Positions 1-64,000 of a stretch of 64,000 nucleotides of DNA are shown here, piece by piece. The position numbers were made by a program, and so were the translations under genes. This DNA is from Candidatus Sungiibacteriota bacterium. GTDB taxonomy: Bacteria; Patescibacteriota; Minisyncoccia; Sungbacterales; HO2-52-23. Location of the stretch: NCBI GenBank assembly GCA_016180435.1, contig JACPBG010000004.1, positions 59,660 through 123,659 of the forward strand, in the 5' to 3' direction. Numbering within the stretch: the stretch's first letter is position 1; every line of letters begins with the position of its first letter. Under the pieces are notes generated by a model that searched no databases, was not told the origin of the DNA, and saw only the letters and a program-made list of their open reading frames with translations.

Positions 1-22
1 CGGTTTTTTCAATCCAGACAAG

Positions 23-3000
23 TTGCCTGCGGCCAAAGAACTAAGAACTAAGAACTTAGAACTTAGAAAACCAAAAAGGGAACTAAGTTCTAAATCACTA
101 AGATCTAAGTTCTATGATGCAAAATCATTTTGCATCGTTGTCCCTCCTCCCAACGTTACCGGTTCTCTGCATATGGGACACGCTCTGAATGCCGTTATTC
201 AGGACATCTTGATACGCAAAAAACGAATGGAAGGATTTAGAACTTTATGGCTTCCCGGTACGGATCATGCCGGAATTGCTACGCAAAATGTGGTGGAAAA
301 AGAACTTCGCAAACAAAATATTTCGCGCCACGAATTGGGCAGGGAAAAATTTTTGGCGAGTGTGTGGGAATGGAAAGAAAAATACGGGAATATAATTCTG
401 GACCAATTTAAAAAACTGGGTTCTTCTATGGATTGGTCGCGCGTGCGTTTTACCATGGATGAGGGGTATAAAAAAGCGGTGGAGGAGGCATTTATTCACT
501 ATTATAAAAAAGGATGGATTTACCGCGGAGAGCGCACGGTGAATTGGTGTTCGCGTTGCGCGACTTCCCTTTCGGACCTTGAAATTGAGTATCGGGAAGA
601 GAAAGGCAAATTTTACTATATTAAATACGGCCCCATGGTTTTAGGAACCGCACGGCCGGAAACAAAATTAGGGGATACTGCGCTGGCGGTAAATCCGGTA
701 GACAAACGGTATAAAAAATACATCGGGAAGGAAATTATTATTCGATCGGTGGATTCGTCGGTGGTTCGTGAAGAACAGCCCCGGCTCAAAGATATAAAAA
801 TAAAGGTGGTTGCGGATGAGGCGGCTGATCCGAAATTTGGAACAGGCGTGATTAAAGTAACGCCGGCCCATGATGCGGCTGATTTTGGAATTTATCAGCG
901 GCATCCCGAGATTCTGATTATAAAAGTAATTGGCGAAAACGGACGCATGACTAAAGAGGCGGGTGCGCGTTATGAGGGGCTGAAGGTTTCCGAGGCCCGG
1001 AAACAAATTATTGAAGACCTGGAAAAATTAGGACTCATGGATCATATCGAGGATTACACGCATAACGTCTCGTTATGTTATCGCTGCGGGACAGTGATTG
1101 AGCCGCTTCTTTCCAAACAGTGGTTCTTAAAAATGGATGAATTGGCTAAAATGGCAATTAAAGCCGCCCGCCCCGTTAGAGCCGGCTCTAATGGGGTTAA
1201 ATCCGGAAAAATTAAGTTTCATCCCAAGCGTTGGGAGAAGATTTATTTTGATTGGCTCGGCAATATCAAAGATTGGTGCATATCAAGACAGATTTGGTGG
1301 GGACACCGTCTGCCTGTCTGGTATTGTATGGGCTCGCATATCCAAACCGAAAAAAAAATGGGATTTGCCGGAGATATTGTCCCACAGGTTTTTATCAACA
1401 AAACACGGACTTACCGGTTACGCGATCACGGATTTAAAATTGGTGACCGTGTTGCATTTGAAAACAGCGCTACCGGAGAGATCTTTGGATACGCCGTAAT
1501 TACTGAAATTAAAAAAACAACCGCGGGTGAAATCGATTTAAAAGACCCGAAACATTACAAAATATATAACACCTGCGAGGAACTTATTACAGCATTCAAG
1601 CACCATCCGCAAAAAATAAATAAAGGAACAATCAGTGAAAATACTCTCGTGTGGATTTATACATATCGGTTTGAACCGGCTGATAAATCTGGATCATGCA
1701 TTCGGTTAAATCCCGTTGTAAAGGGCAACTGGTTTTTTGTGAGGCATGGAGAAACGGATTTTAATAAAGAACGTCGTATTCAGGGACAAACCGCTGGAGG
1801 CCCTCTTAATGAATTAGGAAAAAAACAAGCATATGAAACCGCTCAGCGGTTGAAGCCATATAAAATTGATTTAATTATTAGTTCGGATTTGGCGCGAGCT
1901 AAAGATACCGCCGAAATAATTGCCAAAGAGCTTAACGCCGAGATCATTTTTGATGCGGCATTGCGCGAAAGAAATTATGGCATTGCGGAAGGTACGACCC
2001 CTGAAGAGCGAAAACAGCACTACCCCGAATTAGAAGACCGTCTCAAGGAATATACCTTTGTGCCAGACGGCGGAGAAAATTTACCAACCATGGAGAAACG
2101 GATATACCGGGCGCTGGCGCAGCATAAAAAAAATCACCTCCATAAAAATATAGTCATCATATCACACGGCGCCACACTTAAAGGACTTTTTCGTAAGTTA
2201 AAAAATATACCGTTCAACGAGTTTTCCGAATTTACGATCCATAACGCCGGCGTTATTCATGTCTCCATTTCCGATCCATGTGAGAAATGCGGGAGCGATT
2301 TGGCGGAGCAAGACACTAATGTTCTGGATACATGGTTTTCATCCGCGCTTTGGCCTCTGGCAACACTTGGTTGGCCGGATAAAACGGGAGATCTTAAAAA
2401 TTTCTATCCCACCTCGGTATTATCCACGGCGCGTGATATAATCAATTTATGGGTGGCGCGCATGGTATTTTCCGGGCTGGAATTTATGGGAAAGCCGCCG
2501 TTTAAGGATATAATCATCCACGCCACCATTCTCACTAAAGATGGCAAACGGATGTCAAAATCCCTCGGAACCGGCATTGACCCCATGATTTTGATTGAAA
2601 AATACGGGGCAGATGCCGCGCGTTTCGGACTTATTTGGCAGGCCATGGGCAATCAGGATATACACTGGTCGGAGGAGCATGTGGTGGCCGGAAAAAAGTT
2701 TGCCAATAAGATTTGGAACGCCAGCAGATTCGTCCTGCTCCAAATTCCAAATTCTAAATTCCAAACTCCAAACAAATCACAAATTCCAAATTCTAAATTC
2801 CAAACATCGGCGGATAAAAAGATACTGAAACAACTGGAAAAAACAAAAAAAGATGTTTCCAAAAGCATTGATAAATATGAATTTGGACAAGCGCTACATG
2901 CGCTTTACGAATTTTATTGGCACGAGTTTTGCGATGTCTACATAGAAACAGCTAAATCACAAATCACAAATCACAAATCACAAGCAGCAACAGAAAATAT

Positions 3001-3130
3001 TTTACTTTATGTTCTCATTGAATCATTGAAACTCCTACATCCTTTTATGCCTTTTGTTACCGAAGAAATATGGAGCCATCTGCCGCTGAAAGACAAGAAG
3101 CTGTTACTCGTTGAAAACTGGCCCACATAA
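23..3130 (+). CDS. valS: valyl-tRNA synthetase carrying a ~330-aa internal insertion (ASCH/PUA-like + histidine-phosphatase domains); 5' end possibly truncated by window edge (TTG start at 23, frame open to position 2)
   Basis: PPPNVTGSLHMGHA (HIGH), KMSKSLGTGIDP, editing-domain motifs TARPETKLGDTALAVNP and GTGVIKVTPAHD, DWCISRQIWWGHRLP, DTWFSSALWPLATLGWP. Confidence 0.9.
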   Translation: MPAAKELRTKNLELRKPKRELSSKSLRSKFYDAKSFCIVVPPPNVTGSLHMGHALNAVIQDILIRKKRMEGFRTLWLPGTDHAGIATQNVVEKELRKQNISRHELGREKFLASVWEWKEKYGNIILDQFKKLGSSMDWSRVRFTMDEGYKKAVEEAFIHYYKKGWIYRGERTVNWCSRCATSLSDLEIEYREEKGKFYYIKYGPMVLGTARPETKLGDTALAVNPVDKRYKKYIGKEIIIRSVDSSVVREEQPRLKDIKIKVVADEAADPKFGTGVIKVTPAHDAADFGIYQRHPEILIIKVIGENGRMTKEAGARYEGLKVSEARKQIIEDLEKLGLMDHIEDYTHNVSLCYRCGTVIEPLLSKQWFLKMDELAKMAIKAARPVRAGSNGVKSGKIKFHPKRWEKIYFDWLGNIKDWCISRQIWWGHRLPVWYCMGSHIQTEKKMGFAGDIVPQVFINKTRTYRLRDHGFKIGDRVAFENSATGEIFGYAVITEIKKTTAGEIDLKDPKHYKIYNTCEELITAFKHHPQKINKGTISENTLVWIYTYRFEPADKSGSCIRLNPVVKGNWFFVRHGETDFNKERRIQGQTAGGPLNELGKKQAYETAQRLKPYKIDLIISSDLARAKDTAEIIAKELNAEIIFDAALRERNYGIAEGTTPEERKQHYPELEDRLKEYTFVPDGGENLPTMEKRIYRALAQHKKNHLHKNIVIISHGATLKGLFRKLKNIPFNEFSEFTIHNAGVIHVSISDPCEKCGSDLAEQDTNVLDTWFSSALWPLATLGWPDKTGDLKNFYPTSVLSTARDIINLWVARMVFSGLEFMGKPPFKDIIIHATILTKDGKRMSKSLGTGIDPMILIEKYGADAARFGLIWQAMGNQDIHWSEEHVVAGKKFANKIWNASRFVLLQIPNSKFQTPNKSQIPNSKFQTSADKKILKQLEKTKKDVSKSIDKYEFGQALHALYEFYWHEFCDVYIETAKSQITNHKSQAATENILLYVLIESLKLLHPFMPFVTEEIWSHLPLKDKKLLLVENWPT

Positions 3131-3134
3131 AAGC

Positions 3135-3166
<32 letters not shown>

Positions 3167-3257
3167 AGACATGAATGCTAAGATCTAAGTTCTTGAATGC
3201 TAAGTTCTACGTTGCATAGCAACGCTGGCCGCAGTCATAGGAATAAATATCGGATAT

Positions 3258-3989
3258 GTGCTTTTAACCTTCGTGCCTCCGGTGCTCTGGCTTCTTTTTT
3301 ATTTGCGCGAAGATCGGCATCCCGAGCCCAAAACCCTGCTTCTTCTGACATTTATCGGAGGTATGGCATCGGCTCTCCTGGCCATGTTCGCCGAGATAGT
3401 GGCGCTGGGCGGTCCGGAAATGGCGTTTTCGGATTCGTCGTTTCTGCGGCAAAATATATTTATCTTTTTTTTGGTCATAGGACTTATTGAAGAATATGCT
3501 AAGTATCTTCCGGTGAAATTCTTGGTTCTGTCGCGCTGCCGCGACCATCAAAAATGCGATTTTGACGAGCCGATCGACGCCATGATTTATATGATAACCG
3601 CGGCCCTGGGTTTTGCCGCGCTTGAAAACACCCTGTTTTTGTTCCCGTTTTTTAAGGAAAACATCTATTTGGGACTTGAGGTTGCCGCCAACCGCTTTTT
3701 GGGAGCAAATCTTCTGCACGCTTTATCCTCCGGCATCGTGGGTTACTTTCTGGCACGCGCGTTTTTCTCGCCCTACAGGCATCATTTTGTGGCGCTGGGC
3801 ATAATTACCGCCGCCTTGTTGCACACTATTTTCAATTATCTTATACTGGTAAGAGAGGTACTGCCGCAAGGAACGTTTTATATAATCTTTCTTTTATCCA
3901 CTATGGCGGTTATGGTATTCGTGGATTTTGAACGACTCAAAAAGGCGCGAATAATAGACGAATCGCCCAAAACGAATATTAGCGAATAA
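3258..3989 (+). CDS. PrsW-family intramembrane protease-like membrane protein
   Basis: multi-TM; conserved-looking motifs LIEEYAKY (EExxK), GFAALENTLF (FxxxE), LLHTIFNYL (HxxxN). Confidence 0.6.
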   Translation: MLLTFVPPVLWLLFYLREDRHPEPKTLLLLTFIGGMASALLAMFAEIVALGGPEMAFSDSSFLRQNIFIFFLVIGLIEEYAKYLPVKFLVLSRCRDHQKCDFDEPIDAMIYMITAALGFAALENTLFLFPFFKENIYLGLEVAANRFLGANLLHALSSGIVGYFLARAFFSPYRHHFVALGIITAALLHTIFNYLILVREVLPQGTFYIIFLLSTMAVMVFVDFERLKKARIIDESPKTNISE

Positions 3990-4029
3990 CGATATATTTT
4001 GCGCCAAAGGCGGATACATTAAGAAAACT

Positions 4030-4200
4030 CGCTAGTGAGTGTATGGGCGATTGAGTCCGTTTTATTTCAGACAATGGGAGGACAAAATTGCTTGGTTTTG
4101 CGCGAATGCGCGCAAAAATTTTGTCCGACCCTTAGTGAGTCCCGCGCTGGACGGGACGAATCGTGTCTGAAATAAAATGGTGAAAATCGCCATACCGAGT
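4030..4200 (+). promoter_or_regulatory. structured leader upstream of hsp20: long-range inverted repeat (ggcgatt..ttttatttcagaca / tgtctgaaataaaa..aatcgcc) plus internal hairpin GTCCCGcgctggaCGGGAC
   Basis: inverted repeats seen directly, ~4046-4073 vs 4166-4193. Confidence 0.3.
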
Positions 4201-4205
4201 CAACA

Positions 4206-4787
4206 ATGAATACTTTTTTCGAAAAACTTACCAATTCCAAGCCGCAACCCGTTGCGGCCGATATTGGCGCGGAAGAACGCGATGATGAGGCCGCGGTTGT
4301 TGAAAAAGAAGTTACGCCTTCGCAGCCGTCTCCCAAACGCGCGCCCATGCGTAAAATCGCAGCCCCGGTCCAGCTAAAACCCAAACCAACTCAATTAAAA
4401 GTAGAAAGCGAGGAAGCGGAATCAACGGCAGGGGAGAAAGAAAAAGAACTTGAAGAAGAAGGAGAGTTGACTGTAGATATATATGACAATGGTAATGCTA
4501 TTGTAATTCAATCAACCGTAGCCGGAGTAAAGCCGGAGAATTTGGATGTTTCCATAACAACAGATACCGTGACTATTCGCGGGCGAAGGGAAAAATCCGA
4601 AGAGATTAAAGAAGAACATTATTACTACAAGGAACTTTTTTGGGGTTCTTTTTCCCGCTCGGTCATTTTGCCCGAAGAAATTGATGATACTGCCGCAGAG
4701 GCCGCTTTGAAACACGGCCTTCTCACTATCACGCTTCCGAAGAAAAGAAAAGGAGTGGCGCAGAAACTTAAGGTAAAGGTAACCTAA
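4206..4787 (+). CDS. Hsp20/alpha-crystallin family small heat-shock protein with low-complexity N-terminal extension
   Basis: C-terminal alpha-crystallin-like domain LTVDIYDNGNAIVIQSTVAGVKPENLDVSI...GLLTITLPKK. Confidence 0.8.
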   Translation: MNTFFEKLTNSKPQPVAADIGAEERDDEAAVVEKEVTPSQPSPKRAPMRKIAAPVQLKPKPTQLKVESEEAESTAGEKEKELEEEGELTVDIYDNGNAIVIQSTVAGVKPENLDVSITTDTVTIRGRREKSEEIKEEHYYYKELFWGSFSRSVILPEEIDDTAAEAALKHGLLTITLPKKRKGVAQKLKVKVT

Positions 4788-4958
4788 AAATCGCCATCCG
4801 GCGATTTTTTAGTAAATAAGGGTTGGTGTTTATATGATACTGTTCGGACTCATTTTGAGCAAAATCCCGACTGATTTACCCCTTGCTCGCACTCGGACGG
4901 CTCGGCATTCCTCCCCCCAACCCCCTCCTGCCGAGCCGTCCTCACGGTTGTGGCAGTG
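4782..4958. repeat. left terminal inverted repeat (~177 bp) of a TIR-bounded cassette; contains two strong hairpins (terminator-like, and GGACGGCTCGGCA...TGCCGAGCCGTCC)
   Basis: reverse-complement of 9507-9716 nearly base-for-base (right copy has an extra ~26 bp segment). Confidence 0.85.
4786..4812 (+). terminator. rho-independent terminator hairpin AAATCGCC-atcc-GGCGATTT followed by TTTT; also the outer end of the left terminal inverted repeat
   Basis: stem-loop plus T-run directly after hsp20 stop. Confidence 0.7.
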
Positions 4959-4962
4959 GCAT

Positions 4963-5166
4963 TCACGATTTCAATAAACTAGCTCCAAACTCTGAATGAC
5001 ATTTTACACAAAAACCCTTTAGCGTCATTCCAATTGTGTTAATCTTACCGACACTTTCTTTGTAATAGGTGGTACCCCTTACAATATCGCCACTACATCT
5101 ATCGCAACGTCGAGAAACCCGTGCTTTTGTTTCTTTAAGAAACTTAATGCTATCGTATTTACTCAT
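4963..5166 (-). CDS. small zinc-ribbon protein (CxxC...CxxC), last gene of cassette operon; 4-nt overlap with upstream MTase gene
   Basis: RRCDRCSGD ... CVKCHSEFG cysteine pairs; ATGA overlap at 5163-5166. Confidence 0.45.
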   Translation of the reverse strand: MSKYDSIKFLKETKARVSRRCDRCSGDIVRGTTYYKESVGKINTIGMTLKGFCVKCHSEFGASLLKS

Positions 5167-6014
5167 ACGGATTCAGCAAAAGCGTCCGATAGAATCATTA
5201 CCTCTCTGCCTTTGCGCGATTCATAAGCATTATAGTTGAGAGAAAAACTAACGATTTTTCTTTTTGGATATAATGACCTTATTTCTTTCTTGTTATCGTA
5301 AGTAAGTAACCAGAAAGCATCTCGATTCTCATTAAGTTTTTTTGCAAGTGCTTCGTGATTTTCTTTTTGATAGTGGTTGAGGTAAAGTGTTGCCCCCTTT
5401 TCAAAATAAGGGGGGTCGAGATATATGAAAGAGTTTTTCTTGTCTAAATATTCTTCAATCAATTCAAGGCCATCTTTGTTATATACCGAGATTTTGTCCT
5501 TATATCGGCCAAGTTGTTGGATTTTTTTCACCAAACTTTTCTTATTAAATCTTGCATCAATTTTCCATTTCCCTTTTTGGTTTAATCCACCAATAGGTCC
5601 TCCATCTAAAATCCCGGAAATATTAGTTCTATTTAGAAAAAAGGTTGCAAACCCCAGCTTAAAAAGCCATGATTTTGGATTTTCATAAATTGCCTTTTGT
5701 TTTTTCCATTCGTCAATAGTAATTGGGGTTCTGTAAATCTTCCCTACAAACTTTTCTGAATCAAAAATCGCTGACTGCCAAAACGAGTAAATCGCCCTAT
5801 CAAGATCATTAATCACAATTTTTTTGACCCTGCCAGAAAATAAGAGCGCAAGCGCTGCTCCCGCTCCGCCAGCAAACGGTTCAACGTAAGTGAGATTTTT
5901 CAGACCTTGCTCTTTAATAACTTTTTCAAAAAAGGGCACAAGAGAAGTCTTACCTCCAGGATATCGAAGGGGGCTGTGGTAATTTTTCTGATTTTTGTTC
6001 GTTAGTATTTTCAT
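5163..6014 (-). CDS. Dam-family (D12 class) N6-adenine DNA methyltransferase
   Basis: YPGGK near N-terminus, EPFAGGAG (SAM-binding motif I), IYLDPPYFEKG (DPPY motif IV). Confidence 0.85.
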   Translation of the reverse strand: MKILTNKNQKNYHSPLRYPGGKTSLVPFFEKVIKEQGLKNLTYVEPFAGGAGAALALLFSGRVKKIVINDLDRAIYSFWQSAIFDSEKFVGKIYRTPITIDEWKKQKAIYENPKSWLFKLGFATFFLNRTNISGILDGGPIGGLNQKGKWKIDARFNKKSLVKKIQQLGRYKDKISVYNKDGLELIEEYLDKKNSFIYLDPPYFEKGATLYLNHYQKENHEALAKKLNENRDAFWLLTYDNKKEIRSLYPKRKIVSFSLNYNAYESRKGREVMILSDAFAESV

Positions 6015-6035
6015 TCAATTACATTATACGGCAAT

Positions 6036-6962
6036 TTAAAGCGCCTTCCCATACCTTTGGAGGCGTTTGTAAATAGTCGGTAGTTTGGTTTTAAACCATT
6101 CGCCGTTCCATTCTTGCGCCCAAAAAGCGATGCGACTTCTATCGAAGAGTATGCCGACATCTGGGTAATAAAAATCTTGCCAGTCTGATTCATCAACCTC
6201 GTGAGGAACAAAAAAAGAAAAGATTATCCCCGGCATATCCCAAAAAGAGTAATACTGTTGAAGTTCTTTAATTTCCCGCTTCTTGCTTTTGAAATTGTTT
6301 CCAGCGGCGCATTGGCCAAGTAAAAAGAGCTTACTTTTCCTTCCATCTGGAAAAGGGCGCCAAGCCACAATATCAAGACCGGCATCTTTTTTTTGCGAGG
6401 CATTAGAATTATTTTTAATATCGCCTTCATTAACTTTTATCTTCAAGAACTCCAACGCTCTTCTGAAGGGTTTTTTATCCTGCGTCCATGAATTTCTAGG
6501 TGCGCCAAATTGCAAAGATTGAGCGTTCACCTCTTTACTCGAAAGAAAATTTTCCGCAACCAAGGAAGAAAGTTTCTCAAATAGATCAGAGGTTTTTTGT
6601 TTGTCCCAAACTTTTAGCTCTTTTGCGCCTTTTTCCAGTCCGACATATGACACAAGGAGACAAAATAAATATGCCCAATGATTCTTGTTTGGTTTTTTGT
6701 TTTTCACCTCAACGAGTTTCCCATTGAAACGGAAGGGGTAAACTTTATCCAATTTCCTCAATCGGCTCAATAGTTCGCTTGAGACATCTGTTTTAAGATT
6801 TTCAATTGTTGTTTCTCTGTCTGCATATTCTATCTTTAGCTTTGATGCTAAGTCCTCAATGCTGGACGAGTTATCCTTGTCTAACAACGCGTTTACCTCG
6901 AGCCAGTCGGCAAGCTTAATTTTATTAAGTCGTTCTTTTGGTAGATCAATAACAACAGCCAT
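6036..6962 (-). CDS. hypothetical protein, candidate restriction endonuclease partner of the Dam-like methyltransferase
   Basis: position immediately upstream of the MTase in same operon; no motif I can name with certainty (weak PD-(D/E)xK-like stretch GLDIVAWRPF...LLGQCAAG). Confidence 0.3.
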   Translation of the reverse strand: MAVVIDLPKERLNKIKLADWLEVNALLDKDNSSSIEDLASKLKIEYADRETTIENLKTDVSSELLSRLRKLDKVYPFRFNGKLVEVKNKKPNKNHWAYLFCLLVSYVGLEKGAKELKVWDKQKTSDLFEKLSSLVAENFLSSKEVNAQSLQFGAPRNSWTQDKKPFRRALEFLKIKVNEGDIKNNSNASQKKDAGLDIVAWRPFPDGRKSKLFLLGQCAAGNNFKSKKREIKELQQYYSFWDMPGIIFSFFVPHEVDESDWQDFYYPDVGILFDRSRIAFWAQEWNGEWFKTKLPTIYKRLQRYGKAL

Positions 6963-6968
6963 AGCATA

Positions 6969-8108
6969 TTAATTTTTACCGTTACGCTTTGTTCTCATCT
7001 GTTCTAAAATAGTGTTGGCCAATTCAGCAATTTCCTTCATTTGTTTATAAACCTCCTCGTTTCCTTTATATCGATTTAGATAACCGGCCGTTTTTCTAAG
7101 ATTGTTGAGGGCTTTAAAAACGAAATCTTCCAATTTATAATCCTCTGTATCCGTGTAGGATAAAGCATTTTCGAGTGAAGAAAATTCCTGCGAGTTTTCT
7201 CTTAAGTAGTTTGTAGCCAACTTATGTCCCAGAACATTATCGAGGTATTTCAAATCAGGATTTTGGGATTTAATAACAGATTTTTTAGCGCCATCCTTAC
7301 TCCCAAAGAGAAATTCAAGCAATAACCTAAGATTATTAAAATACTTTCTGGGAACTGGATTTTCAGAAAATATCTCCTTTTGTTTGTTTCTTATACCGAG
7401 ATACTTTCTAGTATTGTCATAACCTAGAATTGTGTAGAGGTGGGAAAAGTAAAATCTTCTCAACTCAACTTCTTCTGCTTTGAAATATCCCTCCTTTTCT
7501 GCCTGCTCTAAAACCCGGAGACCGTTGCACATTTTGATAACGGTCAGGTGTCTGTCTCCGATTCTCTCGGCAATCTTCTCAATCGGTATTTTATATTCTT
7601 TGTGAACCCGAAGTGCATATACGGCCTTACTGTAGGAATCCCATTCTTGTGGGCCATTTATATGCCTAAAGCCCAGATAGGTCCAAAGCGTTTGACGATC
7701 CGGGTATATTGCTACCGGTATCTGTTTAGTAAGTTGTGTCTTTAACTTCTCACTAATCTTTTTTTCTGATTTTAAAAGCGTTTTTATTGCAGCTAATCTT
7801 CTATTACCTTCAATTACAACAAATTTGCCCTTGTGTTTTTTGGATTCAACAGTGAGTAAGGGCTCGGTGTTATAAAAGCCATTTTTTTCAAAGGAATCAA
7901 TCAGCTCGTCCAGATGCATTTCTTTTTGTAGCTTACTAAGAATCTCGTTGTCAGATGCATTTTTTGACAAGCCAGCAAATCGTGGATTCTCGCTATCAAG
8001 TAGCAATCTATCCAACTTAACATAGTTGATTTGGATGGGATCTTGCAGAGTTTTGGTTTTTTGTTCGTTCATATTTTTATTCTTCAGAATATTCCGAATA
8101 CTCATCAA
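6969..8108 (-). CDS. ParB/Srx-like nuclease-domain protein with long C-terminal extension
   Basis: LLLDSENPRF and VIEGNRRLAAIKTLL resemble ParB N-terminal domain boxes (NPR... / (V/I)xEG(E/N)RRxRAA). Confidence 0.5.
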   Translation of the reverse strand: MMSIRNILKNKNMNEQKTKTLQDPIQINYVKLDRLLLDSENPRFAGLSKNASDNEILSKLQKEMHLDELIDSFEKNGFYNTEPLLTVESKKHKGKFVVIEGNRRLAAIKTLLKSEKKISEKLKTQLTKQIPVAIYPDRQTLWTYLGFRHINGPQEWDSYSKAVYALRVHKEYKIPIEKIAERIGDRHLTVIKMCNGLRVLEQAEKEGYFKAEEVELRRFYFSHLYTILGYDNTRKYLGIRNKQKEIFSENPVPRKYFNNLRLLLEFLFGSKDGAKKSVIKSQNPDLKYLDNVLGHKLATNYLRENSQEFSSLENALSYTDTEDYKLEDFVFKALNNLRKTAGYLNRYKGNEEVYKQMKEIAELANTILEQMRTKRNGKN

Positions 8109-9195
8109 GAATTGTATCCGTCATATGTTCCAACCTTTTCTCTTTTGCTAATTCATAAATGGAGTCATAGGGAATATATGAACAGAGCTCCGACAAAGGC
8201 CCTTTCTCCATGACCGCAAAGATTGGGCGAGAAATTTGTTTAAAAACTTCATTTCGTCTGTTGTTGGGCGCAACAATATGAATTTTAATTTCTATATTTG
8301 GCAAAAGAGAAAGTAGATCGGCCATTCTTAAAATACCGGAGTAAATCGACGTCGTTCCCTCAACTTCAAACGCTCGAATTATTGTACGCCCTTGAATCCA
8401 AAGAACGTCGATATTTTTAATCGTTCTTAATGTGATGTCATCAAAAGAAAATGGAAGCTCCTCCAATAAGACATTTTCTTTCGGCTTCCATACTTCTAAT
8501 ACTCCCACGCGATCATTTCTTGGTAACCACACCTTAAAACCTAATTTCTCTCCAATTTCCGAGAGTTTGGCCTGAACCCTGATCGATTCCCGCTCCTCGC
8601 CTACTGGTACTACTTCTTGTGCTTCTTTAGTGGGTTCTTCATCTTCCGGAACTGACACAGAAACTTCCTTTTTGCCAGCCAGACGCATTTTTGAAGATTT
8701 TAATTTCTTTTCATCATTTTCACTAAATTTATATTCAACGAGTTTTTGAGATTGTTCAATGAGTATTTTTTCCAAAAACTCGCAATCGGTTTTTGGCCAC
8801 AAACGAGGACTCGAAAAAATCACATACGTCCATTTGTTGCTATCTTTGGCGAATTCTTTTGTAAAAGAAAGATTATTCCAAATAAAGTCCTCGTGAACAG
8901 GAATCGCTTTTTCAAAAGGTAACCAAACTATAGGTTTTACATTAAAGCGCAAAATAAATGGATCATCTTCTTTTTGAAACAGAGGTGTCTTATCTATAAA
9001 ATATTTACTGGTAATTTCCAAAACACCAACGAAGCGTTGTATCCTTGTTACATAGCAAATAAACTTGTCGCCCGGGCCAATATTTTGATTTTCTACATAA
9101 GTTTTTCTGGAAATCCGAAAACCGCTTACATCCTGTTTGGATTGTTCAAATGCTCGTGCGGTTTCCGGAGAAAATAGATCAATAAAGTAACTCAT
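8077..9195 (-). CDS. EVE/PUA-like N-terminal domain fused to C-terminal putative PD-(D/E)xK-like nuclease domain (type IV / modification-dependent restriction-like)
   Basis: N-term GPGDKFICYVTRIQRFVGVLEITSKYF...DPFILRFNVKPIVWL fits PUA-like beta-barrel pattern; C-term IDVLWIQGRTIIRAFEVEGTTSIYSGILRMADL nuclease-like core; acidic low-complexity linker. Confidence 0.45.
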   Translation of the reverse strand: MSYFIDLFSPETARAFEQSKQDVSGFRISRKTYVENQNIGPGDKFICYVTRIQRFVGVLEITSKYFIDKTPLFQKEDDPFILRFNVKPIVWLPFEKAIPVHEDFIWNNLSFTKEFAKDSNKWTYVIFSSPRLWPKTDCEFLEKILIEQSQKLVEYKFSENDEKKLKSSKMRLAGKKEVSVSVPEDEEPTKEAQEVVPVGEERESIRVQAKLSEIGEKLGFKVWLPRNDRVGVLEVWKPKENVLLEELPFSFDDITLRTIKNIDVLWIQGRTIIRAFEVEGTTSIYSGILRMADLLSLLPNIEIKIHIVAPNNRRNEVFKQISRPIFAVMEKGPLSELCSYIPYDSIYELAKEKRLEHMTDTILDEYSEYSEE

Positions 9196-9197
9196 AA

Positions 9198-9407
9198 CTA
9201 TTTCATTAAATCATCAAGCGATACGCCGAGCGCGTCCGCAATTTTCTTAACCGTCTCAATGGTTGGATTAGGTGTCGTTCCGGCTTCAATCTTGGCGATA
9301 GTATGAAAAGCAAGGTTTGCCCTTTTTGAGAGGACATCTTGAGAAATACCGAGCTTGTTTCGGTATTTCTTTATATTCTCGCCAATTGTCGCTCCTTGCT
9401 TTGACAT
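9198..9407 (-). CDS. XRE-family helix-turn-helix transcriptional regulator (controller-protein-like), first gene of cassette operon
   Basis: LGISQDVLSKRANLAFHTIAKIEAG ... IADALGVSLDDL classic HTH_3. Confidence 0.85.
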   Translation of the reverse strand: MSKQGATIGENIKKYRNKLGISQDVLSKRANLAFHTIAKIEAGTTPNPTIETVKKIADALGVSLDDLMK

Positions 9408-9506
9408 AGTTCGTATAGTTATACTATACTAGTTAGTAGATACTCGTTGGTTTAACTATCACAAGTTTAGTATATGCAATTTTTAGGATTTAATCAATTG
9501 GTTGGT

Positions 9507-9716
9507 CACTGCCACAACCGTGAGGACGGCTCGGCAGGAGGGGGTTGGGGGGAGGAATGCCGAGCCGTCCGAGTGCGAGCCGACCAGCAGGGCGGCGAGC
9601 CAATCAAGGGGTAAATCAGTCGGGATTTTGCTCAAAATGAGTCCGAACAGTATCATATAAACACCAACCCTTATTTACTAAAAAATCGCCGGATGGCGAT
9701 TTTTTAGTAAATAAGG
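9507..9716. repeat. right terminal inverted repeat (~210 bp), outer end is a perfect extended palindrome ccaacccttatttactaaaaaatcgcc-ggat-ggcgattttttagtaaataagggttgg, abutting tRNA-Ala 3' end
   Basis: reverse complement of 4782-4958. Confidence 0.85.
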
Positions 9717-9718
9717 GT

Positions 9719-9789
9719 TGGACCTACGGGGAGTCGAACCCCGACCTCATCCATGCCATGGATGCGTAATGCCGCTTTACTATAGGCCC
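9719..9789 (-). tRNA. tRNA-Ala (anticodon GGC), G3:U70 present, CCA not encoded
   Basis: cloverleaf folds by hand: acceptor GGGCCTA/TAGGTCC, anticodon loop ATGGCAT, T-loop TTCGACT. Confidence 0.85.
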
Positions 9790-9817
9790 GTTTCGATCTT
9801 AAATTGTGATGATATTA

Positions 9818-10303
9818 TTACGGTATATTTTTATACACATCGATAATTCGTTTAATCGTAGCGGCTAATTCTTTGTCGTCCCGGATATCAGTATCTTGTA
9901 AAGATTCTTCAAGCGCCCGTACCGCCGCTTTTTTATTGGATTGAGATTCCATGAATACCGTAAGATGGATAGCCGCGAGCCGCTGTTTTTTATTTTTTTC
10001 GATCATCGGCGCGTCATCGGATAATTTTTGTTCCATAATTTTTTTCAAAATCGATTGCAGCGCGGCACGTTCCGGAGTTGTTTTTTCGACGGTTTCACGT
10101 TTCGATTTCTCTTCCATCCCCACTTCGCCCCCCTTCGCAAAACCCTCCGATGCGGCAACGGAGAGGAATGCACCGAGCGCAAGGGCGGATGTCTTTTTTC
10201 CGATGCGTTTCAATGCCAACGATTTTTCCTGTTTCAATTTATTGTCCGTACGCACCTCTTTATGCTTCGGTATATTCTCTGATGGTTGCCGTTCAAAATT
10301 CAT
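9818..10303 (-). CDS. hypothetical protein with N-terminal hydrophobic anchor/signal, charged low-complexity body
   Basis: ORF only. Confidence 0.4.
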   Translation of the reverse strand: MNFERQPSENIPKHKEVRTDNKLKQEKSLALKRIGKKTSALALGAFLSVAASEGFAKGGEVGMEEKSKRETVEKTTPERAALQSILKKIMEQKLSDDAPMIEKNKKQRLAAIHLTVFMESQSNKKAAVRALEESLQDTDIRDDKELAATIKRIIDVYKNIP

Positions 10304-10343
10304 ATAAAAAATATTTTACGAATAATAATTTTATACGACCGTA

Positions 10344-10790
10344 TTAAATTCGCGTATAAGATAATACCAATAATCCGACTAAAACAATTGTAAACACTAT
10401 TTCAGATTTTGAAAATATCGGTAAAAATCCTCTAATCTTATGCTTGAACGGATAAAAATACTGTTTTTCGTCTTGATCGGGCCAGTCCAGAATTAAATGC
10501 ACAAGATAAGCAATAAAGAAATAAAAAGCACCAGTTATATTTATAAATAATATTGGAATAGTCATAACAGCTGCTCCTAAAATAGAATGCGCATATTTTG
10601 TTTTATAGCGTATATTGTGGGCGTCTTCAAATCTCATGCTGTCTATGATTTTATTCCAAGAAAAAATTTTATGCCGGTATAAGACAAATAAATGGTCAAG
10701 GTCGGGAATAATTGAACCCGCCAGCCAAAACCAAGAAAATTGGTAATTATTTACTGGCATCGTACCTATTATTAAGTGCGCAAAAATCAT
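10344..10790 (-). CDS. membrane-bound metal-dependent hydrolase-like protein (YdjM/DUF457-like)
   Basis: LIIGTMPVNNYQFSWFWLAGSIIPDLDHLF pattern (H..G....PDxDH) and 4 TM. Confidence 0.4.
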   Translation of the reverse strand: MIFAHLIIGTMPVNNYQFSWFWLAGSIIPDLDHLFVLYRHKIFSWNKIIDSMRFEDAHNIRYKTKYAHSILGAAVMTIPILFINITGAFYFFIAYLVHLILDWPDQDEKQYFYPFKHKIRGFLPIFSKSEIVFTIVLVGLLVLSYTRI

Positions 10791-10900
10791 ATTATTTTTT
10801 TATCCTCAATTCTAAACTTTGCACGAACCCATTTTGAGCATAACCTTGGGCCATAGTGGGCGCAAGGTGACCTCCGCAGCTCACCCAGCCCCGCCATTGG

Positions 10901-10938
10901 CTCCTTTTCAATTAGAAATCAATTTTTGTGGGTTTTGG
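10901..10938. repeat. 38-bp inverted repeat, left copy (tccttttcaattagaaatcaatttttgtgggttttggg)
   Basis: perfect reverse complement at 12105-12142. Confidence 0.8.
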
Positions 10939-11040
10939 GGCGTTACTGACTTGCCGCTAGGTAGGCCGGAGTTACCCGAGTATGATGTATAAAATGATTT
11001 GCCACAAACAAATTTATTGTTACACCCCTGCGAACTAATT

Positions 11041-12048
11041 TTATCGCATTCTTAACTCGCACGCTTCTCGTGAGCTCATGGACTTGCCGTCAACAATAAA
11101 AGAATGTTTTATAAGCGAATTATCAAAGGTGCTGCACGGATTCGGATCAGAATAAGAAGTTTTATAAGCTAGGATACACTTTTTAAAGTTTGGCGCATAA
11201 ACAAAAAGTTCGTTGCAAATAGTCACGTCTCTTGATTTTATGGCGTAAGCAACTATACAAGCACCTGTCGCATCTTCCGGTAAATCGATTTTTATATTGA
11301 GATCATTTTTGGGCTCTGGTCTAATTTTATACTTTGAAGAGGTCAAGCGCGCTACTTCTGGTTTTTGGCACTCAACAACTGATTTTGCGGCATAAATCCT
11401 GTTGTAGAAAATAGCTTCTGCAAAAGTATAGTTAAAAATATATGCCCCCATCAATATTACTATTAAAAATATGAACCCTATTCTGTAGTAAAAAAATGAT
11501 TTTACTTTACTAATACCGGATATAACTCCTGCTACCCACATCATGCCTGCCAGGTAAGCCGTGTATAAAATATAGGACATTGTATTAACTAAATATAAAG
11601 GGGTTTCTACATCAAGAAAGAATTTTAAGTTTTCGGCACCGACTAGAAATATGTTTAACAAATAATGCCTTAAAAGCGTTATGCCGACTCCATCATAAAT
11701 ATTAGAATCTCTAACCGCTGGTATTAAAAGTAGTACCAAGAATAATATTGCTAAAAAATATTTTTTGGTAAGAAATTTTTTAGTTGTAAAAAATATTACT
11801 AGTGCATAACCTACCACAAGTCCAAGATTTATTAAGGCGTTAAATGGAGCCCAAAGAATACTAGGAAACAAGGCTGTGTAAAATACAAATCCACATCCTC
11901 CAAAGGAGCAACCATAATAAATCAAAGGCGCTGAAAGCGCTATAATAAACGAGAAGAAAAACAATCTTTTCCTAGAATATACAAACTTTTCTGTAATAGT
12001 TCCAGTGGACATTAATTTAAGAATAACTTGTCGGTCTTTTATTATCAA
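11041..12048 (-). CDS. AT-rich polytopic membrane protein with Cys-rich C-terminal extracytoplasmic region; hypothetical
   Basis: ~8 TM helices, C-terminal CxxxC-rich tail; markedly lower GC than neighbours. Confidence 0.55.
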   Translation of the reverse strand: MIIKDRQVILKLMSTGTITEKFVYSRKRLFFFSFIIALSAPLIYYGCSFGGCGFVFYTALFPSILWAPFNALINLGLVVGYALVIFFTTKKFLTKKYFLAILFLVLLLIPAVRDSNIYDGVGITLLRHYLLNIFLVGAENLKFFLDVETPLYLVNTMSYILYTAYLAGMMWVAGVISGISKVKSFFYYRIGFIFLIVILMGAYIFNYTFAEAIFYNRIYAAKSVVECQKPEVARLTSSKYKIRPEPKNDLNIKIDLPEDATGACIVAYAIKSRDVTICNELFVYAPNFKKCILAYKTSYSDPNPCSTFDNSLIKHSFIVDGKSMSSREACELRMR

Positions 12049-12104
12049 GTTCCGATTACAAGTCTGGTATATGTGCGGATTAGCTCCACTTTTGCGCTAG
12101 CAAA

Positions 12105-12142
12105 GCCCAAAACCCACAAAAATTGATTTCTAATTGAAAAGG
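12105..12142. repeat. 38-bp inverted repeat, right copy
   Basis: reverse complement of 10901-10938. Confidence 0.8.
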
Positions 12143-12194
12143 AAATTCCGCGCGCCCACCTTCTCCGCTAAAGGCGGGTTGCGGGTTTTTGGAG

Positions 12195-12298
12195 CGAGTC
12201 CCAGCATGATAATACTTTCCCGATTTTTGGGGGAGGTTGCCTCGCCGCTTCGCGGCTCGGCTCGGCGGCTTTGCGCAAGGCGCAAAGCCAAAAAATCC
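12195..12298. repeat. ~104-bp inverted repeat, left copy (upstream of recombinase start)
   Basis: reverse complement of 13775-13876 with few mismatches. Confidence 0.8.
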
Positions 12299-12361
12299 CA
12301 CGGCGCGGAAAACGAAAAGGAAGCGGATAAGGAATATCTAAAATCAATAATTTAAGAAATT

Positions 12362-13972
12362 ATGCTCAAACCAAAATATTTTCTCTACGCTCGCAAGAGC
12401 ACCGAGGATGATGACAAACAAGTAATGTCTATTGAAGCACAGCTTTTTGAATTGCGTGAATTTGCCAAAAGAGAAAATATTGAAATTCTTGAAGAATTTA
12501 CCGAGGCGAAAAGCGCAAAGACGCCGGGACGAGAAGTATTTAATTTAATGATGGGAAAAATTGAAAAATTGGAGGGAGTTGGAATCCTCGCGTGGCACCC
12601 AGATCGTCTCGCTAGAAATTCTGTTGATGGTGGTAAAATCGTTTATTTTGTTGATACGCAAAAAATAATTTCTTTGCGCTTTCCGCAATTTTGGTTTGAG
12701 CCAACTCCGCAAGGGAAATTTATGTTGCAAGTGGCGTTCGGACAGAGCAAATATTTTTCTGACAACTTGGTGGAAAATGTAAAGCGCGGTATCCGCCAAA
12801 AACTCCGCCGTGGCGAGTGGTTGACGCTCGCACCCTTTGGCTATGTGAACAATCCGAAAACGAGACAAATTGAACCGCACCCTACCAAATCAAAAATTGT
12901 CGTGCGAGCGTTTGAGGAGTTTGCCAAAGGAACGCATACGCTCAAAAGTATGTCGGAGTTTTTGGCGGAGCTTGGCGTTGAAACAAAGAACCGAACGCCA
13001 CTTGCGAAATGCAGTATTCACCACTTACTTACCAATCGCGCCTATCTCGGTTTTGTCGCGCACCACGGCGAATATCACGAGGGCACATTTCCGCCAATTC
13101 TTTCCCTCGCAACCTTTGAAGCCGTGCAGGAAGTATTGAAAAGGAAAGCGAAACCTCGCAAATCCAAACAGAGGCACAATTTCCCTTTTACCGGACTACT
13201 CACCTGCGGAGAGTGCGGCTCGGCGATCACCGCGCAATTCGCGCACGGCAATGGCGGAACATATCGCTACTATCGGTGCACGCGGAAAAAGGGAAATTGC
13301 GCTCAAAGATATTTGCGAGAGGATTTACTCGTTTCGCAATTAAAAGCACGGCTTCAAAGCGTTGCGCTTTGCGATGAGTGGATAAAGAAAATGTTAGCGA
13401 AAGTAAATGAATGGGAAAAAGAAAAAGTCCACTCATCGCAAACATTCGTCCAAAATCTGGAAACCAAAAGAACGGCCACGCAAGAGAAACTGGATAAACT
13501 TGTCTCGGCGTATATTGACGGCGACATACCCAAAGAAAACTATTTGAAAAAGAAAGAGGAGTTATTGAAGCAAAAAGTTTCTTTTGCGTCCCAAAAATCG
13601 GATTTTGGACGAACGGGAAAGAATTGGATCGAACCCTTGCGGAGTTGGATTTTAGATATACAGAAAGCCGAAAAATTGTCGCAGAGCGACAATTTTGAGG
13701 ACATTAAGGCGTTTGTCCAAAAAGTTGGAACGAACCATCAACTTTTGGACAAATCCGCTTCATTTTCGTTTTCTGCGCCGTGGGATTATGCGGCTTTGCG
13801 TCTCGCGCAAAGCCGCCAAGCCGAGGGGCGAAGCGGCGAGGCAACCTCCCCCAAAAATCGGGAAAGTATTATCATGTCCCCTCGGGAAGAATTGAACTCC
13901 CATTTTCTCCTTAGGACGGAGACGCTCTGTCCGTTGAGCTACGAGGGGGTTTGGATATTCGCTAAAATATAG
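12362..13972 (+). CDS. large serine recombinase (resolvase/invertase catalytic domain + recombinase domain + zinc ribbon); annotated ORF reads through right repeat and tRNA-Arg so true stop may be as given or protein C-terminus is fortuitous read-through
   Basis: YARKSTEDDDKQ (catalytic Ser region), LAWHPDRLARN, VKRGIRQKLRRGEWLTLAPFGY, CGECGS...YRYYRC. Confidence 0.85.
   Translation: MLKPKYFLYARKSTEDDDKQVMSIEAQLFELREFAKRENIEILEEFTEAKSAKTPGREVFNLMMGKIEKLEGVGILAWHPDRLARNSVDGGKIVYFVDTQKIISLRFPQFWFEPTPQGKFMLQVAFGQSKYFSDNLVENVKRGIRQKLRRGEWLTLAPFGYVNNPKTRQIEPHPTKSKIVVRAFEEFAKGTHTLKSMSEFLAELGVETKNRTPLAKCSIHHLLTNRAYLGFVAHHGEYHEGTFPPILSLATFEAVQEVLKRKAKPRKSKQRHNFPFTGLLTCGECGSAITAQFAHGNGGTYRYYRCTRKKGNCAQRYLREDLLVSQLKARLQSVALCDEWIKKMLAKVNEWEKEKVHSSQTFVQNLETKRTATQEKLDKLVSAYIDGDIPKENYLKKKEELLKQKVSFASQKSDFGRTGKNWIEPLRSWILDIQKAEKLSQSDNFEDIKAFVQKVGTNHQLLDKSASFSFSAPWDYAALRLAQSRQAEGRSGEATSPKNRESIIMSPREELNSHFLLRTETLCPLSYEGVWIFAKI
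13775..13876. repeat. ~104-bp inverted repeat, right copy, lying inside 3' end of recombinase ORF and abutting tRNA-Arg(CCT) 3' end
   Basis: reverse complement of 12195-12298. Confidence 0.8.
13877..13948 (-). tRNA. tRNA-Arg (anticodon CCT); overlapped by 3' end of recombinase ORF
   Basis: cloverleaf by hand: acceptor CCCCTCG/CGAGGGG, D-arm GCTC..GAGC, anticodon loop GTCCTAA, T-loop TTCAATT; backbone very similar to tRNA-Arg(TCT) at 17102. Confidence 0.7.
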
Positions 13973-13984
13973 TATCATAAATTT

Positions 13985-15058
13985 ATGCCTTACACAAACT
14001 ATGAGGAAAAAATAATTGATACGGTAAAAAAAGTGATGCCCGCGGTGGTGTCTATTGTTGTTGGGAAGACCTATGACGAAATTGTAAAAGAGCGTCCGTA
14101 TGAGCTCATGGTGCCGCACGGCGATCATGTGGATTTGCCGCCGCCGGAGGAAGATTTGCCGCACACTCCATCCGGTAAAGTGCGTATTGGCGGAGGATCA
14201 GGATTTATTATTGACGCCTCCGGTCTTATTTTAACCAATAAACACGTGGTTTTTGACGAAAAAGCAGAATATCTTGTAACTACCGCGGCTGAAGACACGT
14301 ATCCCGCTAAAGTTATTGCGCGTGATCCGTTAAATGATGTGGCAATCGTAAAAATAGAAGCGGAGAATTTGCAGGTTATTTCTCTGGGAAATTCAAATGC
14401 CATAGAGCTCGGGCAAACCGCGCTTGCGGTTGGCACGGCTCTGGGTGAATTCCAGAATACGGTTTCGGCCGGAATTGTTTCCGGACTGTCGCGTTTTATC
14501 AATGCCATTACCGATATGGAAGGACATTCGGAACGGCTGCGGGGGCTGATTCAGACCGATGCCGCCATAAATCCGGGAAATTCCGGCGGGCCGCTGGTAA
14601 ATTTAAAAGGCGAGGCAATCGGAATTAACGCGGCCGTGGTTTTCGGCGCGCAAAACATAGGGTTTGCGATTCCCATCAATAAAGCCAAGTACGATCTTGA
14701 TGAATTAAAAAAATACGGTCGTATTCGCCGGCCTTTTCTGGGCATCCGCTATATCCTTTTAAACCCCATGCTTAAACGCAGATTTCGTTTGGCGGTTGAT
14801 CGGGGCGCATTTGTGTTGCGCGAGGGGGTTCCGGGGCGATCGGCCGTGATAGCCGGATCAGCCGCGGAAAAAGCGGGCATACATGAGACCGATATAATCC
14901 TTGAGCTTAATCAAATCAAAATAGACGAAAAAACCTCGCCCGAGGATATCTTGGAAGGTGCGGCTTTGGGCACAAAAATACCCGTAAGAATTTTACGGGA
15001 CGGCAAAGAAGAAATTTTAACAGCACCAGTTGAAGAGCGCGCGATATCAACCGGATAG
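13985..15058 (+). CDS. htrA: HtrA/DegP-family serine protease with C-terminal PDZ domain
   Basis: catalytic triad contexts TNKHVV (His), NDVAIVKIE (Asp), GNSGGPLVN (Ser). Confidence 0.85.
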   Translation: MPYTNYEEKIIDTVKKVMPAVVSIVVGKTYDEIVKERPYELMVPHGDHVDLPPPEEDLPHTPSGKVRIGGGSGFIIDASGLILTNKHVVFDEKAEYLVTTAAEDTYPAKVIARDPLNDVAIVKIEAENLQVISLGNSNAIELGQTALAVGTALGEFQNTVSAGIVSGLSRFINAITDMEGHSERLRGLIQTDAAINPGNSGGPLVNLKGEAIGINAAVVFGAQNIGFAIPINKAKYDLDELKKYGRIRRPFLGIRYILLNPMLKRRFRLAVDRGAFVLREGVPGRSAVIAGSAAEKAGIHETDIILELNQIKIDEKTSPEDILEGAALGTKIPVRILRDGKEEILTAPVEERAISTG

Positions 15059-15063
15059 ATACG

Positions 15064-15447
15064 TTAGGCCGTGCCAGCCGCCTTTTTTACGCGCTCTACA
15101 ATTTCCGGGAGCGCGAAATTTGCTTTTACAAGATAATCAATCGCGCCCAGGCGTTTGGCTTCTTCAATATCGGTTTCTTCCGAGAGGTTTGAAAGAAACA
15201 TGGCTTTCATTTCCGGTCCTCCGGGTTCGCGCCGTATTTTGCGCAGTGTGTCAAAGCCGTTTTGGTCCGGAAGCAGTACGTCAAGTAGAATAATATCCGG
15301 CGCGGATTCTTTGAATTTTTCAACACCCTCGGCTCCGGTACGCGCCACCGAAATTTCAAAACCCGCATTGGAGAATTCATGCGTCAAAAGTTCCACCATA
15401 AAGGCGTCGTCCTCAACCAATAGAATTTTATGAGAAGTTTCTGCCAT
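15064..15447 (-). CDS. single-domain CheY-like response regulator (receiver domain); start taken at MAETSHKILLVEDD rather than longest ORF (15573)
   Basis: ILLVEDD...DIILLDVLLPDQNGFD...KAMFLSN receiver-domain pattern. Confidence 0.75.
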   Translation of the reverse strand: MAETSHKILLVEDDAFMVELLTHEFSNAGFEISVARTGAEGVEKFKESAPDIILLDVLLPDQNGFDTLRKIRREPGGPEMKAMFLSNLSEETDIEEAKRLGAIDYLVKANFALPEIVERVKKAAGTA

Positions 15448-15451
15448 AAAT

Positions 15452-15571
15452 GGGATTGTTGCCGAATGCGCTTTCGTAGCGAAAATGATGAATTTTGAGA
15501 CAAAATCGCTGAATAAACTTGGCGGCCTATCTGAAAGATAAGCCAAGAAGATGGTATTCGGCAACAGTCCC
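15452..15571 (-). ncRNA. ~120-nt structured 5' leader element immediately upstream of response-regulator start codon; second copy at 62732-62893
   Basis: outer stem GGGATTGTTGCC/GGCAACAGTCCC, internal hairpins CGCTttcgtAGCG and TTGGC..TATCtgaaaGATA..GCCAA; conserved blocks shared with 62732-62893. Confidence 0.45.
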
Positions 15572-15629
15572 AAATATAGTGTATAACTTTATTGGATTAA
15601 AATCAAAAACCGGTTTTGCACAAAACTTG

Positions 15630-15702
15630 GGCGGCTAGAGAGAATTGAACTCTCGCTAAGGGTTCCACAAACCCCTGTGACTGCCACTACACCATAGCCG
15701 CC
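15630..15702 (-). tRNA. tRNA-His (anticodon GTG) with encoded G-1 opposite C73
   Basis: anticodon loop TTGTGGA, T-loop TTCAATT, acceptor GCGGCTA/TAGCCGC plus extra 5' G. Confidence 0.8.
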
Positions 15703-15763
15703 AACCCATCAAATTATACCGTAAAAACTTCCAAAAATCAACTTTTCATGCTATAATTAGTAA

Positions 15764-17101
15764 ATGCCGAAAATCCCGAAAAAGCAGGTTAAAAATCGCG
15801 TAAAACCCGAACTTGGGGGCGGTTTTCGCGACTATGGGCCGGAGGACGCAATTTTGCGTATTCGCCTTGTTGAAAAAATCAAAAAAACATTCGAGGATTT
15901 CGGATTTGATCCTATGGAAACGCCGGCCGTGGAACGCACGGAAGTGCTTCTGGGCGGCGAGAAAGAATCGGGCAAGATTATATTTAATGTTAGCGGATCA
16001 AAGGAGAAAAAATCGGATCTGTCGTTGCGTTTTGATTTAACGGTGCCGCTCGCGCGTTTTTTATCCGCAAATCCCGATGTCCCCAAGCCATTCAAGCGTT
16101 ATCAGATCGGAAATTCGTGGCGGGGCGAGTCGCCGCAAGCCGGCAGATACCGCGAATTCATGCAGGCGGATCTGGATATTGCGGGCGCATCCTCTTCGGA
16201 TGCGGATGCCGAAATAATCTCCGTGATTTGGAAAACCTTCAAAAATCTGGGAATAAGCAAATTTCTTATTAAAATCAATAGCCGTAAAATTCTGAATGGT
16301 TTGCCGCAATACGCCGGGTTTCCGGAAAAAAAATTGCCGGAGCTCCTGCGCCTTATCGATAAAAAAGAAAAAATCGGGGATGCCGCATTGCCAAAAGAAT
16401 TAAATAAACAATTTAAGTCCAAGGCATCCGGGAAAATTATGGAAGTTATGGCCATATCCGGAGACACCAAGACCCGCCTTTTGAAAATACGGGAATTGCT
16501 GAAAGATGTGCCGGTTGCGCAGGAGGGAGTCAATGAACTTATCGAAATCGTCAGGAATTTAAACGCAAGCGGCGTCTTACCGGAAAACTGGGAAATTGAT
16601 TTTTCCATAGCGCGGGGGCTTGGATATTATACCGGCTCGGTATTTGAGACGTATTTAACCGATGCTAAAGAATTCGGAAGCGTGGCATCCGGCGGGCGGT
16701 ATGATATGCTAACTGCTCCTTTCACCGGGCAAAAACTTCCGACGGTCGGCGGATCTATCGGCGTGGACCGGCTGTATGCCGCGTTTGAAAAATTAAATTT
16801 GCTGAAGAAAAAACAAACTACGACAAAGGTTCTTATTTTAAATTTGGCAGAGGAATTAAAAAAAGAATATCTTGCGTTTGCCCAGACGCTTCGATCCGCG
16901 AATATTAACACCTCATTTTATCTTGGGGATGATCGCGCGTTTCAGGCCCAACTGGCATACGCTGTAAAAAGAGAAATTCCCCTTGTTTTGATTTATGGAG
17001 AGAACGAAGACAAAAAAGGAACTGTGACTATAAAAAATCTGGTGACGCGGGAACAAAAAGAAATCCCGAAAGAAAAGATTGTGGAATATTTTAGAAAATA
17101 A
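15764..17101 (+). CDS. hisS: histidyl-tRNA synthetase
   Basis: class II motifs: FRDYGPEDAILR, RFDLTVPLARF, YQIGNSWRGESPQAGRYREFMQADLDIAG, GGRYDML. Confidence 0.9.
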   Translation: MPKIPKKQVKNRVKPELGGGFRDYGPEDAILRIRLVEKIKKTFEDFGFDPMETPAVERTEVLLGGEKESGKIIFNVSGSKEKKSDLSLRFDLTVPLARFLSANPDVPKPFKRYQIGNSWRGESPQAGRYREFMQADLDIAGASSSDADAEIISVIWKTFKNLGISKFLIKINSRKILNGLPQYAGFPEKKLPELLRLIDKKEKIGDAALPKELNKQFKSKASGKIMEVMAISGDTKTRLLKIRELLKDVPVAQEGVNELIEIVRNLNASGVLPENWEIDFSIARGLGYYTGSVFETYLTDAKEFGSVASGGRYDMLTAPFTGQKLPTVGGSIGVDRLYAAFEKLNLLKKKQTTTKVLILNLAEELKKEYLAFAQTLRSANINTSFYLGDDRAFQAQLAYAVKREIPLVLIYGENEDKKGTVTIKNLVTREQKEIPKEKIVEYFRK

Positions 17102-17173
17102 GCCCTCGTAGTTCAACGGACAGAACAGCGCTCTTCTAAGGCGCATATGGGGGTTCAATTCCCTCCGAGGGCG
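17102..17173 (+). tRNA. tRNA-Arg (anticodon TCT), starts 1 nt after hisS stop
   Basis: acceptor GCCCTCG/CGAGGGC, anticodon loop CTTCTAA, T-loop TTCAATT. Confidence 0.85.
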
Positions 17174-17211
17174 ATTTGATTTTTTTAATCCGTTGTATAT
17201 ACTTTAGTTAT

Positions 17212-17484
17212 ATGAAAACCTTAATCAGTATCAAGGCCGACATTGACGTGAAGAGGCGGGCGCAAAAAGCGGCTAAAGAGCTGGGGATACCGCTTAGCAC
17301 CATAGTTAATGCATATCTCAAACAATTGGGCCGTGAACCGCGGATTAGTTTTGCTGTGCCGTTAAGGCCCAATAAAAAGACCGCAGAGTTACTCCAGCGG
17401 GCCAGTAGGGACTATCGCAGGGGGAGAAATATCTCTCCGGAGTTTTCTACGGGAGAGGAAATGGATGAGTATCTAAACTCATGA
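17212..17484 (+). CDS. RelB/DinJ-family antitoxin
   Basis: MKTLISIKADIDVKRRAQKAAKELGIPLSTIVNAYLKQL ribbon-helix-helix DinJ-like N-terminus; 4-nt overlap with toxin gene. Confidence 0.7.
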   Translation: MKTLISIKADIDVKRRAQKAAKELGIPLSTIVNAYLKQLGREPRISFAVPLRPNKKTAELLQRASRDYRRGRNISPEFSTGEEMDEYLNS

Positions 17485-17741
17485 AAATCATCCTCCACCG
17501 GAATTTCAAGAAACAATACATAAAACTCCGCGATGAAGAACGGCAGCGGTTTGGAGAAAGGAGAGATTTATTTCTTAAAAATCCATTCCACCCCATTCTT
17601 AATAATCATCCTCTACACGGAGCTTATCGGGGTTATCGCAGTATTAGCGTGGGCGGAGATTTACGAGTAATTTATGAAGAAATAGATTCTTATACCGTAT
17701 ATTTTATTCTCATCGACACTCACAGCAATCTTTACGAATAA
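17481..17741 (+). CDS. RelE/YafQ-family toxin (mRNA interferase)
   Basis: LHGAYRGYRSISVGGDLRVIYEE matches YafQ/RelE core; operonic with antitoxin. Confidence 0.7.
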   Translation: MKIILHRNFKKQYIKLRDEERQRFGERRDLFLKNPFHPILNNHPLHGAYRGYRSISVGGDLRVIYEEIDSYTVYFILIDTHSNLYE

Positions 17742-17820
17742 TCAATAGGCGTAAACTATATTTTGAATTTGCTTGCACTGAGCGAGGTCGAAGTGGGGGA
17801 AGAAAATTTTTATTCATGCT

Positions 17821-18582
17821 ATGCAAATTAAATTTCCAACGAATTTCCATGAAAAAACTTTTAATTCTGCGGTAGATTTCCTAAAGAAAGAAAAAAATGT
17901 AATGGCTCTTACACTATCCGGAGCTTGCGCTCGTGGTGAGGGTTCGTATGATTCAGATATTGATATAGACGCCTTTGTAGAAAACCCTGATACCGGCAAA
18001 GAAATTTGGGAAAGATTTGAAAAGTTTGCCTCTACAATTGGCACATCGAATGAAGTTGCGAAATATTTTGGCATGGACTTACACATAAGATTTGCTGATA
18101 TCAAGCCCAAAAAGAGGGGTTGGACCGATGGTCCGGACGATTTTGAGCTTGAGATAGGTAATGCTTTTATCTATTCCCAGCTTATTTTTGAAAAAGAAGA
18201 TTTTTTTACTAAAGCAAAAGAAAAATATTTGCCATACTATGATGAGACATTGCGTCAAGAACGCTTGAAAGAGGTGTTGAAATTTTGCAATAACAATCTC
18301 GGTCACATAGAGCCTTATGTAAAAAGAGGACTTCATTTTCAAGCGTTCAAACGACTGTATGACGCAAGCAAAGAATTTCTTCAAGCCCTTTTTATCCACA
18401 AGAGAATTTATCCCATTGCTTACGATAAGTGGGTGAAAAAGCAAATTGTAGAAATTCTTCAGTTGCCGGAACTCTACAAAGAGTTTGTGACTCTCTACGA
18501 AATTTCTAAACTTGAAAGTGATGAGCTGGTGCATAAGGGCGATAAATTACATAATTTATTGAATCAGTATATTAAGATTTAA
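17821..18582 (+). CDS. nucleotidyltransferase-fold protein (KNTase/ANT(4')-like or minimal NTase + helical C-domain)
   Basis: LSGACARGEGSYDSDIDIDAFV = G[SG]x9-13Dh[DE]h NTase signature; 253 aa. Confidence 0.6.
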   Translation: MQIKFPTNFHEKTFNSAVDFLKKEKNVMALTLSGACARGEGSYDSDIDIDAFVENPDTGKEIWERFEKFASTIGTSNEVAKYFGMDLHIRFADIKPKKRGWTDGPDDFELEIGNAFIYSQLIFEKEDFFTKAKEKYLPYYDETLRQERLKEVLKFCNNNLGHIEPYVKRGLHFQAFKRLYDASKEFLQALFIHKRIYPIAYDKWVKKQIVEILQLPELYKEFVTLYEISKLESDELVHKGDKLHNLLNQYIKI

Positions 18583-18646
18583 AGAGTATGTCGCCCCATC
18601 CTTCGCCAAGGCTACGAAGGGCAGTGCAAAGAAAAACCCCGGTAGT

Positions 18647-18671
18647 AGAATATTTCATATTCACTACGGGG
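18647..18671. repeat. small palindromic element, family 2 (CCCCGGTAGTAGAA-n8-TTCACTACGGGG)
   Basis: inverted repeat; second copy inside recG at 21196-21227. Confidence 0.6.
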
Positions 18672-18750
18672 CAGGCGGCCCGACCAGTTTTTCAAGCACC
18701 GCACAATGCTTTTGGATAAGGCGTTGTTTTTTTGACGCAATCGTATCATC

Positions 18751-19656
18751 TTGATACGATTAAAGTGTCCAAATGATATGATTATGATCCCTTCTCTCGG
18801 TATTTTTTTTGCGATTCTGGCTATGGTGCTTTGGGGGCTGGAAGAGCTTTTTTTAAAAGAATCCCTTGAGCGCCTGCGAAGCACCACGACCTACTTTATT
18901 AACACCGTAAGCGGGGTTTTACTGCAAACCGCGGTAATTTTTTTATTTTGGGGAGGCGGCATAACGCTTTTGGCTCCGAATGATTTTCTTCTGGCGGTTT
19001 TAAGCGCCGGGGTGGCTTTTCTTGGTTTTTATCTTTTCTATCTTGCTCTGGAGCGCCAAAAATTATCGCTTATATCCTCACTGGACGAGAGCTGGATTAT
19101 CGTTACGATTCTGATCGCGGTATTCTTTTTCGGCGAAACATTAAGCCCGCTTCACATATTTTCGATTGTTATCGTGCTTTCGGGCGCATTGTTGATTTCC
19201 GCGGATATTTCAAATCTGCGCAATTTATCGTTTATTTCCGGCTCCGGATATGAATTTTTATCGATCATTTTGATCGGCATCTCCATCCCACTTGAGAAAA
19301 TAGTGCTTGATCGGATCGGTGAAGTAAATGCCATTTTTTATTTAAGCGCGTTGGTTATCCCGTTTATCCTTATCACAAAATTTTTGCGGGGCCATACTTT
19401 TGTAAAAGCACCCGGCAAGATTTTTCGGATAGCGGTATATTCCGGTTTTGCCGACGGACTTGCATTTTTATTCTATCTGCTCGCCATTCAAAGCGTTGCG
19501 ATCTCCATAGTATCCCCCATTGTCGCGTCCAGCGTGGTGGTGTCGGTGATCCTTGCGCGGATATATCTTAAGGAGCGCACGGCGTCCAAAGAGATTTTCG
19601 GAGCGTGTCTAATTCTGGCTGGCGTGATTATTCTTTCCATACTGTCTCCGACATAA
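18751..19656 (+). CDS. EamA/DMT-superfamily transporter
   Basis: 10 predicted TM helices in two 5-TM repeats; typical EamA-like hydropathy. Confidence 0.6.
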   Translation: MIRLKCPNDMIMIPSLGIFFAILAMVLWGLEELFLKESLERLRSTTTYFINTVSGVLLQTAVIFLFWGGGITLLAPNDFLLAVLSAGVAFLGFYLFYLALERQKLSLISSLDESWIIVTILIAVFFFGETLSPLHIFSIVIVLSGALLISADISNLRNLSFISGSGYEFLSIILIGISIPLEKIVLDRIGEVNAIFYLSALVIPFILITKFLRGHTFVKAPGKIFRIAVYSGFADGLAFLFYLLAIQSVAISIVSPIVASSVVVSVILARIYLKERTASKEIFGACLILAGVIILSILSPT

Positions 19657-19672
19657 GGAGGTCTTATGTGTC

Positions 19673-21865
19673 ATGTCTATTTTGGATATTCCAATTGAAA
19701 ACGCGCCGCGGATCAACCGCCGCATTATTCCGGCGCTTAGGCGTTTGGGCATAAAAACCGTGCGCGATATTTTGTTTCATTTTCCCTCGCGCTATGAAGA
19801 TTTTTCGAACGAGAAACAAATTTCTGAAATAAAAATCGGAGAGATAGTAACCATATCCGGAATTATTAAAAGAACCGCTTTGCACCGCACGGCCCGCAAA
19901 CATATGGCGCTGGTGGAGGCGGTGGTTTCGGACGAGAGCGGATCCATAAAAGCCGTTTGGTTCAACCAGCCGTATCTTTTGCGGAATTTCAGAATCGGCA
20001 ACGCTCTGCGCCTTTCCGGAAAAATTGCCCGCGGACCCAAAGGAGTTTATCTGCAAAATCCCGCATACGAGAAGTTATCAGCTACCAGCTACCAACTACC
20101 AGCTCAACAAAGTATCCATACTGGAGGACTGGTTGCAATTTATCCGGAAACGCGGGGCATTACTTCGCGTTGGTTGAGGTTCTTGGTAAAGACCTTTATT
20201 GATCAGAGAAAATTTATAATTGATCCTCTGTCGACCGATGTGCGGAAAAAGCATGTTCTTCCGGATATTCAAACCGCGCTCAAAGTAATCCATTTTCCGC
20301 AAGATAAAAAGGAATCAAATCAGGCGCGACGTCGGTTCGTTTTTGAGGAACTTTTTTTAATCCAACTTCGTGCGCTTCGCGCCCGGGCGTTACTTAAGCA
20401 ATACTCGGCTCCCCAGATTCCGACCAATTTGCCGCTTCTTAAAGAATTCGTGGCGTCTTTGCCTTTTAAGTTGACCGATGCCCAGCGCCGATCCGTGTGG
20501 GAAATCGCGAAAGATATAGAAAAACCGCGTCCCATGAACCGTCTGCTGGAGGGAGATGTGGGGTCCGGAAAAACCGTGGTTGCGGCCGCAGCCGCATTGC
20601 TTGCGGTTCGCGCGGGATACAAGATCGCATTTATGGCGCCCACCGAAATTCTGGCGCACCAGCACTATGATACGTTTCAGAAAATACTTGAGCCGTTTGA
20701 TATAAAAATTGGAATTTTGACCGGCGCGAAAAAATTAGCACAAAATGCGGACATAATAGTCGGCACGCATGCGCTTCTCCACCCCGTTAGAAGTAAGACG
20801 TCGGGGGCGTCTGCCGATCCAATTTTATCGGATCGGACTTCTAACGGGGTAAAAAAATCCGCCAGGTTTGAAAATTTGGGGCTGGTGATTATTGACGAAC
20901 AGCATCGTTTCGGAGTCCAGCAACGAGCGGCGCTTGTTGTACGCGGATCTGCGTTGCTGCCCCACTTTTTAAGCATGAGTGCAACCCCCATTCCGCGCAC
21001 TCTTGCCCTTACAATCTATGGAGACTTGGACCTTTCCATATTGGATGAGATGCCAAAATCGCGGAAACAGGTTATTACGAGAATCATAGAGCCGGGGAAA
21101 CGGAATGAGGCATACCAATTTATTCGATCAGAAGTAAAAAAAGAAAGACAAGTTTTTGTGATATGTCCGCGCATAGAGCCATCACCAACGAATAACCCCG
21201 AAGTAGAACCATCGGTTCACTACGGGGCAGGCGAATCCGGCGCGAATAAACGAATAAATGAATCGGCGTTTCGCTTGTGGGAGGTTAGGGCGGTGAAAGA
21301 TGAATATAAAAAACTTTCCGAAACAATTTTTCCCGAATTTAAAATAGGAATGCTTCACGGCAAATTAAAATCCAAAGAAAAAGAGGCGGTGATGAAAAAA
21401 TTTAAAAGCGGAGAAATCGATATTCTGGTTTCAACTTCGGTGGTGGAGGTCGGCGTGGATATACAAAATGCCACGATCATGATTATAGAGGGCGCGGAGC
21501 GTTTCGGGCTGGCACAACTTCATCAATTCCGCGGCCGCGTGGGGCGCGGGACTGATCAATCATATTGTTTTCTTTTTCCCACCGAGGACGGCATGGTAAC
21601 GCGGCGTCTGCGCGCGGTGGTGGATGCCAGAAACGGATTTGAGCTGGCGGAGCAGGATCTGAAAATCCGCGGTCCCGGCGATCTTTTCGGGACGGAACAA
21701 TGGGGAATTTCGGATACGGCCATGGCCGCAATTACCGATTCGGTTTTGGTCCGAGAGGTGCGCTCTGCCGCTTATGATTTGATGCGTGAAGACCCCCTGC
21801 TTTTACTTGTGCCGGAGTTAAAGCGCAAACTTGAAGAGATTGAAAAAACAGCTCATCCGGAATAA
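19673..21865 (+). CDS. recG: ATP-dependent DNA helicase RecG, carrying in-frame palindromic-element insertions
   Basis: LEGDVGSGKTVVAAAAALLAVRAGYKIAFMAPTEILAHQH (Walker A region), LVIIDEQHRFGVQQR (DExH), helicase C motifs; wedge-domain region FNQPYLLRNFRIG. Confidence 0.9.
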   Translation: MSILDIPIENAPRINRRIIPALRRLGIKTVRDILFHFPSRYEDFSNEKQISEIKIGEIVTISGIIKRTALHRTARKHMALVEAVVSDESGSIKAVWFNQPYLLRNFRIGNALRLSGKIARGPKGVYLQNPAYEKLSATSYQLPAQQSIHTGGLVAIYPETRGITSRWLRFLVKTFIDQRKFIIDPLSTDVRKKHVLPDIQTALKVIHFPQDKKESNQARRRFVFEELFLIQLRALRARALLKQYSAPQIPTNLPLLKEFVASLPFKLTDAQRRSVWEIAKDIEKPRPMNRLLEGDVGSGKTVVAAAAALLAVRAGYKIAFMAPTEILAHQHYDTFQKILEPFDIKIGILTGAKKLAQNADIIVGTHALLHPVRSKTSGASADPILSDRTSNGVKKSARFENLGLVIIDEQHRFGVQQRAALVVRGSALLPHFLSMSATPIPRTLALTIYGDLDLSILDEMPKSRKQVITRIIEPGKRNEAYQFIRSEVKKERQVFVICPRIEPSPTNNPEVEPSVHYGAGESGANKRINESAFRLWEVRAVKDEYKKLSETIFPEFKIGMLHGKLKSKEKEAVMKKFKSGEIDILVSTSVVEVGVDIQNATIMIIEGAERFGLAQLHQFRGRVGRGTDQSYCFLFPTEDGMVTRRLRAVVDARNGFELAEQDLKIRGPGDLFGTEQWGISDTAMAAITDSVLVREVRSAAYDLMREDPLLLLVPELKRKLEEIEKTAHPE
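20782..20849. repeat. RPE-like palindromic element, family 1 (CCCCGTTAGAAGT...ACTTCTAACGGGG), inserted in-frame in recG adding ~23 aa (PVRSKTSGASADPILSDRTSNGV)
   Basis: terminal 13-bp inverted repeats; same termini at 29584-29684 and 59050-59183. Confidence 0.8.
21196..21227. repeat. palindromic element family 2 copy (CCCCGAAGTAGAA-n8-TTCACTACGGGG) inside recG
   Basis: shares TTCACTACGGGGCAGGCG with 18661-18680. Confidence 0.6.
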
Positions 21866-21892
21866 AAATCCATTCTCCGACTTAATTTTAAT

Positions 21893-21932
21893 TCCTATCT
21901 TATGCTTACGCGCGATCGCGCGTAAGCATAAG
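21893..21932. terminator. 36-bp perfect palindrome tcttatgcttacgcgcgatcgcgcgtaagcataaga between convergent recG and 22016..22612; likely bidirectional terminator; adjacent tandem repeat aaaagtgtgcgaataaaa x2 and second hairpin gtaccgaatttagttcggtac
   Basis: seen directly. Confidence 0.6.
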
Positions 21933-22015
21933 ATGGAAAAGTGTGCGAATAAAAAGTGTGCGAATAAAAAATGTACCGAATTTAGTTCGGTACAATACCG
22001 CATTCGCATCGGTTT

Positions 22016-22612
22016 CTACTGCAAAATGTCTTTTTCGGGAATATAAATTCCTTGCTCGCGAAGCCATTCCAAATTCTTTTGATCGCCCGTATTTACATAA
22101 CGCTTCCACACGGCGGTAACCACCTCAAGTTCTATGCCGACATTTCCCTCTACCAGCACATGGGAAAAGACCCGGACGAATTTATGGATATCGGCAGCCA
22201 GTGTATTGAAAGTAACTGCTTGGCCGACCTCTCTAATTATTCGTTCATATAGCTTTTGATATGCGGTCGCGGCGGTTTGAATATAATATTCCGTCCCCAA
22301 AATTCGGTGGGAAATAAGTTTTTGGGCAGTAAATACGCCGGAAACCAAAAGGGCTGTATCTCCAATGTATTTTATTCTTAAATTTGCCTCTCGTCCGTTT
22401 TGCGGCAGAAGCAAATAAAGAATTGTATTCAGGTGATATTCGTTCAGGACACCTTTTTCTTTACAAAAAAATTCCATGAGAACATCAACAAGGTAACTTT
22501 CTACCATAAGATAATCATTGGTTAGGGGAAGATTTTGAACTTCCCAAATTTTGTCAAGGAGCTCCCGAAAAAGTTCGGGCGGAGTGGTAACTGTATCAAT
22601 AATGGGTTTCAT
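22016..22612 (-). CDS. hypothetical protein
   Basis: ORF with good coding look, no recognisable motif. Confidence 0.4.
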   Translation of the reverse strand: MKPIIDTVTTPPELFRELLDKIWEVQNLPLTNDYLMVESYLVDVLMEFFCKEKGVLNEYHLNTILYLLLPQNGREANLRIKYIGDTALLVSGVFTAQKLISHRILGTEYYIQTAATAYQKLYERIIREVGQAVTFNTLAADIHKFVRVFSHVLVEGNVGIELEVVTAVWKRYVNTGDQKNLEWLREQGIYIPEKDILQ

Positions 22613-22684
22613 GGCCGCCCCCCGGTTCCGGAATAAATATATATAAATATACTACCCTATTATTCTAAAAATAAAAGCCCGCTC

Positions 22685-24145
22685 TTATTGAACGGGTTTG
22701 AATACTAATTGATTTTCGGAAACGCAAAGCAGCGTTTCTTTGCCATTGACGGTCGTATTCAGGACCACTTCGTGCCCCCAAAGCTGGCGAAGATACTGGA
22801 GCGTCTTCTCGGCATATTCTAACTGGAGGTCGCGGCCGTCATGGGCGTGCTTCAAATATAGCGTTCGCTCACTGTTATAATCGGCATCCTCAACTTTAAT
22901 GACCGGTATGGTTCCGGTGCCGACGTTTTGAATCAAAGTGTCTTTGATGCTCCGCCAGTTCTCCTCGTCGGCGACGCGGCTGATGACTTTGTCGTTGCCC
23001 CTGGTTTGATATTCAAACAGTTTGAGTTCGCGAACCAGGTCTTCAGTAAGGAATCGTCGAAGAAAAGATGTGTCCCGCTCAACTTCGCGCACCACAAATA
23101 TTTTATTCCTGCCCTGCATTGTTTTTATGTTCCAGTCGCTTCGTTCGCTAGCCGTACACAAATCATATTCCGGACCGAAACGGCCTTTATCCCACCGCTC
23201 TTCAATGTCTTCCCAGATTTTCATGCCAACATGATACGGATTTAGGCCGCCCGGAGTCGGACAGAGCACCTGCGTGTGGCGCACGATGAACTCCATATGT
23301 AGGTTTTGAGGCAGTTCTAGGGATTCAAGGATTCGTTTGTGCCAGAAGCTTGCCCAACCCTCGTTCATAATCTTGGTTTCCATCTGGGGAATGAAATACT
23401 GCGCTTGTTCGTGTACGATGGTCAAAAGGTCTTTTTCCCATTCCGCCAAGTGCGGGTTATGATCCCGCACAAAGAGAAGTATGTCTTCTTCCGGATAGGG
23501 CGGGACCTTTGTCAAGTCGGGTTCCACGTGTTCTACTCTCCGATGGATGGCGTGGTGCGGGTCATGCCTTGGCCTTGATTCATCGATTTTTCGTTCTTTC
23601 TGCTCTTTCTCGGTTTCTTTCTTGATGGAAAGATTCCGTCGGCATTGGAGCGATAGCGCGTGCGCCGCGTCAAGTACGCGCTCAACTTTTTCCAGTCCAA
23701 TGCTTGGATCCTCAATGTAGTGGCGCACGCGGTTGGCGTGAGCCTTGAATGTTTCAATAGTGTATTCCGTCTGGGTGGTTCTGAAAGTGAAGTTGTTCTT
23801 AAAAAAGTCGTTGTGCGCGTATACATGGGCGATGGTGAGAACCTGCAAGGCCAGACTGTTATCGCGCATGAGATAGGCGATGGAGGGATTGGAATTGATC
23901 ACCATCTCGTAGGGCAGGCCGCTGAGACCGTAGTCGTAAAGGGTTTTGAGTTTCTCGAACCCCTTGCCGTAAGACCAGTGGGGATAGTGGGAGGGCATGC
24001 CGGAATAGACCATATAAGAGAGCATCTGTTCATAGTCGCAGACCTCGAATTCCTGGGAATAGGGGTCAAGACCGAATTTTTGCACCAGTTCAACGATACG
24101 CTGGTTCCACTCCTGGAGATCTTCGGTTGTCCATTCTCTACTCAT
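22685..24145 (-). CDS. SpoVR/YcgB-family protein
   Basis: N-terminal similarity pattern to YcgB: ...SYMVYSGMPSHYPHWSYGKGFEKL...PYEMVINSNPSIAYLMRDNSLALQVLTIAHVYAHNDFFKNN. Confidence 0.8.
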   Translation of the reverse strand: MSREWTTEDLQEWNQRIVELVQKFGLDPYSQEFEVCDYEQMLSYMVYSGMPSHYPHWSYGKGFEKLKTLYDYGLSGLPYEMVINSNPSIAYLMRDNSLALQVLTIAHVYAHNDFFKNNFTFRTTQTEYTIETFKAHANRVRHYIEDPSIGLEKVERVLDAAHALSLQCRRNLSIKKETEKEQKERKIDESRPRHDPHHAIHRRVEHVEPDLTKVPPYPEEDILLFVRDHNPHLAEWEKDLLTIVHEQAQYFIPQMETKIMNEGWASFWHKRILESLELPQNLHMEFIVRHTQVLCPTPGGLNPYHVGMKIWEDIEERWDKGRFGPEYDLCTASERSDWNIKTMQGRNKIFVVREVERDTSFLRRFLTEDLVRELKLFEYQTRGNDKVISRVADEENWRSIKDTLIQNVGTGTIPVIKVEDADYNSERTLYLKHAHDGRDLQLEYAEKTLQYLRQLWGHEVVLNTTVNGKETLLCVSENQLVFKPVQ

Positions 24146-25346
24146 AATTCACCTCGTTTTTAATGTTTGCGCGGTCTTTGGCAAGAAAGGTCTTGAAGGC
24201 GGACCAGATATCCTCTTTGCGCTGGATTTGCACCGTGAGGAAGTTGGGCTCCTGGATCTGCGAGAAATACTGAATCATGCTGCTGCCGTAGTAGCCCGCG
24301 CCCAAGGGCTTGATTTCGCCGTAGCCAAACAGATTGGATATTTTGGCGAGTTCCCGCGCGGAATTTAGCGCGGCGGTATTGTCGGATTCGAAATTGTCGC
24401 CGTCGGAACAGTGAAAGGCGTAAACGTTCCAGAGAGCGGGATGATATCGTTCATTGATGACCTCCAGGGCCTTGTTGTAGCCGGATGAGATAAAGGTTCC
24501 GCCGGATTCGCCCTTGTGGAAAAACTCTTCCTCGGTCACTTCGCGGGCTTCGGTGTGATGGGCGATGAACACGATCTCGACGTTCTGATAGCGCGTGCGC
24601 AGGAATTGGTACAGTAAAAAGAAGAAACTGCGCGCTAGATACTTTTTCATTGTATCCATGGAGCCGGAAGTATCCATGATGGCCATAACTACGGCGTTGG
24701 ATTCGCGCCGCATCTCTTTGACAACATGGTGGTAGCGCAGATCATCCTCGTGAAAAGGAAAGCGCTCGCCGTGAAGATTCGCGGCACCGGAGCGATGTGC
24801 GGATTTTTTGCGTCGTACTCGGGCACGGGCAGTGCGTTTTTTGTCCAAGCGCACGCGGATGCCTTTTTTTCGGAATCCTTTTTGGCGGAGATGGTCTACC
24901 GTCACGATTTCGCGTAAGTGCTTGCGTTCCAGATCCGGCAGTTCCAGGTCTTCGAACATCACTTCAATCAACTCATCGAGGCTGACCTCGGTCTCGTAGT
25001 AATCAACGCCGGCTTGGTCTCCGGCTTGCTGGCCCTGAGCGCCTTTTTTGCCTTGGCCAATGGTTTGTCCGGGCTGCAGGTCACCGTCCCCGCCTTGTCC
25101 CACGCCGGGCGCGTTCTCTCCGTAAACGAAACGGTATTCTTTTACACCTCGAATCGGCACTTTGATCACGCGGTTTTTGTCTTTGCCGATAATGGATTCT
25201 TCGGCGATGATGTCGGCGATGTTGTTACGAATCGCCTCGCGTACTTTCTGGCGGTGGCGCTGGCGATCCCCGGCCGATCGGTCGCTGCGCTGTCCGGAGG
25301 AAGGGTGATATGGCCGAAATATAGTATCCATCCGATAAACCTCCAA
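24138..25346 (-). CDS. YeaH/YhbH-family protein (DUF444, vWA-like)
   Basis: DTSGSMD...YQNVEIVFIAHHTEAREVTEEEFFHKGESGGTFISSGY...WNVYAFHCSDGDN closely parallels E. coli YeaH core. Confidence 0.8.
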   Translation of the reverse strand: MEVYRMDTIFRPYHPSSGQRSDRSAGDRQRHRQKVREAIRNNIADIIAEESIIGKDKNRVIKVPIRGVKEYRFVYGENAPGVGQGGDGDLQPGQTIGQGKKGAQGQQAGDQAGVDYYETEVSLDELIEVMFEDLELPDLERKHLREIVTVDHLRQKGFRKKGIRVRLDKKRTARARVRRKKSAHRSGAANLHGERFPFHEDDLRYHHVVKEMRRESNAVVMAIMDTSGSMDTMKKYLARSFFFLLYQFLRTRYQNVEIVFIAHHTEAREVTEEEFFHKGESGGTFISSGYNKALEVINERYHPALWNVYAFHCSDGDNFESDNTAALNSARELAKISNLFGYGEIKPLGAGYYGSSMIQYFSQIQEPNFLTVQIQRKEDIWSAFKTFLAKDRANIKNEVNYE

Positions 25347-25435
25347 TTGTAAAAGGCCTGTTTCTGTATTCGTAGTAGTATCATAATCGGCAAATAAAGT
25401 CCACGGATAAAAAAAGACACCCTGGCCGGGTGCCG

Positions 25436-27427
25436 TTATTTAAAAATTCGTCTGGCGTAGCTTAACAGGTTCTGCCAGCAACACTCCCGGTATCCTCTAT
25501 TCTGCAATAGTTCTTTCTTTATTTTGTCTAGGTTCTGCTTGGCTTTGTTGGGGTCAATCCCTTTGTCTTTCTCTTGATCCAGTGAATTCCAACATACTGC
25601 ACGCCTCACTATATCGTGATATTCGCTTATGATTTGCTTGGTCACCGCTTCTTCGAGCGGCAGATGGCTATCAAAATCATACGGCGGATCTCCCGGCAGG
25701 TTAGAATCCACACATTTTCTGAAATCATCGGCAGCTACTCCAATCACCGCGATTTGTTCCTCAATCTTTTCAAGAAAGTCCCGATTTGGATCTATGCACG
25801 TCACCTTGTTTTCGGCGTCCCGGATTTCAACTTTTTGTTTTTTTAAAAGGGCTTTCGTGTGAACCGCATAATCGTTGAAATACGTTTTTTGCCGCTCGGT
25901 GAATGCGGAGGATCCGACATGGCCGCGTACCAAATCTTCAAAGGCGCGATCTTGATACCAATCCCCCTCCAGCGGCGCGTGATCATATTCTCCCGATGAA
26001 TTCTTATCAATGGGGACCCACTTTTTTATCCGCGCCAAAGAGTCGCTTTCAAGGTTTTCAAAATTGGCTTCACGAATCGTCCTGATAAATTGGTTGATGC
26101 CTATGCAATTGTTCTGTTGCCCGGCCAACGCCATCAGATTGCCACCTTGGCGCATAGTCAGGCCGCGCGTTCCGTCTTTAGGCCTTTTATCACAGAGTTC
26201 TCGAAAACTATGTTTGACGAGGAATTTTCTATCGTCAGAAATCATGGCGCCGCCGCCGTAAAAAAGCGCCGCCTCGGCATTTTCGAGCTTCAGCTTATAT
26301 GGATAGTTATCCGTGTCAAGACGAGATGCGGTTATTACCTGACAGGCGGCCTCCTCTACCCACGGGACAAAGTGAAAACTGCGTCCCTCACTCATTGATT
26401 CTTTGCGCTGAATCTTAAGTTCCGCAACCGGATCCATAACCATAGGAAATGTTACGGAAACCACTCGATCAATGAGCGCGTCCTCTTTTGGAAACGCCTC
26501 TTTGATCGTTTTATTACTAATGCTTACAACCGCTATGTCCGGCCACCAGTCGGTTTGATCCCGGCCCTTGAACCAGCCGTCGCTGACCATCCGGCTTAAC
26601 CTGCCGCAAAATTCTAGGTTTTGTGCGGGAAAGTCAACAAAGAAAAGCCCACCGTTGGCCAAATCAATTACTCGGTACCAATCCTCCGGAATTTTTGAAA
26701 CCCTGCCTTCCTTGTCAAATTCCGGTTCAGTCAACCTCCCCTCGATCTGCAACATCCCGATACCTGCCCCCAGGCGGTATTCAGATGATTTTACCGGCAT
26801 ATTTTCCCATTTTCCGCCAAATTCATTTTGAAAACGCTCTTCGCATCCTCGACACAGCCGTCCTCGAAAACGAGACAGGCGAGAAGCTATATTTTCATGG
26901 CATAACACCTTTTGAATATCATCCCGCGGGTGTCCTATTTTTTTCCGCAGTGTACGCGGAATGGCGTTTAACGGATGCTCGTGGTGCGGACATTCCTCAA
27001 GGTAAAAAAAGCTTTCTTCTTCCATTTTGTCCGCGATGAGTTTCAGCCACGTTGTCTTTCCTACCCCGGTTTTGCCGGTGACCTCGAGTATTCTCCGCTC
27101 CATGGCTCCGCCGGATGCTGCTTGTCTGAAGAATTCGCCTGTTTCCGCCAAATAGGGATCAATGCCGACAAGTTCATTTTTGAACAAAGGAAAACGCATA
27201 TACTGCGGCGGTTGATTGTGAAACAGATTTTTCTCACGCGGGGCCTTGAGCTCCGATAGGATTTCCGGCCCCTCCCCGTTTATAGTCGAGGAAATCGCTT
27301 TCCATACTTTGCTGTATGCGCGATCAAGCAGTTCGGGTTTTTCCTGGGCGCACCTTAAAAGGTCTCCAATTGTTTTGATTTCGCTTGACATTTTGTCAGC
27401 TCCTTTTCCGATTCTGATTTTATTCAA
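25436..27427 (-). CDS. PrkA-like paralog (divergent PrkA-family AAA/serine-kinase-like protein)
   Basis: Walker A VTGKTGVGKTTWL, CP..H..PL, FGGKWENMP, FLEKIEEQIAVIGVAADDFRKCV all parallel motifs in the adjacent canonical PrkA. Confidence 0.7.
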   Translation of the reverse strand: MNKIRIGKGADKMSSEIKTIGDLLRCAQEKPELLDRAYSKVWKAISSTINGEGPEILSELKAPREKNLFHNQPPQYMRFPLFKNELVGIDPYLAETGEFFRQAASGGAMERRILEVTGKTGVGKTTWLKLIADKMEEESFFYLEECPHHEHPLNAIPRTLRKKIGHPRDDIQKVLCHENIASRLSRFRGRLCRGCEERFQNEFGGKWENMPVKSSEYRLGAGIGMLQIEGRLTEPEFDKEGRVSKIPEDWYRVIDLANGGLFFVDFPAQNLEFCGRLSRMVSDGWFKGRDQTDWWPDIAVVSISNKTIKEAFPKEDALIDRVVSVTFPMVMDPVAELKIQRKESMSEGRSFHFVPWVEEAACQVITASRLDTDNYPYKLKLENAEAALFYGGGAMISDDRKFLVKHSFRELCDKRPKDGTRGLTMRQGGNLMALAGQQNNCIGINQFIRTIREANFENLESDSLARIKKWVPIDKNSSGEYDHAPLEGDWYQDRAFEDLVRGHVGSSAFTERQKTYFNDYAVHTKALLKKQKVEIRDAENKVTCIDPNRDFLEKIEEQIAVIGVAADDFRKCVDSNLPGDPPYDFDSHLPLEEAVTKQIISEYHDIVRRAVCWNSLDQEKDKGIDPNKAKQNLDKIKKELLQNRGYRECCWQNLLSYARRIFK

Positions 27428-27558
27428 AAGTTAACGTGCTGGGTTAGATATACGACATAATTATATAAAATACAAGGGCGTCTCGTACCAAATAAAATTC
27501 CCGTCACGTAAACGTAACGGGCTACTAAGTTCTAAGATCTAAGTTCTTGGTGCTTGTC

Positions 27559-29493
27559 TTAATCTTTCCACAGGTTATTGGCCGCGTATTTGAGAATCAC
27601 GTCCACGCAGCTCGGGCAGTATCCATGCTCAAGGAGATTTTTGGTCATCATGTCGTATTTTTCCGTTTGCTCCGTGTCGCGCATGCGCGACTTGGTGATA
27701 ACCCGGCTTAGGTCGCGCACCGAAGTGATGAGTTTTTTCTCAATGGCCTCTTTGAGTGGCTCGTAACTGCGGAAGTCAATCTTTTCTTCGCGCCGCTTGG
27801 CTGCCCATAGATAGGAGATCACTTCCTGGCGGAATCCGTCGGCGGCCGAGCCGATGATGGCGATTTGCTCCTCGATTGATTTCATGAATCCTTCGTCGGG
27901 CGCCAACTCTTCTTTGGTGTTGCGATCCTTTACTTTGCTCTTGTTAACGTAGGCCTCGGCGTGATCCAGGTAATTCTGGAATAGCGCCTCCGCCTGCTCC
28001 TGGTAGGAATAGACAAACGCGCGGGTAATCTCCTTTTCCAGCACCTCAAGGTACTCCTTGTGCAGTGTATCCTGGAGAAACTCCAGATACTGCTTGCGCA
28101 TTTCGTCCGACAGATCAGCTTCCTTCACCATGTTGATCAGCGCTTCCCGAACATTGATGGGGTTGATGCAGTTGCCAGCGGTATTGTCGGTGAGCGCGTT
28201 ATCCAAGGCCTTCATTATGAAGCGCGTGGAAATACCGTTCATGCCTTCGCGTTTGGCTGCCTCGCGCAATTCCTGTACATCAACTTTCTTGGTGCGCCCC
28301 TTCTCAAGCACCTCTTCGCCGTTATACAGCTTCAGCTTGGTCATGAGGTCGCACTTGTTGGTGGGCTCCAGGCGCGACAGGATCGCGAACATGGAGGCGA
28401 CCTCCAGGGTGTGCGGCGCCACGTGGGCGCGGAAGTCGGAGTTGCGGATGATCTTCTGATAAATTTTAACTTCTTCGGAGAGGCGCAGGTTGTAGGACAC
28501 GCGAATCACCACAATGCGATCCAGAATCGCTTCGTTGGTGTGGTCTCCCTTGAATTTCTGCCACTCAGCCTCGTTGGAATGGGCCACGATAACTGTGTCC
28601 ACATAGACCAATCCGTGGCGGCCGGGCGCGGGCACAACCTTTTCTTGGGTCGCCGTGATCATGCAATGGAGATACTCGATTTCGTTTTTGAAAACCTCAA
28701 TGAACTCAACTATGCCGCGGTTGCCAACATTAAGCGCGCCATTTAGTTCCAGGACCCGCGGATCGCCCTCGGAATAGAGATCCAACTTCGAGATATCTTC
28801 GCTGCCGATCAGTACGGAAGTATCTTGGTTATTGGAATCCACAGGCGGAACCGATGCGGTACCGACCCGCGCGCGTTTGGAAAATTCCACGGTAGTAATT
28901 GGGAAGTCCTCATACTTGCCGCCGAACTCTTCTTTAAGCCGATAACGGCAGACCGGACACAGGTCGCCTTCAATGTGAATTCCCAGCATCTTTTCAAATT
29001 CTTTTCTCAAGTGGCGCGGTATCAAATGCAGGGGCTCTTCGAACATCGGACAGCCATCAATGGCGAAGATGGGATCGCTTGCCTCCAGGCCTCGATTCAG
29101 TTTTTCCGCAAGCGAGCTTTTGCCGGAACCCACCGGACCCATCAGATAGAGCACCTGGCGGCTTTCTTCACCTTTGAGCGATGCGGCGTGGAAGTAGCGC
29201 ACGATCTGGCTGACTATTTTCTCGATGCCGAAGAACTCATCGGTGAAGAAATCGTAAACCTTGATTGACTCGTCTTTGAAAAGACGTTTAACGTGGGGGT
29301 CGGTGCTTTCCTGAATGTCGCGGACGCCTGCTTTGACGATGATGTCATAAAAACGGGCGTGAGCCAGCTTGGCGATGGAGGGATCTTCCTTGATCTTGTC
29401 GAGGTAGCCGAGTAGCTTCCCGCTCCAATCATTTCGCCTATGGTGTGTTTCTCGGTCCTGTCTGATCAGTTCTCTGTATTCGTCTTCGCTCAT
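27559..29493 (-). CDS. prkA: PrkA-family serine protein kinase (YeaG-like)
   Basis: LYLMGPVGSGKSSLAEKL, FGGKYEDFP, NGALNVGNRGIVEFIEVFK, HCMITATQEK, IVAHSNEAEW, EEQIAIIGSAADGFRQEV. Confidence 0.85.
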   Translation of the reverse strand: MSEDEYRELIRQDRETHHRRNDWSGKLLGYLDKIKEDPSIAKLAHARFYDIIVKAGVRDIQESTDPHVKRLFKDESIKVYDFFTDEFFGIEKIVSQIVRYFHAASLKGEESRQVLYLMGPVGSGKSSLAEKLNRGLEASDPIFAIDGCPMFEEPLHLIPRHLRKEFEKMLGIHIEGDLCPVCRYRLKEEFGGKYEDFPITTVEFSKRARVGTASVPPVDSNNQDTSVLIGSEDISKLDLYSEGDPRVLELNGALNVGNRGIVEFIEVFKNEIEYLHCMITATQEKVVPAPGRHGLVYVDTVIVAHSNEAEWQKFKGDHTNEAILDRIVVIRVSYNLRLSEEVKIYQKIIRNSDFRAHVAPHTLEVASMFAILSRLEPTNKCDLMTKLKLYNGEEVLEKGRTKKVDVQELREAAKREGMNGISTRFIMKALDNALTDNTAGNCINPINVREALINMVKEADLSDEMRKQYLEFLQDTLHKEYLEVLEKEITRAFVYSYQEQAEALFQNYLDHAEAYVNKSKVKDRNTKEELAPDEGFMKSIEEQIAIIGSAADGFRQEVISYLWAAKRREEKIDFRSYEPLKEAIEKKLITSVRDLSRVITKSRMRDTEQTEKYDMMTKNLLEHGYCPSCVDVILKYAANNLWKD

Positions 29494-29583
29494 CTTTTTT
29501 CTCCTTGTTTTGTGGCCAATATTGAGTTACCAAAGATCACATTACGTAAGCGCACTATAGCGCAAACCCCCATAAAAAGTCAA

Positions 29584-29684
29584 CCCCGTTAGAAGTTTGG
29601 TCCTGAAATCTCCATACGATTCAAATAATCCAACTATTATTGTGATGACGCATACACCGGGTGAGGATTACACTTCTAACGGGG
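29584..29684. repeat. RPE-like palindromic element family 1, intergenic copy
   Basis: CCCCGTTAGAAGT ... ACTTCTAACGGGG termini. Confidence 0.8.
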
Positions 29685-29929
29685 TCAACCCCCCAGTTTT
29701 GTACAATACGAGATTAGCCCCAAATAATCCTTAACTATACGGTATCAAAGGTAATTCCTCGACTCGCTCGGCTCGCTTGGAGAATATTGTTCGAGTTTAT
29801 CGAGAACCTTCCTAAGGTAACCGCGCAGCAAGCTGACGCGGAATTATCAAGTTAAAAAACCCATGAAATTCCATGGGCCCATTTTATTGAGGTGAAGACG
29901 GGGCGAGCAAGCCCGCGGTTTTCTGGGGC

Positions 29930-29962
29930 GCGGATAAAAAATCGGGCGAGGCCCGATTAAAT
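29930..29962 (-). terminator. rho-independent terminator downstream of Pup-like locus (AATCGGGCctcGCCCGATT + T-run on minus strand)
   Basis: hairpin followed by TTTTTTATCC on coding strand. Confidence 0.6.
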
Positions 29963-31674
29963 TAACTCATATTTATTTCATCTTCATTTTCCGGATGTGT
30001 ATCGGATATCGCCGGTCTGAATTTTTTGGCGGCGCGATTTACTTGCGCCAGCGCTTTTCTGTCGCGGGCGGATATTTTGTAACGCTCCGGGTCGAGGTTT
30101 TTGATATATAGGATTTTGGCGGATCTCTTGCCTGCATTAAATACAAAAGTAAACTCTTCCCAAACAGAGTCAACCAGGCATTTTTTATCGAGCTCGCGGG
30201 AAAAAATTATCCGGAGTATTTCTTCGCGCCAGTTAGCGCGCGTGCGTTCCGGCGGATTTTGCGTGGCCCACCTGACAAGATTTTCCGGAAATAATTTTTT
30301 AATAAGGCCGGCGCGAAGATACTGGCCGTAGGGACTTTGGGCGGTGTCCATGAATGCGTACTCGGATATGAACTCAAGAATATCTCGCAAAACATCCTGG
30401 TTGGAAGATGTGGGGATTTTTCCAACCGGCCGTTCTTCGCCGCGCGGCAGGATAGCTTCCGGATCAAACCCTCGGCTTTTCAGATACGGCATGATAAAAT
30501 AATGCAAAATCGCGGCCCAATCCAGGAATTGCGCAAGATACGGGAGGTCCCAGTGGGCGATCGCATCAATTATGTTTTCCCAGAGATTAAGGGCAAGTTT
30601 CCGTTCCGGGCTGAAGGATTGGCGTCCCGGCCCCGCAAAAAATTCCTGCGCCTGTTTTATGTAGAAGCGCTGGAAATCAAGCGCGTTCCAGCGTAAACCC
30701 TCTTCCAGAAGCGAAACCGGATTTTTTGATCCGGGGTCGGCGTTAAAAAAAAGCGAGGCCTCGAATAAATCCATCGGATAAATGTTCGGCGGGATCTTTA
30801 GAAATTTCTCTTCGGCCATGGTCAGAATAATGTCCAGCGTTGCATATTTCAAAAACAATTGCCATGCGGACATCGTGGAATTTCCTGACACATCATGGTG
30901 GCGTCTCCATCTCGTTTTGTCTGCGTATTGAGAATCTTTTTTTGAGAAGAAACTGGGTTTGTCTTCGGCCTTCCTGTTATTTTTCATGACCTCGGCGCGT
31001 TGGGAGAGGACAAACTGCAGGGTGTTGTCCGTTGCATTGATTTTTATCCAGCCGTTTCCAATAAGGCACCAGCGCGATATTAAAAACGGTATAATTAATT
31101 CGAAAAAATCACTGCGTTTGGAAAAGACCGATTTTTTTACCAAATAATTGGCATGCGAGCCCCAGCTGTTAACATCTAAATCCACCATCGGATACAATTC
31201 CACGTCGTAACAACAATTTCGGTTGGTCTTATAAAGTTTGAAATCCAAACCGGTTTTTCTTTTCAGGCGCCGCATCATCTGCGTCATAATCTGGAGCCCC
31301 GCGCTCTCAAAAAGCGCAAGTTCCAGGGCGCCCAGGCACTCCGGAGTGGAATATTCCACATGTTCGTTATCTATATAGATGATTCCTTGATTAGGAAGAA
31401 CGGCTTTGGGACGCCGGTTTGAGAAGCTGTCGTCATCCGGGTTGATTAGCCGGCGGCGGTCTTGTTTTGAAACCGCAGCGCGCAGAATCAATGGCTGATT
31501 TTCCGATTCCTTGACAAGAAGAAAAGGCTCCGGCGAACTTAATTCATTTTCGGCGCCCATGATGCGATGGATTATTCTTTCGGTTTTTTGCGAACCCATG
31601 CGTGTACCGTATTGAATTGGCAAGTTCCTGAATAAAGCATCGCAAGATATACGAAATAAAGCAAGCGGCGGCAT
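29962..31674 (-). CDS. PafA/Dop-family (Pup ligase/deamidase family) homolog 2; start may be internal Met (~31599)
   Basis: RIMGAENE (cf. RIMGIETE), IYIDNEHVEYSTPEC (cf. LYLDVGSHPEYATAEC), WGSHANYLV (GCHENYL), FVLSQRAE (LSQRA), RRHHDVSGNSTMS (RRLHVIVGDSNMS). Confidence 0.7.
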   Translation of the reverse strand: MPPLALFRISCDALFRNLPIQYGTRMGSQKTERIIHRIMGAENELSSPEPFLLVKESENQPLILRAAVSKQDRRRLINPDDDSFSNRRPKAVLPNQGIIYIDNEHVEYSTPECLGALELALFESAGLQIMTQMMRRLKRKTGLDFKLYKTNRNCCYDVELYPMVDLDVNSWGSHANYLVKKSVFSKRSDFFELIIPFLISRWCLIGNGWIKINATDNTLQFVLSQRAEVMKNNRKAEDKPSFFSKKDSQYADKTRWRRHHDVSGNSTMSAWQLFLKYATLDIILTMAEEKFLKIPPNIYPMDLFEASLFFNADPGSKNPVSLLEEGLRWNALDFQRFYIKQAQEFFAGPGRQSFSPERKLALNLWENIIDAIAHWDLPYLAQFLDWAAILHYFIMPYLKSRGFDPEAILPRGEERPVGKIPTSSNQDVLRDILEFISEYAFMDTAQSPYGQYLRAGLIKKLFPENLVRWATQNPPERTRANWREEILRIIFSRELDKKCLVDSVWEEFTFVFNAGKRSAKILYIKNLDPERYKISARDRKALAQVNRAAKKFRPAISDTHPENEDEINMS

Positions 31675-31710
31675 GAAAAAACGGGGAATATTCCCCGTAG
31701 AAATAAGTAT

Positions 31711-31911
31711 TTATTCGCCTTTTTCCTGTATGTGGCGGCGCCTTTTGCGTCGGGCCTTTTTCTTCAGATCCTTCTTGTTTTTCTTGAGTACCTCGTTGAT
31801 CCTTTTCTTTATTTCCTCCGCTTCCTCAACTGTGGCTCCAGGATTATTTATCACACCCCGCTCGGGGATATTGAATTCCGGGCGCTCTATTTTCTCGCGT
31901 TTTACCGGCAT
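31711..31911 (-). CDS. candidate Pup/UBact-like small protein modifier (66 aa, ends -QEKGE)
   Basis: located between two PafA/Dop homologs; helical segment ATVEEAEEIKKRINEVLKKN resembles Pup Mpa-binding helix TEETDDLLDEIDDVLEENAE; C-terminal Gly-Glu like Pup -GGQ/-GGE. Confidence 0.5.
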   Translation of the reverse strand: MPVKREKIERPEFNIPERGVINNPGATVEEAEEIKKRINEVLKKNKKDLKKKARRKRRRHIQEKGE

Positions 31912-31974
31912 AAAGACCTAATTTGCGCATATTTATCGGTTCTCATAACATTTTACGCCATATCCGAAAAATCA

Positions 31975-33567
31975 TCAAACGCAGAATTTCACAACTTTAA
32001 CCGGAATCATTCTTTCGGCATCGGCCAGAAATTTTTCAAGCGGCAGAGCCAGAAGCTGATCGGCAACTCCTTGGTTCCACATAAGAGTCGGGTCTTGGAA
32101 ATAAAGTTCTGCGCGGACAGTTCTTTTGGCCGGATTTTTAAATGAAATCATGTGCCAATAATTAGAGTCCGCAATATTTTTTTTGAAGCGGCGCGCCACA
32201 TTCATAATCCAGCGCGAGCGGGTTAGGGGCGGGGCGCCCACGGCGCCGTTGATATCCTGGTCGTGCGTAATGCGTCCGTTTTTGGCGAAAATTTCGCGCT
32301 GGAACACGCTTTCCGGATCATTATCATGGTATTCGTAGTCAAGCCCCATGGCTAAATCGCTTTTCCAGCCCCCTCGCTCTTGGGAGACGGCGTTTTGTAT
32401 GAATAGGAATTTGGTCGGCCAATCCAAAACGCCATAAAGCGATTCGTAGTCGCGCCGGAAAAGTTTTTTAAGAATATCGGCCAGGCGCGCTAAAACATCA
32501 TAAAGCACTTCATTTTCCGGATGATATTCATCCAGATAATTTCCGAAAAGTTCGTAATAATCCCAAAGGCAATCAAGCGCGAGGCGCGTTCTTTTTTTAT
32601 TTCGCAAAGTAACGCGGTGCGTCATGTCAAGCGAGCGCGAAATTGCCCAAAATTCTTTAACAGGATCCATGAGGGCGAAGCGGTTGTCCAGTACCTCATC
32701 CTCAAGCATCATAAAAAGTATGGATGTTAAGCCAATTTTGAGATACTCCGGAATTTCCAGCATATTGGAATCGCCGGGAATAACATGTATTCGGCGGAAG
32801 CGTCCGGCGTCGGCATACGGAGCGTCGCGGGTGTTATATATTCCCCGATCCTCCATGGTGTCCAGTCCCCACTCGCAGGTGAAAAAATCAGCGCGCTGGG
32901 AAATCTGGTAAGGCGCCTCCGGGGTGCAGTTGTCTGCCCCGATTTTGCCGGCTCCGATAAGAGGCGTGCGCAACACCAGCCACGGCACCGTATGCGATAT
33001 TAATTTTTCTAAAGGAATCCGGCGCAAAACCGTATAATTTTCGTGGCAAGCAAAAGAGTTGCGGGCGCCGGAGCCAGGAATATAATCTTGCGGTTTTCCG
33101 GCAACGTTATTTCTAATTACGGCGTATTTTTTTCTGTGAACCTCCTCGTGTTTTTTTCGCAAGAAATCAATTATGCGGTAACAGGCGCGATTCCAGGTAA
33201 TGAGCATTTTCGGATCAGAGCAGATCGGAGTTGAAATCTCGACATGCGCGCCATCAAGATATAGCCGGGCGCCGTTGGCAAGCAATATATTTTCACGCGA
33301 GCACCAGGAGTTCTCCTCAAAAAAATCATGATTTTTAGCGTCAGCATTTTTGGAAAGATCGCTAAACAACTCCGCTCGTATTTGCGGGCTTAATCTCTCC
33401 TGCGGATTCCACGGGATCATGCATGCATCCGGCATCCATTCGGGTTGGATGGATTGAATGAATTTGGCGTTGGCCGATATAGGGCCTGCGCGGGATGACA
33501 GATCAATGATCCCGAATTCGGTTTCAATCCCGCACATCTTGGGAATGGCGCGTGATTCTTTTGGCAT
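31975..33567 (-). CDS. PafA/Dop-family homolog 1 (clear member)
   Basis: MCGIETEFGI, NGARLYLDGAHVEISTP, FACHENY, ISQRADF, YNTRDAPYADAGRFRRIHVIPGDSNM. Confidence 0.85.
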   Translation of the reverse strand: MPKESRAIPKMCGIETEFGIIDLSSRAGPISANAKFIQSIQPEWMPDACMIPWNPQERLSPQIRAELFSDLSKNADAKNHDFFEENSWCSRENILLANGARLYLDGAHVEISTPICSDPKMLITWNRACYRIIDFLRKKHEEVHRKKYAVIRNNVAGKPQDYIPGSGARNSFACHENYTVLRRIPLEKLISHTVPWLVLRTPLIGAGKIGADNCTPEAPYQISQRADFFTCEWGLDTMEDRGIYNTRDAPYADAGRFRRIHVIPGDSNMLEIPEYLKIGLTSILFMMLEDEVLDNRFALMDPVKEFWAISRSLDMTHRVTLRNKKRTRLALDCLWDYYELFGNYLDEYHPENEVLYDVLARLADILKKLFRRDYESLYGVLDWPTKFLFIQNAVSQERGGWKSDLAMGLDYEYHDNDPESVFQREIFAKNGRITHDQDINGAVGAPPLTRSRWIMNVARRFKKNIADSNYWHMISFKNPAKRTVRAELYFQDPTLMWNQGVADQLLALPLEKFLADAERMIPVKVVKFCV

Positions 33568-33649
33568 ATTCCGCCCCTTTTAAAAAGCTGATCCCAGCGT
33601 AGCAGGTTTTGGGCCAAAATAAAATACCCCCGCGCGCTGCGTAGGGGCG

Positions 33650-33856
33650 TTATTTTGGATGGTTGCGATTTTCGCGGATGTCCTGGAATCTTCGGAGCAT
33701 CGCTTTTTGGGCGGATTCCAAAATATCAGACCGCAGGATTTTGAGCGATTGGTCAGTTCCGTGTTCAAGCCGTTTTAGTGCGGCCAGCTTGGCATTGCGG
33801 ACCGTTTCCTCGATCATGGCGCCGGTTATTACGTCAATTCCCTGTGACCTTTGCAT
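33650..33856 (-). CDS. small hypothetical helical protein overlapping AAA gene 3' end
   Basis: ORF only. Confidence 0.25.
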   Translation of the reverse strand: MQRSQGIDVITGAMIEETVRNAKLAALKRLEHGTDQSLKILRSDILESAQKAMLRRFQDIRENRNHPK

Positions 33857-34994
33857 TTCCGTTGTCCGCTTTCAGTTCATCCATGTCAAATGGCAGCTCG
33901 GGCAGGAGGTATTTTCTAAAAATATCTTTGGTGCCGCTGGTGCCTGGGGCCTTGATTTCAAGTATAAGATCAATGCGGCCCGGCCGTATCACGGCGCGGT
34001 CAAAAATGTCGCGGCGGTTTGAAGCAAAAATAACCAAGACATTATCGAGTTTTTCCAGGCCGTCAAGTTCTCCCAGAATTTGCGATACCAGCGGGTCAAA
34101 AAGCTGGGAATTGATTCCGGCCGAGTCGCGCGGGCGCAAAATGGACTCCGCTTCGTCAATAAATATTACGCACGATTCGCGCCGCGCTTCGGCAAAAACC
34201 ATGCGAACTTTTTCTTCTCCGGTGCCGATCAGCGGCCTAAGAAACTCCGCGCTGTTAAAATAAAGGAATCGTCGTCCGAGTTCTTTGGCCAGCGCTTTGG
34301 CCAGCATGCTTTTTCCGCAGCCCGGGGGGCCGATTAGCAGCACGCCCTTGGTGGGACGTAAATTTAACTTTCGGAAGGCGTCCGGGAAGCGTTGCGGATA
34401 TTCTATGGCCGCGCGCAGTTCCTCGATTTCTTTATCCAGGCCGCCGATATCCGAAAAACTTACATCCAGCGCATAGTCCTTGGCAAATGAGGGCGGTGTC
34501 GGCTCGGGCAGTTTTTCAAAAAGAAAACCAGACGCTGAATCCATCAGGAGCTTATCGCCCGGTTTCAATTCTTGTGACCGAAGGGACGAGGCCAGAACGC
34601 CAACCGGCTCTCGGGATTGATGTGCAACCAACGCGCGACCGTTATCCAGTTTTTCTTTAAATGTAACGGCAACGCCCGAACGGATGGGTGCGCGTACTTT
34701 GCCGATAATGTTCATGGCCGAATTTAAAATTACCACATCTCCGGGTTCCAGCGCGTCAGCGCCCCGTGCATTATAGAATGGATTACCTACCCTTATGGGT
34801 ACTGGTCGGCCGTCGGCAAAAACATCTACGGTTTTGTCGTCATTATGTTGCCCTAAAATTCCATAATAAAAAGGCGGTTTTGAAATTTTTTCCGTGTACG
34901 CCAGGGCGTTTTTAAGCGCTTGCTCAAGTTCGGAATTCCTTCTTTCCAGAAGAACAATCTCGCGCAGCGTGTGGGCAGATTTATTACGGGCCAT
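33834..34994 (-). CDS. short proteasomal-ATPase-like AAA+ protein (coiled coil + single OB-like + AAA), Mpa/ARC/PAN-like but lacking C-terminal HbYX/GQYL tail
   Basis: Walker A GPPGCGKSMLAK, Walker B VIFIDEAES, second region RPGRIDLILE; N-term coiled coil LREIVLLERRNSELEQALKNA. Confidence 0.75.
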   Translation of the reverse strand: MARNKSAHTLREIVLLERRNSELEQALKNALAYTEKISKPPFYYGILGQHNDDKTVDVFADGRPVPIRVGNPFYNARGADALEPGDVVILNSAMNIIGKVRAPIRSGVAVTFKEKLDNGRALVAHQSREPVGVLASSLRSQELKPGDKLLMDSASGFLFEKLPEPTPPSFAKDYALDVSFSDIGGLDKEIEELRAAIEYPQRFPDAFRKLNLRPTKGVLLIGPPGCGKSMLAKALAKELGRRFLYFNSAEFLRPLIGTGEEKVRMVFAEARRESCVIFIDEAESILRPRDSAGINSQLFDPLVSQILGELDGLEKLDNVLVIFASNRRDIFDRAVIRPGRIDLILEIKAPGTSGTKDIFRKYLLPELPFDMDELKADNGNAKVTGN

Positions 34995-35092
34995 TTGTCG
35001 ATTTTTCCTGGAAAAGTTCTACTTTATTCTTATCATCCCGCGTCAAATAGCGCAAATTAAAAATCGGCCCGGCGGGGTCTTAGTTTTTGAAA

Positions 35093-35164
35093 TGGGGATG
35101 GCAGGGATCGAACCTGCGACGGCCGTCTTATAAGGGCGGTGCTCTACCACTGAGCTACATCCCC
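35093..35164 (-). tRNA. tRNA with anticodon TAT (UAU; Ile-type), acceptor GGGGATG/CATCCCC
   Basis: anticodon loop CTTATAA read by hand from cloverleaf; one C:A mismatch in anticodon stem. Confidence 0.6.
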
Positions 35165-35246
35165 ACAAAAAAGCTTGCCCTCCTAAATTTTGCAATACAA
35201 AATTTTGGAGGGTGAAGAAGGACAAGCCAAGCCACATGCTCATAAA

Positions 35247-37082
35247 TTATTCCTTCACCAACTTTTCAAATTCATCCCGCTCAATTGTTTCTCTTTCCAC
35301 AAGTATTTTGGCGATTTCATCAAGTTTCGCGCGGCGGCGCGTTAAAATTTCCCGCGCGCGTTTCTCCGCACCGGTAATCAATTTTTTGATTTCCTCGTCA
35401 ATAATGCGCGCGGTTTCTTCCGAATAATTGCGTTCGGTGGTGAGTTCGCGTCCCAAAAACACCAACTCTTCTTTCTCGCCAAGCGTCATGGGGCCGACTT
35501 TATCCGACATCCCGAAGCGCATGACAAGCGATCGCGCCAGGTCGCTGGCTTTTTTCAGGTCATCGTGCGGTCCGGTGGTGATGTCCGCAAAGACCAATTT
35601 TTCCGCAACAAACCCGCCCAGAGCCACTGCCAATTCATTCAGCAGATAACTTCTGGAATGCAGATGCCGGTCTTCGGTCGGAAGTTTCAGGGTATAACCG
35701 GCGGCGCGGCCTCGCGACACTATGGATACTTTATGGATCGGATCAACGCCCTTAAGGGATGCGGCCACCAGAGCGTGTCCTCCTTCGTGGTAAGCCGAGA
35801 TTTTTTTCTCTTCGGGCGACAAAATATGGCTTTTTCTTTCCGGCCCCAACATAACTTTTTCAATGGAATTAATAAGATCCATTTGTGATACTTTTTTCTG
35901 ATTTTCGCGCGCAGCCAGTATCGCCGCTTCATTCACCAGATTGGCCAAATCCGCGCCGGAAAATCCCGGGGTGCGTTCGGCAATTCTCCGCAGATTTACA
36001 TCATTGGCCAGGGGTTTATTAGCCGAATGAATATGCAAAATCGCTTCGCGGTCATTAATGTCCGGCAAATCCAGCGTAACCCTACGGTCAAACCTGCCGG
36101 GACGTAAAATCGCGGGGTCCAAGACGTCCGGACGATTCGTGGCCGCCATAACTATGACGCGGTCATCCGTTTCCATGCCATCCATTTCTACAAGAATCTG
36201 ATTCAGAGTTTGTTCGCGCTCATCATGACCTCCGCCAAGTCCGGCTCCGCGGATTCTTCCTATGGCATCCAATTCGTCAATAAAAATTATGGAGGGTGCG
36301 GCTTTTTTGGCAAGCCGGAATAAATCTCGGGTGCGTGAAGCCCCGACTCCCACGAACATTTCAATAAATTCCGAGGCGGACATGTGGAAAAACGGAACCC
36401 CGGCTTCTCCCGATACTGCCTTGGCAAGCAGTGTTTTTCCGGATCCCGGGGGACCCATCAAAAGCACGCCTTTCGGTATTTTGGCGCCGATGTCAAGGAA
36501 TTTCTTGGGGCTTTTCAGAAAATCCACTATTTCTTTTAGTTCCTCTTTGGCTTCTTTTACTCCGGCCACGTCTTTAAACATCACCCGTTCCTTTTTATTG
36601 TCCGGTGAGATCATGCGCGCCTTGGATTGGCCGAAGGTAAAGGCCTGCATGGCTCCGCGCTGGACCTGGCGCGCCGTAATCCAGAAAAAAAGAGCGATGA
36701 GAAGAACCGGCCCCAGGATCGGCAAAATAAATCCGAGAAAGAAATTCCATACCCCCTGGTTTTTGATCCCGATTTTTACCTCTTTTAATTTTTCTGGATC
36801 CACCCCGTAGTTTCTTAGGGTTTCGGTAAGTTCGGCCTGCGGCTCTTTTTCCGCGCGAAGTTCCTCACCCGAACGAGTGCGGATTTCAAGAGTAGAGTCC
36901 ACGATAGTGATCTCCGCAATTTCGCCCGCATTAACTTGGGCCGCAAGATCGGACAGCGGAATTTCTTTCACCTCACGGAGCGCTCCCGCCAACATAGAAT
37001 AAAATACTGAAATAGACATCAGTATAACCAGCGCCCACAAAAAATTTTTAGATAGATTTTTCATCCCGCACATAACCTGCAC
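35247..37082 (-). CDS. ftsH: ATP-dependent zinc metalloprotease FtsH
   Basis: N-term 2 TM, Walker [33 protein letters not shown] zinc motif. Confidence 0.9.
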
Positions 37083-37407
37083 AATTTAGTGGGTCTTAAA
37101 AGACCGCAAAATATAATTGTACAAATTTTTATGGTTAATCCCACACAAAAAACAAGTACTTTTAAATTTGAGCCAAGTGCAAGTTATGTGCGGGATTCAT
37201 GCGTTTTGTCATCATACACTAAAAAATACTACTGGACAAGTAGGAAAAAAATCAATAAAATTCCTATGTTATATGATCCCGTCCGTAGTCCAATTTTACT
37301 CTCCAACCCGCCTTGGCTATATAGCAAAATCCGGATTCCACCCGCATTCTTAATTTAGATATAGTGGATAATTTTACCTTGCAGTTCGGCTGTCATGTGT
37401 GATATAA

Positions 37408-38181
37408 TTGGAGGTACACATGAATGCGCCGAAAGAACTAAAAACTAAAGCGATTTATTTGAGAAAACGTGGTTTGAGTTATAACGAAATCCGACATCAC
37501 GTGCCGGTTGCAAAAAGCACATTAAGCTTGTGGCTTAAAAGCACCCCCCTCTCAAAAGAGCATAAACGTAGATTATATACCAAAAATATTCTTCTTCTTT
37601 CACGCGGACCAAATAGTCAACACGAAAGAAGAAAAAGGGAGATTGAAGCAATCATAGCACGGGCACATAGTGAGATTCATTTGCCGATTCAGCCGGAAAC
37701 ATTCCAGCTTATGGGCGCGGCGTTATATTGGGCAGAGGGAAGCAAGACGAAGAAATTTGAGTTTACAAATTCAGACCCGCATTTTATTCTTTTTATGGTT
37801 AGATGGGCAGAAAAAATTTTTGGTCTTTCCAGTAAAACCTTTAGTGCTACGTTAAATATCTATCCGCAACAAAACGAGGTACGGCTCAAAAAATTCTGGT
37901 CGGAACTGACAAACATTCCATTACATAATTTCGGAAAAAGTTTTGTTAAGCCGCTAAGCAAGAATTACAAGAAAAATAATCTTTACTACGGAACGATAAA
38001 AGTTTATGTGCCGCGAGGTACTGATATGCGTCATCGCGTTTTTGGATGGATTGAAGCCGCCTTGAAAAATATAGAACCGAAAGTAAATTCTATAACCAAG
38101 CGCTGGATATCTTTAAAAAAAACGCCGCGTCCTGTTAATTTATCCCCCCATAACTCAATTGGTAGAGTACCCGCCTCTTAA
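37408..38181 (+). CDS. HTH-containing protein with LAGLIDADG-like motif (homing-endonuclease-like); 3' end overlaps tRNA-Lys
   Basis: N-term HTH LRKRGLSYNEIRHHVPVAKSTLSLWLK; LMGAALYWAEGSK resembles single LAGLIDADG motif. Confidence 0.4.
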   Translation: MEVHMNAPKELKTKAIYLRKRGLSYNEIRHHVPVAKSTLSLWLKSTPLSKEHKRRLYTKNILLLSRGPNSQHERRKREIEAIIARAHSEIHLPIQPETFQLMGAALYWAEGSKTKKFEFTNSDPHFILFMVRWAEKIFGLSSKTFSATLNIYPQQNEVRLKKFWSELTNIPLHNFGKSFVKPLSKNYKKNNLYYGTIKVYVPRGTDMRHRVFGWIEAALKNIEPKVNSITKRWISLKKTPRPVNLSPHNSIGRVPAS

Positions 38182-38216
38182 GCGGAATGTTCCAGGTTCG
38201 AGCCCTGGTGGGGGGA
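38144..38216 (+). tRNA. tRNA-Lys (anticodon CTT)
   Basis: acceptor CCCCCCA/TGGGGGG, anticodon loop CTCTTAA, T-loop TTCGAGC. Confidence 0.8.
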
Positions 38217-38423
38217 AAATGCGGAGCATTTTCCGAGTTCACTTCCTGCTCTCCGTTCATTCATGAACGCAGAAATTGAAGTTAACTCCGGGCTGTGCCT
38301 AGGAGGCACGGAAATGATTGCCATTATTTTCCCCACTTATTGAACGATGCGCGAACTTATAAAAAAATGTGCTTGACTCAAAAAATGCGTATAATATTGA
38401 TATAAATCAAGTATTATAAAAGC

Positions 38424-39299
38424 ATGAAAAAAAATAAAGGGCCGGACAATCAAATTGCAATTTTTGAAAACTTTAAAATCCGCCGTCACTATGACGAAAA
38501 GGCGGAGATTTGGTATTTTTCAGTAATTGACATTATCCGAGTATTGATTGGTCAATCGGGTTATCAAGCCGCCAGAAATTATTGGAAAGTGCTTAAAAGC
38601 CGTCTGAAAACGGAGGGAAGTGAACTGGTTACAAAATGTAACCGGTTGAAAATGACAGCAGAAGACGGAAAGATGAGAGAAACCGACGTTGCAAACATCG
38701 AAACTATTTTACGATTAGTTCAATCCGTTCCTAGTCCAAAGGCCGAGCCGATAAAGCTTTGGCTGGCTAAAGTCGGCCATGAAAGAATTCAGGAGTTGGC
38801 TGATCCGGAAAAATCTTTAAATCGTGCCAGAGAAAATTGGAAAAAGCACGGCCGCAGTGGAAAGTGGATCCAGCAGAGGATGATGGGGCAGGAAACTAGA
38901 AATAAGTTAACTGATTATTGGAGCGGCCATGGCATTAAAGAAAAAGATGAGTTTGCCATTCTTACTAACATCATCCACCGGGAATGGTCTGATTTGACGA
39001 TCAAAGAGCACAAGAATTTGAAAGGTTTGAAAACGCAGAATCTGCGCGACCACATGAATGAAGCCGAACTAATTTTTACGGCTTTAGCCGAGTTGTCCAC
39101 TCGGCAAATCGCGGAAACGACGGAAGCCATGGGCGTAGATGAAAATAAAGTGGCCGGTAAAAGAGGCGGCGGCATTGCTAAGAAAGCGAGAATTGATTTG
39201 GAAAATAAAACCGGAAGGAAGGTGGTCACCGGAGACAATTATTTAAAGAATGCTGAAAGTAAAAAATTGCCGGAACAAGGCGTTCCGGTAAAGCTCTAA
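38424..39299 (+). CDS. Bro-N domain protein (DinD-like / antirepressor-like)
   Basis: IAIFENFKIRRHYDEKAEIWYFSVIDIIRVL matches Bro-N N-terminal pattern. Confidence 0.5.
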   Translation: MKKNKGPDNQIAIFENFKIRRHYDEKAEIWYFSVIDIIRVLIGQSGYQAARNYWKVLKSRLKTEGSELVTKCNRLKMTAEDGKMRETDVANIETILRLVQSVPSPKAEPIKLWLAKVGHERIQELADPEKSLNRARENWKKHGRSGKWIQQRMMGQETRNKLTDYWSGHGIKEKDEFAILTNIIHREWSDLTIKEHKNLKGLKTQNLRDHMNEAELIFTALAELSTRQIAETTEAMGVDENKVAGKRGGGIAKKARIDLENKTGRKVVTGDNYLKNAESKKLPEQGVPVKL

Positions 39300-39851
39300 C
39301 TATTTTGGGAGAACAACGTATCCGATTTGTTTTTGCCCGGTAACACACGGCAGAAACTGCGTATAAAACGGCTCATTAATTCCTGATGCATTATTGGGCA
39401 TCGCGTGCCGCATAATCAGCCGGAGTTCATGGACGGTTTTGGGTTTTCTCTTTCGGATGAGTTTCGTGGCCGCCAGACACTCCTGATTGAAACGCGGACC
39501 AATCAGATGTTTATATCGCACCGCGAGATAAACAGTCCGCGCCAGCTGGTCTCGGAAAATTCTCCGGACACTGCGATCTTGTGTCGTGACCGGATCAAAC
39601 GCCAATCGGGCATAAGGGAATGGAATTAGCCATTCTATTTCCACATCGTCGTCCGGAACAAGCGATATATCGGTAAGCACCCAGCCCACGTACATATTGC
39701 GGTGATGCTTGTCTTCCACTGTTTTAATGGCATCTGCGATAGGAATCAGGCCGTTTTCTCCGTCAGCCGCGATTTCAACCCTGCGTTTTTCAAGTCCGGT
39801 ACGTTTTTCCGGAGGAGTTTTGGGATCGGCAAAAGTTGCTCTCCACTTCAT
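39300..39851 (-). CDS. hypothetical protein
   Basis: ORF only. Confidence 0.35.
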   Translation of the reverse strand: MKWRATFADPKTPPEKRTGLEKRRVEIAADGENGLIPIADAIKTVEDKHHRNMYVGWVLTDISLVPDDDVEIEWLIPFPYARLAFDPVTTQDRSVRRIFRDQLARTVYLAVRYKHLIGPRFNQECLAATKLIRKRKPKTVHELRLIMRHAMPNNASGINEPFYTQFLPCVTGQKQIGYVVLPK

Positions 39852-39938
39852 AATATTGATTCCTTAAAGAACTGTCTTGCGGACAGCTTAACATATCTTG
39901 TTATTATGACAAGAGGACGAAATGGTTCGTTAGATATT

Positions 39939-41639
39939 TTAAAACGCCAATTGTTGGAGTTTTTTTTGGATTTTTTCTTCCTGCCCTCTTCGTGCGAAGT
40001 CATATTCGCCCATGTTTACGCGCATATGCTCGGCAATTAGTGGATAAGCTTTTTCCAAAAGCTTGAATTTTTCCTGCGCAATATGGCGATAATCCGGATG
40101 TCCCTCGGGAATGGAGCGTAATTCCATTTCCCAAAAACATTCGCGCAGATTTTCCCATTGCATAAAGCGCACGCGATGCGCCAGGGTTACGGCATATTGC
40201 GCCAGAGCCGGATTTTTACGGCTGATTTTATAAAATACGTCCTCGGCTTTTTTAATTGCTTCCGAAAATTCATCCGTAAGTCCTGCCTCGGTAATTTCCG
40301 GCGGCACATGATATCCGTGATAGCAGGAAAAATCCTGTCGCATCTGGGTAAGCATGCGGTGGCGGTGCAAATCGCGCCAGGCCCCGATATTTACGGCAAT
40401 TTCAAAGCGCACATAGGCATTTTCAAACGCGCGCCCCACTCTTTGCCAGCGTTCGGTCCGGTTGCCAAGATACGCGGCGATGATTTTTCGTTTTTCATTC
40501 GTAGACATTTTTTGCACGCGCATAAAAATCTCCTCCCAGGGTAAATGGTTTCGCGGAGCGGAAAATAAAATGCCCGTAATAATTTTTTCTTCCCCCCGCG
40601 GGTCATATTCAATGAGAAAAACTTCGGTTTCGCCGCGCGAGGATACGAGTCGCTCTCCGAGCCCATCTTTCATCAACGGAAATACGCGCTCGCCCTTTTT
40701 TGCCAAATACTCCTGGTAATTTTTAGAATTTTCCTGCTCTATTCTTCGTAAAAACGACGGAACCGCGGTATTCAGTTCCTGATATGCCATCCGGGCAACC
40801 CAGCGGATTTCGCCAAGCGCGTGGCGCGATGAGCGGGTGATAAGATATTCAAATGCCTGTCCGTTGCCGAAAAATGCGACCTGGGAAAGCGTGGATACCG
40901 GCAAAAGGCCGCGGAGCGTATCAAACGCCTTTTTTTCCACTACTGCGGGTTTTTCTTCCGAAAAACGCTTTTGCAGCCATTCGGTCAGGCGCGGAATAAG
41001 ACGCGTATATGTTTCAAAAAGTCCGTCCATAGCGGTGCGGTATTCGGCTTCAAGCCCCATTTCTTTTAGGGTCGGATCGGTGTAATAAAGATATGAACCG
41101 CCTGCTTTTTTGGAATAATTTACATAGCGGGTGGATTTTTCAATGGGCGCCAATCCTATGCGCTGGTCTTCAAGGTGTTTAATGGCAACCTGTGAGATTC
41201 CGGTGAAAACCAGATGCATTCCGGCCATCTGGGCTATGGAGTCGTCGCCGTATTCGGCGAGCCACTTTACGTAAAAAGCGCGCGCCTTGGGGTTTGAAAA
41301 AATTTCAAGAAACGGGTGCTTTTGCAGAAATTCCACAAATTCGGCAAGCGATCTCCCGTATTTTTCTTTTTCCGCAAAACTTTCATCCGTATCTTTAGGA
41401 TCGCACGCGGGATTTAAAAACGGACCGATAAACTCTTTCAAAAAAATCAGGCGTAAATCATCCGCGGCGCGGCTGGTGCGGGAACACAACGCGCCGATGA
41501 GCTCCGGCGCAAAAATCAGCGGCACATATACGGATTTATCCAAATTGGTAAAAAATGGCGCAATCAGTTTGCATTCTTCTGCGGTGTAATCATCCGGTTT
41601 AAAAATTGGAGCGAATTCTTCAGATGGTTTCATGAGCAT
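39939..41639 (-). CDS. tandem-domain flavin-dependent thymidylate synthase (ThyX)-like protein
   Basis: C-terminal half has ThyX-like RHRxxxxxS region WRDLHRHRMLTQMRQDFS; N-terminal half degenerate repeat; adjacent to tmk. Confidence 0.45.
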   Translation of the reverse strand: MLMKPSEEFAPIFKPDDYTAEECKLIAPFFTNLDKSVYVPLIFAPELIGALCSRTSRAADDLRLIFLKEFIGPFLNPACDPKDTDESFAEKEKYGRSLAEFVEFLQKHPFLEIFSNPKARAFYVKWLAEYGDDSIAQMAGMHLVFTGISQVAIKHLEDQRIGLAPIEKSTRYVNYSKKAGGSYLYYTDPTLKEMGLEAEYRTAMDGLFETYTRLIPRLTEWLQKRFSEEKPAVVEKKAFDTLRGLLPVSTLSQVAFFGNGQAFEYLITRSSRHALGEIRWVARMAYQELNTAVPSFLRRIEQENSKNYQEYLAKKGERVFPLMKDGLGERLVSSRGETEVFLIEYDPRGEEKIITGILFSAPRNHLPWEEIFMRVQKMSTNEKRKIIAAYLGNRTERWQRVGRAFENAYVRFEIAVNIGAWRDLHRHRMLTQMRQDFSCYHGYHVPPEITEAGLTDEFSEAIKKAEDVFYKISRKNPALAQYAVTLAHRVRFMQWENLRECFWEMELRSIPEGHPDYRHIAQEKFKLLEKAYPLIAEHMRVNMGEYDFARRGQEEKIQKKLQQLAF

Positions 41640-41725
41640 AGTATTCCTATATTAAAAGAACAAAGATTATTTGCATAGTAGTATTTTTCCCCACTTTTTG
41701 AGTTATGAGTTAGTTCATATTAAAA

Positions 41726-41765
41726 TGTATCTAAAATTACGCTTAAGCGTAATTTTAGATACATT
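41726..41765. terminator. 40-bp perfect palindrome atgtatctaaaattacgcttaagcgtaattttagatacat downstream of tmk
   Basis: seen directly. Confidence 0.5.
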
Positions 41766-41798
41766 CCCTAAAAACGTAAAAATGTTATCCCGATGAAA

Positions 41799-42647
41799 TT
41801 ATAAAGATATAATGGGTTTTATTTTATTCCAAATCTCGCCGGAAACACTTTGAATATTACCGGAGCCGTCGAAATTTTCCATCACCATTCCGTGTTTTGA
41901 TCTTAAATCCTCCGCGGCCTCCTGATACGCGCGATCAATTCTTTCCAGCCGTTCTCGGGTGTCATGATATTCCAATCGCCCCCGCTGTTTTTTCATTGTT
42001 CTTTCAAGGCCGATAACAACGGGTACGGAAAGAAAAATTGAGCAGTCGGGCATCAAAAATTCATCACCCAAAACATCATATTGCATTTCAAGAAACGGTC
42101 GCCATCCGGCCCCATCAGCTGCGCCATAGGCAACGGTGGATAAAAAATAGCGGTCGCTGACCACAACTGTTCCCTCGCGAAGCGCCGGAATAATTATTTG
42201 AGAAAGATGTTCGTGCCGGTCCAGAGTCATAATGGTCTGAAGAAGCAATATGATATTTTGGTGCTCAAGCGATATTTTTTTGGCCGCCATCTCCTCAAGG
42301 CGCGTTATGTACATTAATTTTTTTTCGTTTGCCGCCCGTTTTGAATTAAGATATTCCTCGTTTAAAAGCAGTCCTTTGAGCGATTCGCGTACGAATTCCT
42401 GCGCCGATTCCGCTTCATACATTAATCGCGCCAATTTCCCAAAAAAAAGATCATCCGTGGGTTCGCGGGTAAGTAGAGCCTTTTTGCCATTTTTACTAAG
42501 TTGTTCGGCTAAAAGCTTGGCTTGGGTGGTTTTGCCCGAGCCCTCAATGCCCTCAAATACGATAAATTTTCCCGGATAAGGATTTTTTTGCATGTCCGAA
42601 TTTATTTTGCCACACTTATAAATATTTGTATAGTTGCCGTCCGCCAA
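41799..42647 (-). CDS. tmk: thymidylate kinase (start probably at internal Met, ~42593)
   Basis: FIVFEGIEGSGKTTQ (P-loop), LLTREP, DRYFLSTVAYG. Confidence 0.8.
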   Translation of the reverse strand: MADGNYTNIYKCGKINSDMQKNPYPGKFIVFEGIEGSGKTTQAKLLAEQLSKNGKKALLTREPTDDLFFGKLARLMYEAESAQEFVRESLKGLLLNEEYLNSKRAANEKKLMYITRLEEMAAKKISLEHQNIILLLQTIMTLDRHEHLSQIIIPALREGTVVVSDRYFLSTVAYGAADGAGWRPFLEMQYDVLGDEFLMPDCSIFLSVPVVIGLERTMKKQRGRLEYHDTRERLERIDRAYQEAAEDLRSKHGMVMENFDGSGNIQSVSGEIWNKIKPIISL

Positions 42648-42697
42648 ATGTCATGGCAGAATTATTTATAGTATAGTTCTTTGGGCGGGAATTTTAA

Positions 42698-43345
42698 ATG
42701 AAAGTCGTGATAGAACGGAGCGAGCCGATTGAATGCGCACTTGAGCGTCTTTATAATTCAGTTCTTTTAAATACCGGGGAAGAGAAAATCTATTACTTCC
42801 GAACTTCCACCATGCGCCTCGCGGATTTTAGGCCGCAGGAGATAAATCCGACCTCTTTATATGTTTTGCGCGATCACCTTGAATTTCAACGGGAACTTCA
42901 TAGCGAATTGCTGGCGTTTGGGATAGACACGTTTCGTATGGATGAAGTGATTCATTATCGTGTGGATGGCGGAGAGCTATGGGGTATGGCGCCGCCCGTG
43001 GTTGAGATTCATGAGGAATTCATATCTATTACGTCGCGGCGGCAAAAGGATGTTTCCGAGCTGCGTGTGCGGGTGGCGCTTTTGGAAGACGGAGAACACA
43101 GGGCTTGGTGTGCCATGAAATTACATACAACCCTGCGTTGTATTTTAATCAGCGACACCGATTCGGCGAAATATCCATTTGTCGCATATCCTGTTTCTTG
43201 GGCGGATGTTAAGGTGTGCGATGCGGTACCGTCTCGAAAAAGATATTACCGCAATTCTCAAAATCAGTATGTATTTGCCCGGCCACTTCATATACTGCGC
43301 CAAGTGGGTGATATCCCGCCACCGCCGGAGATCGGAAGAAAATAA
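42698..43345 (+). CDS. hypothetical protein, intact member of a 2-copy paralog family
   Basis: paralogous to 44661..45328. Confidence 0.45.
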   Translation: MKVVIERSEPIECALERLYNSVLLNTGEEKIYYFRTSTMRLADFRPQEINPTSLYVLRDHLEFQRELHSELLAFGIDTFRMDEVIHYRVDGGELWGMAPPVVEIHEEFISITSRRQKDVSELRVRVALLEDGEHRAWCAMKLHTTLRCILISDTDSAKYPFVAYPVSWADVKVCDAVPSRKRYYRNSQNQYVFARPLHILRQVGDIPPPPEIGRK

Positions 43346-43365
43346 TTGCCTTAGGGTCGGTTTAA

Positions 43366-43881
43366 CTATATCAACTGCCGCACCAATGCGGCGGTTTTTT
43401 TAAAAACAGCTCTTTGGCCTTTTGAAGTATTTATTACATAATGCGGTTCGCGGATTTTCTCAAAACTCTGCCGCATGGCAAGGTATTGCGAGAAACGCGC
43501 ATCGCTTATACTGCGGTGCGTTCTTTTGTTTAGGCGTAAATGCACCACAGCCACGGAACACATTGTTTCTATAATTACAAAGCGCCGTCCGAGGAGTTTG
43601 GCAATGCGAAGTGCGGTTTTGCGGTGTTTCTTTTTTGAAAATGTGGCATCAAGGATTATATTTCGTGTCTCCTCGGATTTTTGTGCTTGTAAAAAAAGTT
43701 CGCGATACACCCGATCCACATTTTTGGCGTCATAACGCGGCTGACGAAAGATCTCTTTTCGTATCACATCTGTGCGTAGAAGCTTGGCACCAAGGCGTTG
43801 GGCAAGTATTTTTGCCACCGTGCTTTTTCCGGTCCCGGGCAGTCCGCACACAATAATAAGAAGTTTTTGTCCACTTGTCAT
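43366..43881 (-). CDS. P-loop NTPase/kinase (AAA_33-like small kinase)
   Basis: LIIVCGLPGTGKSTVAKILAQRLGAKLLRTDVIRK. Confidence 0.55.
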   Translation of the reverse strand: MTSGQKLLIIVCGLPGTGKSTVAKILAQRLGAKLLRTDVIRKEIFRQPRYDAKNVDRVYRELFLQAQKSEETRNIILDATFSKKKHRKTALRIAKLLGRRFVIIETMCSVAVVHLRLNKRTHRSISDARFSQYLAMRQSFEKIREPHYVINTSKGQRAVFKKTAALVRQLI

Positions 43882-43947
43882 ATTATTATCATATATTATA
43901 CTTTTAACTGGGTTTTTGAAATAGCCAAATAAGAAAGGACGGCGCGG

Positions 43948-44658
43948 ATGATACGAGTTATTTTGGTTGACGGACTTTTTACGATTTTTGTTCCGAAAAA
44001 CGGCATGAGCAGATACGAAATGCTACAACTTTTAATCGTCAAATTTCTTGGCGTACGGATTGAGGTTGATGAAATTCAGCCGGTATACGATGCCATGCGT
44101 AAAAAATGGGAAGAGATCCTACCGCCAAATCACGGAGAAAAGTGGGCGATTATTGACCGCGAAATATTGCGGGCGCTTGTTCCCACAATTTCGTTGGCAA
44201 ATGCGGCTTTGGTCGGCAAGAAAATAAGCCATGCCACACTTTCGGACCCCGATCTTTATGAAATTTTGCCGGATACGCGCGGATTTTTGCGGCGCGCCAA
44301 ACACCGCGGAATACGTACGGTATTCGCCTCAAATCAGGATAAGGAAAAGTTACAAATTCTGATTGGGGCTTTCGGATTGGGACCGCTGGTTAACGCGGTG
44401 TATGTTTCTACGGAAATCGGCCATGAGAAACCAAGCCAGGATTTTTTTGAAGCAATACTTCGGCAGGAAAATATTCGGGCCGATGAATGCGTGATGGTTG
44501 GCAATAATCCGCATAATGACATTTACGGCGCGGCTTCAGTCGGAATTCGCGGGATTTTATATGACCGTGACAATGCCTATTCGGATTTTTCCGGACATCG
44601 CGTATCGCGTCTTAGCGAGGTTTTCGAGATTGATGCAATTTTTGGGGAAAGGAGATAG
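43948..44658 (+). CDS. HAD-superfamily hydrolase-like protein
   Basis: motif III-like VMVGNNPHNDIYGAASVGIRGILYD, motif II-like TVFASNQ; motif I region VILVDGLFT degenerate. Confidence 0.5.
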   Translation: MIRVILVDGLFTIFVPKNGMSRYEMLQLLIVKFLGVRIEVDEIQPVYDAMRKKWEEILPPNHGEKWAIIDREILRALVPTISLANAALVGKKISHATLSDPDLYEILPDTRGFLRRAKHRGIRTVFASNQDKEKLQILIGAFGLGPLVNAVYVSTEIGHEKPSQDFFEAILRQENIRADECVMVGNNPHNDIYGAASVGIRGILYDRDNAYSDFSGHRVSRLSEVFEIDAIFGERR

Positions 44659-44660
44659 CG

Positions 44661-45328
44661 ATGCGGATAATTTTGGAGCGGGTTGAGCCATTTGAAAAAG
44701 CGTTTGCGCGCTTGCGCGAGTCGCCGTTGGAACAAGCCGGAGACGAAAAAATCTTGATTTACCGCGATGCCAATATCCGGCTGGCAAAATTTTACGCCGC
44801 GGAATTAAACCCGACCGCGCTTTATGTGTTAGATCATAAGTTGGAGTTTCAGCGAGAAATGCGCCGCTATCTCCTGGATCGTTACCAGATTGATACGTTT
44901 AATCCGCCGGGCATTTTGCATCTGCGAAACGAGGAGGGAAAACTGGAGGCCATGTTTCCGCCGTTTGTGGAATTTTATCCCGAGCAATTGCGGATATTGC
45001 CCAAAAAAGGAGATAACACCCCCCCAAAGGGCAGAATCTGCTGATTCCTGTTATGAAAGACGGAATCCACCGCGCGTATGATGCGTATAGGAATAACGAA
45101 TCCATTCTTTGTATTGTCGTATCAAGAGCTCTGGCGGAGCCGCGGCCGTATGCGTATCCGAATGCGTGGGACGAAATAAAAGTTTGCGATAAAATTCCTT
45201 TGGTTAAAAAGTACTATCGCCGCAAAGATCCATACACTTTTATGCGCCCCTTGACCGCGCTTCGCCAGACCGGAGAAGCGCAAGTCCTTCCACAATGGGG
45301 AAGAACCGACGGCGGAATAGGAAAATAG
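44661..45328 (+). pseudogene. frameshifted paralog of 42698..43345; frame break at a C7 homopolymer near 45030-45037 (splits into 44661..45044 and 45053..45328)
   Basis: N-half MRIILERVEPFEKAFARL.. aligns with MKVVIERSEPIECALERL..; C-half LIPVMKDGIHRAYDAY.. aligns with LLEDGEHRAWCAMKL.. in the +1 frame. Confidence 0.6.
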
Positions 45329-45356
45329 GCATTGTAACAAGTGCCTTTTTTTTTGT

Positions 45357-45944
45357 TTGAAATTTTACGTCGCCCCGATTATGATTAACTATATGACCAA
45401 ACAAATAATCATTGCGGTGGTTGGCCTTATCGGATCCGGAAAGACTGAGGCCACCCAAAAATTTATAGAGGCCGGTTTTGAAAGAGTCGGATTTAATGAT
45501 CGCGTATATGAAGAGTTGGATCAAAGAGGTCTTGCGTGCATAGAAAAAAACGAACGTGCGGTTCGGGAGGAACTTCGCGCACAAGAGGGCATGGGCGTTA
45601 TGGCTAAGCGCTCGCTTTCTAAAGTAGAATCGGCCCTGCGGGATGGAAAAAATGTCGTGGTGGAAAGTTTATACAGCTGGGATGAGTATAAAATCATGAA
45701 AGAGCGGTTTGGCGAACAATTCCGAACTCTGGCAATTTATGCGCAGCCCGAAATTCGTTATCGGCGTTTGGCGGCCCGCCCGATCCGTCCGCTTTCGCTG
45801 GAAAATGCGATTTCCCGAGATTATGCCCAAATAGAAAATCTTGATCAGGCCGGGCCGATTGTAATGGCTGATTGGACCATAGAAAATATCGGGACCAGAG
45901 AAGAATTGCTGGCGGCATTGGATAAAATTATTAACGGACTATAG
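45357..45944 (+). CDS. P-loop nucleotide kinase, dephospho-CoA-kinase-like
   Basis: IIIAVVGLIGSGKTEATQKF (CoaE-like P-loop). Confidence 0.45.
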   Translation: MKFYVAPIMINYMTKQIIIAVVGLIGSGKTEATQKFIEAGFERVGFNDRVYEELDQRGLACIEKNERAVREELRAQEGMGVMAKRSLSKVESALRDGKNVVVESLYSWDEYKIMKERFGEQFRTLAIYAQPEIRYRRLAARPIRPLSLENAISRDYAQIENLDQAGPIVMADWTIENIGTREELLAALDKIINGL

Positions 45945-46024
45945 ATAAAAAAACGGCGCAGAAAAATGCGTCGTTTGGATTTTGGGGGCGGATTGATTTA
46001 AATCCGGGTGTATGGTCCGGCAGA

Positions 46025-46696
46025 TTATGATGCAAGAAGGTCGGGGTTATTGTTCAGGTATTTCATAATTTCCAGACTCCAATTATCAATGCCGAGAAGC
46101 CCGCGGGCTTTTTCTTTTTGGTCGCGTTCCGTGAGTTCCTCAAGCGACCACCATTTGGCCTCTTCCAGCTCCTCGCCGGCGTTTATACGAACCGAAAGTT
46201 CGTCACCCATAAGGAGAAATGCAAACCCCAGATGCGCCGCGCTGACTTGGCGCGACGGGTCGTAAATTACGCCGATGGGAAACGCAAAGGGCAGTCCTTC
46301 GTATCGAATTTCCTCGCACCATTCGCGCCGGAACCACCCTATCAAGCTTCCATAATCCGTGGTGTCGCGTTTTCGCAGGTGTCCGGCTATGCCTATCATT
46401 CGTTCGCCGTGAAGGCGCGTTTCACTTGAGCGGTTTGACTTAACATATGAGAAGATTTTTTCCTGCGCCGAAAGAACGCCGAAAGGAATAACCTGCAGCC
46501 ATTCGGTGGTGTAGGTTTCATCTACTCCATTTTTTCCGAAGCGCGGCAGAAATTTATGGCATTGGCGCACAACTTTAAGGAGGCGGCTGAATTCCGGATT
46601 GATGCCCATCCACGAGCCGTTGGCAAAAATGTCGTCTCGGTGCACGACCATTACTTCTTCGTTTTCACGATTTCGTCGCGCCATTGGACAGCTCAA
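46025..46696 (-). CDS. hypothetical protein
   Basis: ORF only. Confidence 0.35.
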   Translation of the reverse strand: MSCPMARRNRENEEVMVVHRDDIFANGSWMGINPEFSRLLKVVRQCHKFLPRFGKNGVDETYTTEWLQVIPFGVLSAQEKIFSYVKSNRSSETRLHGERMIGIAGHLRKRDTTDYGSLIGWFRREWCEEIRYEGLPFAFPIGVIYDPSRQVSAAHLGFAFLLMGDELSVRINAGEELEEAKWWSLEELTERDQKEKARGLLGIDNWSLEIMKYLNNNPDLLAS

Positions 46697-46837
46697 TCTG
46701 TAAAAAATCTATATCCAATTAAGCATATAAGATTAAAGACGGCAAGCCACTATCGACTAGTTCGGCCGGGTTTACAATCCGCACCGGATGTTATATGCTA
46801 TCCGTAGTTCATTTATACGTGAGTTAAGGAGAATTTT

Positions 46838-47182
46838 ATGTGCCAGGCATATGAAGCGGAGCGGAGTTTCATTGTTCATTCAGAGAACATTGCAACGGTT
46901 AAAGGATTTGTTGCGGCTCGAAGAGGTGAGCCGAAAAAGTCCAATCCTTATCATGAATTTGAAAAATACAGCAGAGAGGCGTGGGATCATGGATGGAGAT
47001 GCTGGAATTCAAACCCCCCGGTTTTACCCTGGGCCCTGGAGCAGCAGCTACCTTCTGGCGAGAGGACCAAGGCGCGGCTGTGTTTTGAGAAAACTCGTGA
47101 ACTTCCGGAAGTTCTTTTGCAAGAAGTCGAATCTTGGGACCAGGTGGCAGTGGCCGATGCGTTTTTGGAGAAAAGACAATGA
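46838..47182 (+). CDS. hypothetical small protein
   Basis: ORF only. Confidence 0.25.
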   Translation: MCQAYEAERSFIVHSENIATVKGFVAARRGEPKKSNPYHEFEKYSREAWDHGWRCWNSNPPVLPWALEQQLPSGERTKARLCFEKTRELPEVLLQEVESWDQVAVADAFLEKRQ

Positions 47183-47418
47183 AGAAAAAAGAATTTCTTG
47201 TTCCTGTCGACAAGTTAGAATTGGGTGCAGGAATTCCTTGCGAGATTATAGAGACATGTGATGCCGTGCCCCGCGGCGATGGTGTTGTTGAACCATGTTT
47301 TCATATCCGGATAACCGTTGGCGTAGAATGGTTTATTCCTGTCAATCCGGAAACTGCCTACATTTTGCTTTCCGAAGATGATGTGGCGGCCGGTAAAATC
47401 CCTGAGGTATTTGATTAA
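47180..47418 (+). CDS. hypothetical small protein (start at MKKKEFLVPVDK)
   Basis: ORF only. Confidence 0.25.
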
Positions 47419-47466
47419 CCACCCGATTTGATATAAAAATAGCGTTTCGATTTAGGCGAAGCGCTT

Positions 47467-48060
47467 TTATATTTGCCAGCCGGTGTTGGCAAGGATTAGT
47501 TTTATTTGGCTGCCGAGTTCCTTTATGGTTCCGTTATTATCAAGGACCCGTACGGCCGAAAGATTTTTGATCGTGGCGACAAATTTTGCGGTCTCGTGCT
47601 CGTGCATTTTTTTAAATTCTTCCAGCGTGATCTTGGCCTCATCCGGTTTAGCGTCAGCTTCTTGGCAAAGTGCGGCCAGCCGCGCGCGTTTATATCTGGT
47701 TTCTATTTTGCAGTCAACGAAAAAAAGAATATTTTGCGGAAAACTTCGGATGAATTCCACGTCCCAAGGCATAAGCACGCCGTCAAATATCCAGATTCTT
47801 TTTTTGCTCTCTTCCCATCGTTCACGGATGCCGGAGTGCAGACACCTCCTGCCAAGCGCCTTTTGGGCCCGGGAAAAGCAGTCCTGCAAAGTTTTCCGGT
47901 TGGTCGGATCCGGCCGCTCAAAAGCCATGGCAAGATCGGTTAAGATCATGCCGCTGGAAATTACCGAGGTATCGCCGTGAAATATGGTTTCAAGAATTTT
48001 AACACAGGTTCCCTTCCCACCGCGAAGTTCCGCTGATATTCCGATTACGGTATCGGGCAT
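47467..48060 (-). CDS. P-loop NTPase-like hypothetical protein
   Basis: GISAELRGGKGT P-loop-like. Confidence 0.4.
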   Translation of the reverse strand: MPDTVIGISAELRGGKGTCVKILETIFHGDTSVISSGMILTDLAMAFERPDPTNRKTLQDCFSRAQKALGRRCLHSGIRERWEESKKRIWIFDGVLMPWDVEFIRSFPQNILFFVDCKIETRYKRARLAALCQEADAKPDEAKITLEEFKKMHEHETAKFVATIKNLSAVRVLDNNGTIKELGSQIKLILANTGWQI

Positions 48061-48134
48061 AATTACTCTCCAATATAAAGAACTATTTAGAGCATATTAT
48101 GCAAAAACAAAAATGTCGAGGCGGTGTGGCCGAT

Positions 48135-48190
48135 TCAGTCGATCTTTTGATTGTTAACATCATACTACGATCGTATATAGTTGTTAACAA
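48135..48190. repeat. ~45-bp palindromic site GTTAACA-n3-TACTACGATCGTATATA-n2-TGTTAACA, copy 1
   Basis: near-identical direct copy at 48820-48868; each copy internally palindromic. Confidence 0.75.
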
Positions 48191-48222
48191 TTAACTTGGT
48201 TTGATCAATATATTCCTAAAAA

Positions 48223-48804
48223 TCAGTTTTTGAGTAAATTCTCTATTGTTCCACTTTTTTGTATGCTCAAAATATGAACTTTATTTTTGAGACGCAATTC
48301 ATCCAGCCGTTCAATAAATTGCTGGGGAAGCGGATTAAAGCCGAGCCACACGCTTTTTTGCAGGTGCCGAAATCCGCAGGCGGTCAATTCCATGCGCACT
48401 ATATCACGCTTTCGTCTTTCTCGTTCCGGAATGTCGAAAATAACCAGACGCGGGATACCATCTTTTTCCGGTATTTCCAGGACAATTTCCTGTCGCTTAT
48501 GCAATCGCAGTTTACCTTTTGTGGTAATATGCCACCGGGAATTTCGTGAGGATCCATTGCGTCCAACCAGTCCATGTCGCTTTAGACGGGAAAGAATGGC
48601 GGAGAGCGTGCGGGGAGAAACCTCGGGACTGGAATCTAATCCGAAAAGGCGGCGGCCAGATGATGTGAAGGAATATTGAGGAGGGAAGAAGGCGTCAAGA
48701 AATACTTTTCCTCCCTCTGCGAGTTTCTCCAATACAAGCCGCGTGATTGAGCGATTTTTTACATATACGCGGGAAGAGGGTTTTTGCATGTAGATTTTTA
48801 CCAT
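48223..48804 (-). CDS. winged-HTH protein with C-terminal Cas2-like/PaaX-C-like domain
   Basis: N-term wHTH-like LVLEKLAEGGKVFLDAFF; C-term LVIFDIPERERRKRDIVRMELTACGFRHLQKSVWLG resembles Cas2 core (vYDi...RR...k.L...G.r.Q.SVf). Confidence 0.4.
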   Translation of the reverse strand: MVKIYMQKPSSRVYVKNRSITRLVLEKLAEGGKVFLDAFFPPQYSFTSSGRRLFGLDSSPEVSPRTLSAILSRLKRHGLVGRNGSSRNSRWHITTKGKLRLHKRQEIVLEIPEKDGIPRLVIFDIPERERRKRDIVRMELTACGFRHLQKSVWLGFNPLPQQFIERLDELRLKNKVHILSIQKSGTIENLLKN

Positions 48805-48819
48805 AAAAATAGATATTAT

Positions 48820-48868
48820 GGACTGTTAACAATGTACTACGATCGTATATAACTGTTAACATTTGATG
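48820..48868. repeat. ~45-bp palindromic site copy 2
   Basis: direct repeat of 48135-48190. Confidence 0.75.
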
Positions 48869-48942
48869 AAACTTAATTTTTTGCTTTAGTAACACCTTAT
48901 TTTATCCACGTACCAGAAGACCACGGGCTTGCCCGTGGAGCT

Positions 48943-49368
48943 TCATTTCAGTATGTCAATTCCCATTGAGCGGGCCGTACCCTCGATTATTTTTTCTGCG
49001 GCCTCGGGGTTCTCGGCGTTTAAATCCTCCATTTTGCGCTCGGCGATCTTTCGGATGTCTTCGCGGGTAACACGCCCCACCTTCTTTTTATTCGGCTCTC
49101 CGGACCCCTTTTCCACGGATGCGGCTTTGCGCAGCATGTCGGATGCCGGCGGAGTTCGTAATTTAAACTCAAAACTACGGTCTTCAAAGATCGTAATTTC
49201 CACGGGCACAATTTCTCCCTCCATTTTTCCGGATGCCTCGTTATATTTTTTTACAAAGTCCCCGATATTGATGCCGTGCGGCCCGAGAGCCGTGCCTACC
49301 GGCGGCGCCGGAGTGGCTTTGCCGGCCGGAAGCTGGAGTTTAAGTTTTACTTTAATTGGTTTGGCCAT
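48943..49368 (-). CDS. rplK: 50S ribosomal protein L11 (start at [12 protein letters not shown])
   Basis: [45 protein letters not shown]. Confidence 0.9.
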
Positions 49369-49369
49369 G

Positions 49370-49420
49370 TTTTTACAGATTAACACAGATTTCTCACAGA
49401 TGTTCACAGATCACAGATAA
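49370..49420. repeat. array of CACAGAT heptamers (x5, irregular spacing)
   Basis: inverted counterpart ATCTGTG array at 49803-49845. Confidence 0.7.
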
Positions 49421-49847
49421 ATTGTTTTCTATCGTTTGTATGGATATATCTGCAGGGCTTTAACGTTTTTTCTGCGAAATTTACCGCATACCCAAGTTCA
49501 TATTTGCTTATTTTTAGATACTCTAAGAGTTGTCGTCCGGCTTCAATCATTTTATGCGGCGGGAGCGCCTTTAGTTCTACCAGCACTTTATCATTTATAA
49601 GATAGTCGGGCACAAAGAAACCAATTCTTTTTCCATTAGTCACAGAATGCAGTGTTATTTTGGGCTTCGCGATAAACGAAATTTTAGCTTGTTCGAGTTC
49701 CTCTTGAAAGGCGCGGTCATATATAATTTCTCTATGCCCAGATCCGTATTTATTATGCGCCGCAAACAGGCAACCGATTATTTTATGACATAATTCTTTT
49801 TCAGGAAATCTGTGATCTGTGTTGATCTGTGTAGAATCTGTGGGCAT
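49404..49847 (-). CDS. GxxExxY-family protein (PD-(D/E)xK-like), inserted between nusG and rplK
   Basis: N-term [30 protein letters not shown] and C-term [10 protein letters not shown] are the family hallmarks. Confidence 0.7.
49803..49845. repeat. array of ATCTGTG heptamers (x4-5)
   Basis: inverse of 49370-49420 array. Confidence 0.7.
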
Positions 49848-49853
49848 CGGTGT

Positions 49854-50399
49854 TTATAGTTTTTTTATTTGTAATGAATCCAGTTCTACGGGCGTGTCGC
49901 GGCCGAATACGTTAACAAGCACCTTGATCTTGCCGCGGTCCTGGTCCACTTCCGATACTTTGCCGTCAAAGTCCTTAAAGGGGCCGTCGGTAATTTTTAT
50001 CGGATCCCCGATCAATACATCAATTTTGAATTTGGGTTCCTCCTCTCCGACGCGATTCAGTAAAACCTCCATTTCTTCGGGTGAAAGCGGAGTGGGCGTG
50101 GTGCCGGCGCCGATAAATCCGGTAACGCGGGGAGTATTTCGCACTACGTACCAAGAGTCGTCGGTCACGACCATCTCCACCAAAACATACCCGGGATAAA
50201 TTTTTTCTTCAACTACGCGCCGTTTCCCGCTTTTAATTTTTATTTTTTTCTCCACCGGCACGAGCACGTTGAAAATTTTATCCTCCATACCCATGGATTC
50301 GATGCGTTGTTTTAAGTTTCGCGCAACCGCATCCTCATACCCGGAATAGGTATGGACCGCGTACCAATTGCGCCCGAATTCCGATGTTTGTTTAGGCAT
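49854..50399 (-). CDS. nusG: transcription termination/antitermination factor NusG
   Basis: NGN domain WYAVHTYSGYEDAV..., KOW GDPIKITDGPFKDFDGKVSEVD. Confidence 0.9.
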   Translation of the reverse strand: MPKQTSEFGRNWYAVHTYSGYEDAVARNLKQRIESMGMEDKIFNVLVPVEKKIKIKSGKRRVVEEKIYPGYVLVEMVVTDDSWYVVRNTPRVTGFIGAGTTPTPLSPEEMEVLLNRVGEEEPKFKIDVLIGDPIKITDGPFKDFDGKVSEVDQDRGKIKVLVNVFGRDTPVELDSLQIKKL

Positions 50400-50412
50400 A
50401 TCGTGCTTTGCA

Positions 50413-50529
50413 CCGCAATGATGCCAATCTACAAATGAAATGCTAATCTACAAATTGCGAATAAATTCTTTTTACAGTATTCGCGATTCGCTAGATTGGC
50501 ATTAAATTCGCATCGGATTGGCATCACTG
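50413..50529 (-). ncRNA. ~117-nt structured repeat element occupying the whole nusG 5' region (between secE stop and nusG start); copy A
   Basis: outer stem TGATGCCAATC/GATTGGCATCA, inner GCGAAT/ATTCGC hairpins; paralog at 50729-50859. Confidence 0.45.
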
Positions 50530-50715
50530 CTAAAGAATGAATGTATTCAAAATAAACTGGAATAAATAATCCAGCCCTCCCAAAAATACGGCAATGACCA
50601 GGCTTACGGCAACCACGGTTACTGTATAGCGAATCGTGTCTTCGCGATTCGGCCAAGTTACTTTTTTGAGTTCAAGCCTGGTTTCTTTAAGAAAAGTAGT
50701 AAGACGTTCCAACAT
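50530..50715 (-). CDS. secE: preprotein translocase subunit SecE (start at MLERLTTF)
   Basis: 61 aa, single C-terminal TM, KKVTWP motif. Confidence 0.8.
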   Translation of the reverse strand: MLERLTTFLKETRLELKKVTWPNREDTIRYTVTVVAVSLVIAVFLGGLDYLFQFILNTFIL

Positions 50716-50728
50716 ACCGCGCTTCGCG

Positions 50729-50859
50729 CCGCAATGATGCCAATCTATAAATCTTATGCTAATCCACAAATTGCAAATGAATATTCTCGATAGACTCGAA
50801 TAATAATTATTCGCAATTCGCTAAATTGGCATTAAATTCGCATCGGATTGGCATCACTG
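50729..50859 (-). ncRNA. ~131-nt structured repeat element copy B, 14 nt upstream of secE start
   Basis: direct repeat of 50413-50529. Confidence 0.45.
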
Positions 50860-51109
50860 TGGCCTTTTTTAAAAGGCCCGCAGGCCCTTAGTATTTCAAG
50901 CATACTGCAATATGGCGCAAGATGTCAATAGTCCCTAAATATCAAGATTTTTCACTGCTTTTGCGTGTGTCTGAACCCCGCACTAAAATTTCGACCGCCG
51001 CAATCTTGTTCTTTGGTTTGAGAAGGAATCTTTATTCACGAGAATTTCGCTCCGGCTTAGTCGGGGCGGCAACGAAAAGTCGAAATTTAGTTACGGGGCA
51101 AGTAAATTT

Positions 51110-53218
<2,109 letters not shown>

Positions 53219-53349
53219 TTAGCATTTTTGTGCCGTCTTTACAAGTAATTTCGTCCCGTATGTGCGGGACGAAATATGCCTTATATATGATACTTTTAGC
53301 TTACATGCATAATCGGATTTTACTTTCCATTGTTTGATGTTTCGAAGTC

Positions 53350-53393
53350 GGACTTCAGTAGCACACTATTGAAGTCCGACTTCAATAGACTAC
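53350..53393. other. 14-bp perfect inverted repeat hairpin GAAGTCGGACTTCA-n12-TGAAGTCCGACTTC between pheS end and gyrB start
   Basis: seen directly; no T-run so not a classic intrinsic terminator. Confidence 0.5.
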
Positions 53394-54547
53394 CGCAATA
53401 AAGCATGAAATATTTTCTCGGTTTGTTGATAAATTTTGGCTTGAATCGGGTCTATTTCTTCGGTTAAAAGCGTTCGTTCATTACTGCGGTATGTGATCCG
53501 ATAAGTGTAACTTATTTTTCCCGGGCCGAATTTTTCCTTATTTTCGTAGCGATCCAAAAGTTTCACTTCTTCCACCATATCTCCTCCCAAATCGCGGATA
53601 AGGTCAAAATAATTGTTGGGCACGAAATCATTTTTTACGATAAAGGAGATATCGCGGGTGATCTGCGGGAATTTTGAGACCTCTTTAAACTTATTACCCA
53701 ATTTTAACTGGTTTTTTACCCTTGGGTTTTCCGACCAGAGCAGTCGGATATCCGGTAGCGACATGGAAACAATTGCCAAGCGCTCGAGTCCGAAGCCAAA
53801 CGCCCAACCGTGGTAGCCCGTTAAACCAAAATTGGCAAGCACGCTTTTTCTTGCCATGCCGGAACCCAGCATTTCGATCCATTGGCTGTTTATTTCAGCT
53901 TCCATTTCAAAACTTGGGTCGGTATACGGAAATTGGTGCTCATAAAAGCGGAAATTTACGTCGCCAAAAATACTGCGGGCTATTTCAGACAGCGCGTTTT
54001 TTAGATCCACCGGGGTTATGGTGTGTTTATCATCCGGCGTTATATAAAGGCCGCCGAATTGATGGAAAACATTCATGTGCTTGCCGTCTATTTCATCTTT
54101 GCGATAGACCTTGCCGTAGCAAATAGCTCCCAAAGTTTCCTGGTTTTCAATTCTTTTTTTGATTTCGGGGTGGTTTAAATAATAATACCAAAAAACCGTA
54201 TCATGGGTCCTCAAAACATGATTATCGTCCACATAATATGTGTCAGATTTGCTGCGGGCAGGATGACCCGGGGGCATATTGAAAAGATCAAATAAAATAT
54301 AAGTGGAAACTATTTCCGGTATGTCTATTACATCAAATCCCACAAGACTTTTGACCCCGCAAGCCCTGTCAATAATTTCTTTTAAGGGACCCCCTTTTGT
54401 CCGTGAAAGATCGGGCATAGCCAAGAAGCGCAGGATGCGTTTGGCTTCCGGATCGGCGCGTTTTTTCAATTCCTGAAGGATTTTTTGTTCCTCATCGCGC
54501 GGGATATGGATTTCTTCTCCGGTTGTTTTGGTGAGTAGTGATGACAT
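53390..54547 (-). CDS. pheS: phenylalanyl-tRNA synthetase alpha-like single-chain enzyme with C-terminal FDX-ACB-like anticodon-binding domain (mitochondrial-type architecture)
   Basis: class II motifs PPGHPARSKSDTYYV, FRxE region, GWAFGFGLERLAIV (motif 3); ~100-aa C-terminal extension FPQITRDISFIV... Confidence 0.75.
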   Translation of the reverse strand: MSSLLTKTTGEEIHIPRDEEQKILQELKKRADPEAKRILRFLAMPDLSRTKGGPLKEIIDRACGVKSLVGFDVIDIPEIVSTYILFDLFNMPPGHPARSKSDTYYVDDNHVLRTHDTVFWYYYLNHPEIKKRIENQETLGAICYGKVYRKDEIDGKHMNVFHQFGGLYITPDDKHTITPVDLKNALSEIARSIFGDVNFRFYEHQFPYTDPSFEMEAEINSQWIEMLGSGMARKSVLANFGLTGYHGWAFGFGLERLAIVSMSLPDIRLLWSENPRVKNQLKLGNKFKEVSKFPQITRDISFIVKNDFVPNNYFDLIRDLGGDMVEEVKLLDRYENKEKFGPGKISYTYRITYRSNERTLLTEEIDPIQAKIYQQTEKIFHALLR

Positions 54548-54660
54548 GATTTTTGTATCATATCACTTTTGGGTAAAAAATAAAGTATGCCCACTTTTTC
54601 CGTTTGAGCGGGAAAAGTGGGCATACTTTGAAGTAAAAATTTCTACCGGGATTCAATTTT

Positions 54661-57600
54661 TTACTGCGGAGGGATTTCTATAAAAGAAGGCGGCGGTTTT
54701 ACCAGCGCGGTTGCACTTCTTGATATGCCATCGCAAGTCAAGGTAAATATGGTGGTGGAAGCCAGATTCACTTTGGGGCAGGCCTGGTATCCGGCAATTC
54801 CGCAATTGGTTTGAACCGGGGTATTGTTGATCGCGGTTTTGGGATTATTATCCGTAAGAGTGCAGTCAGTTGCGCCAAATCCGTCGGTTGTCCAAGAAAC
54901 AGTTGTGGGCTTGCCGGCGTCAATGGGTGTGGGATCTACGCCGAATGTTACAATTCGTCCTTTGATTTCTATGGGCGAGTTTGTGCAGGTGTTTGGCCCG
55001 TCGCTCGTAAATCCGTCACTTACGGTTACAGCTCCGTTTTTTTGGCCGCTGGAGGGATATATAGCATCATATGGGTTTGCGGTTTGTCCGCCAAGCGGAG
55101 CGTCTCCGGACCAGATAAAGCTGTAAGATCCCGAACCGCCGGTTGGGAATGCGGTCCAGCGCACCGTATCATCTATCATGGAGGCGATCGCCGGAACCGC
55201 CGTACAAGTCGCGTCAAGATTTACATTCACCACGGTGCGGCGTTCGGCAGACGGAGCAGGACCCTGTTCCAGGATAACTTTAGCGGTTGAACGCAGAGCA
55301 TAGGCGCGGGGAACCATCATGGAAGTCGCTGATTCGCCATTACATTTGGCGCCATTGGAGTTGGTCGCGCATATGCCGTCACCGGCTTGTTCACAACCCA
55401 CAGGATTACCCGGAGATATGCAAGTTGGCGGAAGCGCTCCACACACGCCTGATACGGTGCCAACATTAGTGCCGGCATTATTGCAATTCCACCAGAATGA
55501 ATAATTAATTGTGCCGAGTGCTGTACTTGCCGGGTCGCGCGTTGCGGTAATATTACGGTTAACACCCGGATCCGCCGGGTTTGGAACAACACTAAGCGAA
55601 GATATTAAAAGGGTCTGCGCATTAACAGTCAGGGTAAATGTCGTGGTGCGCGTAAGAGGGCCGCTTGTGCCGGTAACAGTTACGGGATATGACCCGGCCG
55701 GAGTTGAACCCGAGGTTGTAATATTAAGGGTTTTTGAACAAGGAGGATTGCAGGATGCGGGAGACGGGGCAAAGGAAAAACTGACACCGGAAATCGGCGC
55801 TGAAGTTATGGAAAATGTAACCGACTGGGTTGCGCCGGAATCAAGCGAGGCATTGATGGTCCGGGATGTATTATAGCCCTGGGTTACGGACACGTTGCCG
55901 TTGTTGGACAGCGAAAAATCAAACGCCGCGCCAACGGTAAATGAAGTCCCGGCTCCTGCGCAGTTATTATTTTCATTTGACTCGGTTACGGCGCCGGGCG
56001 GCGGAACCGGAGAAACATCCGCGCAAAAATACACGGTATGCGGCCCTATGGTTGCGGGCCAGGAGGATGAAGTAATTGAACCGGAACTTCCTCCGCCCGA
56101 AGTCAACGCTCCGATACTCGGAGCATTTATTTGTCCGGTAGAGGATGTAAGGCAATTTGAATTATCAATGCAAAAGCGGGCGGTGGATGCTCCGGCATTG
56201 GCTGTGCCGACATTGGTAACGCCGCTATTGGTAAAGGTAAGAGTTTGTCCCGCAATAAGAGTGCCATTTACCGTAATACTCGGACCAACCACAAGATCGG
56301 GTGTGGGAGGCACTCCCACGTTAAAAGTGGCGGTGGTGCAGTTATTTCCCTGACTTGTGTCATTAATATAGTCGCTGGTTTCGGAAAAAGCATTTCCCAC
56401 ATCCGCGCATACTTCAAAAAGATGTGTTCCAACTTGCGCGGTCCAGGCATTGGTCCAGTTTTCAACTTCGGTATCCCCGGGATTACTTGCGGCAGCTAAT
56501 GCTCCGGTGGTTTGATCAGCCGGAGTAAAATCCCATGTGCCATTATTATCTATATCCAAGCGTAAACGCGTTTGGGAAGATACGGATGCCGCACCCGTTC
56601 CGGAATTTCTCACAGTCGCCGCAAAAGTTACCAATTGTCCGGCGCTAATCGGGCCCGGAACCGGACCGGCTGTGGCCAGTCCCTCGGTAATGTAGTCGGG
56701 TTCAGATGCCGTTGAAACCGTAAACGTCTGCGCTGAACAATTGTTTGTTTCGTTTGTTTCATTCTCAACTGGATTCGGCTGATCGGCACAAAGGGAAATT
56801 CTATGAGTCCCGAGTTCCGCGGTCCATGTGCCCGATGTTACTGATTGCGAGCCCGAAGGCGCGAGCGCGCCAGCCGCAATCATGGGATGGGGAGTAAGCG
56901 CGCGATCTTTACCCATAGTATCGTTATAGAGCTGCGCAATTTCAGACGCATTCAGCGCCCTGCCGTACACATATACTTCATCAATTTGCCCGTCAAAATA
57001 TACCCCAGAGCCATCATCCTGACTACCGATTGCGCTATATGAGGAAGGCGTATTCGGCGTTAATGATTGAGAAAAATTCACAGGTCCTGATGCCGCAAGC
57101 GCGCCATTAACATACACGCTCATAAAATCTCCTGCATAATTTATCACCCCCGCGATATGGTACCACGTATTCAGCGCCAGCGGAGGAATTGCTCCCGAAG
57201 TGCTAACGCTTTGAATCGCCTCGGTATCCATAGACCGGCCCACAACCCGCACATTACCGGATGAGGTGAACTCAAGCGCGGCGCGAGATTCATTAGTTGG
57301 GACAGCGCTGTTGATTGAAAAAGAAACCACTCCGTTGACAAAGCCGGCAACTACGCTTTCTCTTCTAACCCACGCGGAAATGGTTACGGCGGCTTTTTTG
57401 CGTACGGTGTTAAGATTAGTACCCAAATTAACGTATTCATTCACTCCATCAAAATCAAGAGCTCCATTTACTCTGCCGCCCATCCAATCGGTGGATTCCA
57501 TATTGACGAGCGTCCCGTTGATTCCGCTTCCTGAAAAATCACCCGCGCTGGTTCCGGATGTTTCATCGAAATGCCATCCGCCCGCAAGCCCTATCGGATC

Positions 57601-58293
57601 GGGACTATTATTATTAAAATCAATATAGAATAGATTATTAAATGATGATATGTTGGCGCCAGCGCCGATGTTTGTAATGTTGCCCGAGAATGTAACAGGG
57701 CCGGGGTTTAGAGTGCCTGGGGAATTGAGCGCCGAGGTGAGATCGGTATTAGCGCTTACCGTAAACGTCTGCGTTGTGCAATTATTTCCCTCGTTTGTTT
57801 CGGCAATAACTAATTCCACATCCGCGCATACTTCAAATAAATGCGTTCCAACTTGCGCGGTCCAGGCATTGGACCAGGTTTCAACTTCGTTATCACCGGG
57901 ACTCATGAAGGAAGTTAATCCTGCGGTGGTTTGATCCGGCGAAATAGTTAAATCCCATACTCCGGGAGGATTGTCATTATTTATATCCAGACGTAAACGG
58001 GTTTGGGAAGGAATTGTTTCCGCATCATCCCCGTAATTTCTCACGGTTGCCGAAAAGGTTACCAATTGTCCGGCAGTAATCGGGCCGGGAACCGGACCGG
58101 CTGTGGCAAGTCCTTCGACTCTGTAATCAATTATACCAGGACCAGGACCAGGACCAGCCGAAACTCCCGCGGCAACGGTTAAAAAAGCGAGCATCAAAAA
58201 ACACGCCTGCAATGAGTTTAAAACGCGATGATGATCTAAAAAACCTGGCTTAATCATTATATTCAATATAGATGAGGCGCCGAAAATACACAA
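54661..58293 (-). CDS. large secreted surface protein with repeated CARDB-like modules and a LamG/concanavalin-like domain
   Basis: N-term signal/TM; repeated ...GLATAGPVPGPI(T/S)AGQLVTF(S/A)ATVRN.G... and NNCT modules; LamG-like GGWHFDETSG...ALNASEIAQLYN. Confidence 0.6.
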   Translation of the reverse strand: MCIFGASSILNIMIKPGFLDHHRVLNSLQACFLMLAFLTVAAGVSAGPGPGPGIIDYRVEGLATAGPVPGPITAGQLVTFSATVRNYGDDAETIPSQTRLRLDINNDNPPGVWDLTISPDQTTAGLTSFMSPGDNEVETWSNAWTAQVGTHLFEVCADVELVIAETNEGNNCTTQTFTVSANTDLTSALNSPGTLNPGPVTFSGNITNIGAGANISSFNNLFYIDFNNNSPDPIGLAGGWHFDETSGTSAGDFSGSGINGTLVNMESTDWMGGRVNGALDFDGVNEYVNLGTNLNTVRKKAAVTISAWVRRESVVAGFVNGVVSFSINSAVPTNESRAALEFTSSGNVRVVGRSMDTEAIQSVSTSGAIPPLALNTWYHIAGVINYAGDFMSVYVNGALAASGPVNFSQSLTPNTPSSYSAIGSQDDGSGVYFDGQIDEVYVYGRALNASEIAQLYNDTMGKDRALTPHPMIAAGALAPSGSQSVTSGTWTAELGTHRISLCADQPNPVENETNETNNCSAQTFTVSTASEPDYITEGLATAGPVPGPISAGQLVTFAATVRNSGTGAASVSSQTRLRLDIDNNGTWDFTPADQTTGALAAASNPGDTEVENWTNAWTAQVGTHLFEVCADVGNAFSETSDYINDTSQGNNCTTATFNVGVPPTPDLVVGPSITVNGTLIAGQTLTFTNSGVTNVGTANAGASTARFCIDNSNCLTSSTGQINAPSIGALTSGGGSSGSITSSSWPATIGPHTVYFCADVSPVPPPGAVTESNENNNCAGAGTSFTVGAAFDFSLSNNGNVSVTQGYNTSRTINASLDSGATQSVTFSITSAPISGVSFSFAPSPASCNPPCSKTLNITTSGSTPAGSYPVTVTGTSGPLTRTTTFTLTVNAQTLLISSLSVVPNPADPGVNRNITATRDPASTALGTINYSFWWNCNNAGTNVGTVSGVCGALPPTCISPGNPVGCEQAGDGICATNSNGAKCNGESATSMMVPRAYALRSTAKVILEQGPAPSAERRTVVNVNLDATCTAVPAIASMIDDTVRWTAFPTGGSGSYSFIWSGDAPLGGQTANPYDAIYPSSGQKNGAVTVSDGFTSDGPNTCTNSPIEIKGRIVTFGVDPTPIDAGKPTTVSWTTDGFGATDCTLTDNNPKTAINNTPVQTNCGIAGYQACPKVNLASTTIFTLTCDGISRSATALVKPPPSFIEIPPQ

Positions 58294-58324
58294 TCAATTT
58301 TATCCACACGGTAATAATATGATT

Positions 58325-59962
58325 TCAATTTTTACTTATGCCGAATGATACGGAAATCAAGTCAAGAATTGTTTTTTCCGGATAGGTTTTAAGCAGAGTT
58401 TGATAATCAACGTAATATTTTGTCTGTCCGTAGTATCGGACAAATGAGGGCGGCATATCGCCGTGCCACACTGATCCGGAAAATGGCAGAAAATAGAGCG
58501 AGGGGAAAGAGCGCGTGATAAAGAGCTCTTTTAACTCAAGGGGTTGGGGAAGAAGCGCGGTTAGTTTCATCAGGTTCCGGTTTTCAGCAACTCCCCGGCG
58601 GATGAGTGCTTCAAAATATCCGCTTTTCTCCCGGTTGACCTCAATAATTTCGCGAAGCAGGTCCGGAGTATCGTTTCCGGCAAGTTCGCGTAATTTTCCA
58701 TCCGGATATTTTTCAAGTGCCAATCGGATGGCGTAAAGCACCCGGTCCTGCGTTTCACGCCAGATCGGATCTGCTTTAAGAAATGAGTCAATTGCGGACA
58801 CAAGTTCGGGCAATTCTATATTCCAGTGGCTGGCGCGCCACTCCAGCAGCAATTTCCGCACGCGATATAGCGTAAAAATCTGGGCGTGGTAGGAAACATC
58901 CGGACAGGAATAATAATTGAAGTTTGGCTGCCAGTAATATTCAAGTCCGGCTTGGCGGAGCGGCTTGAAAAATCGCGTTTCCTCGCCATAACTCAGGGTG
59001 AAGTGAAAAAAGGTTTGGCGTATGGAAAGCGGAGTAAGAAATTTGTTGACCCCGTTAGAACTCCGCTGACTCCTGCTCGCCTCGCTAAAGCTATGGCGAA
59101 GCGGGTCGGCGGTAACGGCAGAGATAGTCGATGGGGGTGTAATACCCTCATCGGCGGGTTGTGAAGCGCCCGTTCTAACGGGGTTGACGCGCGCCAGGTA
59201 AAAAAGATCGCGTTCTCCTTTGGCCGGGTCTCCTCCACAGCCAGTCGGAATTTCGGCCAAAGGCATGACCGGCAGCCACTTCATGCGTTCAATGATTTTT
59301 TTTGTAAATGCAAGGTTACGCAGTTCGTCGGGGGCTAAAATCGGATTTGGCGCTATGACAGGCGCGGCAATGGTAACCGGCAAGGATGGCGCGGCGCGTT
59401 GAGTCGGGGTTTTTGCGTTTGCGATCAGCGCCGAAATATTGGAAAGAAGCATTTCGCGGGTTATAACGCTTGTCCCATAATGGTAAAATTCATTTTTTGT
59501 AACGCGGGGCAGATTTTCTAGCGCGTTTTGATATTGTAAAAGATCTTTTTGATATAACGCTGCAGTGCGGTTAAGCGCCCGACGGTATGTTAAAAAATTT
59601 TTCAATGCCAGATTTTTTATAAATGCGCGGCGCGTCTCCTCCAGGTTCGGCAGTGATTCCAGAAAATCAATAGGGTGAAAAGAGGTTTCAATGAGCTGTT
59701 TGTCCCCATCTTTAGGATAGAGGGCGGCGACTGCGTTGACGGTTTCTTTCAATTCTTTTATTTTAACGCGGAGCGTTGCGGTGTCTGCTCCCGTAAGCCC
59801 AAAACGCGGTTGGGTCCGGGCTTCCTCCAGCGCCGCAAAAATTATTTGTCTTGACCATCCCCAGATCAGCAGTATGGAAACGCAAATAAACGCCAAGGCG
59901 GTTACGCCTTTGCGCAAATTATCCGTTTGCAGCAGTTTTCTATTTTTTTTATTTATGTTCAT
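58325..59962 (-). CDS. hypothetical N-terminally anchored protein, paralog of 61373..62731; carries in-frame RPE-like insertion
   Basis: C-terminal RSFPSLYFLPFSGSVWH aligns with RSYPSLYYLTFNRSVWR in paralog. Confidence 0.5.
   Translation of the reverse strand: MNINKKNRKLLQTDNLRKGVTALAFICVSILLIWGWSRQIIFAALEEARTQPRFGLTGADTATLRVKIKELKETVNAVAALYPKDGDKQLIETSFHPIDFLESLPNLEETRRAFIKNLALKNFLTYRRALNRTAALYQKDLLQYQNALENLPRVTKNEFYHYGTSVITREMLLSNISALIANAKTPTQRAAPSLPVTIAAPVIAPNPILAPDELRNLAFTKKIIERMKWLPVMPLAEIPTGCGGDPAKGERDLFYLARVNPVRTGASQPADEGITPPSTISAVTADPLRHSFSEASRSQRSSNGVNKFLTPLSIRQTFFHFTLSYGEETRFFKPLRQAGLEYYWQPNFNYYSCPDVSYHAQIFTLYRVRKLLLEWRASHWNIELPELVSAIDSFLKADPIWRETQDRVLYAIRLALEKYPDGKLRELAGNDTPDLLREIIEVNREKSGYFEALIRRGVAENRNLMKLTALLPQPLELKELFITRSFPSLYFLPFSGSVWHGDMPPSFVRYYGQTKYYVDYQTLLKTYPEKTILDLISVSFGISKN
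59050..59183. repeat. RPE-like palindromic element family 1 (134 bp) inserted in-frame in 58325..59962, encoding NPVRTGAS...SSNGV
   Basis: CCCCGTTAGAACT ... CGTTCTAACGGGG termini. Confidence 0.8.
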
Positions 59963-59965
59963 CGT

Positions 59966-60008
59966 ATGTCAATTGTCAACTGTTAATTGTTAAATGTTGG
60001 TTGTCAGT
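59966..60008. repeat. 7-bp tandem repeat (NTGTYAA x6): atgtcaa ttgtcaa ctgttaa ttgttaa atgttgg ttgtcag
   Basis: seen directly between 58325..59962 start and 60004..61419 end. Confidence 0.7.
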
Positions 60009-61419
60009 CGTCGGTATCATCTATTTTCCGGATAAGGATTTGTTTGGCCGCGTCCGGAAAACCGCCCCTGATTTCTATTATCAGGGGCAGAAACCGGCCC
60101 GCAGATGCGAGATCCGCCAGGGTCTTATCCGGGGTTAAAAATAAATTTCTACTTATGTGCTCGGCTAGCCACGTTAAAAAATGGTTGATATCCAAAATAT
60201 GGGAGTCCGCGGGCTGGATTAATATTCTTAATTCACCAAGCAATTTTCCGCCGGTTTGTTTTTCCCGTACTTCTCCGCGCCACTCCTTAACGTATGATTT
60301 TAGGGAGCCCATGACCCTTTCCAGTTCCGTTCTCACGATAAGCGCGCCTCCGTATCGGATGTAGTCGTAATTTTTTCGGCCCGCCAGAAAAAGCGTGAAT
60401 TTCGCTCCGCAGGGGCATTTTTCTTTCACGACTCGTCCCATGTCGCCGGTGCGATAACGCAGCAGCGCCCATCTGTGGTTGAGGTGGGTGACCGCAATTT
60501 CGCCGCAACCGTTTTCATCCATATCCACCAATTCTATAATAGTACCATTTAAAAAATTGGGGTGGTACACGTCCTGGCGTCCATATCTTCGTTTCAGTTC
60601 CGGGCATGAGTGAGAAATCTTTCCGGCTTCGGTCATGGTGTAATTTAGATTAAGTCTCGCATTATGGAAAAATTCATGAATAATGCGGCGCTGGGTGGCG
60701 CTCAAGAAATCCCCACTCAAGTCAATAATTTGGATTTTAGAAGACAATGCTTCGGCCGCCGTAAAGACAGATGTGAATCTGATAAGATTTGCGGGGAAAC
60801 TGAAAATATTATCTGCGCCAAATTCTTCGAGGGCCTGCCGCATTTTGATGTTAAGACGCGCGGGGTCGAGTATAAGTGTTTGTAAAACCCCATTTGGTTC
60901 GCGGCGATTGCCCAAAATGTTTAGCAGAACGCCGCGTAGGCAAATCATAAATGGCCCTTCAATCCAAAGAGTGCGTTTTCTGCCGGAGCGCGCCAGGCCG
61001 ACCGGCATTAAAAAAAGAGGCGGTTCGTTTAGCGAAACGGTGCCGGAAGTGGCGCGCAGAATAAAATGACGGGTTTTATTTTTGATTTCCTCCCGCAGAT
61101 CAATCAGCCGCGGGTTTAGGCCAATTTTAAAAAAATCATCTTTAACCAGAAACGGAACGCGTTTCCACTGTTCTTTATCCATTTTTCCGGCTGTGAACCG
61201 AAAATTATGGTTGCCGAAATGTCTTTGCCAAAATTCGAGCTTCTGCAGTTCGGTTAAAAATTTTCCTAATTCGGACAAGGTAAGTTGTTGGGATTTTTGG
61301 GAAATAAATCCCCCTACCATGAATTTACGTTCGGGGCGTTCTTTTTTATGCGCGGTCGTGTCCATGGTCTTTTTAATAAAGTTGTTTCCAATCCATATGG
61401 CGGTATTTTTTGCTTTCAA
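60004..61419 (-). CDS. PaaK/CapK-like adenylate-forming enzyme (phenylacetate-CoA ligase / F390 synthetase family)
   Basis: ILRATSGTVS (cf. TSGTTGKP), YRTGDMGRV (YRTGD motif). Confidence 0.6.
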   Translation of the reverse strand: MKAKNTAIWIGNNFIKKTMDTTAHKKERPERKFMVGGFISQKSQQLTLSELGKFLTELQKLEFWQRHFGNHNFRFTAGKMDKEQWKRVPFLVKDDFFKIGLNPRLIDLREEIKNKTRHFILRATSGTVSLNEPPLFLMPVGLARSGRKRTLWIEGPFMICLRGVLLNILGNRREPNGVLQTLILDPARLNIKMRQALEEFGADNIFSFPANLIRFTSVFTAAEALSSKIQIIDLSGDFLSATQRRIIHEFFHNARLNLNYTMTEAGKISHSCPELKRRYGRQDVYHPNFLNGTIIELVDMDENGCGEIAVTHLNHRWALLRYRTGDMGRVVKEKCPCGAKFTLFLAGRKNYDYIRYGGALIVRTELERVMGSLKSYVKEWRGEVREKQTGGKLLGELRILIQPADSHILDINHFLTWLAEHISRNLFLTPDKTLADLASAGRFLPLIIEIRGGFPDAAKQILIRKIDDTDD

Positions 61420-62731
61420 AAATCTTTTCTAAAATTTCTGAAGAAACAAACGGTTCAATCTCTTCGAGGGTCTTGTAAATTCCCCCATTCCCAAAGCGGC
61501 TGCCTAAAAATCTCGGCGCATCGGATATGCGCCAGACACTGCGGTTAAAAGTCAAATAATATAGAGATGGATAGGACCGGGCAATAAAATTATAAAGCGG
61601 GGAGGGATTTTGGCCGGCCCGGGCCTGGACCTTTGACATAACCATATAAGACCGTTCGTGCTGTACCCCGGTCCATAAAATCAGGTCCAGCATACTTGAT
61701 TTCTGGCTAAGAACCGCCTGATGGTCTAAAAATGTGCGTCTCCAGTTTAAGTCCGTTAGGGTGGCCAAATCAGCATAATAACGAAGGTCTAGAACCGAGT
61801 AAAACGAGGTTACGTCTTGGTGCCAATAACGGACGCCGCGCTTGAGCGAGGGCTCGTATATGGCGCGGGTTCGGTTGTCAAACGGACTTTGTGCCGCAGG
61901 CAGGGCGCTTTCGGTTTTGGTTAATTCCAGGAAAAAACGGCAATCCGCCAGTGAAATATGAAAACTGCGGCGATTACGGTTGTCTCGGGTAACATAAGTG
62001 AAAAAGTTATGGATTCTGGGCGTGCCGTCCAAATGAGCGAATTCATAAAAAATAGGGCCGTATTTCTCAACCAGGCCGGATATATGTTTTTCTTCCAGAC
62101 GGAGAATTTCTTGATATTTTTCGGAAAGAGACGGCCCCTGAATTTTCCAGGGAATGGGGTCAGCCCCGGGAGGTTGCGCATCCGAAAAATTTATACTTTT
62201 GAAATCGCCGCGTTCAAAAATATTGCGGCGGCGTTTCACCTCCTTCTTTAACTCTTTTAGATTGGAGTAAATGACTTCAATTGATTTAAGAAACTCGGCG
62301 AGTGAAATGCTATTGGTATGAAAATAAAAAATCGAGGTGTCCGGCGGAATATGTTCTTGCCGGCATAAATCCAAAATGGAATCGCGGTAGGCCGTTAGGT
62401 TAAGTTCCAACGCGGAAACAGTTTTTTCGTGCGTGCGCAGGAGCAATTCGGCATTTTTTTCTGAGGGGCTGATTATAAATCGGCGCCGTTGGCGCTCGCT
62501 TTCCAAAAATCTTTTTAAGAAACCGATGGGATGCAGTGTTTCCGTGAAAGGATGCCAAAAACAAAACCAGCGGTGCGACGGGCGCCATACCCGTTCCACC
62601 TCGCGCGTTAAAAATTCCAGTTCCTCCAGCGCCCACTTGGCGTTGTCAATATCCAGCCCCTCGGCCGCAAACAAGGGGTCGCGGAGCGTGAAGTTGTGGA
62701 ACGATTTTATTTTTTTATCCATTGATTTCAT
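61373..62731 (-). CDS. hypothetical protein, paralog of 58325..59962
   Basis: shared C-terminal domain; preceded by structured leader copy 2. Confidence 0.5.
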   Translation of the reverse strand: MKSMDKKIKSFHNFTLRDPLFAAEGLDIDNAKWALEELEFLTREVERVWRPSHRWFCFWHPFTETLHPIGFLKRFLESERQRRRFIISPSEKNAELLLRTHEKTVSALELNLTAYRDSILDLCRQEHIPPDTSIFYFHTNSISLAEFLKSIEVIYSNLKELKKEVKRRRNIFERGDFKSINFSDAQPPGADPIPWKIQGPSLSEKYQEILRLEEKHISGLVEKYGPIFYEFAHLDGTPRIHNFFTYVTRDNRNRRSFHISLADCRFFLELTKTESALPAAQSPFDNRTRAIYEPSLKRGVRYWHQDVTSFYSVLDLRYYADLATLTDLNWRRTFLDHQAVLSQKSSMLDLILWTGVQHERSYMVMSKVQARAGQNPSPLYNFIARSYPSLYYLTFNRSVWRISDAPRFLGSRFGNGGIYKTLEEIEPFVSSEILEKIFESKKYRHMDWKQLY

Positions 62732-62893
62732 GGGTCTGTTGCCGAATGCGCTTTCGTCGCGAAATTTCAGAATTTCGAGGCAAAATCATTGAACAAATTT
62801 GGCGGTTTATCTGAAAGATAAGCCAAGAAATTTTGAGATGATTTTGACCGGAATTCTGAAATTGCAGTAGAAATGGCATTTGGCAACAGACCC
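62732..62893 (-). ncRNA. structured 5' leader element copy 2 (162 nt; copy-1 core plus ~40-nt insertion), begins directly after start codon of 61373..62731
   Basis: GGGTCTGTTGCC...GGCAACAGACCC outer stem; conserved blocks gccgaatgcgctttcgt, ttggcggtttatctgaaagataagccaagaa. Confidence 0.45.
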
Positions 62894-62922
62894 CCACAAG
62901 TGAAAAAATCTGCATCTTAAGA

Positions 62923-63948
62923 TTAAGATGCAGATGTGGTTTTATCAGACAGGGTGGCATAGTTGAATATTTTGGGACGCAACCATCCGCCGACCAGGCA
63001 GGCTATCAGAGTTATGGCAATTGGAACTAAACTTCCCACCGAAGAAATAGTCGGGTTTTTAACGATTGATCCGTAAACAAAGAGCGGCACGCCTATAACC
63101 ATACCCAGAATAATACCCCAAAAAGTGAATAATGGGGAGAGTTTTGACCAGAACAGCGAAAGAATTGTTGGCATAAGTAGCGCGCCGCGGAATGGAGCCA
63201 TTATAAGAATAAGGTATAAAAGCTGGATATTCGGAATTAGAGAGATAGACATTCCGATCAAAATCATAATAACCATACTTATTCTGGAAGCCATAACCAG
63301 CGCGCGATCCGAAGGGTCGGGTCGGAAAAATTTATATATGTCAACTGCGCCGATTGAACTTACCGCGGTCAGCGCCGAGCTTCCGGCTGCCACGAGGCTA
63401 GCCAGCACCATGGCTGTAAAACCCAGTACGGCGATGCCGGGTAAAAAATAGACAGCCGCGTAAAAACCGGCTAACTGATTTTGGTCCTTCGGTATATTTA
63501 AAATAGACGCATGATTTACCGCCACATAGCCAAGCATGCCCAGCATAATCGGCACAAAAGCGAACAGAAATCCTCCCCATAAGAATGAGCGCCGGACAAT
63601 TTTGTGTTTCATCGAAAAAGCGCGTTGCCATTGCTGTTGGTCCATTACGACTCCGGAAAAGAGCGTGATGCTGACGGGTACGCCGAAAGACCAGGCCACC
63701 GCCGGGTCAAAGATATGGGTAAAAGTTCCTTTTATTCCCCCTAAGCCGGATGTTATAGAATCAAGTCCCCCGCTTTCAAAAATCGTCCAGGGCACGATAA
63801 TAAACGCAACCATACAAATTAAAACGGCCTTAATAGTATCTTCAGTCAAAGAAGAGCGGATTCCTTTAAGCACGGAGAGTGAAACCATCATTAAGCCCAA
63901 AATCACGATTAGGGTTGATTTGGGAATCCCGGTAACCAAGTTCAGCAT
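62923..63948 (-). CDS. sodium:solute symporter-family membrane transporter, C-terminal portion (gene continues beyond window end)
   Basis: multi-TM profile typical of SSF C-terminal half; ORF open to window edge. Confidence 0.5.
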   Translation of the reverse strand: MLNLVTGIPKSTLIVILGLMMVSLSVLKGIRSSLTEDTIKAVLICMVAFIIVPWTIFESGGLDSITSGLGGIKGTFTHIFDPAVAWSFGVPVSITLFSGVVMDQQQWQRAFSMKHKIVRRSFLWGGFLFAFVPIMLGMLGYVAVNHASILNIPKDQNQLAGFYAAVYFLPGIAVLGFTAMVLASLVAAGSSALTAVSSIGAVDIYKFFRPDPSDRALVMASRISMVIMILIGMSISLIPNIQLLYLILIMAPFRGALLMPTILSLFWSKLSPLFTFWGIILGMVIGVPLFVYGSIVKNPTISSVGSLVPIAITLIACLVGGWLRPKIFNYATLSDKTTSAS

Positions 63949-64000
63949 CAGAAGCGCTGCGGTTAAATTAAAGACGATCGCATAGTTCTGGGCCGCGAAA

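Follow-up and report, generated by a model that had tools for sequence, protein, structure and literature searches.

A large serine recombinase bracketed by inverted repeats at the 3′ end of tRNA-Arg(CCT): a putative member of a Patescibacteria tRNA-3′-end integrative cassette family

Gene and repeat content of the locus

The locus lies in a 64,000-nt stretch of Candidatus Sungiibacteriota DNA (the window), in and around the interval between two minus-strand tRNA genes, tRNA-Ala(GGC) and tRNA-Arg(CCT) (Table 1). Both tRNAs were correctly placed by the original prediction, as were a YdjM-like protein between them, an AT-rich membrane protein with a cysteine-containing tail, and a large serine recombinase (LSR) gene that points at the 3′ end of tRNA-Arg(CCT), its open reading frame (ORF) spanning the whole of that tRNA in antisense. 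The product of the 161-aa ORF beside tRNA-Ala is plausibly a secreted protein. The 335-aa membrane protein matched no family in Pfam, NCBIfam or PADLOC and had no homologue besides itself among 5.8 billion proteins. The interval had been described as an AT-rich islet, which holds for ydjM (GC 0.318) and the 335-aa ORF (0.338) but not for the LSR unit, whose GC content equals the window average (0.455).

Table 1. Features of the tRNA-Ala to tRNA-Arg interval and of the neighbouring cassette, in window coordinates.
Feature	Position	Strand	Remarks
LSR-less cassette	4786-9704		B-type inverted-repeat arms around defence cargo
PD-Lambda-5 B methyltransferase	5163-6014		tRNA-Ala cassette
Hypothetical	6036-6962		tRNA-Ala cassette
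PD-Lambda-5 A ParB-like	6969-8108		tRNA-Ala cassette
REase_II-like/EVE	8077-9195		tRNA-Ala cassette
C-protein HTH	9198-9407		tRNA-Ala cassette
tRNA-Ala(GGC)	9719-9789	-	ARAGORN; Rfam; anchors the LSR-less cassette on its left
Hypothetical, 161 aa	9818-10303	-	One hydrophobic segment; variable inter-tRNA segment
YdjM-family membrane protein	10344-10790	-	Pfam PF04307, E 6e-12
Distal site c3	10800-10838	-	psi(-) 10808-10838; core about 10800-10805, GGATA on tRNA strand
Surviving B arm, left	10902-10939		38 nt, 100% complementary to 12106-12143
Cargo ORFan membrane protein, 335 aa	11041-12048	-	Hydrophobic; six Cys in the last 110 residues
Surviving B arm, right	12106-12143		38 nt, 100% complementary to 10902-10939
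Degenerate psi(+)/core remnant, c2	12144-12204	+	In relatives, directly left of the LSR left arm
Left arm A′	12205-12328		End 33 nt upstream of the LSR start codon
LSR ORF	12362-13972	+	536 aa; Pfam Resolvase, Recombinase, Zn_ribbon_recom
Right arm A	13753-13876		124 nt, 92% complementary to 12205-12328
tRNA-Arg(CCT)	13876-13948	-	ARAGORN; Rfam tRNA 59.7 bits; 3′ end is the element anchor (half-site T)

A repeat search identified three pairs of inverted repeats that the original prediction had not mentioned. One pair, arms A′ and A, brackets the LSR gene. Right arm A comprises the last conserved LSR codons and about 80 nt more, including a hairpin (13790-13814), and its outer end is the last base of tRNA-Arg(CCT). 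The arms were not retained as structured RNA: the folding score of the A arm in the window is due to the terminator hairpin, and the B arm of a related locus, L005, folded no better than shuffled sequences (z −0.62). Rfam E-value scans of window positions 9000-18000 and of positions 7600-8100 of locus L009 returned tRNAs alone, and the arms and tRNA trailers were accordingly rejected as members of a known RNA family.

Similarity between the window and two related loci, L001 at a tRNA-Leu (88%) and L004 at a tRNA-Lys (87%), begins at 12205-12208; with L001 it ends at 13873 and with L004 it continues into the tRNA (13941). The limits at 12205-12208 and 13873 indicate that the LSR unit is discrete. 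To its left, about 10800-12204 is a decayed second cassette that holds the AT-rich ORFan, with B arms surviving as a perfect 38-nt inverted repeat. The far end of this cassette carries a motif, psi, detected by nhmmer (E 1.5e-6) and 97% identical to the psi of a syntenic relative (L084) and 94% to that of L004; from these matches, site c3 is proposed as the distal boundary of the element. Since its start codon lies 15 nt beyond that boundary, ydjM is outside the recognisable element, as flank or older accretion within the variable inter-tRNA segment. An element extending over 9719-13948 had been predicted; an insertion is indeed found there, but the recognisable element covers only about 10800-13876.

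A second psi is conserved next to the outer end of the LSR left arm: every one of the 45 tabulated loci whose left flank is complete has it, whereas the corresponding window sequence (c2) no longer scores in the nhmmer psi search. The motif bears GTTCG 24 nt from the boundary, compared with 18 nt in a real T-arm, and probably acts as a mimic of the T-arm. A reading of psi as a σ70 promoter was dropped, none being called by a consensus scan.

Comparison with relatives bore out a variable inter-tRNA segment. L084, at ~80% nucleotide identity, shares the order hsp20, tRNA-Ala, tRNA-Arg(CCT), protease, tRNA-His and HisRS, but its inter-tRNA segment is 1.68 kb long and holds different genes, with no LSR, YdjM or 161-aa ORF, and different cargo lies between psi sites that are 97% identical. 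The cassette at tRNA-Ala is likewise absent from L084, where just a 250-nt spacer separates hsp20 from tRNA-Ala. Two marks of an integrated island were thus found, a recombinase at the tRNA-proximal end and presence in the window against absence from L084. Between the boundaries there are no phage structural or replication genes.

The distal att site had been expected as a direct repeat of the tRNA-Arg 3′ segment. Repeat search and fuzzy matching with up to 6 mismatches found no such repeat of at least 16 nt in the window; the only hit, 16 nt with 2 mismatches within ydjM (10703-10718), matches the T-loop, not the acceptor end, and is at about chance level (roughly 0.1 expected). Related loci share just a 4-7-nt core with the tRNA end, not a long direct repeat, and the 18-20-nt tRNA copies in L026, L036, L061 and L079 are part of a different, tRNA-trailing module. 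What remains of the predicted small element at a tRNA 3′ end is therefore a recombinase-borne insertion, without the classical anatomy of a tRNA direct repeat. Exact-protein look-ups for the source population yielded only Logan contigs of 1-1.6 kb that break in the arms, and neither an excised circle nor an empty tRNA-Arg site nor a different orientation turned up; the exact tRNA-Arg pattern had no match in metagenome contigs. Two small contigs considered as free circles (L111 and L112) proved to be ordinary chromosomal contexts.

The recombinase and related loci across Patescibacteria

The LSR matches three Pfam families (PF00239, E 6e-22; PF07508, E 2e-12; PF13408, E 3e-12) and the C-terminal domain of A118 integrase. 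Among 17 sequences the catalytic residues R11, S13, D81, R82 and R85 and the zinc residues C282, C285, C306 and C313 are invariant. The conserved part stops near aa 478 (about 13795), leaving a three-domain enzyme of ~480 aa; the tail beyond is non-conserved read-through, antisense through arm and tRNA, and in many homologues it reads ESNP or DSNP, the antisense of the tRNA T-arm. The idea that the recombinase functionally reads into the tRNA thus fails, as the conserved protein stops about 80 nt short of it. At a threshold of E 1e-10 there are more than 6500 homologous proteins, of which the top 120 in the list are 60-90% identical, and the window ORF is full length and 89% identical to its nearest relative. 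No relatives were found in IMG/VR (2.9 M viral contigs), and no phage or plasmid LSR in GenBank exceeds 29% identity; a phage origin was rejected on these two grounds, and the clade is best read as Patescibacteria-specific and not phage-borne. An IS607-family assignment was also rejected (NCBIfam IS607 21.7 bits against a cut-off of 110; 124-nt inverted ends present).

Family statistics were drawn from 54 related Patescibacteria loci with enough flank. An inverted repeat of at least 50 nt flanks the LSR in 53 of these (median 131 nt, median identity 99%), and a convergent tRNA lies within 130 nt in 50, with ten tRNA types represented. In 47/49 loci the arm reaches 4-9 nt into the 3′ end of the tRNA, and the opposite orientation, with the tRNA on the LSR 5′ side, occurs in none of the 54. 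No description of such an inverted-repeat-bracketed LSR at a tRNA end was found in the literature. Two copies, L016 and L017, with different tRNAs and different cores, are present in the closed genome CP060229.1.

The 4-7-nt core matches the tRNA end and co-varies with the tRNA: CGACCA with Pro, TCACA with Glu, CCGCA with Ser, CCAC(C)A with Ala or Val, GCACA with Arg or Gly and GGACA with Lys. In the window it is reduced to about 3 nt (CAT / GGA). At the opposite end of the LSR unit the tRNA-end core is repeated after psi, and it occurs again, in direct orientation, at the far cargo end of L004, L005, L006, L017, L026, L048, L061 and L079. Beyond the far-end core lies ordinary chromosome; in L056, for example, a protein-coding gene, which from its translation we take to be that of a CCA-adding enzyme, starts 20 nt on.

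Many loci carry a cargo cassette between inverted psi arms. The arms are homologous while the cargo between them is unrelated from locus to locus; it includes several membrane and secreted proteins and, judging from translations alone, presumably hydrolases and transporters. The main cargo ORFs are on the tRNA strand in roughly 10 of 13 cassettes. Between pairs of related loci only cargo replacement was seen, never inversion. Where no second psi is nearby, psi and the B arm are still present, and a small XRE-type gene lies beside the LSR in at least four of seven such loci examined.

That the repeats are chimeric joins or collapsed repeats produced by assembly is hardly credible. Contigs do often break in the arms, and at contig ends some copies have precisely the length of a k-mer (99 nt at several loci, and either 55 or 71 nt at one or two). 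Imperfect arms (77-98%), however, cannot be k-mer products, many long contigs, as well as one closed chromosome, hold both arms in their interior, and the same architecture recurs across independent studies and assemblers.

A model for integration and its alternatives

Taken together, these findings suggest that about 10800-13876 is an integrated and partly decayed element belonging to a family of tRNA-3′-end integrative cassettes that is spread across the Patescibacteria and has a dedicated LSR clade, a reading to which we assign a probability of about 60%. It builds on the anatomy and its conservation, on the co-variation of core and tRNA, and on the absence from L084 and from viral collections. 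On the tRNA strand the order is T, short core, arm A, reversed LSR gene and arm A′, followed by inverted core, psi/B arm, cargo, B arm/psi, core and flank F. The element is modular, consisting of an inverted-repeat-bounded LSR unit and an inverted-repeat-bounded cargo cassette.

For integration, the LSR would recombine psi-core-A on the element with T-core-F at the tRNA, the exchange taking place at the 4-7-nt core, and excision would likewise occur at the cores; a 2-nt crossover may lie within this core, which three sites share. The LSR unit would thereby be set against the tRNA with the mature tRNA sequence kept intact, and the same core would remain at the distal end (psi-core-F). If psi mimics the T-arm, one protein could read both partners. 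The long, near-identical arms are predicted to hold the binding sites, and they carry a GC hairpin that probably acts as an insulator of the LSR gene; gene conversion may keep the arms alike, and they could permit the exchange or inversion of entire cassettes.

Several observations count against this integration model. A single attP × attB reaction cannot make the inner inverted psi-core-A′; either the element itself bears a pair of inverted sites, or another process is involved. Half-site F, in the flank, lacks the conservation usually seen in the attB of an LSR. The LSR has the same orientation in 54/54 loci, though near-identical arms cannot dictate it. The model accounts for neither the alternating orientation of the sites nor the fixed orientation of the LSR. 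A further point against it is that the source population showed no circle, empty site or reversed copy. Two independent palindromic-att circles integrating in succession were rejected as a source of the inverted site: in L005, c1 (CCACCA) and c2 (TGGTGG) share no same-strand dinucleotide, and c2 is therefore truly inverted.

An IS-like reading, which we regard as unlikely, confines mobility to the 1.67-kb LSR unit. Its arms would be the halves of a palindromic minicircle attP, inserted into a quasi-palindromic attB made up of the tRNA 3′ end on one side and an inverted psi on the other, the cargo being separate. It agrees with LSR biochemistry in giving both junctions a T-like half-site outside and an A-type one inside, and it fits the restriction of similarity to the unit between distant genomes and the many contigs of about 1.7-2 kb that hold the unit alone. 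However, a perfect repeat through the junction requires a palindromic dinucleotide, for which arms of the L048 type (CCGCAGAAAGAAAC) offer candidates only inside the tRNA end, and a palindromic crossover predicts both orientations where 0/54 loci are reversed. Furthermore, the conserved psi has diverged in parallel with the unit (L001 versus L004), as though the two travelled together, and loci lacking a nearby second psi retain psi, the B arm and usually the small XRE-type gene.

Rather more weight is given to the possibility, which we still lean against, that the window copy is a fossil: an immobile relic in a region of accreted DNA, with an AT-rich ORF that is decaying or non-functional. 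Arms at 92% identity against a family median of 99%, an unrecognisable LSR-proximal psi, B arms down to 38 nt and cargo that is an ORFan all agree with it. The same arms and psi indicate that the element is old here under the integrative cassette reading as well, and the core of ~3 nt together with the lost psi suggests that this copy may no longer move. On the other side, the LSR ORF has kept its full length, its 89% identity to the nearest relative and all invariant residues, and the distal psi retains 97% identity to that of L084. A relic in the window is in any case compatible with the main explanation for the family.

Relation to known systems and the cassette at tRNA-Ala

Elements and prophages with LSRs (phiC31, Bxb1, A118, SPbeta SprA, SCCmec Ccr) resemble the integrative cassette in their three-domain enzyme class, in site-specific insertion and in a short core shared by both ends. 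The window enzyme is at most 29% identical to any of theirs, and the cassette differs in lacking phage or conjugation genes, in having its recombinase within a near-perfect inverted repeat of ~130 nt, and in a second, inverted element site inside and a partner half-site that appears to mimic the tRNA T-arm. Tycheposons of Prochlorococcus are small cargo elements at specific tRNAs, with integrase lineages split by tRNA target, variable DNA including defence genes beside the tRNA, and several elements in series; they mostly use tyrosine recombinases, ~40-nt partial-tRNA direct repeats and replication modules (bioRxiv 10.1101/2020.12.28.424599). In the present family, by contrast, there is an LSR, a 4-7-nt core and inverted-repeat-bounded modules, with no replication gene.

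Invertible segments include the hin H segment of Salmonella, the cin C segment of phage P1 with its 0.6-kb inverted repeats, and shufflons; they use small invertases or Rci, and both orientations are seen. They share with the present loci a recombinase flanked by inverted repeats, outer-end crossover points and alternating sites, but here one orientation, an LSR enzyme and differing tRNAs and cargo are found. It could be supposed that the LSR flips its own gene and the cassette, as in a shufflon- or Hin-like system, and so varies surface or defence expression near a strong tRNA promoter. The sites alternate (T forward, psi reverse, psi forward), and the cores mark where long repeats end on their outer side, an arrangement that resembles multiple-inversion systems and the P1 C segment; the recombinase lies, like hin, inside the inverted-repeat-flanked segment, and the cargo often consists of membrane, secreted or defence genes. 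Such a system is nonetheless quite improbable, given that no LSR unit is reversed (0/54), that cargo genes are mostly co-oriented with the tRNA, that the enzyme is a full-length LSR rather than a small invertase, and that inversion fails to account for varied tRNA hosts, varied cargo in identical arms and the absence from L084. A simple Hin/Gin/Cin switch was rejected for want of reversed loci and because the enzyme is a three-domain LSR of roughly 480 aa.

The yeast 2-micron plasmid with its FLP-FRT system is a replicon circle with two long inverted repeats. If circular when free, the element would be alike in having repeats, each with a site, that divide a recombinase segment from a second one; the enzyme class differs, and no replication function or free circle was seen here. 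Integrons employ the IntI tyrosine recombinase and an attC at one cassette end, with single-stranded folded substrates. Adjacent sites and divergent, exchangeable cassettes of one or a few genes bounded by palindromic sequence are common to both, but here the recombinase is of the serine class and the palindrome is split to both cassette ends, and a true integron was rejected on the same two points.

It is conceivable, if unlikely, that the family forms an integron-like gene-capture platform built on the LSR, one LSR serving LSR-less cassettes in trans. Cassettes would be bounded by inverted T-arm-mimicking sites, and a double crossover at such sites could exchange, flip or add cassettes (natural recombinase-mediated cassette exchange, RMCE), even with linear DNA taken up from the environment. 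Sites of alternating orientation are not predicted by textbook LSR integration and point to cassette exchange or controlled inversion.

Patescibacteria account for a large part of bacterial diversity and have tiny genomes, and their gene acquisition is little understood. The LSR clade stands out among them in being highly conserved, at the 3′ end of many tRNAs and with conserved arms around interchangeable cargo, which in such elements includes membrane and secreted proteins and anti-phage systems. If the integrative cassette reading is correct, the family would serve these bacteria as a main channel for the flux of accessory genes and would account for assemblies often breaking beside tRNAs. 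The LSRs are compact, apparently self-sufficient and seem to read a T-arm plus a short programmable core, making them candidate genome-engineering integrases with predictable targets.

A possible example of service in trans is the PD-Lambda-5/RM cassette at tRNA-Ala. A perfect 58-nt hairpin (9664-9721) joins this cassette to tRNA-Ala, and in LSR-less cassettes, here and at tRNA-Arg in L084, a perfect hairpin stands in place of the LSR unit; it is not predicted by the integration model and counts against it. The arms of the tRNA-Ala cassette (4786-4958 and 9507-9704) are 173-198 nt long and identical apart from a 24-nt indel.

Gene content and inverted repeats between the two tRNAs

The gene layout and AT-rich composition that the original prediction had ascribed to the interval between tRNA-Ala and tRNA-Arg(CCT) were borne out by tRNA calls, domain matches and GC values (ydjM 0.318, 335-aa ORF 0.338, whole window 0.455 and LSR unit likewise 0.455; the LSR unit is the large serine recombinase (LSR) gene with its flanking inverted-repeat arms A′ (left) and A (right)). 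The recombinase ORF covers the whole of tRNA-Arg(CCT) antisense. In an alignment with 16 homologues, conservation of its protein stops near residue 478 (~13795), and the tails beyond this point are unrelated among homologues except for an ESNP/DSNP signature, which is the antisense T-arm. The 335-aa protein is an ORFan.

Self-comparison of the window identified three inverted-repeat pairs. The right arm of the pair around the recombinase gene begins within the last conserved LSR codons and ends at the last base of tRNA-Arg. A direct repeat of the tRNA-Arg 3′ segment, to which the original prediction had looked as the mark of a distal att site, was searched for in the window and was absent.

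Features of the window, and post-tRNA modules in related genomes
Feature	Position	Strand	Match or relation
tRNA-Ala(GGC)	9719-9789	-	ARAGORN, Rfam
161-aa ORF	9818-10303	-	
YdjM-family ORF	10344-10790	-	PF04307, E 6e-12
335-aa hydrophobic ORF	11041-12048	-	
536-aa ORF	12362-13972	+	Resolvase, Recombinase, Zn_ribbon_recom domains
tRNA-Arg(CCT)	13876-13948	-	ARAGORN, Rfam
Inverted pair, 124 nt, 92%	12205-12328 / 13753-13876		brackets recombinase gene only
Inverted pair, 38 nt, perfect	10902-10939 / 12106-12143		brackets AT-rich ORF
Inverted pair, 173-198 nt, 24-nt indel the sole difference	4786-4958 / 9507-9704		brackets 4.5 kb left of tRNA-Ala
~150-nt module	L009 7794-7995; L029 3992-4185; L026 13660-13858 and 14417-14610; L036 947-1078; L061 5138-5265		

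The end of a contig of the same population (L081, positions 1-31, from the groundwater metagenome Logan SRR4343430) is a snap-back palindrome, CCCAGCCCCGCC AAT GGCGGGGCTGGG, situated precisely at the outer border of the 38-nt left arm (window 10901/10902). A structural variant, in the form of a cargo-less arm-to-arm palindrome, and a library artefact are the two candidate explanations.

The recombinase family and its layout at tRNA genes

The LSR represents a distinct, non-phage clade. A search with an E-value limit of 1e-10 found more than 6500 homologues. Identity is 60-90% for the best 120 listed, and Patescibacteria/Parcubacteria account for nearly all named sources. LSRs of GenBank phages and plasmids reach at most 29% identity to that of the window, and no relatives were found in IMG/VR. 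Among solved structures, SPbeta SprA/YokA and the A118 integrase come closest; the nearest NCBIfam models, CcrA/B and XisF, score far under their cut-offs.

Eighty genomic loci were fetched, 54 of which had sufficient flank for judging. In 53 of these the LSR gene is flanked by an inverted repeat of 50 nt or longer (median length 131 nt; identity 77-100%, median 99%), and a convergent tRNA, of ten types in all, lay within 130 nt in 50; none of the 54 had a tRNA on the opposite side of the LSR. The outer end of the arm overlaps the tRNA 3′ end by 4-9 nt in 47/49 loci. Similarity between the window and locus L001, where the neighbour is tRNA-Leu, is 88% over 12208-13873, exactly the repeat-bounded unit; with L004, next to tRNA-Lys, it is 87% from 12205 and continues into the tRNA to 13941. 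Many contigs end one k-mer length into the left arm, as is expected of a real inverted repeat in de Bruijn assemblies. An assembly artefact as the source of the arms was ruled out by imperfect arms, by internal arms and by the closed chromosome CP060229.1, which carries two copies of the layout.

Core, psi and cargo, and a proposed scheme for integration

The outermost 4-7 nt of both arms (the core) are the same as the end of the neighbouring tRNA with a CCA-like triplet added, and co-vary with tRNA type: CGACCA for Pro, TCACA for Glu, CCGCA for Ser, CCAC(C)A for Ala and Val, GCACA for Arg and Gly, and GGACA for Lys. Directly left of the LSR left arm, a T-arm-like motif of ~35 nt (psi; consensus TTC.AAAAAAGTTCG.GCAAAGGTTA..AATTCA) was present in every one of the 45 tabulated loci whose left flank is complete; its T-loop-like GTTCG lies 24 nt from the boundary, as against 18 nt in a true T-arm. 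About 18 loci have another psi, in inverted orientation, 0.14-7.5 kb to the left of the first. The paired psi occupy the outer ends of 150-270-nt inverted arms (B arms); these are homologous across genomes, and their overlap with the LSR left arm consists of the core. Beyond the far psi the core recurs, oriented directly with respect to the tRNA, and gives way to ordinary chromosome; in locus L056 an ordinary protein-coding gene, presumably a CCA-adding enzyme from its unchecked translation, starts 20 nt past this core. Seven loci with no second psi in reach were examined, and all retain psi and a B arm beside the LSR, at least four with a small XRE-type gene there.

The DNA between the B arms is unrelated from locus to locus and codes, among others, for several membrane proteins and for a secreted protein of 793 aa; related LSR units adjoin differing cargo. 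From translations read by eye, we take the cargo also to include hydrolases, a symporter, an ABC transporter and a deaminase. Next to the B arm on the tRNA-proximal (LSR) side, the cargo very often opens with a small HTH gene of the XRE family whose transcription runs away from that arm (L001, L033, L040, L043, L084 and window 9198-9407); this gene may regulate the element. In the window, the distal psi (10808-10838, E 1.5e-6) lies 15 nt away from the start codon of ydjM. The psi beside the LSR can no longer be recognised, and the surviving part of the B arms is 38 nt.

We favour an integrative cassette, at a probability of roughly 0.6. On the tRNA strand, three sites would be distinguished: T-core-A, an inverted psi-core-A and psi-core-F, where T is the tRNA 3′ end half-site and F the chromosomal flank half-site. 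The psi-core-A of the element would recombine with chromosomal T-core-F, so that the tRNA side would become T-core-A and the distal end psi-core-F, with psi as a putative T-arm mimic. This is the simplest scheme that fits, and it would explain the direct core repeats, the precise distal boundaries and the variable presence, as well as the co-variation of core and tRNA, given that the end of the tRNA has to be rebuilt by the element. Left unaccounted for are the inverted site inside the element, the uniform LSR orientation, the lack of conservation of the F half-site, and the presence of perfect hairpins in place of the LSR unit in LSR-less cassettes; these gaps keep alive readings of the element as IS-like, as an inversion system or as a product of cassette exchange.

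A full-text search of the literature available without subscription returned no account of this architecture, nor any of LSRs in Patescibacteria; a prior description is possible. The closest functional analogue is the tycheposon/tRNA-island system of Prochlorococcus, which has mainly tyrosine recombinases and partial-tRNA direct repeats (bioRxiv 10.1101/2020.12.28.424599), unlike the window element with its serine recombinase and unrepeated tRNA-Arg 3′ segment.

A syntenic relative and other tRNA-side sites

In the syntenic relative L084 (~80% nt identity; 89% for the protease), the gene order hsp20, tRNA-Ala, tRNA-Arg(CCT), protease, tRNA-His and HisRS matches that of the window. Its inter-tRNA interval of 1.68 kb runs from psi(-) through an XRE gene and another, different membrane protein rich in Cys to psi(+) and a hairpin of 106 nt next to the tRNA, and has no LSR, ydjM or 161-aa ORF; similarity between the Cys-tailed membrane proteins of the two genomes is marginal at best (E 0.067). 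The inter-tRNA segment is a variable hot spot. A 250-nt spacer alone separates hsp20 from tRNA-Ala in L084. Because of these differences, both window cassettes are insertions relative to a close relative. Between the tRNA-Arg(CCT) of the window and that of L084 (2967-3038), the acceptor and D arm are conserved, but numerous compensated changes separate the anticodon stems and T arms (window T-loop TTCAATT); the 3′ half may have been replaced by an element-borne copy.

The second cassette (4786-9704, 4.9 kb), on the 3′ side of tRNA-Ala and absent from L084, has near-perfect inverted arms of 173-198 nt of the B-arm design, with a psi-like end followed by a hairpin with a C-rich loop. Its cargo is defence: a PD-Lambda-5 B methyltransferase (E 5e-113), a ParB-like PD-Lambda-5 A, a REase_II-like/EVE protein and a C-protein HTH. 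It carries no recombinase, which would be needed in trans. A 58-nt perfect hairpin (9664-9721) joins it to tRNA-Ala and consists of native tRNA flank, terminator and an inverted copy of these.

A third cassette site is probably represented by 38143-41730. Here tRNA-Lys(CTT) (38143-38217, +) is followed by a ~110-nt hairpin module homologous to the post-tRNA-Arg one in L084, a weak inverted psi (38334-38360), a near-consensus promoter (TTGACT-17-TATAAT, ~38373-38401) and genes at 38424-41639; the psi-like 44-mer has a 73% direct repeat at 41685-41728.

Many tRNA genes without a recombinase are directly followed by a conserved ~150-nt module, in the order terminator hairpin, inverted copy of the tRNA's last 18-20 nt, conserved-stem body and direct copy of the same end. 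No Rfam family matched the module, which may be a structured RNA or else a miniature, non-autonomous element related to the cassettes.

tRNA-Arg(TCT) (17102-17173, +) is followed by a RelB/RelE-like pair (17176-17484, 17481-17741) and a nucleotidyltransferase-like ORF; this stretch (17176-18582) has a low GC of 0.36-0.37 and may be another tRNA-side accretion. The ValRS ORF (23-3130) seemingly contains an inserted histidine-phosphatase-like segment (motif RHGETDFN...), and AGAACTT heptamer repeats lie near both ends of the gene (35-68, 3116-3177) and again at 27525-27555. A 100-nt direct repeat (85%) occurs at 15450-15549, covering the 5′ region of a response-regulator gene (15064-15573), and 47 kb away at 62730-62829.

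Follow-up and report, generated by a model that had tools for sequence, protein, structure and literature searches.

A perfect 38-nt inverted repeat around an orphan membrane-protein gene: candidate inner part of a cargo-flanking repeat in a serine recombinase island at tRNA-Arg

In the 64-kb stretch of a Candidatus Sungiibacteriota genome analysed here (the window), a membrane-protein gene is enclosed by two perfect inverted repeats and lies directly beside a large serine recombinase (LSR) gene, which raises the question of what the repeats are for. A sequence-only reading of this DNA had taken the arrangement as a sign of recombinase-driven inversion, or phase variation, of a surface protein. 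The features needed to follow the argument are given below in window coordinates.

10803 to 10845, minus strand: attR-like end of the island, consisting of motif M (promoter-like, candidate P arm of attP) and the GGA core at 10803-10805; directed outward, toward the YdjM gene
10846 to 10901, no strand: segment A, outer part of the cargo-repeat spacer U; ends in the left half, the loop and the first right-half bases of a 27-nt palindrome, H (10884-10901)
10902 to 10939, plus strand: R38, left arm of the 38-nt perfect inverted repeat; its outer end starts with TCC, the complement of the GGA core
11041 to 12048, minus strand: cargo gene for an orphan polytopic membrane protein with a Cys-rich C-terminal domain (from the open reading frame list, remote relatives and G+C content)
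12106 to 12143, minus strand: R38', right arm of the 38-nt repeat; ends in AAAAGGA
12144 to 12204, no strand: segment Y, inner part of spacer U; contig L001 has its reverse complement between A and R38
12205 to 12328, plus strand: left arm of the repeat IR1 (I); it is the recombinase gene's leader and a candidate P' arm for the internal attP-like site
12362 to 13972, plus strand: LSR gene; with no stop before IR1', the open reading frame continues across the repeat arm and the tRNA gene
13753 to 13876, minus strand: right arm of IR1 (I'), abutting the tRNA 3' end and forming with it the attL-like site
13877 to 13948, minus strand: tRNA-Arg(CCT), the integration target; its last acceptor bases and discriminator (GGA) are the shared core

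The repeat, its gene and the neighbouring recombinase

The sequence TCCTTTTCAATTAGAAATCAATTTTTGTGGGTTTTGGG at 10902-10939 (R38) has its exact reverse complement at 12106-12143 (R38'), so that the sequence-only reading was right about a perfect 38-nt repeat and placed both arms, at 10901-10938 and 12105-12142, one base too low. The pair cannot be extended, with C at 10901 and A at 12144, and the two arms are the only copies in the 64-kb window when up to three mismatches are allowed. No comparable pair arose in 100 dinucleotide-preserving shuffles of the window, and chance is not expected to produce one. Between the arms lie 1166 nt with a single minus-strand open reading frame (11041-12048), which is the 335-aa membrane-protein gene they had been said to bracket. 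This length counts from a TTG at 12048; public gene calls begin at an ATG at 12012 and yield 323 aa (P0001). The description of an AT-rich gene for a Cys-tailed protein was also borne out, as the gene has 34% G+C against 45.5% for the window, and six of the eight cysteines of the protein lie in its last ~110 residues, in addition to approximately 5-6 hydrophobic segments.

The protein has no Pfam match, and in a search among 5.8 billion proteins P0001 matched only itself; its AlphaFold2 model (pLDDT 57.8) was too poor for a fold search. Four remote relatives were found at 26-36% identity. The closest of these, P0122 (loci L087 and L088), is encoded in an ordinary locus after a TraG/VirD4-like ATPase, with neither a tRNA nor flanking repeats, and the repeat is therefore not a trait of this membrane-protein gene family.

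The adjoining gene does encode a serine recombinase with an inverted repeat pair of its own. A resolvase domain (PF00239, E=6e-22, residues 7-153) carrying the YARKS motif at residues 9-13 is joined by the C-terminal domains Recombinase (PF07508, E=2e-12) and Zn_ribbon_recom (PF13408, E=3e-12), and this combination of a catalytic domain with a serine nucleophile, a Recombinase domain and a zinc ribbon identifies an integrase-type LSR. The exact protein is absent from public collections, and none of the cluster members listed is more than 92% identical to it. Its gene is bounded by IR1, which measures 124 nt at 92% identity (12205-12328 / 13753-13876), and the 3' end of tRNA-Arg abuts the outer end of IR1, from 13877. 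On the far side of the cargo, a profile of motif M matches 10808-10845 (E=2e-9) in the same position and orientation as S_L in nine related loci, and the GGA is common to the ends of the tRNA-Arg gene and of M. Positions 10803-13876 are thus an island of the LSR family at tRNA-Arg. The same window holds a second island at tRNA-Ala, in which the arms of the cargo-flanking repeat (IR2) are 100% identical (100 + 74 nt, about 175-200 nt overall; 4786-4958 / 9507-9704), and the remnant of a third at tRNA-Lys.

Site architecture of the island family

Homologues of the recombinase number more than 6500 at 60-91% identity, nearly all of them from Patescibacteria/CPR, and 323 loci of the family were present in the genome collection. 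IMG/VR held no relative, and annotated phage or plasmid LSRs reach at most 29% identity to the family. An IR1 of at least 50 nt was found in 67 of 80 related loci (range 51-214 nt, median 126 nt, 29 at 100% identity). In 43 of the 80, the outer end of IR1 is no more than 12 nt from the 3' end of a tRNA or tmRNA, many of the remaining loci being cut by contig ends; related contigs frequently end inside IR1. Motif M stands directly upstream of IR1, in sense, in ~58 of the 80 loci, a second and inverted copy occurs 0.2-5.5 kb upstream in 13 loci, and IR2 pairs of 95-207 nt, mostly 98-100% identical, are found in 11 loci. The islands of the family carry defence-type and surface-type cargo.

The site features of the recombinase (the M motif, a short core and the I arm) were read from nine related loci. 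In all nine loci examined, the second repeat pair, IR2, surrounds the cargo, and a core of 4-7 nt, made up of the two final acceptor bases, the discriminator and C(A), is common to the junctions tRNA-core-I, M-core-I and M-core-flank. The blocks AAAGT in M and ACTTT in I are conserved about 22 nt apart, with the centre of the dyad on the core. At the family level, IR1 (I) surrounds the recombinase gene and IR2 (U + M) surrounds the cargo, and the elements of an island are arranged as tRNA end, core, I, recombinase gene, I', core, M, U, cargo, U', M', core, flank. By this order each family island contains three sites recognisable from their sequences as attL-like (tRNA-core-I), attR-like (M-core-flank) and, intact and internal, attP-like (M-core-I). 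As the internal site duplicates both ends of the island in inverted orientation, two inverted-repeat pairs result. We found no description in the literature of an island architecture with an intact internal attP-like site.

The three-domain protein is of the same type as the recombinases of phiC31, Bxb1, A118 and TP901-1, which also integrate site-specifically beside a host gene, and the logic of the sites is similar, with attL (tRNA-core-I) and attR (M-core-flank) sharing a short core and the attP-like site forming a partial dyad on it. From its sequence, the family LSR is a predicted attP x attB integrase. In contrast to those systems, the family targets the extreme 3' ends of many different tRNA and tmRNA genes, and an intact attP-like site is kept in the integrated element, with the result that recombinase gene and cargo each lie between long (about 100-200 nt) inverted repeats. 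No directionality factor (RDF) was identified.

As both modules are bracketed by repeats at what would be their 5' and 3' untranslated regions, a role at the RNA level was considered, in which a transcript across both R38 arms would form a 38-bp terminal stem controlling mRNA stability or translation and IR1 would do likewise for the recombinase mRNA. However, the length and sequence of the repeats vary widely among loci and their boundaries track the recombination core, which points to an origin at the DNA level. We consider the RNA-level role highly improbable.

In the window itself, the island departs from the family order on one side of the recombinase gene. The M at the far end is present, and the M expected beside IR1 is missing; in its place, segment Y joins R38' to IR1 through a non-canonical junction, CCCAG/CATG, that has no GGA core. 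Unitig ends imply that the missing M is present in other samples.

Cassette arrangement in other samples

Logan contigs from 13 independent samples contain the 38-nt pair, with a full R38 copy in contig L001 and 30 nt of R38 in contig L002. The latter, recovered from 12 samples, consists of exactly the inner segment with 30 nt from either arm, as expected of a k=31 graph at such a repeat, and by construction it cannot inform on orientation with unchanged flanks. Contig L001, from another sample and at 100% identity, shows the cassette turned around with respect to the flank on the YdjM side. It reads 10805-10901, then GGG, then the reverse complement of 12204-10912, and so presents a continuous 201-nt arm from the core to R38. 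This opposite orientation indicates at least one recent inversion of the cassette. The breakpoints lie at 10901/10902 and at about 12204/12205, outside the 38-nt arms, and Y (12144-12204) remains linked to the start of the cargo gene in both arrangements.

These observations bear directly on the proposal of a phase-variable surface protein, in which crossover by the neighbouring serine recombinase inside the 38-nt arms would turn the gene around with respect to a promoter outside them. The proposal draws on the perfect identity of the R38 arms, compared with 92% for the recombinase's own repeat, on the recombinase gene adjoining the cassette, on the occurrence of the cassette in both orientations relative to the flank, and on the GGA/TCC at the end of each arm, the same three bases as the island core. 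However, the M profile had no match to the R38 arms even at E<100, the similarity of R38 to M (p = 0.25) and to I (p = 0.05) was not significant, and R38 lacks the conserved AAAGT block at -12..-16 from the core, so that GGA alone (3 nt) matches. Derivation of an R38 arm from a diverged M or I half-site was rejected on the same grounds, which leaves only the coincidence of the terminal GGA. The outside promoter that had been expected to be engaged in one orientation was not found either: none faces the gene, M (10808-10845) points away from it, and the best promoter-like match for the gene, a candidate promoter at 12048-12020, lies inside the segment. The usual partners in recombination by integrase-type LSRs are attP and attB, and not two identical sites.

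The modules of the family also hardly vary in orientation. Recombinase gene and tRNA converge in all loci checked except L050, where the recombinase module is reversed, and no flipping of cargo was seen among 14 related cargo modules, in which homologous genes (mostly an HTH gene) always have the same orientation. The locus resembles the Hin/Gin/Cin/Pin inversion systems in having a serine recombinase gene in or beside a repeat-bounded segment, with the crossover core at the outer repeat ends, and the reversed module of L050 adds to this likeness. Those invertases, however, are small proteins of about 190 aa that depend on an enhancer and Fis and act on 26-bp sites, whereas here an integrase-type protein of 500 aa is found with repeats 4-8 times longer, a near-invariant orientation and no recombinase site motifs in the 38-nt arms. 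The repeat, the gene, the adjacent recombinase and the opposite orientation are therefore real, but with no site motifs in the arms, breakpoints outside them, no facing promoter and a near-constant orientation, a phase switch run by the recombinase is only partly supported, and we consider it quite unlikely.

The R38-gene-R38' unit behaves as one block in both L001 and L002, which would also suit a MITE-like transposable cassette, non-autonomous and with a passenger gene, that had inserted separately into the island, the R38 arms being its terminal inverted repeats. The perfection of the terminal repeats and the AT-rich orphan passenger agree with such a cassette. Against it, a target-site duplication is absent, the flanks being CATTGGC on one side and AATTCCG on the other, there is no transposase, and the window holds no further copy. 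A 24-nt stretch from within the arm had no exact match in JGI metagenome contigs, the public contigs recovered with the cargo gene all come from the same locus, and the 201-nt arm of L001 has a length within the IR2 range of the family. We regard this origin as very unlikely.

The junctions of the window require separate attention, as public contigs showed neither A to R38 nor Y to IR1, and nothing was found with a composite query, designed for contigs with alternative junctions, that combined all small open reading frames across the junction regions. Both L001 and L003 extend segment A with GGGGCTGGG, which completes palindrome H, and A followed by GGGGCTGGG is thus present in two independent samples. 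In a k=31 graph simulation run on three candidate genomes, the end of contig L004 (10832) was reproduced only with M-GGA repeated, and the start of contig L005 (13850; 10 samples) only with GGA before the second I copy; the window arrangement fits neither of them. Contig L003 (SRR4343430) passes 10832 and stops at the end of palindrome H, as predicted by neither model, and this stop means either that samples differ or that coverage is uneven. Derivation of the window from L001 by one conservative exchange was also tried and fails, as 3-5 nt (GGG/CCCC) are unaccounted for and CCCAG/CATG has no GGA core.

The junctions at 10901/10902 and 12204/12205 could accordingly be an assembly error or a rare variant, in which case the true genome would have canonical long repeats and the short 38-nt repeat would be partly an artefact. 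The missing junctions, set against the two samples with A and GGGGCTGGG, the unitig ends that fit GGA-type models and not the window, and the tendency of long perfect repeats to break or confuse assemblers, with many related contigs ending in IR1, all argue in this direction. However, a de Bruijn assembler needs reads containing the junction k-mers ATTGGC/TCCTTTTC and cannot create them, the 38-nt pair itself occurs in 13 samples, and the disagreement between public samples (L003 and L004) suggests real structural heterogeneity. We consider an assembly error or rare variant unlikely.

Origin of the repeat and meaning for CPR genomes

The reading that we favour, with moderate confidence, is that R38 is the innermost part of the cargo-flanking IR2 of an LSR-built island at the 3' end of tRNA-Arg(CCT), a structural by-product of island construction rather than an expression switch run by the recombinase; in the window genome it may be all that remains of IR2. 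The 201-nt arm of L001 falls within the IR2 length range of the family. In other samples of the same strain, IR2 would either have its full 201 nt (M + A + H + Y + R38) or consist of R38 directly next to the core, and in the window the outer parts of the arms would have been rearranged at the GC-rich palindrome H, leaving only the inner 38 nt still paired. The inversion most likely took place through rare homologous or illegitimate recombination, or through action of the recombinase on its own core sites, rather than by a crossover inside the 38-nt arms. The free form of the element would probably be circular and contain a ~300-nt repeat, comprising attP and the promoter, in two inverted copies, of which integration splits only one, and excision would leave the empty attB tRNA-GGA-TAAAAAAATAAT.

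Several observations weigh on the other side. The right arm of a full IR2 is on no contig and is deduced from unitig ends. The 38-nt pair is perfect beside diverged outer sequence and a 92% IR1, which could mean active homogenisation, and this would favour an active inversion system. A free circular form was sought in short, high-copy contigs and none was found, L089 and L090 being ordinary integrated copies; this counts against a circle-based origin.

The putative circle, in which two long inverted repeats, each with a recombination site, would separate a recombinase segment from another unique segment, would be analogous to the yeast 2-micron plasmid (FLP, two 599-bp inverted repeats), with the differences that no circle has been observed for the family, that FLP is a tyrosine recombinase and that 2-micron does not integrate. 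Cargo islands at tRNA genes, sometimes in tandem, recall other tRNA-targeting islands, including tycheposons, which are reportedly tRNA-targeting, cargo-carrying genomic islands. Classical tRNA islands have direct repeats of the 3' part of the tRNA and mostly tyrosine integrases, whereas the present family shares only a 4-7 nt core and its conspicuous repeats are inverted and internal.

Extended to the whole group, a more tentative possibility, which we think less likely to hold than not, is that CPR bacteria share small mobile units with two inverted ~300-nt repeats of attP and promoter, 2-micron-like but integrating at any tRNA or tmRNA 3' end with one copy split and one intact. The internal attP-like site would let recombinase and cargo modules flip, swap or chain without a directionality factor (through attP x attP exchange, for instance, or homologous exchange among related units). 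This would build the alternating chains of modules that are seen beside tRNAs, three of them in this window, and the 38-nt-flanked cassette would be one such cargo module, exchangeable and invertible, observed in both of its orientations.

How CPR/Patescibacteria, with their tiny genomes, exchange genes is poorly understood. The recombinase family, which has over 6500 close homologues and accounts for three islands or remnants within a single 64-kb window, is among the most abundant mobile-element genes of CPR. If shown, the intact attP-like site, and with it the construction of the islands from repeat-bounded modules, would explain the frequent breaks of CPR contigs beside tRNAs and the places where accessory genes enter CPR genomes. 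It would also account for a natural serine-integrase architecture in which every insertion contains a ready landing pad, and which may interest genome engineers. For the R38 cassette itself, the island reading puts a testable structural account in place of a weakly supported phase-variation story.

Perfect 38-nt inverted repeats around a rare membrane-protein gene

The sequence-only reading had described a perfect 38-nt inverted repeat bracketing a membrane-protein gene, next to a serine recombinase gene with an inverted-repeat pair of its own, and each of these elements was confirmed, with the 38-nt arms lying one base higher than had been reported.

Features at the 38-nt repeat
10902-10939 and 12106-12143, inverted: arms of the perfect 38-nt repeat
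11041-12048, minus strand: cargo ORF, 335 aa from TTG, the only ORF in the 1166-nt inner segment
12205-12328 and 13753-13876, inverted: IR1 (arms I and I'), 124 nt, 92% identity, bracketing the recombinase gene
12362-13972, plus strand: large serine recombinase (LSR) gene, with Resolvase, Recombinase and Zn_ribbon_recom domains, adjoining the cassette on its right
13877-13948: tRNA-Arg(CCT), its 3' end exactly where the right arm of IR1 stops

The 38-nt arm occurs only twice in the 64 kb at up to three mismatches, and no such repeat arose in 100 shuffles of the window. The enclosed gene (34% G+C, against 45.5% for the window) starts in public gene calls at an ATG at 12012, giving a protein of 323 aa (P0001) with approximately five to six hydrophobic segments and eight cysteines, six of them within the C-terminal ~110 residues. 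A Pfam search yielded no match, and among 5.8 billion proteins the protein matched only itself, while an exhaustive HMMER scan recovered four remote relatives at 26-36% identity. The nearest of these (36%) is encoded in locus L087, directly 3' of a TraG/VirD4-like coupling ATPase with a treble-clef zinc finger (L087 6270-8984), a neighbor suggestive of a function related to DNA transfer in this rare family. It is unlikely that the 38-nt arms are the termini of a nested MITE-like cassette, as there is no target duplication at the flanks and no further copy in the window, and a 24-nt stretch taken from the arm matched no JGI metagenome contig exactly; in addition, the public contigs recovered for the gene all come from this same locus, and the nearest relative of the protein resides in an ordinary locus without repeats. 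An RNA-level role of the terminal stems is considered very improbable.

The adjacent gene encodes a bona fide large serine recombinase, the exact sequence of which was absent from the protein collections searched. Its ORF has no stop codon before I' and continues through I' and then antisense across the whole tRNA-Arg gene (13753-13972), so that the last ~70 residues are set by the repeat and the tRNA and are probably non-functional.

A recombinase family at the 3' ends of tRNA and tmRNA genes

More than 6500 homologues of this recombinase were found, almost all in Parcubacteria/Patescibacteria metagenome bins, the 120 best being 60-90% identical. When one genome per species was scanned, 323 loci emerged, and 80 of them were fetched for analysis. 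An IR1 of at least 50 nt surrounds the recombinase gene in 67 of the 80 (median 126 nt, range 51-214 nt; 29 pairs are 100% identical), and at 43 loci the downstream arm has the 3' end of a tRNA or tmRNA gene no more than 12 nt from its outer end; many of the other loci are truncated by contig ends. At least 15 tRNA isoacceptors and two tmRNAs serve as targets. The first bases of IR1 are those of the adjacent tRNA (the last two of the acceptor stem, the discriminator and C(A)), and they recur in the upstream arm. Directly outside the upstream arm is a conserved motif of ~35 nt, M (TTCAAAATGGGTTCGnGCAAAGTTTAGAAT), which looks like a sigma-70 promoter directed at the recombinase gene and has a conserved spacer as well as promoter-like features; its profile matches upstream of the recombinase in sense orientation at approximately 58 of the 80 loci.

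The recombinase gene is convergent with the tRNA at all loci checked except L050 (2254-3880), where it is co-directional and directly 3' of the tRNA (tRNA-Glu, core, I, LSR). In L070 (1832-1905, a Paceibacteria bin), the island adjoins a tRNA with anticodon TTA, reported as "tRNA-Stop", possibly a suppressor tRNA or a sign of recoding. A tmRNA gene adjoins the island in L076 (1871-2274). L089 (691-2319), a variant standing for 189 member sequences with tRNA-Pro at its 3' end, has neither the upstream arm nor M, and therefore some copies lack the internal attP-like site described below.

A second, inverted copy of M was detected with the profile 0.2-5.5 kb further upstream at 13 loci, and BLAST delineated long second repeat pairs (IR2) at 11 loci (95-207 nt, mostly 98-100% identical). 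The cargo between the IR2 arms usually includes an XRE-type HTH gene toward the recombinase side, and homologous cargo genes, mostly this HTH gene, have one orientation throughout the 14 cargo modules compared. In all nine IR2-type loci examined, three boundaries share a core of 4-7 nt: tRNA-core-I (attL-like), M-core-I (attP-like, internal and intact) and M-core-flank (attR-like). The three island boundaries in these nine loci follow the attachment-site logic of serine integrases. The motifs AAAGT in M and ACTTT in I, both conserved, lie ~22 nt apart as a dyad centered on the core, which is consistent with M and I as the arms of an attP. The internal attP-like site thus repeats both ends of the island in inverted orientation, and this accounts for IR1 and IR2. 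The simplest inferred origin is a free circle with a ~300-nt repeat (U-M-core-I, U being the spacer between M and the cargo) in two inverted copies, only one of which would be split on integration; this would reproduce the observed order exactly. In L010, L023 and L056, the flank of the attR-like site is another I sequence, which suggests chains of modules. On direct reading, U (window 9507-9627; L008 7703-7790) contains a 13-bp GC-rich stem with a G-tract loop, e.g. GGACGGCTCGGCA...GGAGGGGGTTGGGGGGAGGAA...TGCCGAGCCGTCC, a hairpin that recurs across different islands though the sequence is not conserved.

Three islands or remnants in the window and the identity of the 38-nt repeat

The matches to this architecture fit three representatives of the family in the window.

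Islands of the recombinase family in the window
Island 1, 10803-13876: at tRNA-Arg, holding the 38-nt repeat in its cargo part; attL-like end formed by I' and tRNA-Arg
10808-10845, minus strand: M of island 1 (profile E=2e-9), the attR-like end with core, toward the YdjM gene
10803-10805: GGA core of island 1, beside M
Island 2, arms 4786-4958 and 9507-9704: 100% identical over 100 + 74 nt, ~175-200 nt overall
9719-9789: tRNA-Ala(GGC), target of island 2
4959-9506: cargo of island 2 (4.5 kb), with a D12 adenine methyltransferase, two unknown proteins, an EVE-domain protein and an XRE HTH protein
38143-38450: third remnant, at tRNA-Lys(CTT), with an M-like site at 38331-38360 (E=8.5e-4)

Island 2 has a perfect 27-nt hairpin (9664-9721) in place of the recombinase module, overlapping the 3' end of tRNA-Ala. 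In the third remnant, the M-like site is convergent, ~113 nt past tRNA-Lys, with degenerate inverted arms between them; the neighboring gene starting at 38425 is, by eye, putatively Bro-N/antirepressor-like.

Short Logan contigs of this locus were recovered from other sequencing runs through exact look-up of neighboring proteins and are 100% identical to the window over their overlaps. L002 (12 samples) spans the inner segment and extends 30 nt into each arm, which shows that the repeat is real and is silent on orientation, because any 38-nt repeat yields such a contig at k=31. In L001 (SRR12113429), 10805-10901 is followed by GGG and next by the reverse complement of 12204-10912, such that the cassette and segment Y (12144-12204) are jointly inverted with respect to the YdjM flank. 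This junction completes a 27-nt GC-rich palindrome, H, CCCAGCCCCGCCATTGGCGGGGCTGGG (L001 positions 80-106; in part at window 10884-10901), and L003 (SRR4343430) has the same junction of segment A (10846-10901) with GGGGCTGGG. L001 contains an unbroken 201-nt stretch of GGA core, M, A, H, Y and the 38-nt arm up to its inner end, a length inside the IR2 range of the family.

Unitigs at k=31 were simulated for three candidate genomes. L004 ends at 10832, exactly as a full 201-nt IR2 requires (M-GGA repeated elsewhere in the sample), and L005 (10 samples) starts at 13850, exactly as predicted if GGA stands before the second copy of I; such a start agrees both with the full model and with a short one in which the right 38-nt arm, ending ...AAAAGGA, directly abuts I. 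The window arrangement gave a simulated start at 13847 for L005 and no break at 10832. L003 runs past 10832 and ends exactly at the end of H, and therefore the samples differ among themselves; H is perhaps a hot spot of rearrangement, or coverage may drop out there.

The 38-nt pair is best read as the inner end of IR2, or as the whole of IR2 under the short model. The outer portions of both arms would have been rearranged at H in the window genome: Y is missing from the left arm, and the right arm is without the GGA core, M, A and the remainder of H. H is intact in other samples and split in the window, with both window breakpoints inside it. Derivation of the window from L001 by one conservative exchange fails, as 3-5 nt are unaccounted for; the window junction CCCAG/CATG also lacks the core, and the window arrangement is therefore not a canonical recombinase product. 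Neither window junction was found in public contigs, and the arrangement is possibly a rare variant or a local misassembly, a question of which the existence of the 38-nt pair is independent.

Inversion of the cassette and the wider island architecture

The sequence-only reading had proposed recombinase-driven inversion at the 38-nt arms and phase variation of a surface protein. In its favor, the arms are perfectly identical, each with GGA at its end, the recombinase adjoins the cassette, and L001 attests to at least one recent inversion relative to the flank. Crossover by the recombinase within the arms is not supported: the observed breakpoints fall outside the arms, the M profile fails to recognize the arms, their similarity to M (p = 0.25) or I (p = 0.05) is not significant, and the conserved AAAGT block is absent from them at the right distance. 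Integrase-type LSRs normally recombine attP with attB rather than identical sites. The suggestion of an outside promoter engaged in one orientation was not upheld, as M is directed away from the cassette, Y remains joined to the start of the gene in either arrangement, and the sole promoter-like match for the cargo gene lies inside the segment. Module orientation is moreover nearly invariant across the family. Given the arm motifs, breakpoints, promoter direction and orientation, we regard phase variation as improbable; rare RecA-type exchange across the 38 perfect base pairs is possible.

The islands match the attachment-site logic of phage-type serine integrases but differ from them in targeting the very 3' terminus of tmRNA and of many tRNAs, in keeping an internal attP-like site, which results in long inverted repeats around recombinase and cargo, and in being confined to CPR, where copy numbers are very high. 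The family shares at most 29% identity with annotated phage and plasmid LSRs, and no description of the architecture was found in the literature searched, including a recent paper on Patescibacteria genomic islands. The 38-nt repeat is probably a by-product of this island architecture, which is the more interesting result.

Follow-up and report, generated by a model that had tools for sequence, protein, structure and literature searches.

Inverted repeats around a large serine recombinase gene as candidate attachment sites of a small tRNA-associated element in a Sungiibacteriota genome

The recombinase gene and its inverted repeats

The window analysed here, a 64,000-nucleotide stretch of a Candidatus Sungiibacteriota contig, contains a large serine recombinase (LSR) gene that is bracketed by long inverted repeats and abuts a tRNA gene, which raises the question of what the repeats do there. 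The initial annotation had placed ~104-bp arms of ~95% identity at 12195-12298 and 13775-13876. A repeat search of the window recovered the same pair at 12205-12328 and 13753-13876, so that the pair is real and these coordinates were close but inexact: the left arm begins 10 nt later, and both arms extend 22-30 nt further inward. The arms are 124 nt long, 92% complementary, and separated by 1424 nt, and pairwise alignment showed that mismatches are confined to the inner half while the outer 64 nt are identical. A chance origin is excluded because 25-26-mers taken from the arms have exactly two occurrences in the 64 kb of the window and none in 100 shuffles. Each arm contains a GC-rich palindrome (family D1 of the repeat search), and an Rfam scan of the whole window returned six tRNAs only, the repeats being without a match. 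As had been noted earlier, the 3' end of the recombinase ORF includes the right arm, which abuts a tRNA; the outer end of the arm (13876) adjoins the 3' end of tRNA-Arg(CCT).

The assignment of the ORF to the serine recombinases was likewise upheld by its domains, which comprise the resolvase catalytic domain (PF00239, aa 7-153, E 6e-22), Recombinase (PF07508, DBD1, aa 174-261), and a zinc ribbon (PF13408, DBD2, aa 275-331). The YARKSTED motif with S13 and the cysteines C282, C285, C306, and C313 are invariant in an alignment of 28 homologs. The protein is distantly similar in sequence to the SPbeta and A118 integrases. Its residues ~335-440, the region considered for the coiled-coil insertion in DBD2 that governs directionality in LSRs, align partly with residues 77-275 of A118 Int. 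Conservation stops near aa 475-480 (SFSFxxPWDF), and the C-terminal tail is read-through across the right repeat and then antisense through the tRNA. No record of the exact protein was present in the contig index.

We consider it probable (roughly three in four) that the window holds a ~3.1-kb integrated mobile element at ~10803-13879, consisting of the LSR gene and one cargo ORF and inserted precisely at the tRNA-Arg(CCT) 3' end, and that the repeats are the two P' arms of LSR attachment sites. This reading is based on sequence comparison and gives the locus the following parts, in which IR-L and IR-R are the left and right repeats and X'/X is a second inverted pair.

10791-10845, minus strand: putative attR (site 1) and left boundary of the element, from sequence reading and its P-arm motif
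10902-10939, unstranded: left copy of the residual X'/X pair (38 nt, 100% identical), the probable distal P arm of attR
11041-12048, minus strand: cargo ORF of 335 aa with low G+C, at the position of the variable cargo in relatives
12106-12143, unstranded: right copy of the residual X'/X pair (38 nt, 100% identical)
12144-12204, plus strand: decayed remnant of a putative P arm at the internal attP (site 2), aligned with site 2 of the related loci L001 and L004
12205-12328, plus strand: IR-L, the putative P' arm of an inverted attP within the element, ending 33 nt short of the LSR ATG, from repeat search and alignment
12362-13972, plus strand: LSR ORF of 536 aa with Resolvase, Recombinase, and Zn_ribbon_recom domains
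13753-13876, minus strand: IR-R, the putative P' arm of attL, overlapping the last ~40 codons of the LSR ORF
13877-13948, minus strand: tRNA-Arg(CCT), the putative B arm of attL and right boundary

The putative attR reads on the minus strand from GCTCAAAATGGGTTCGTGCAAAGTTTAGAATTGA (P arm) through a GGA core at 10803-10805 to TAAAAAAAATAAT (B' side) and the ATG of YdjM. The window has a single copy of its 29-nt P-arm motif, and shuffled sequence has none; this is the same motif that stands left of IR-L in three relatives (L001, L004, and L081), and at 10806-10845 it adjoins the GGA core that is common to the tRNA end. At the internal site, the conserved TCAAAATnGGTTCGnGCAAAGnnTAGAAT motif has been lost from 12144-12204, and a search of this interval for GTTCGNGC did not find it. 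The window copy looks old, given that its arms are 92% identical compared with at least 98% in most relatives and that the P half of its internal attP is lost. The cargo ORF had no match in Pfam, NCBIfam, or PADLOC. Elsewhere in the window, an X-flanked cargo element at tRNA-Ala(GGC) is missing at the syntenic site of a close relative.

Site anatomy, cargo, and orientation in related loci

We surveyed 80 homologous LSR loci from Patescibacteria (orientation counts refer to 81 loci), and an inverted pair of 90-193 nt surrounds the LSR gene in 64 of the 80, the two arms being 100% identical in 29 of these 64. In every relative that bears the pair, it accompanies the recombinase gene. In 51 loci, IR-R overlaps a tRNA 3' end by 4-6 nt at its outer end, with tRNAs of many identities. 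Sequence comparison indicates that the tRNA-end LSR arrangement is common to many relatives in these ultra-small (CPR) bacteria.

Beside the LSR cassette, relatives carry the second inverted pair, X'/X, around 1-5 kb of variable cargo; it was found in 20 of the ~33 loci with enough left flank, and its right arm overlaps the start of IR-L. Apart from the decayed window copy and L059, every one of the 33 informative loci has a conserved X arm before IR-L; the native tRNA trailer is situated on the far side of X' rather than next to IR-L. The cargo between X' and X is unrelated across loci and includes defence systems, transporters, and enzymes, and we saw no replication gene in the sampled cargo. 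A small XRE-type HTH gene stands beside X in ~10 of 31 loci, and such genes are the only recurring ones in the left flank.

Clean site triples were present in 12 loci, in the forms tRNA-O-IR, X-O-IR, and X-O-B', where O is a core of 4-8 nt. In these loci B' resembles a native tRNA trailer with a terminator hairpin, and we saw no conserved motif in the B' arm. From their sequences, tRNA-core-IR reads as attL, X-core-IR as an intact, internal, inverted attP, and X-core-native tRNA trailer as attR. Two further loci bear on the junctions. In L106, whose LSR is 91% identical to that of the window, the IR-R sequence is fused directly to the P-arm motif of the window's attR, a joint that by its sequence is the predicted excision junction; the predicted attP junction thus occurs in another contig. 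In L104, a 399-nt, 100% identical X-O-IR repeat lies on both sides of the LSR, together with 1.7 kb of cargo; this contig begins exactly at the repeat boundary, and its ends showed no terminal overlap. Across loci, IR similarity tracks LSR similarity more closely (Spearman 0.49) than X similarity does (0.31), and individual pairs of loci are discordant (for example L005/L061; X 82%, IR 49%), a pattern that fits exchange at the core.

The tRNA is on the 3' side of the LSR gene in ~66 of the 81 loci and in the opposite orientation in one, L072, which reads tRNA-IR-LSR 5' end; a pattern count of orientations gave 18:0 for the standard arrangement. In ~19 metagenome contigs the 3' end of the LSR gene faces the X arm, so both LSR orientations occur in other contigs, though contigs of the alternative arrangement might result from an assembler taking a wrong path where the repeat is longer than its k. 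Many contigs end at the repeat, and the repeat lengths at contig ends equal k-mer sizes, which accounts for the ~2-kb contigs on which many LSR homologs are found as assembly breaks. Given that the opposite orientation is present in rare relatives, inversion of the LSR cassette or integration through either attP is plausible, but it is not the main state. A viral contig collection gave no hits to the standard or flipped arrangement, and thus there is no sign that these elements are phages.

Proposed target recognition and route of integration

To compare the two kinds of site, we measured the distance from the start of the IR to GTTCGNGC in the X arm and to the T-loop motif GTTC(G/A)ANNC in the tRNA, using relatives with an intact X arm. 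The distance to GTTCGNGC exceeds that to the tRNA T-loop GTTCGANNC by 5 bp in 8 loci and by 6 bp in 32 loci. In structures and models of serine integrases, the motif of the zinc-ribbon domain is 5 bp (4 bp in SPbeta) nearer the centre in attB than in attP (PMC11722253), and the offset observed here matches this known difference. In the attB half-site, the outer motif bound by the LSR may be the tRNA T-loop GTTCGANNC; in attP it may be GTTCGNGC, placed 5-6 bp further out, and strand exchange would occur in the short core at the acceptor-stem end, the discriminator, and C(C)A. The T-loop of tRNA-Arg(CCT) in the window, GTTCAATTC, is at 13889-13897. We also considered a promoter in the motif left of IR-L (-35 TTCAAA / -10 TAGAAT), and a sigma-70 consensus scan found no site in L005 (5650-6050) or in the X motif of the window; this reading was rejected, and the motif is better read as a recombinase half-site.

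In the route that we propose, the right repeat copy and the tRNA would form attL (tRNA-core-IR), the left copy would be part of a second, internal attP (X-core-IR) that is inverted, directly upstream of the LSR gene, and decayed in its P half, and the far end at ~10803-10845 would be attR (X-core-native downstream DNA). If attL recombined with attR, the element would be released as a circle whose LSR arc and cargo arc are divided by an inverted pair of identical attP copies. Before insertion, the empty site is predicted to have read ...TTCCCGAGGGGA followed by TAAAAAAAATAATATG (the start of YdjM). No orthologous empty tRNA-Arg(CCT) site was found, and a metagenome search for tRNA-Arg(CCT)-YdjM returned 0 hits, so the mobility of the window element rests on analogy; contigs with an identical YdjM protein are 1.1-1.2 kb long and in the occupied state. 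The YdjM homologs of relatives were rejected as an empty site, given that they follow tRNA-Tyr and are hence not orthologous. We also recognised no candidate for a recombination directionality factor (RDF), which serine integrases require for excision.

Catalysis by the window LSR and the circular form would follow from this scheme, as would some role for the second attP, for which inversion, integration through either site, and exchange of arcs between elements are candidates. Classical LSRs are not known to recombine attP with either a second attP or attL, and LSR-driven inversion would therefore be non-canonical. Half-sites of LSRs need only ~25 bp, and the att-site reading leaves unexplained why identity spans 115-160 nt in the IR and 150-270 nt in X. 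It is possible, though we regard it as doubtful, that modular double-attP elements form a natural cassette-exchange system of small circles with an inverted attP pair, a recombinase arc, and a cargo arc. We can offer only tentatively the corresponding proposal that such elements integrate via either site, flip the recombinase arc, and swap the cargo arc, as in engineered recombinase-mediated cassette exchange, and it is similarly speculative that the tRNA T-loop serves them as a near-universal landing motif. Two variants of the route were rejected: for a single-stranded dumbbell, in which the attP copies pair into one site in the manner of CTX phage or integron attC, double-strand cleavage by a serine recombinase would generate chromosome ends capped by hairpins, and separate LSR-only or cargo-only circles do not agree with the inverted, non-palindromic cores that flank each arc.

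Alternative explanations and known systems

The inversion of the recombinase gene that was first suggested for this locus would make it a self-flipping, Hin-like switch, in which the LSR recombines the arms and toggles its own expression or that of a neighbour. The geometry permits this, since the sites are inverted and the core is non-palindromic, and L072, with the LSR 5' end beside tRNA-IR, the ~19 metagenome contigs with the 3' end beside X, and the frequent contig breaks at the repeat are all in its favour. We nevertheless judge it improbable, given that one orientation prevails by ~66:1 among genome loci and by 18:0 in the pattern count, that inversion between near-identical arms alters nothing outside the segment, where we found no orientation-dependent gene or promoter, and that the motif left of IR-L lacks a sigma-70 promoter score; it also leaves the attL/attP/attR anatomy and the variable cargo unaccounted for. 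Hin/Gin-type invertases have ~190 aa and a C-terminal HTH, whereas this enzyme is an LSR of the integrase type, 536 aa long, with recombinase and zinc-ribbon domains. Members of the Hin/Gin/Cin/Pin group are likewise serine recombinases acting on inverted sites, but neither their C-terminal HTH and need for Fis and an enhancer nor their 26-bp sites and switching of promoters or gene ends by inversion were found here. The premise that invertases normally sit beside rather than inside their segment does not hold generally, as Salmonella hin sits within its own invertible segment.

A minimal IS-like transposon, in which a mobile 1.67-kb IR-LSR-IR unit uses the repeats as terminal inverted repeats and targets tRNA 3' ends, would explain the tight bracketing of the gene, the ~2-kb contigs of many homologs, and the closer tracking of LSR similarity by IR than by X. 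We find this very unlikely: a conserved X arm and not host DNA precedes IR-L in the 33 informative loci (the window copy and L059 excepted), the native tRNA trailer stands beyond X', the cassette ends differ from the element termini, the ~2-kb contigs reflect assembly breaks, and a serine recombinase would invert rather than excise a cassette with inverted, non-palindromic cores. The NCBIfam IS607 score of the LSR is 21 bits against a cut-off of 110. Least credible of all is a repeat with no role in recombination, either the dispersed MITE-like family raised in the initial annotation, which we reject, or an RNA-level repeat in which the 5' UTR pairs with the mRNA 3' end. The GC-rich palindromes are compatible with it, as is the 124-bp panhandle into which a transcript over both arms could fold, but a search for further copies returned just the two arms in 64 kb, the pair is tied to the recombinase gene in relatives, Rfam gave no match, and in dozens of genomes the outer ends match the tRNA end and the X arm to the nucleotide, which an RNA role does not predict. 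Among the explanations first put forward, imperfect att sites come nearest to the evidence, with the right arm as the probable P' arm of attL and the left as that of an internal inverted attP.

The attachment-site reading finds its closest parallel in serine integrases (A118/LI, SPbeta SprA, phiC31, and Bxb1), which share the three-domain enzyme, the two imperfectly symmetric attP half-sites, an outer motif shifted by ~5 bp between attP and attB, and an integrase gene at one end of the element that reads toward the junction. Known LSR phages mostly target protein-coding genes, and tRNA targets usually belong to tyrosine integrases (PMC4383910). The elements described here differ in that they target the 3' ends of tRNA genes with many different identities, apparently via the universal T-loop, in the second complete inverted attP and the 115-160-nt repeats that bracket the integrase gene, and in their size of 3-8 kb, with no phage genes and no recognisable RDF. 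tRNA genomic islands and tycheposons likewise integrate at tRNA 3' ends and supply the last tRNA bases, and they too have small, variable cargo that includes defence genes (10.1101/2020.12.28.424599). They use a tyrosine recombinase, however, whereas the serine enzyme here lies outside the enzyme type by which Islander defines such islands; tRNA islands have a displaced tRNA 3' fragment as a far-end direct repeat where only a 4-8-nt core is common here, and the long inverted repeats set these elements apart from both. SCCmec CcrA/B and XisF are LSRs too, which carry gene cassettes to a single chromosomal site, and they are the best NCBIfam similarities of the window LSR, at scores far under the family cut-offs (95 vs 900 bits); CcrA/B target rlmH and have no double attP. 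The free form that L104 suggests, with a predicted size of 3.9 kb, would resemble the yeast 2-micron plasmid (Flp/FRT), a small circle whose two long, identical inverted repeats carry the recombinase site and split it into two unique arcs, one encoding the recombinase. Flp is a tyrosine recombinase, though, and the 2-micron plasmid replicates and amplifies via inversion, while an L104-type circle is deduced from sequence. The literature that we searched contained no description of a double-attP architecture in LSR elements.

Patescibacteria (CPR) have tiny genomes, and their routes of gene exchange are little known. If our reading is true, a small element that brings defence systems, transporters, and enzymes to tRNA-adjacent sites would be very common among them, given that >6,500 close LSR homologs were among the matches listed in our first homolog search. 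The repeats account for the frequent breaks of CPR assemblies at LSR genes. The use of the universal tRNA T-loop as the outer motif of attB would represent a new targeting logic for serine integrases, and attP and attB would be readable straight from genomes, which would be useful for picking integrases for genome engineering. The double-attP layout would be a natural one that resembles the design used for engineered cassette exchange, and if exchange through it is true, it would provide genome-reduced CPR bacteria with an integron-like trade of defence and metabolic genes.

Inverted repeats, the recombinase family and tRNA genes

A repeat search and pairwise alignment confirmed the inverted repeats reported around the large serine recombinase (LSR) gene in the initial annotation, whose description held overall apart from the limits of the arms. 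The single long inverted pair within 11000-15500 and its surroundings are as follows.

12205-12328: left arm (IR-L), 124 nt
12362-13972: LSR ORF, 536 aa, with Resolvase, Recombinase and Zn_ribbon_recom domains
13753-13876: right arm (IR-R), 92% complementary to IR-L
13877-13948, minus strand: tRNA-Arg(CCT) (ARAGORN and Rfam)

The outermost 64 nt of the arms show no differences, and all ten mismatches fall in the inner half. Two 25-26-mers from the repeat each had exactly two occurrences in the 64-kb window and none in 100 shuffled versions. Given this placement of tRNA-Arg(CCT), the outer end of the right arm touches the discriminator base; the LSR ORF continues across the right arm and then antisense across the tRNA. 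A 69-nt inverted pair of 78% identity (13879-13947 / 17103-17171) was set aside as merely the paralogous tRNA-Arg(CCT) and tRNA-Arg(TCT) genes on opposite strands.

More than 6,500 LSR homologs with 60-89% identity were found among the matches listed, with named examples from Parcubacteria, Yanofskybacteria and Lloydbacteria, and many lie on ~2-kb contigs. Among solved structures, the SPbeta and A118 integrases come closest (E 1e-7 to 1e-9), and NCBIfam matches to CcrB, CcrA and XisF fall far under the family cut-offs. Across 28 aligned homologs, conservation ends near aa 475-480 (SFSFxxPWDF), and the tails resemble antisense-translated tRNA T-arms (e.g. ..GRDSNP..). We then compared upstream with downstream sequence at each of 80 LSR loci (L001-L080) from species-representative genomes. 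An inverted pair of 90-193 nt surrounds the gene at 64 of the 80 loci, with 100% identity between arms at 29 of these 64, and ten further loci have a shorter pair; the 92% of the window is among the lowest identities of the family. At 51 loci, including the window, the downstream arm runs at its outer end into the 3' end of an opposite-strand tRNA gene, with an overlap of 4-6 nt in nearly all and of 1 nt in the window, and the tRNA identities include Arg, Leu, Lys, Ala, Pro, Glu, Gly, Ser and Val. Elements with near-identical arms occupy three different tRNA-Ser genes. Counting cut-off repeats and tRNAs visible in the sequence but missed by ARAGORN, a tRNA lies on the LSR 3' side at ~66 of 81 loci, and on the 5' side at L072 only.

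Several pairs end at a contig end and have lengths typical of assembler k-mers (55, 99, 131). Many contigs of L001-L080 end within these arms or within the X repeat described below, at repeat lengths of 55, 99, 121, 131 or 141 nt, and it seems that assemblies of CPR genomes break systematically because of these elements. In another homolog locus (L089), the gene is split in the oriented contig (aa 81-504 at 1589-315, aa 55-80 at 3069-2992), suggesting a ~1.4-kb insertion within the recombinase gene.

Attachment-site anatomy and proposed tRNA recognition

The 40 nt left of the upstream arm are kept across unrelated loci (..TCAAAAtnGGTTCGnGCAAAGnnTAGaAT..), and comparison of left flanks with one another showed that this region, X, recurs inverted 1-5 kb further left as X' in 20 of the ~33 loci having enough left flank. 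The right arm of X shares a few bases with the start of the upstream LSR repeat. At 12 loci, three junctions around a short core (O) could be read in the tRNA sense.

Site 1, left boundary: X-O-B'
Site 2, internal: X-O-IR, oriented opposite to sites 1 and 3
Site 3, tRNA side: tRNA-O-IR

The core is 4-8 nt long (CCACCA, TCACAAA, GCACA, CCGCAG and others) and corresponds to the acceptor-stem end, discriminator and C(C)A, while B' is unique to each locus and usually has a terminator-like hairpin, as a native tRNA trailer would. Judged by this arrangement, site 3 reads as attL (B-O-P'), site 2 as attP (P-O-P') and site 1 as attR (P-O-B'), with P and P' the element-side and B and B' the target-side arms; the alternative reading of the repeats as att sites proved right. 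It follows that the LSR-flanking pair would be the P' arm present twice (attL and internal attP), and X'/X the P arm present twice (internal attP and attR). The integrated element would thus, unusually, retain an intact internal attP in inverted orientation. Sequence identity spans 115-160 nt (IR) and 150-270 nt (X), compared with the ~25 bp required by a half-site, for which the simplest guess is gene conversion between the inverted copies. No recognisable recombination directionality factor was found in these elements. At site 1 of L016 (about 1300-1580), the putative native trailer beyond the core, GCACATTCAGAAACTTCTCGTTCC, resembles another P' arm, which suggests remnants of an earlier element and hence tandem accretion at a single tRNA.

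By eye, both X-O-IR arms carry A(A/T)ACTT ~10-16 nt from the junction and a CNCGAA-type motif farther out. The outer X motif GTTCGNGC begins 23-24 nt from the IR start and the tRNA T-loop GTTC(G/A)ANNC 18 nt from it; without exception among 40 loci, the offset is either 5 bp (8 loci) or 6 bp (32 loci). The DBD2 (zinc-ribbon) motif of serine integrases is shifted towards the centre in attB relative to attP, by 5 bp, or by 4 bp for SPbeta (PMC11722253). We infer that the LSR reads the tRNA T-loop as its outer attB motif; in the 12-locus junction comparison, the B' arm showed no conserved motif. Within the LSR gene, the codons GGA ACG AAC (G456-T457-N458; window 13727-13735) are invariant at the nucleotide level in essentially all homologs (top-codon fraction 0.99; mean over the gene 0.65) and lie 143-153 nt from the core in L001-L080 and the window; their reverse complement, GGTTCGTTCC, is similar to the GGTTCG half-site motif, and they may be an extra candidate binding site.

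The window copy, its cargo and neighbouring elements

On the minus strand at 10806-10845 the window reads GCTCAAAATGGGTTCGTGCAAAGTTTAGAATTGA, a motif occurring there once, followed by GGA and the start of the YdjM gene. The tRNA-Arg ends ..CGAGGGGA|CATGAT.., which makes GGA the shared core and places the element at about 10803-13879. It holds the LSR and one cargo ORF of low G+C (335 aa) without a family match. A residual X'/X pair of 38 nt persists (10902-10939 / 12106-12143), and alignment with L001 and L004 showed loss of the P-arm motif at the internal site and private substitutions in both IR arms; the LSR ORF is intact. By its sequence, the copy looks old and decaying. G+C is 29-35% at 10200-12000, spanning the YdjM gene region and the cargo ORF, against 45-50% around.

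In relatives, ORFs between X' and X bear no relation from one locus to another (among them HAD hydrolases, a sodium:solute symporter, a beta-helix/PKD protein, a GTP cyclohydrolase II-methyltransferase fusion, an ABC transporter, a DNA methylase fused to a LexA-like domain, an M64 peptidase, a Fic protein and an APH kinase), and a small XRE-type HTH gene often adjoins X. X similarity is decoupled from IR and LSR similarity across locus pairs (L005/L061: X 82%, IR 49%, LSR 63%; L005/L006: LSR 95%, IR 84%, X 58%), a pattern consistent with arcs being swapped at the core.

Elements lacking the LSR were also observed. One lies in the window at 4786-9721, beside tRNA-Ala(GGC), and has a variant X-type motif, GCTCAAAATGAGTCCGAAC.

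4786-4885 / 9605-9704: perfect inverted arms
4885-4958 / 9507-9580: perfect inverted arms
9664-9721: 58-nt palindrome, CCAACCCTTATTTACTAAAAAATCGCC GGAT GGCGATTTTTTAGTAAATAAGGGTTGG
9719-9789, minus strand: tRNA-Ala(GGC)

Its cargo comprises PD-Lambda-5 A and B (D12 methyltransferase), an EVE/type II REase-like protein, a 308-aa protein of unknown kind and an XRE regulator, and the element is absent from the syntenic site (HSP20 then tRNA-Ala) of a close relative, L081. Only the palindrome separates the X arm from tRNA-Ala, a position occupied in relatives by the LSR cassette; its arms are native tRNA-Ala trailer plus terminator, found also at the far end (4786-4826), and it does not readily follow from simple attP x attB recombination. 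At the same tRNA-Arg(CCT) site, the close-relative loci L081 (4305-5787) and L085 (2354-3684) carry an X'/X element without LSR, with a 285-aa ORF and an XRE gene, in which ~106 nt of non-repeated DNA space X from the tRNA. Upstream of a YdjM homolog at L117 (3722-4000), the last ~19 nt of tRNA-Tyr are directly repeated ~150 nt on (CAAATCCCTCCCGGCGCAC), apparently a classic tyrosine-integrase island scar, so both kinds of tRNA-targeting element would occur among these bacteria.

Gene orientation and relation to known systems

Inversion of the LSR gene, proposed in the initial annotation, is possible but secondary, as the other orientation recurs in relatives and is rare. We scanned metagenomes for an X motif that has, 150-178 nt beyond it, the invariant GGAACGAAC of the LSR 3' region in reverse complement, and obtained 23 contigs, in ~19 of which the LSR 3' end faces X. 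At L072, tRNA-O-IR adjoins the LSR 5' end. Among the 80 genome loci, in contrast, the standard pattern was counted 18 times and the flipped one 0, so the other orientation exists, or at any rate turns up repeatedly, at low frequency; misassembly across repeats that exceed k is a residual explanation of the flipped contigs. On metagenome contig L106, whose LSR is 91% identical to that of the window, the window IR-R sequence is joined via TGGTGC to the window site-1 motif TCAATTCTAAACTTTGCACGAACCC, a junction matching the predicted product of attL x attR excision. On another, L104 (3,923 nt), a 399-nt X-O-IR repeat flanks the LSR on both sides with 100% identity, the cargo arc is 1.7 kb and the start of the contig coincides exactly with the boundary of the repeat; such a layout would be expected from a circle bearing two inverted attP copies, and no terminal overlap proving circular closure was found.

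Both domains and site geometry identify the window enzyme as an LSR family member, and the system, as read from its sites, appears to behave like a serine-integrase integrative element. The idea of a MITE-like repeat family was wrong: only two copies lie within the 64-kb window, and the defining features of a MITE were sought and not found. Defining features of a Hin-type switch and of an IS607-like element were likewise looked for and not found, and for this reason we assign the system to none of the three. Unlike described serine-integrase elements, it appears to target tRNA 3' ends via the T-loop, retains a duplicated, inverted attP and is a very small cargo carrier restricted to CPR bacteria. 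The nearest ecological analogue is the tycheposons, which mostly have tyrosine recombinases and direct repeats (10.1101/2020.12.28.424599), and a literature search found no description of this element architecture. The window copy points to an element architecture that is widespread and apparently undescribed, and whose proposed mechanism of recognition can be put to the test.
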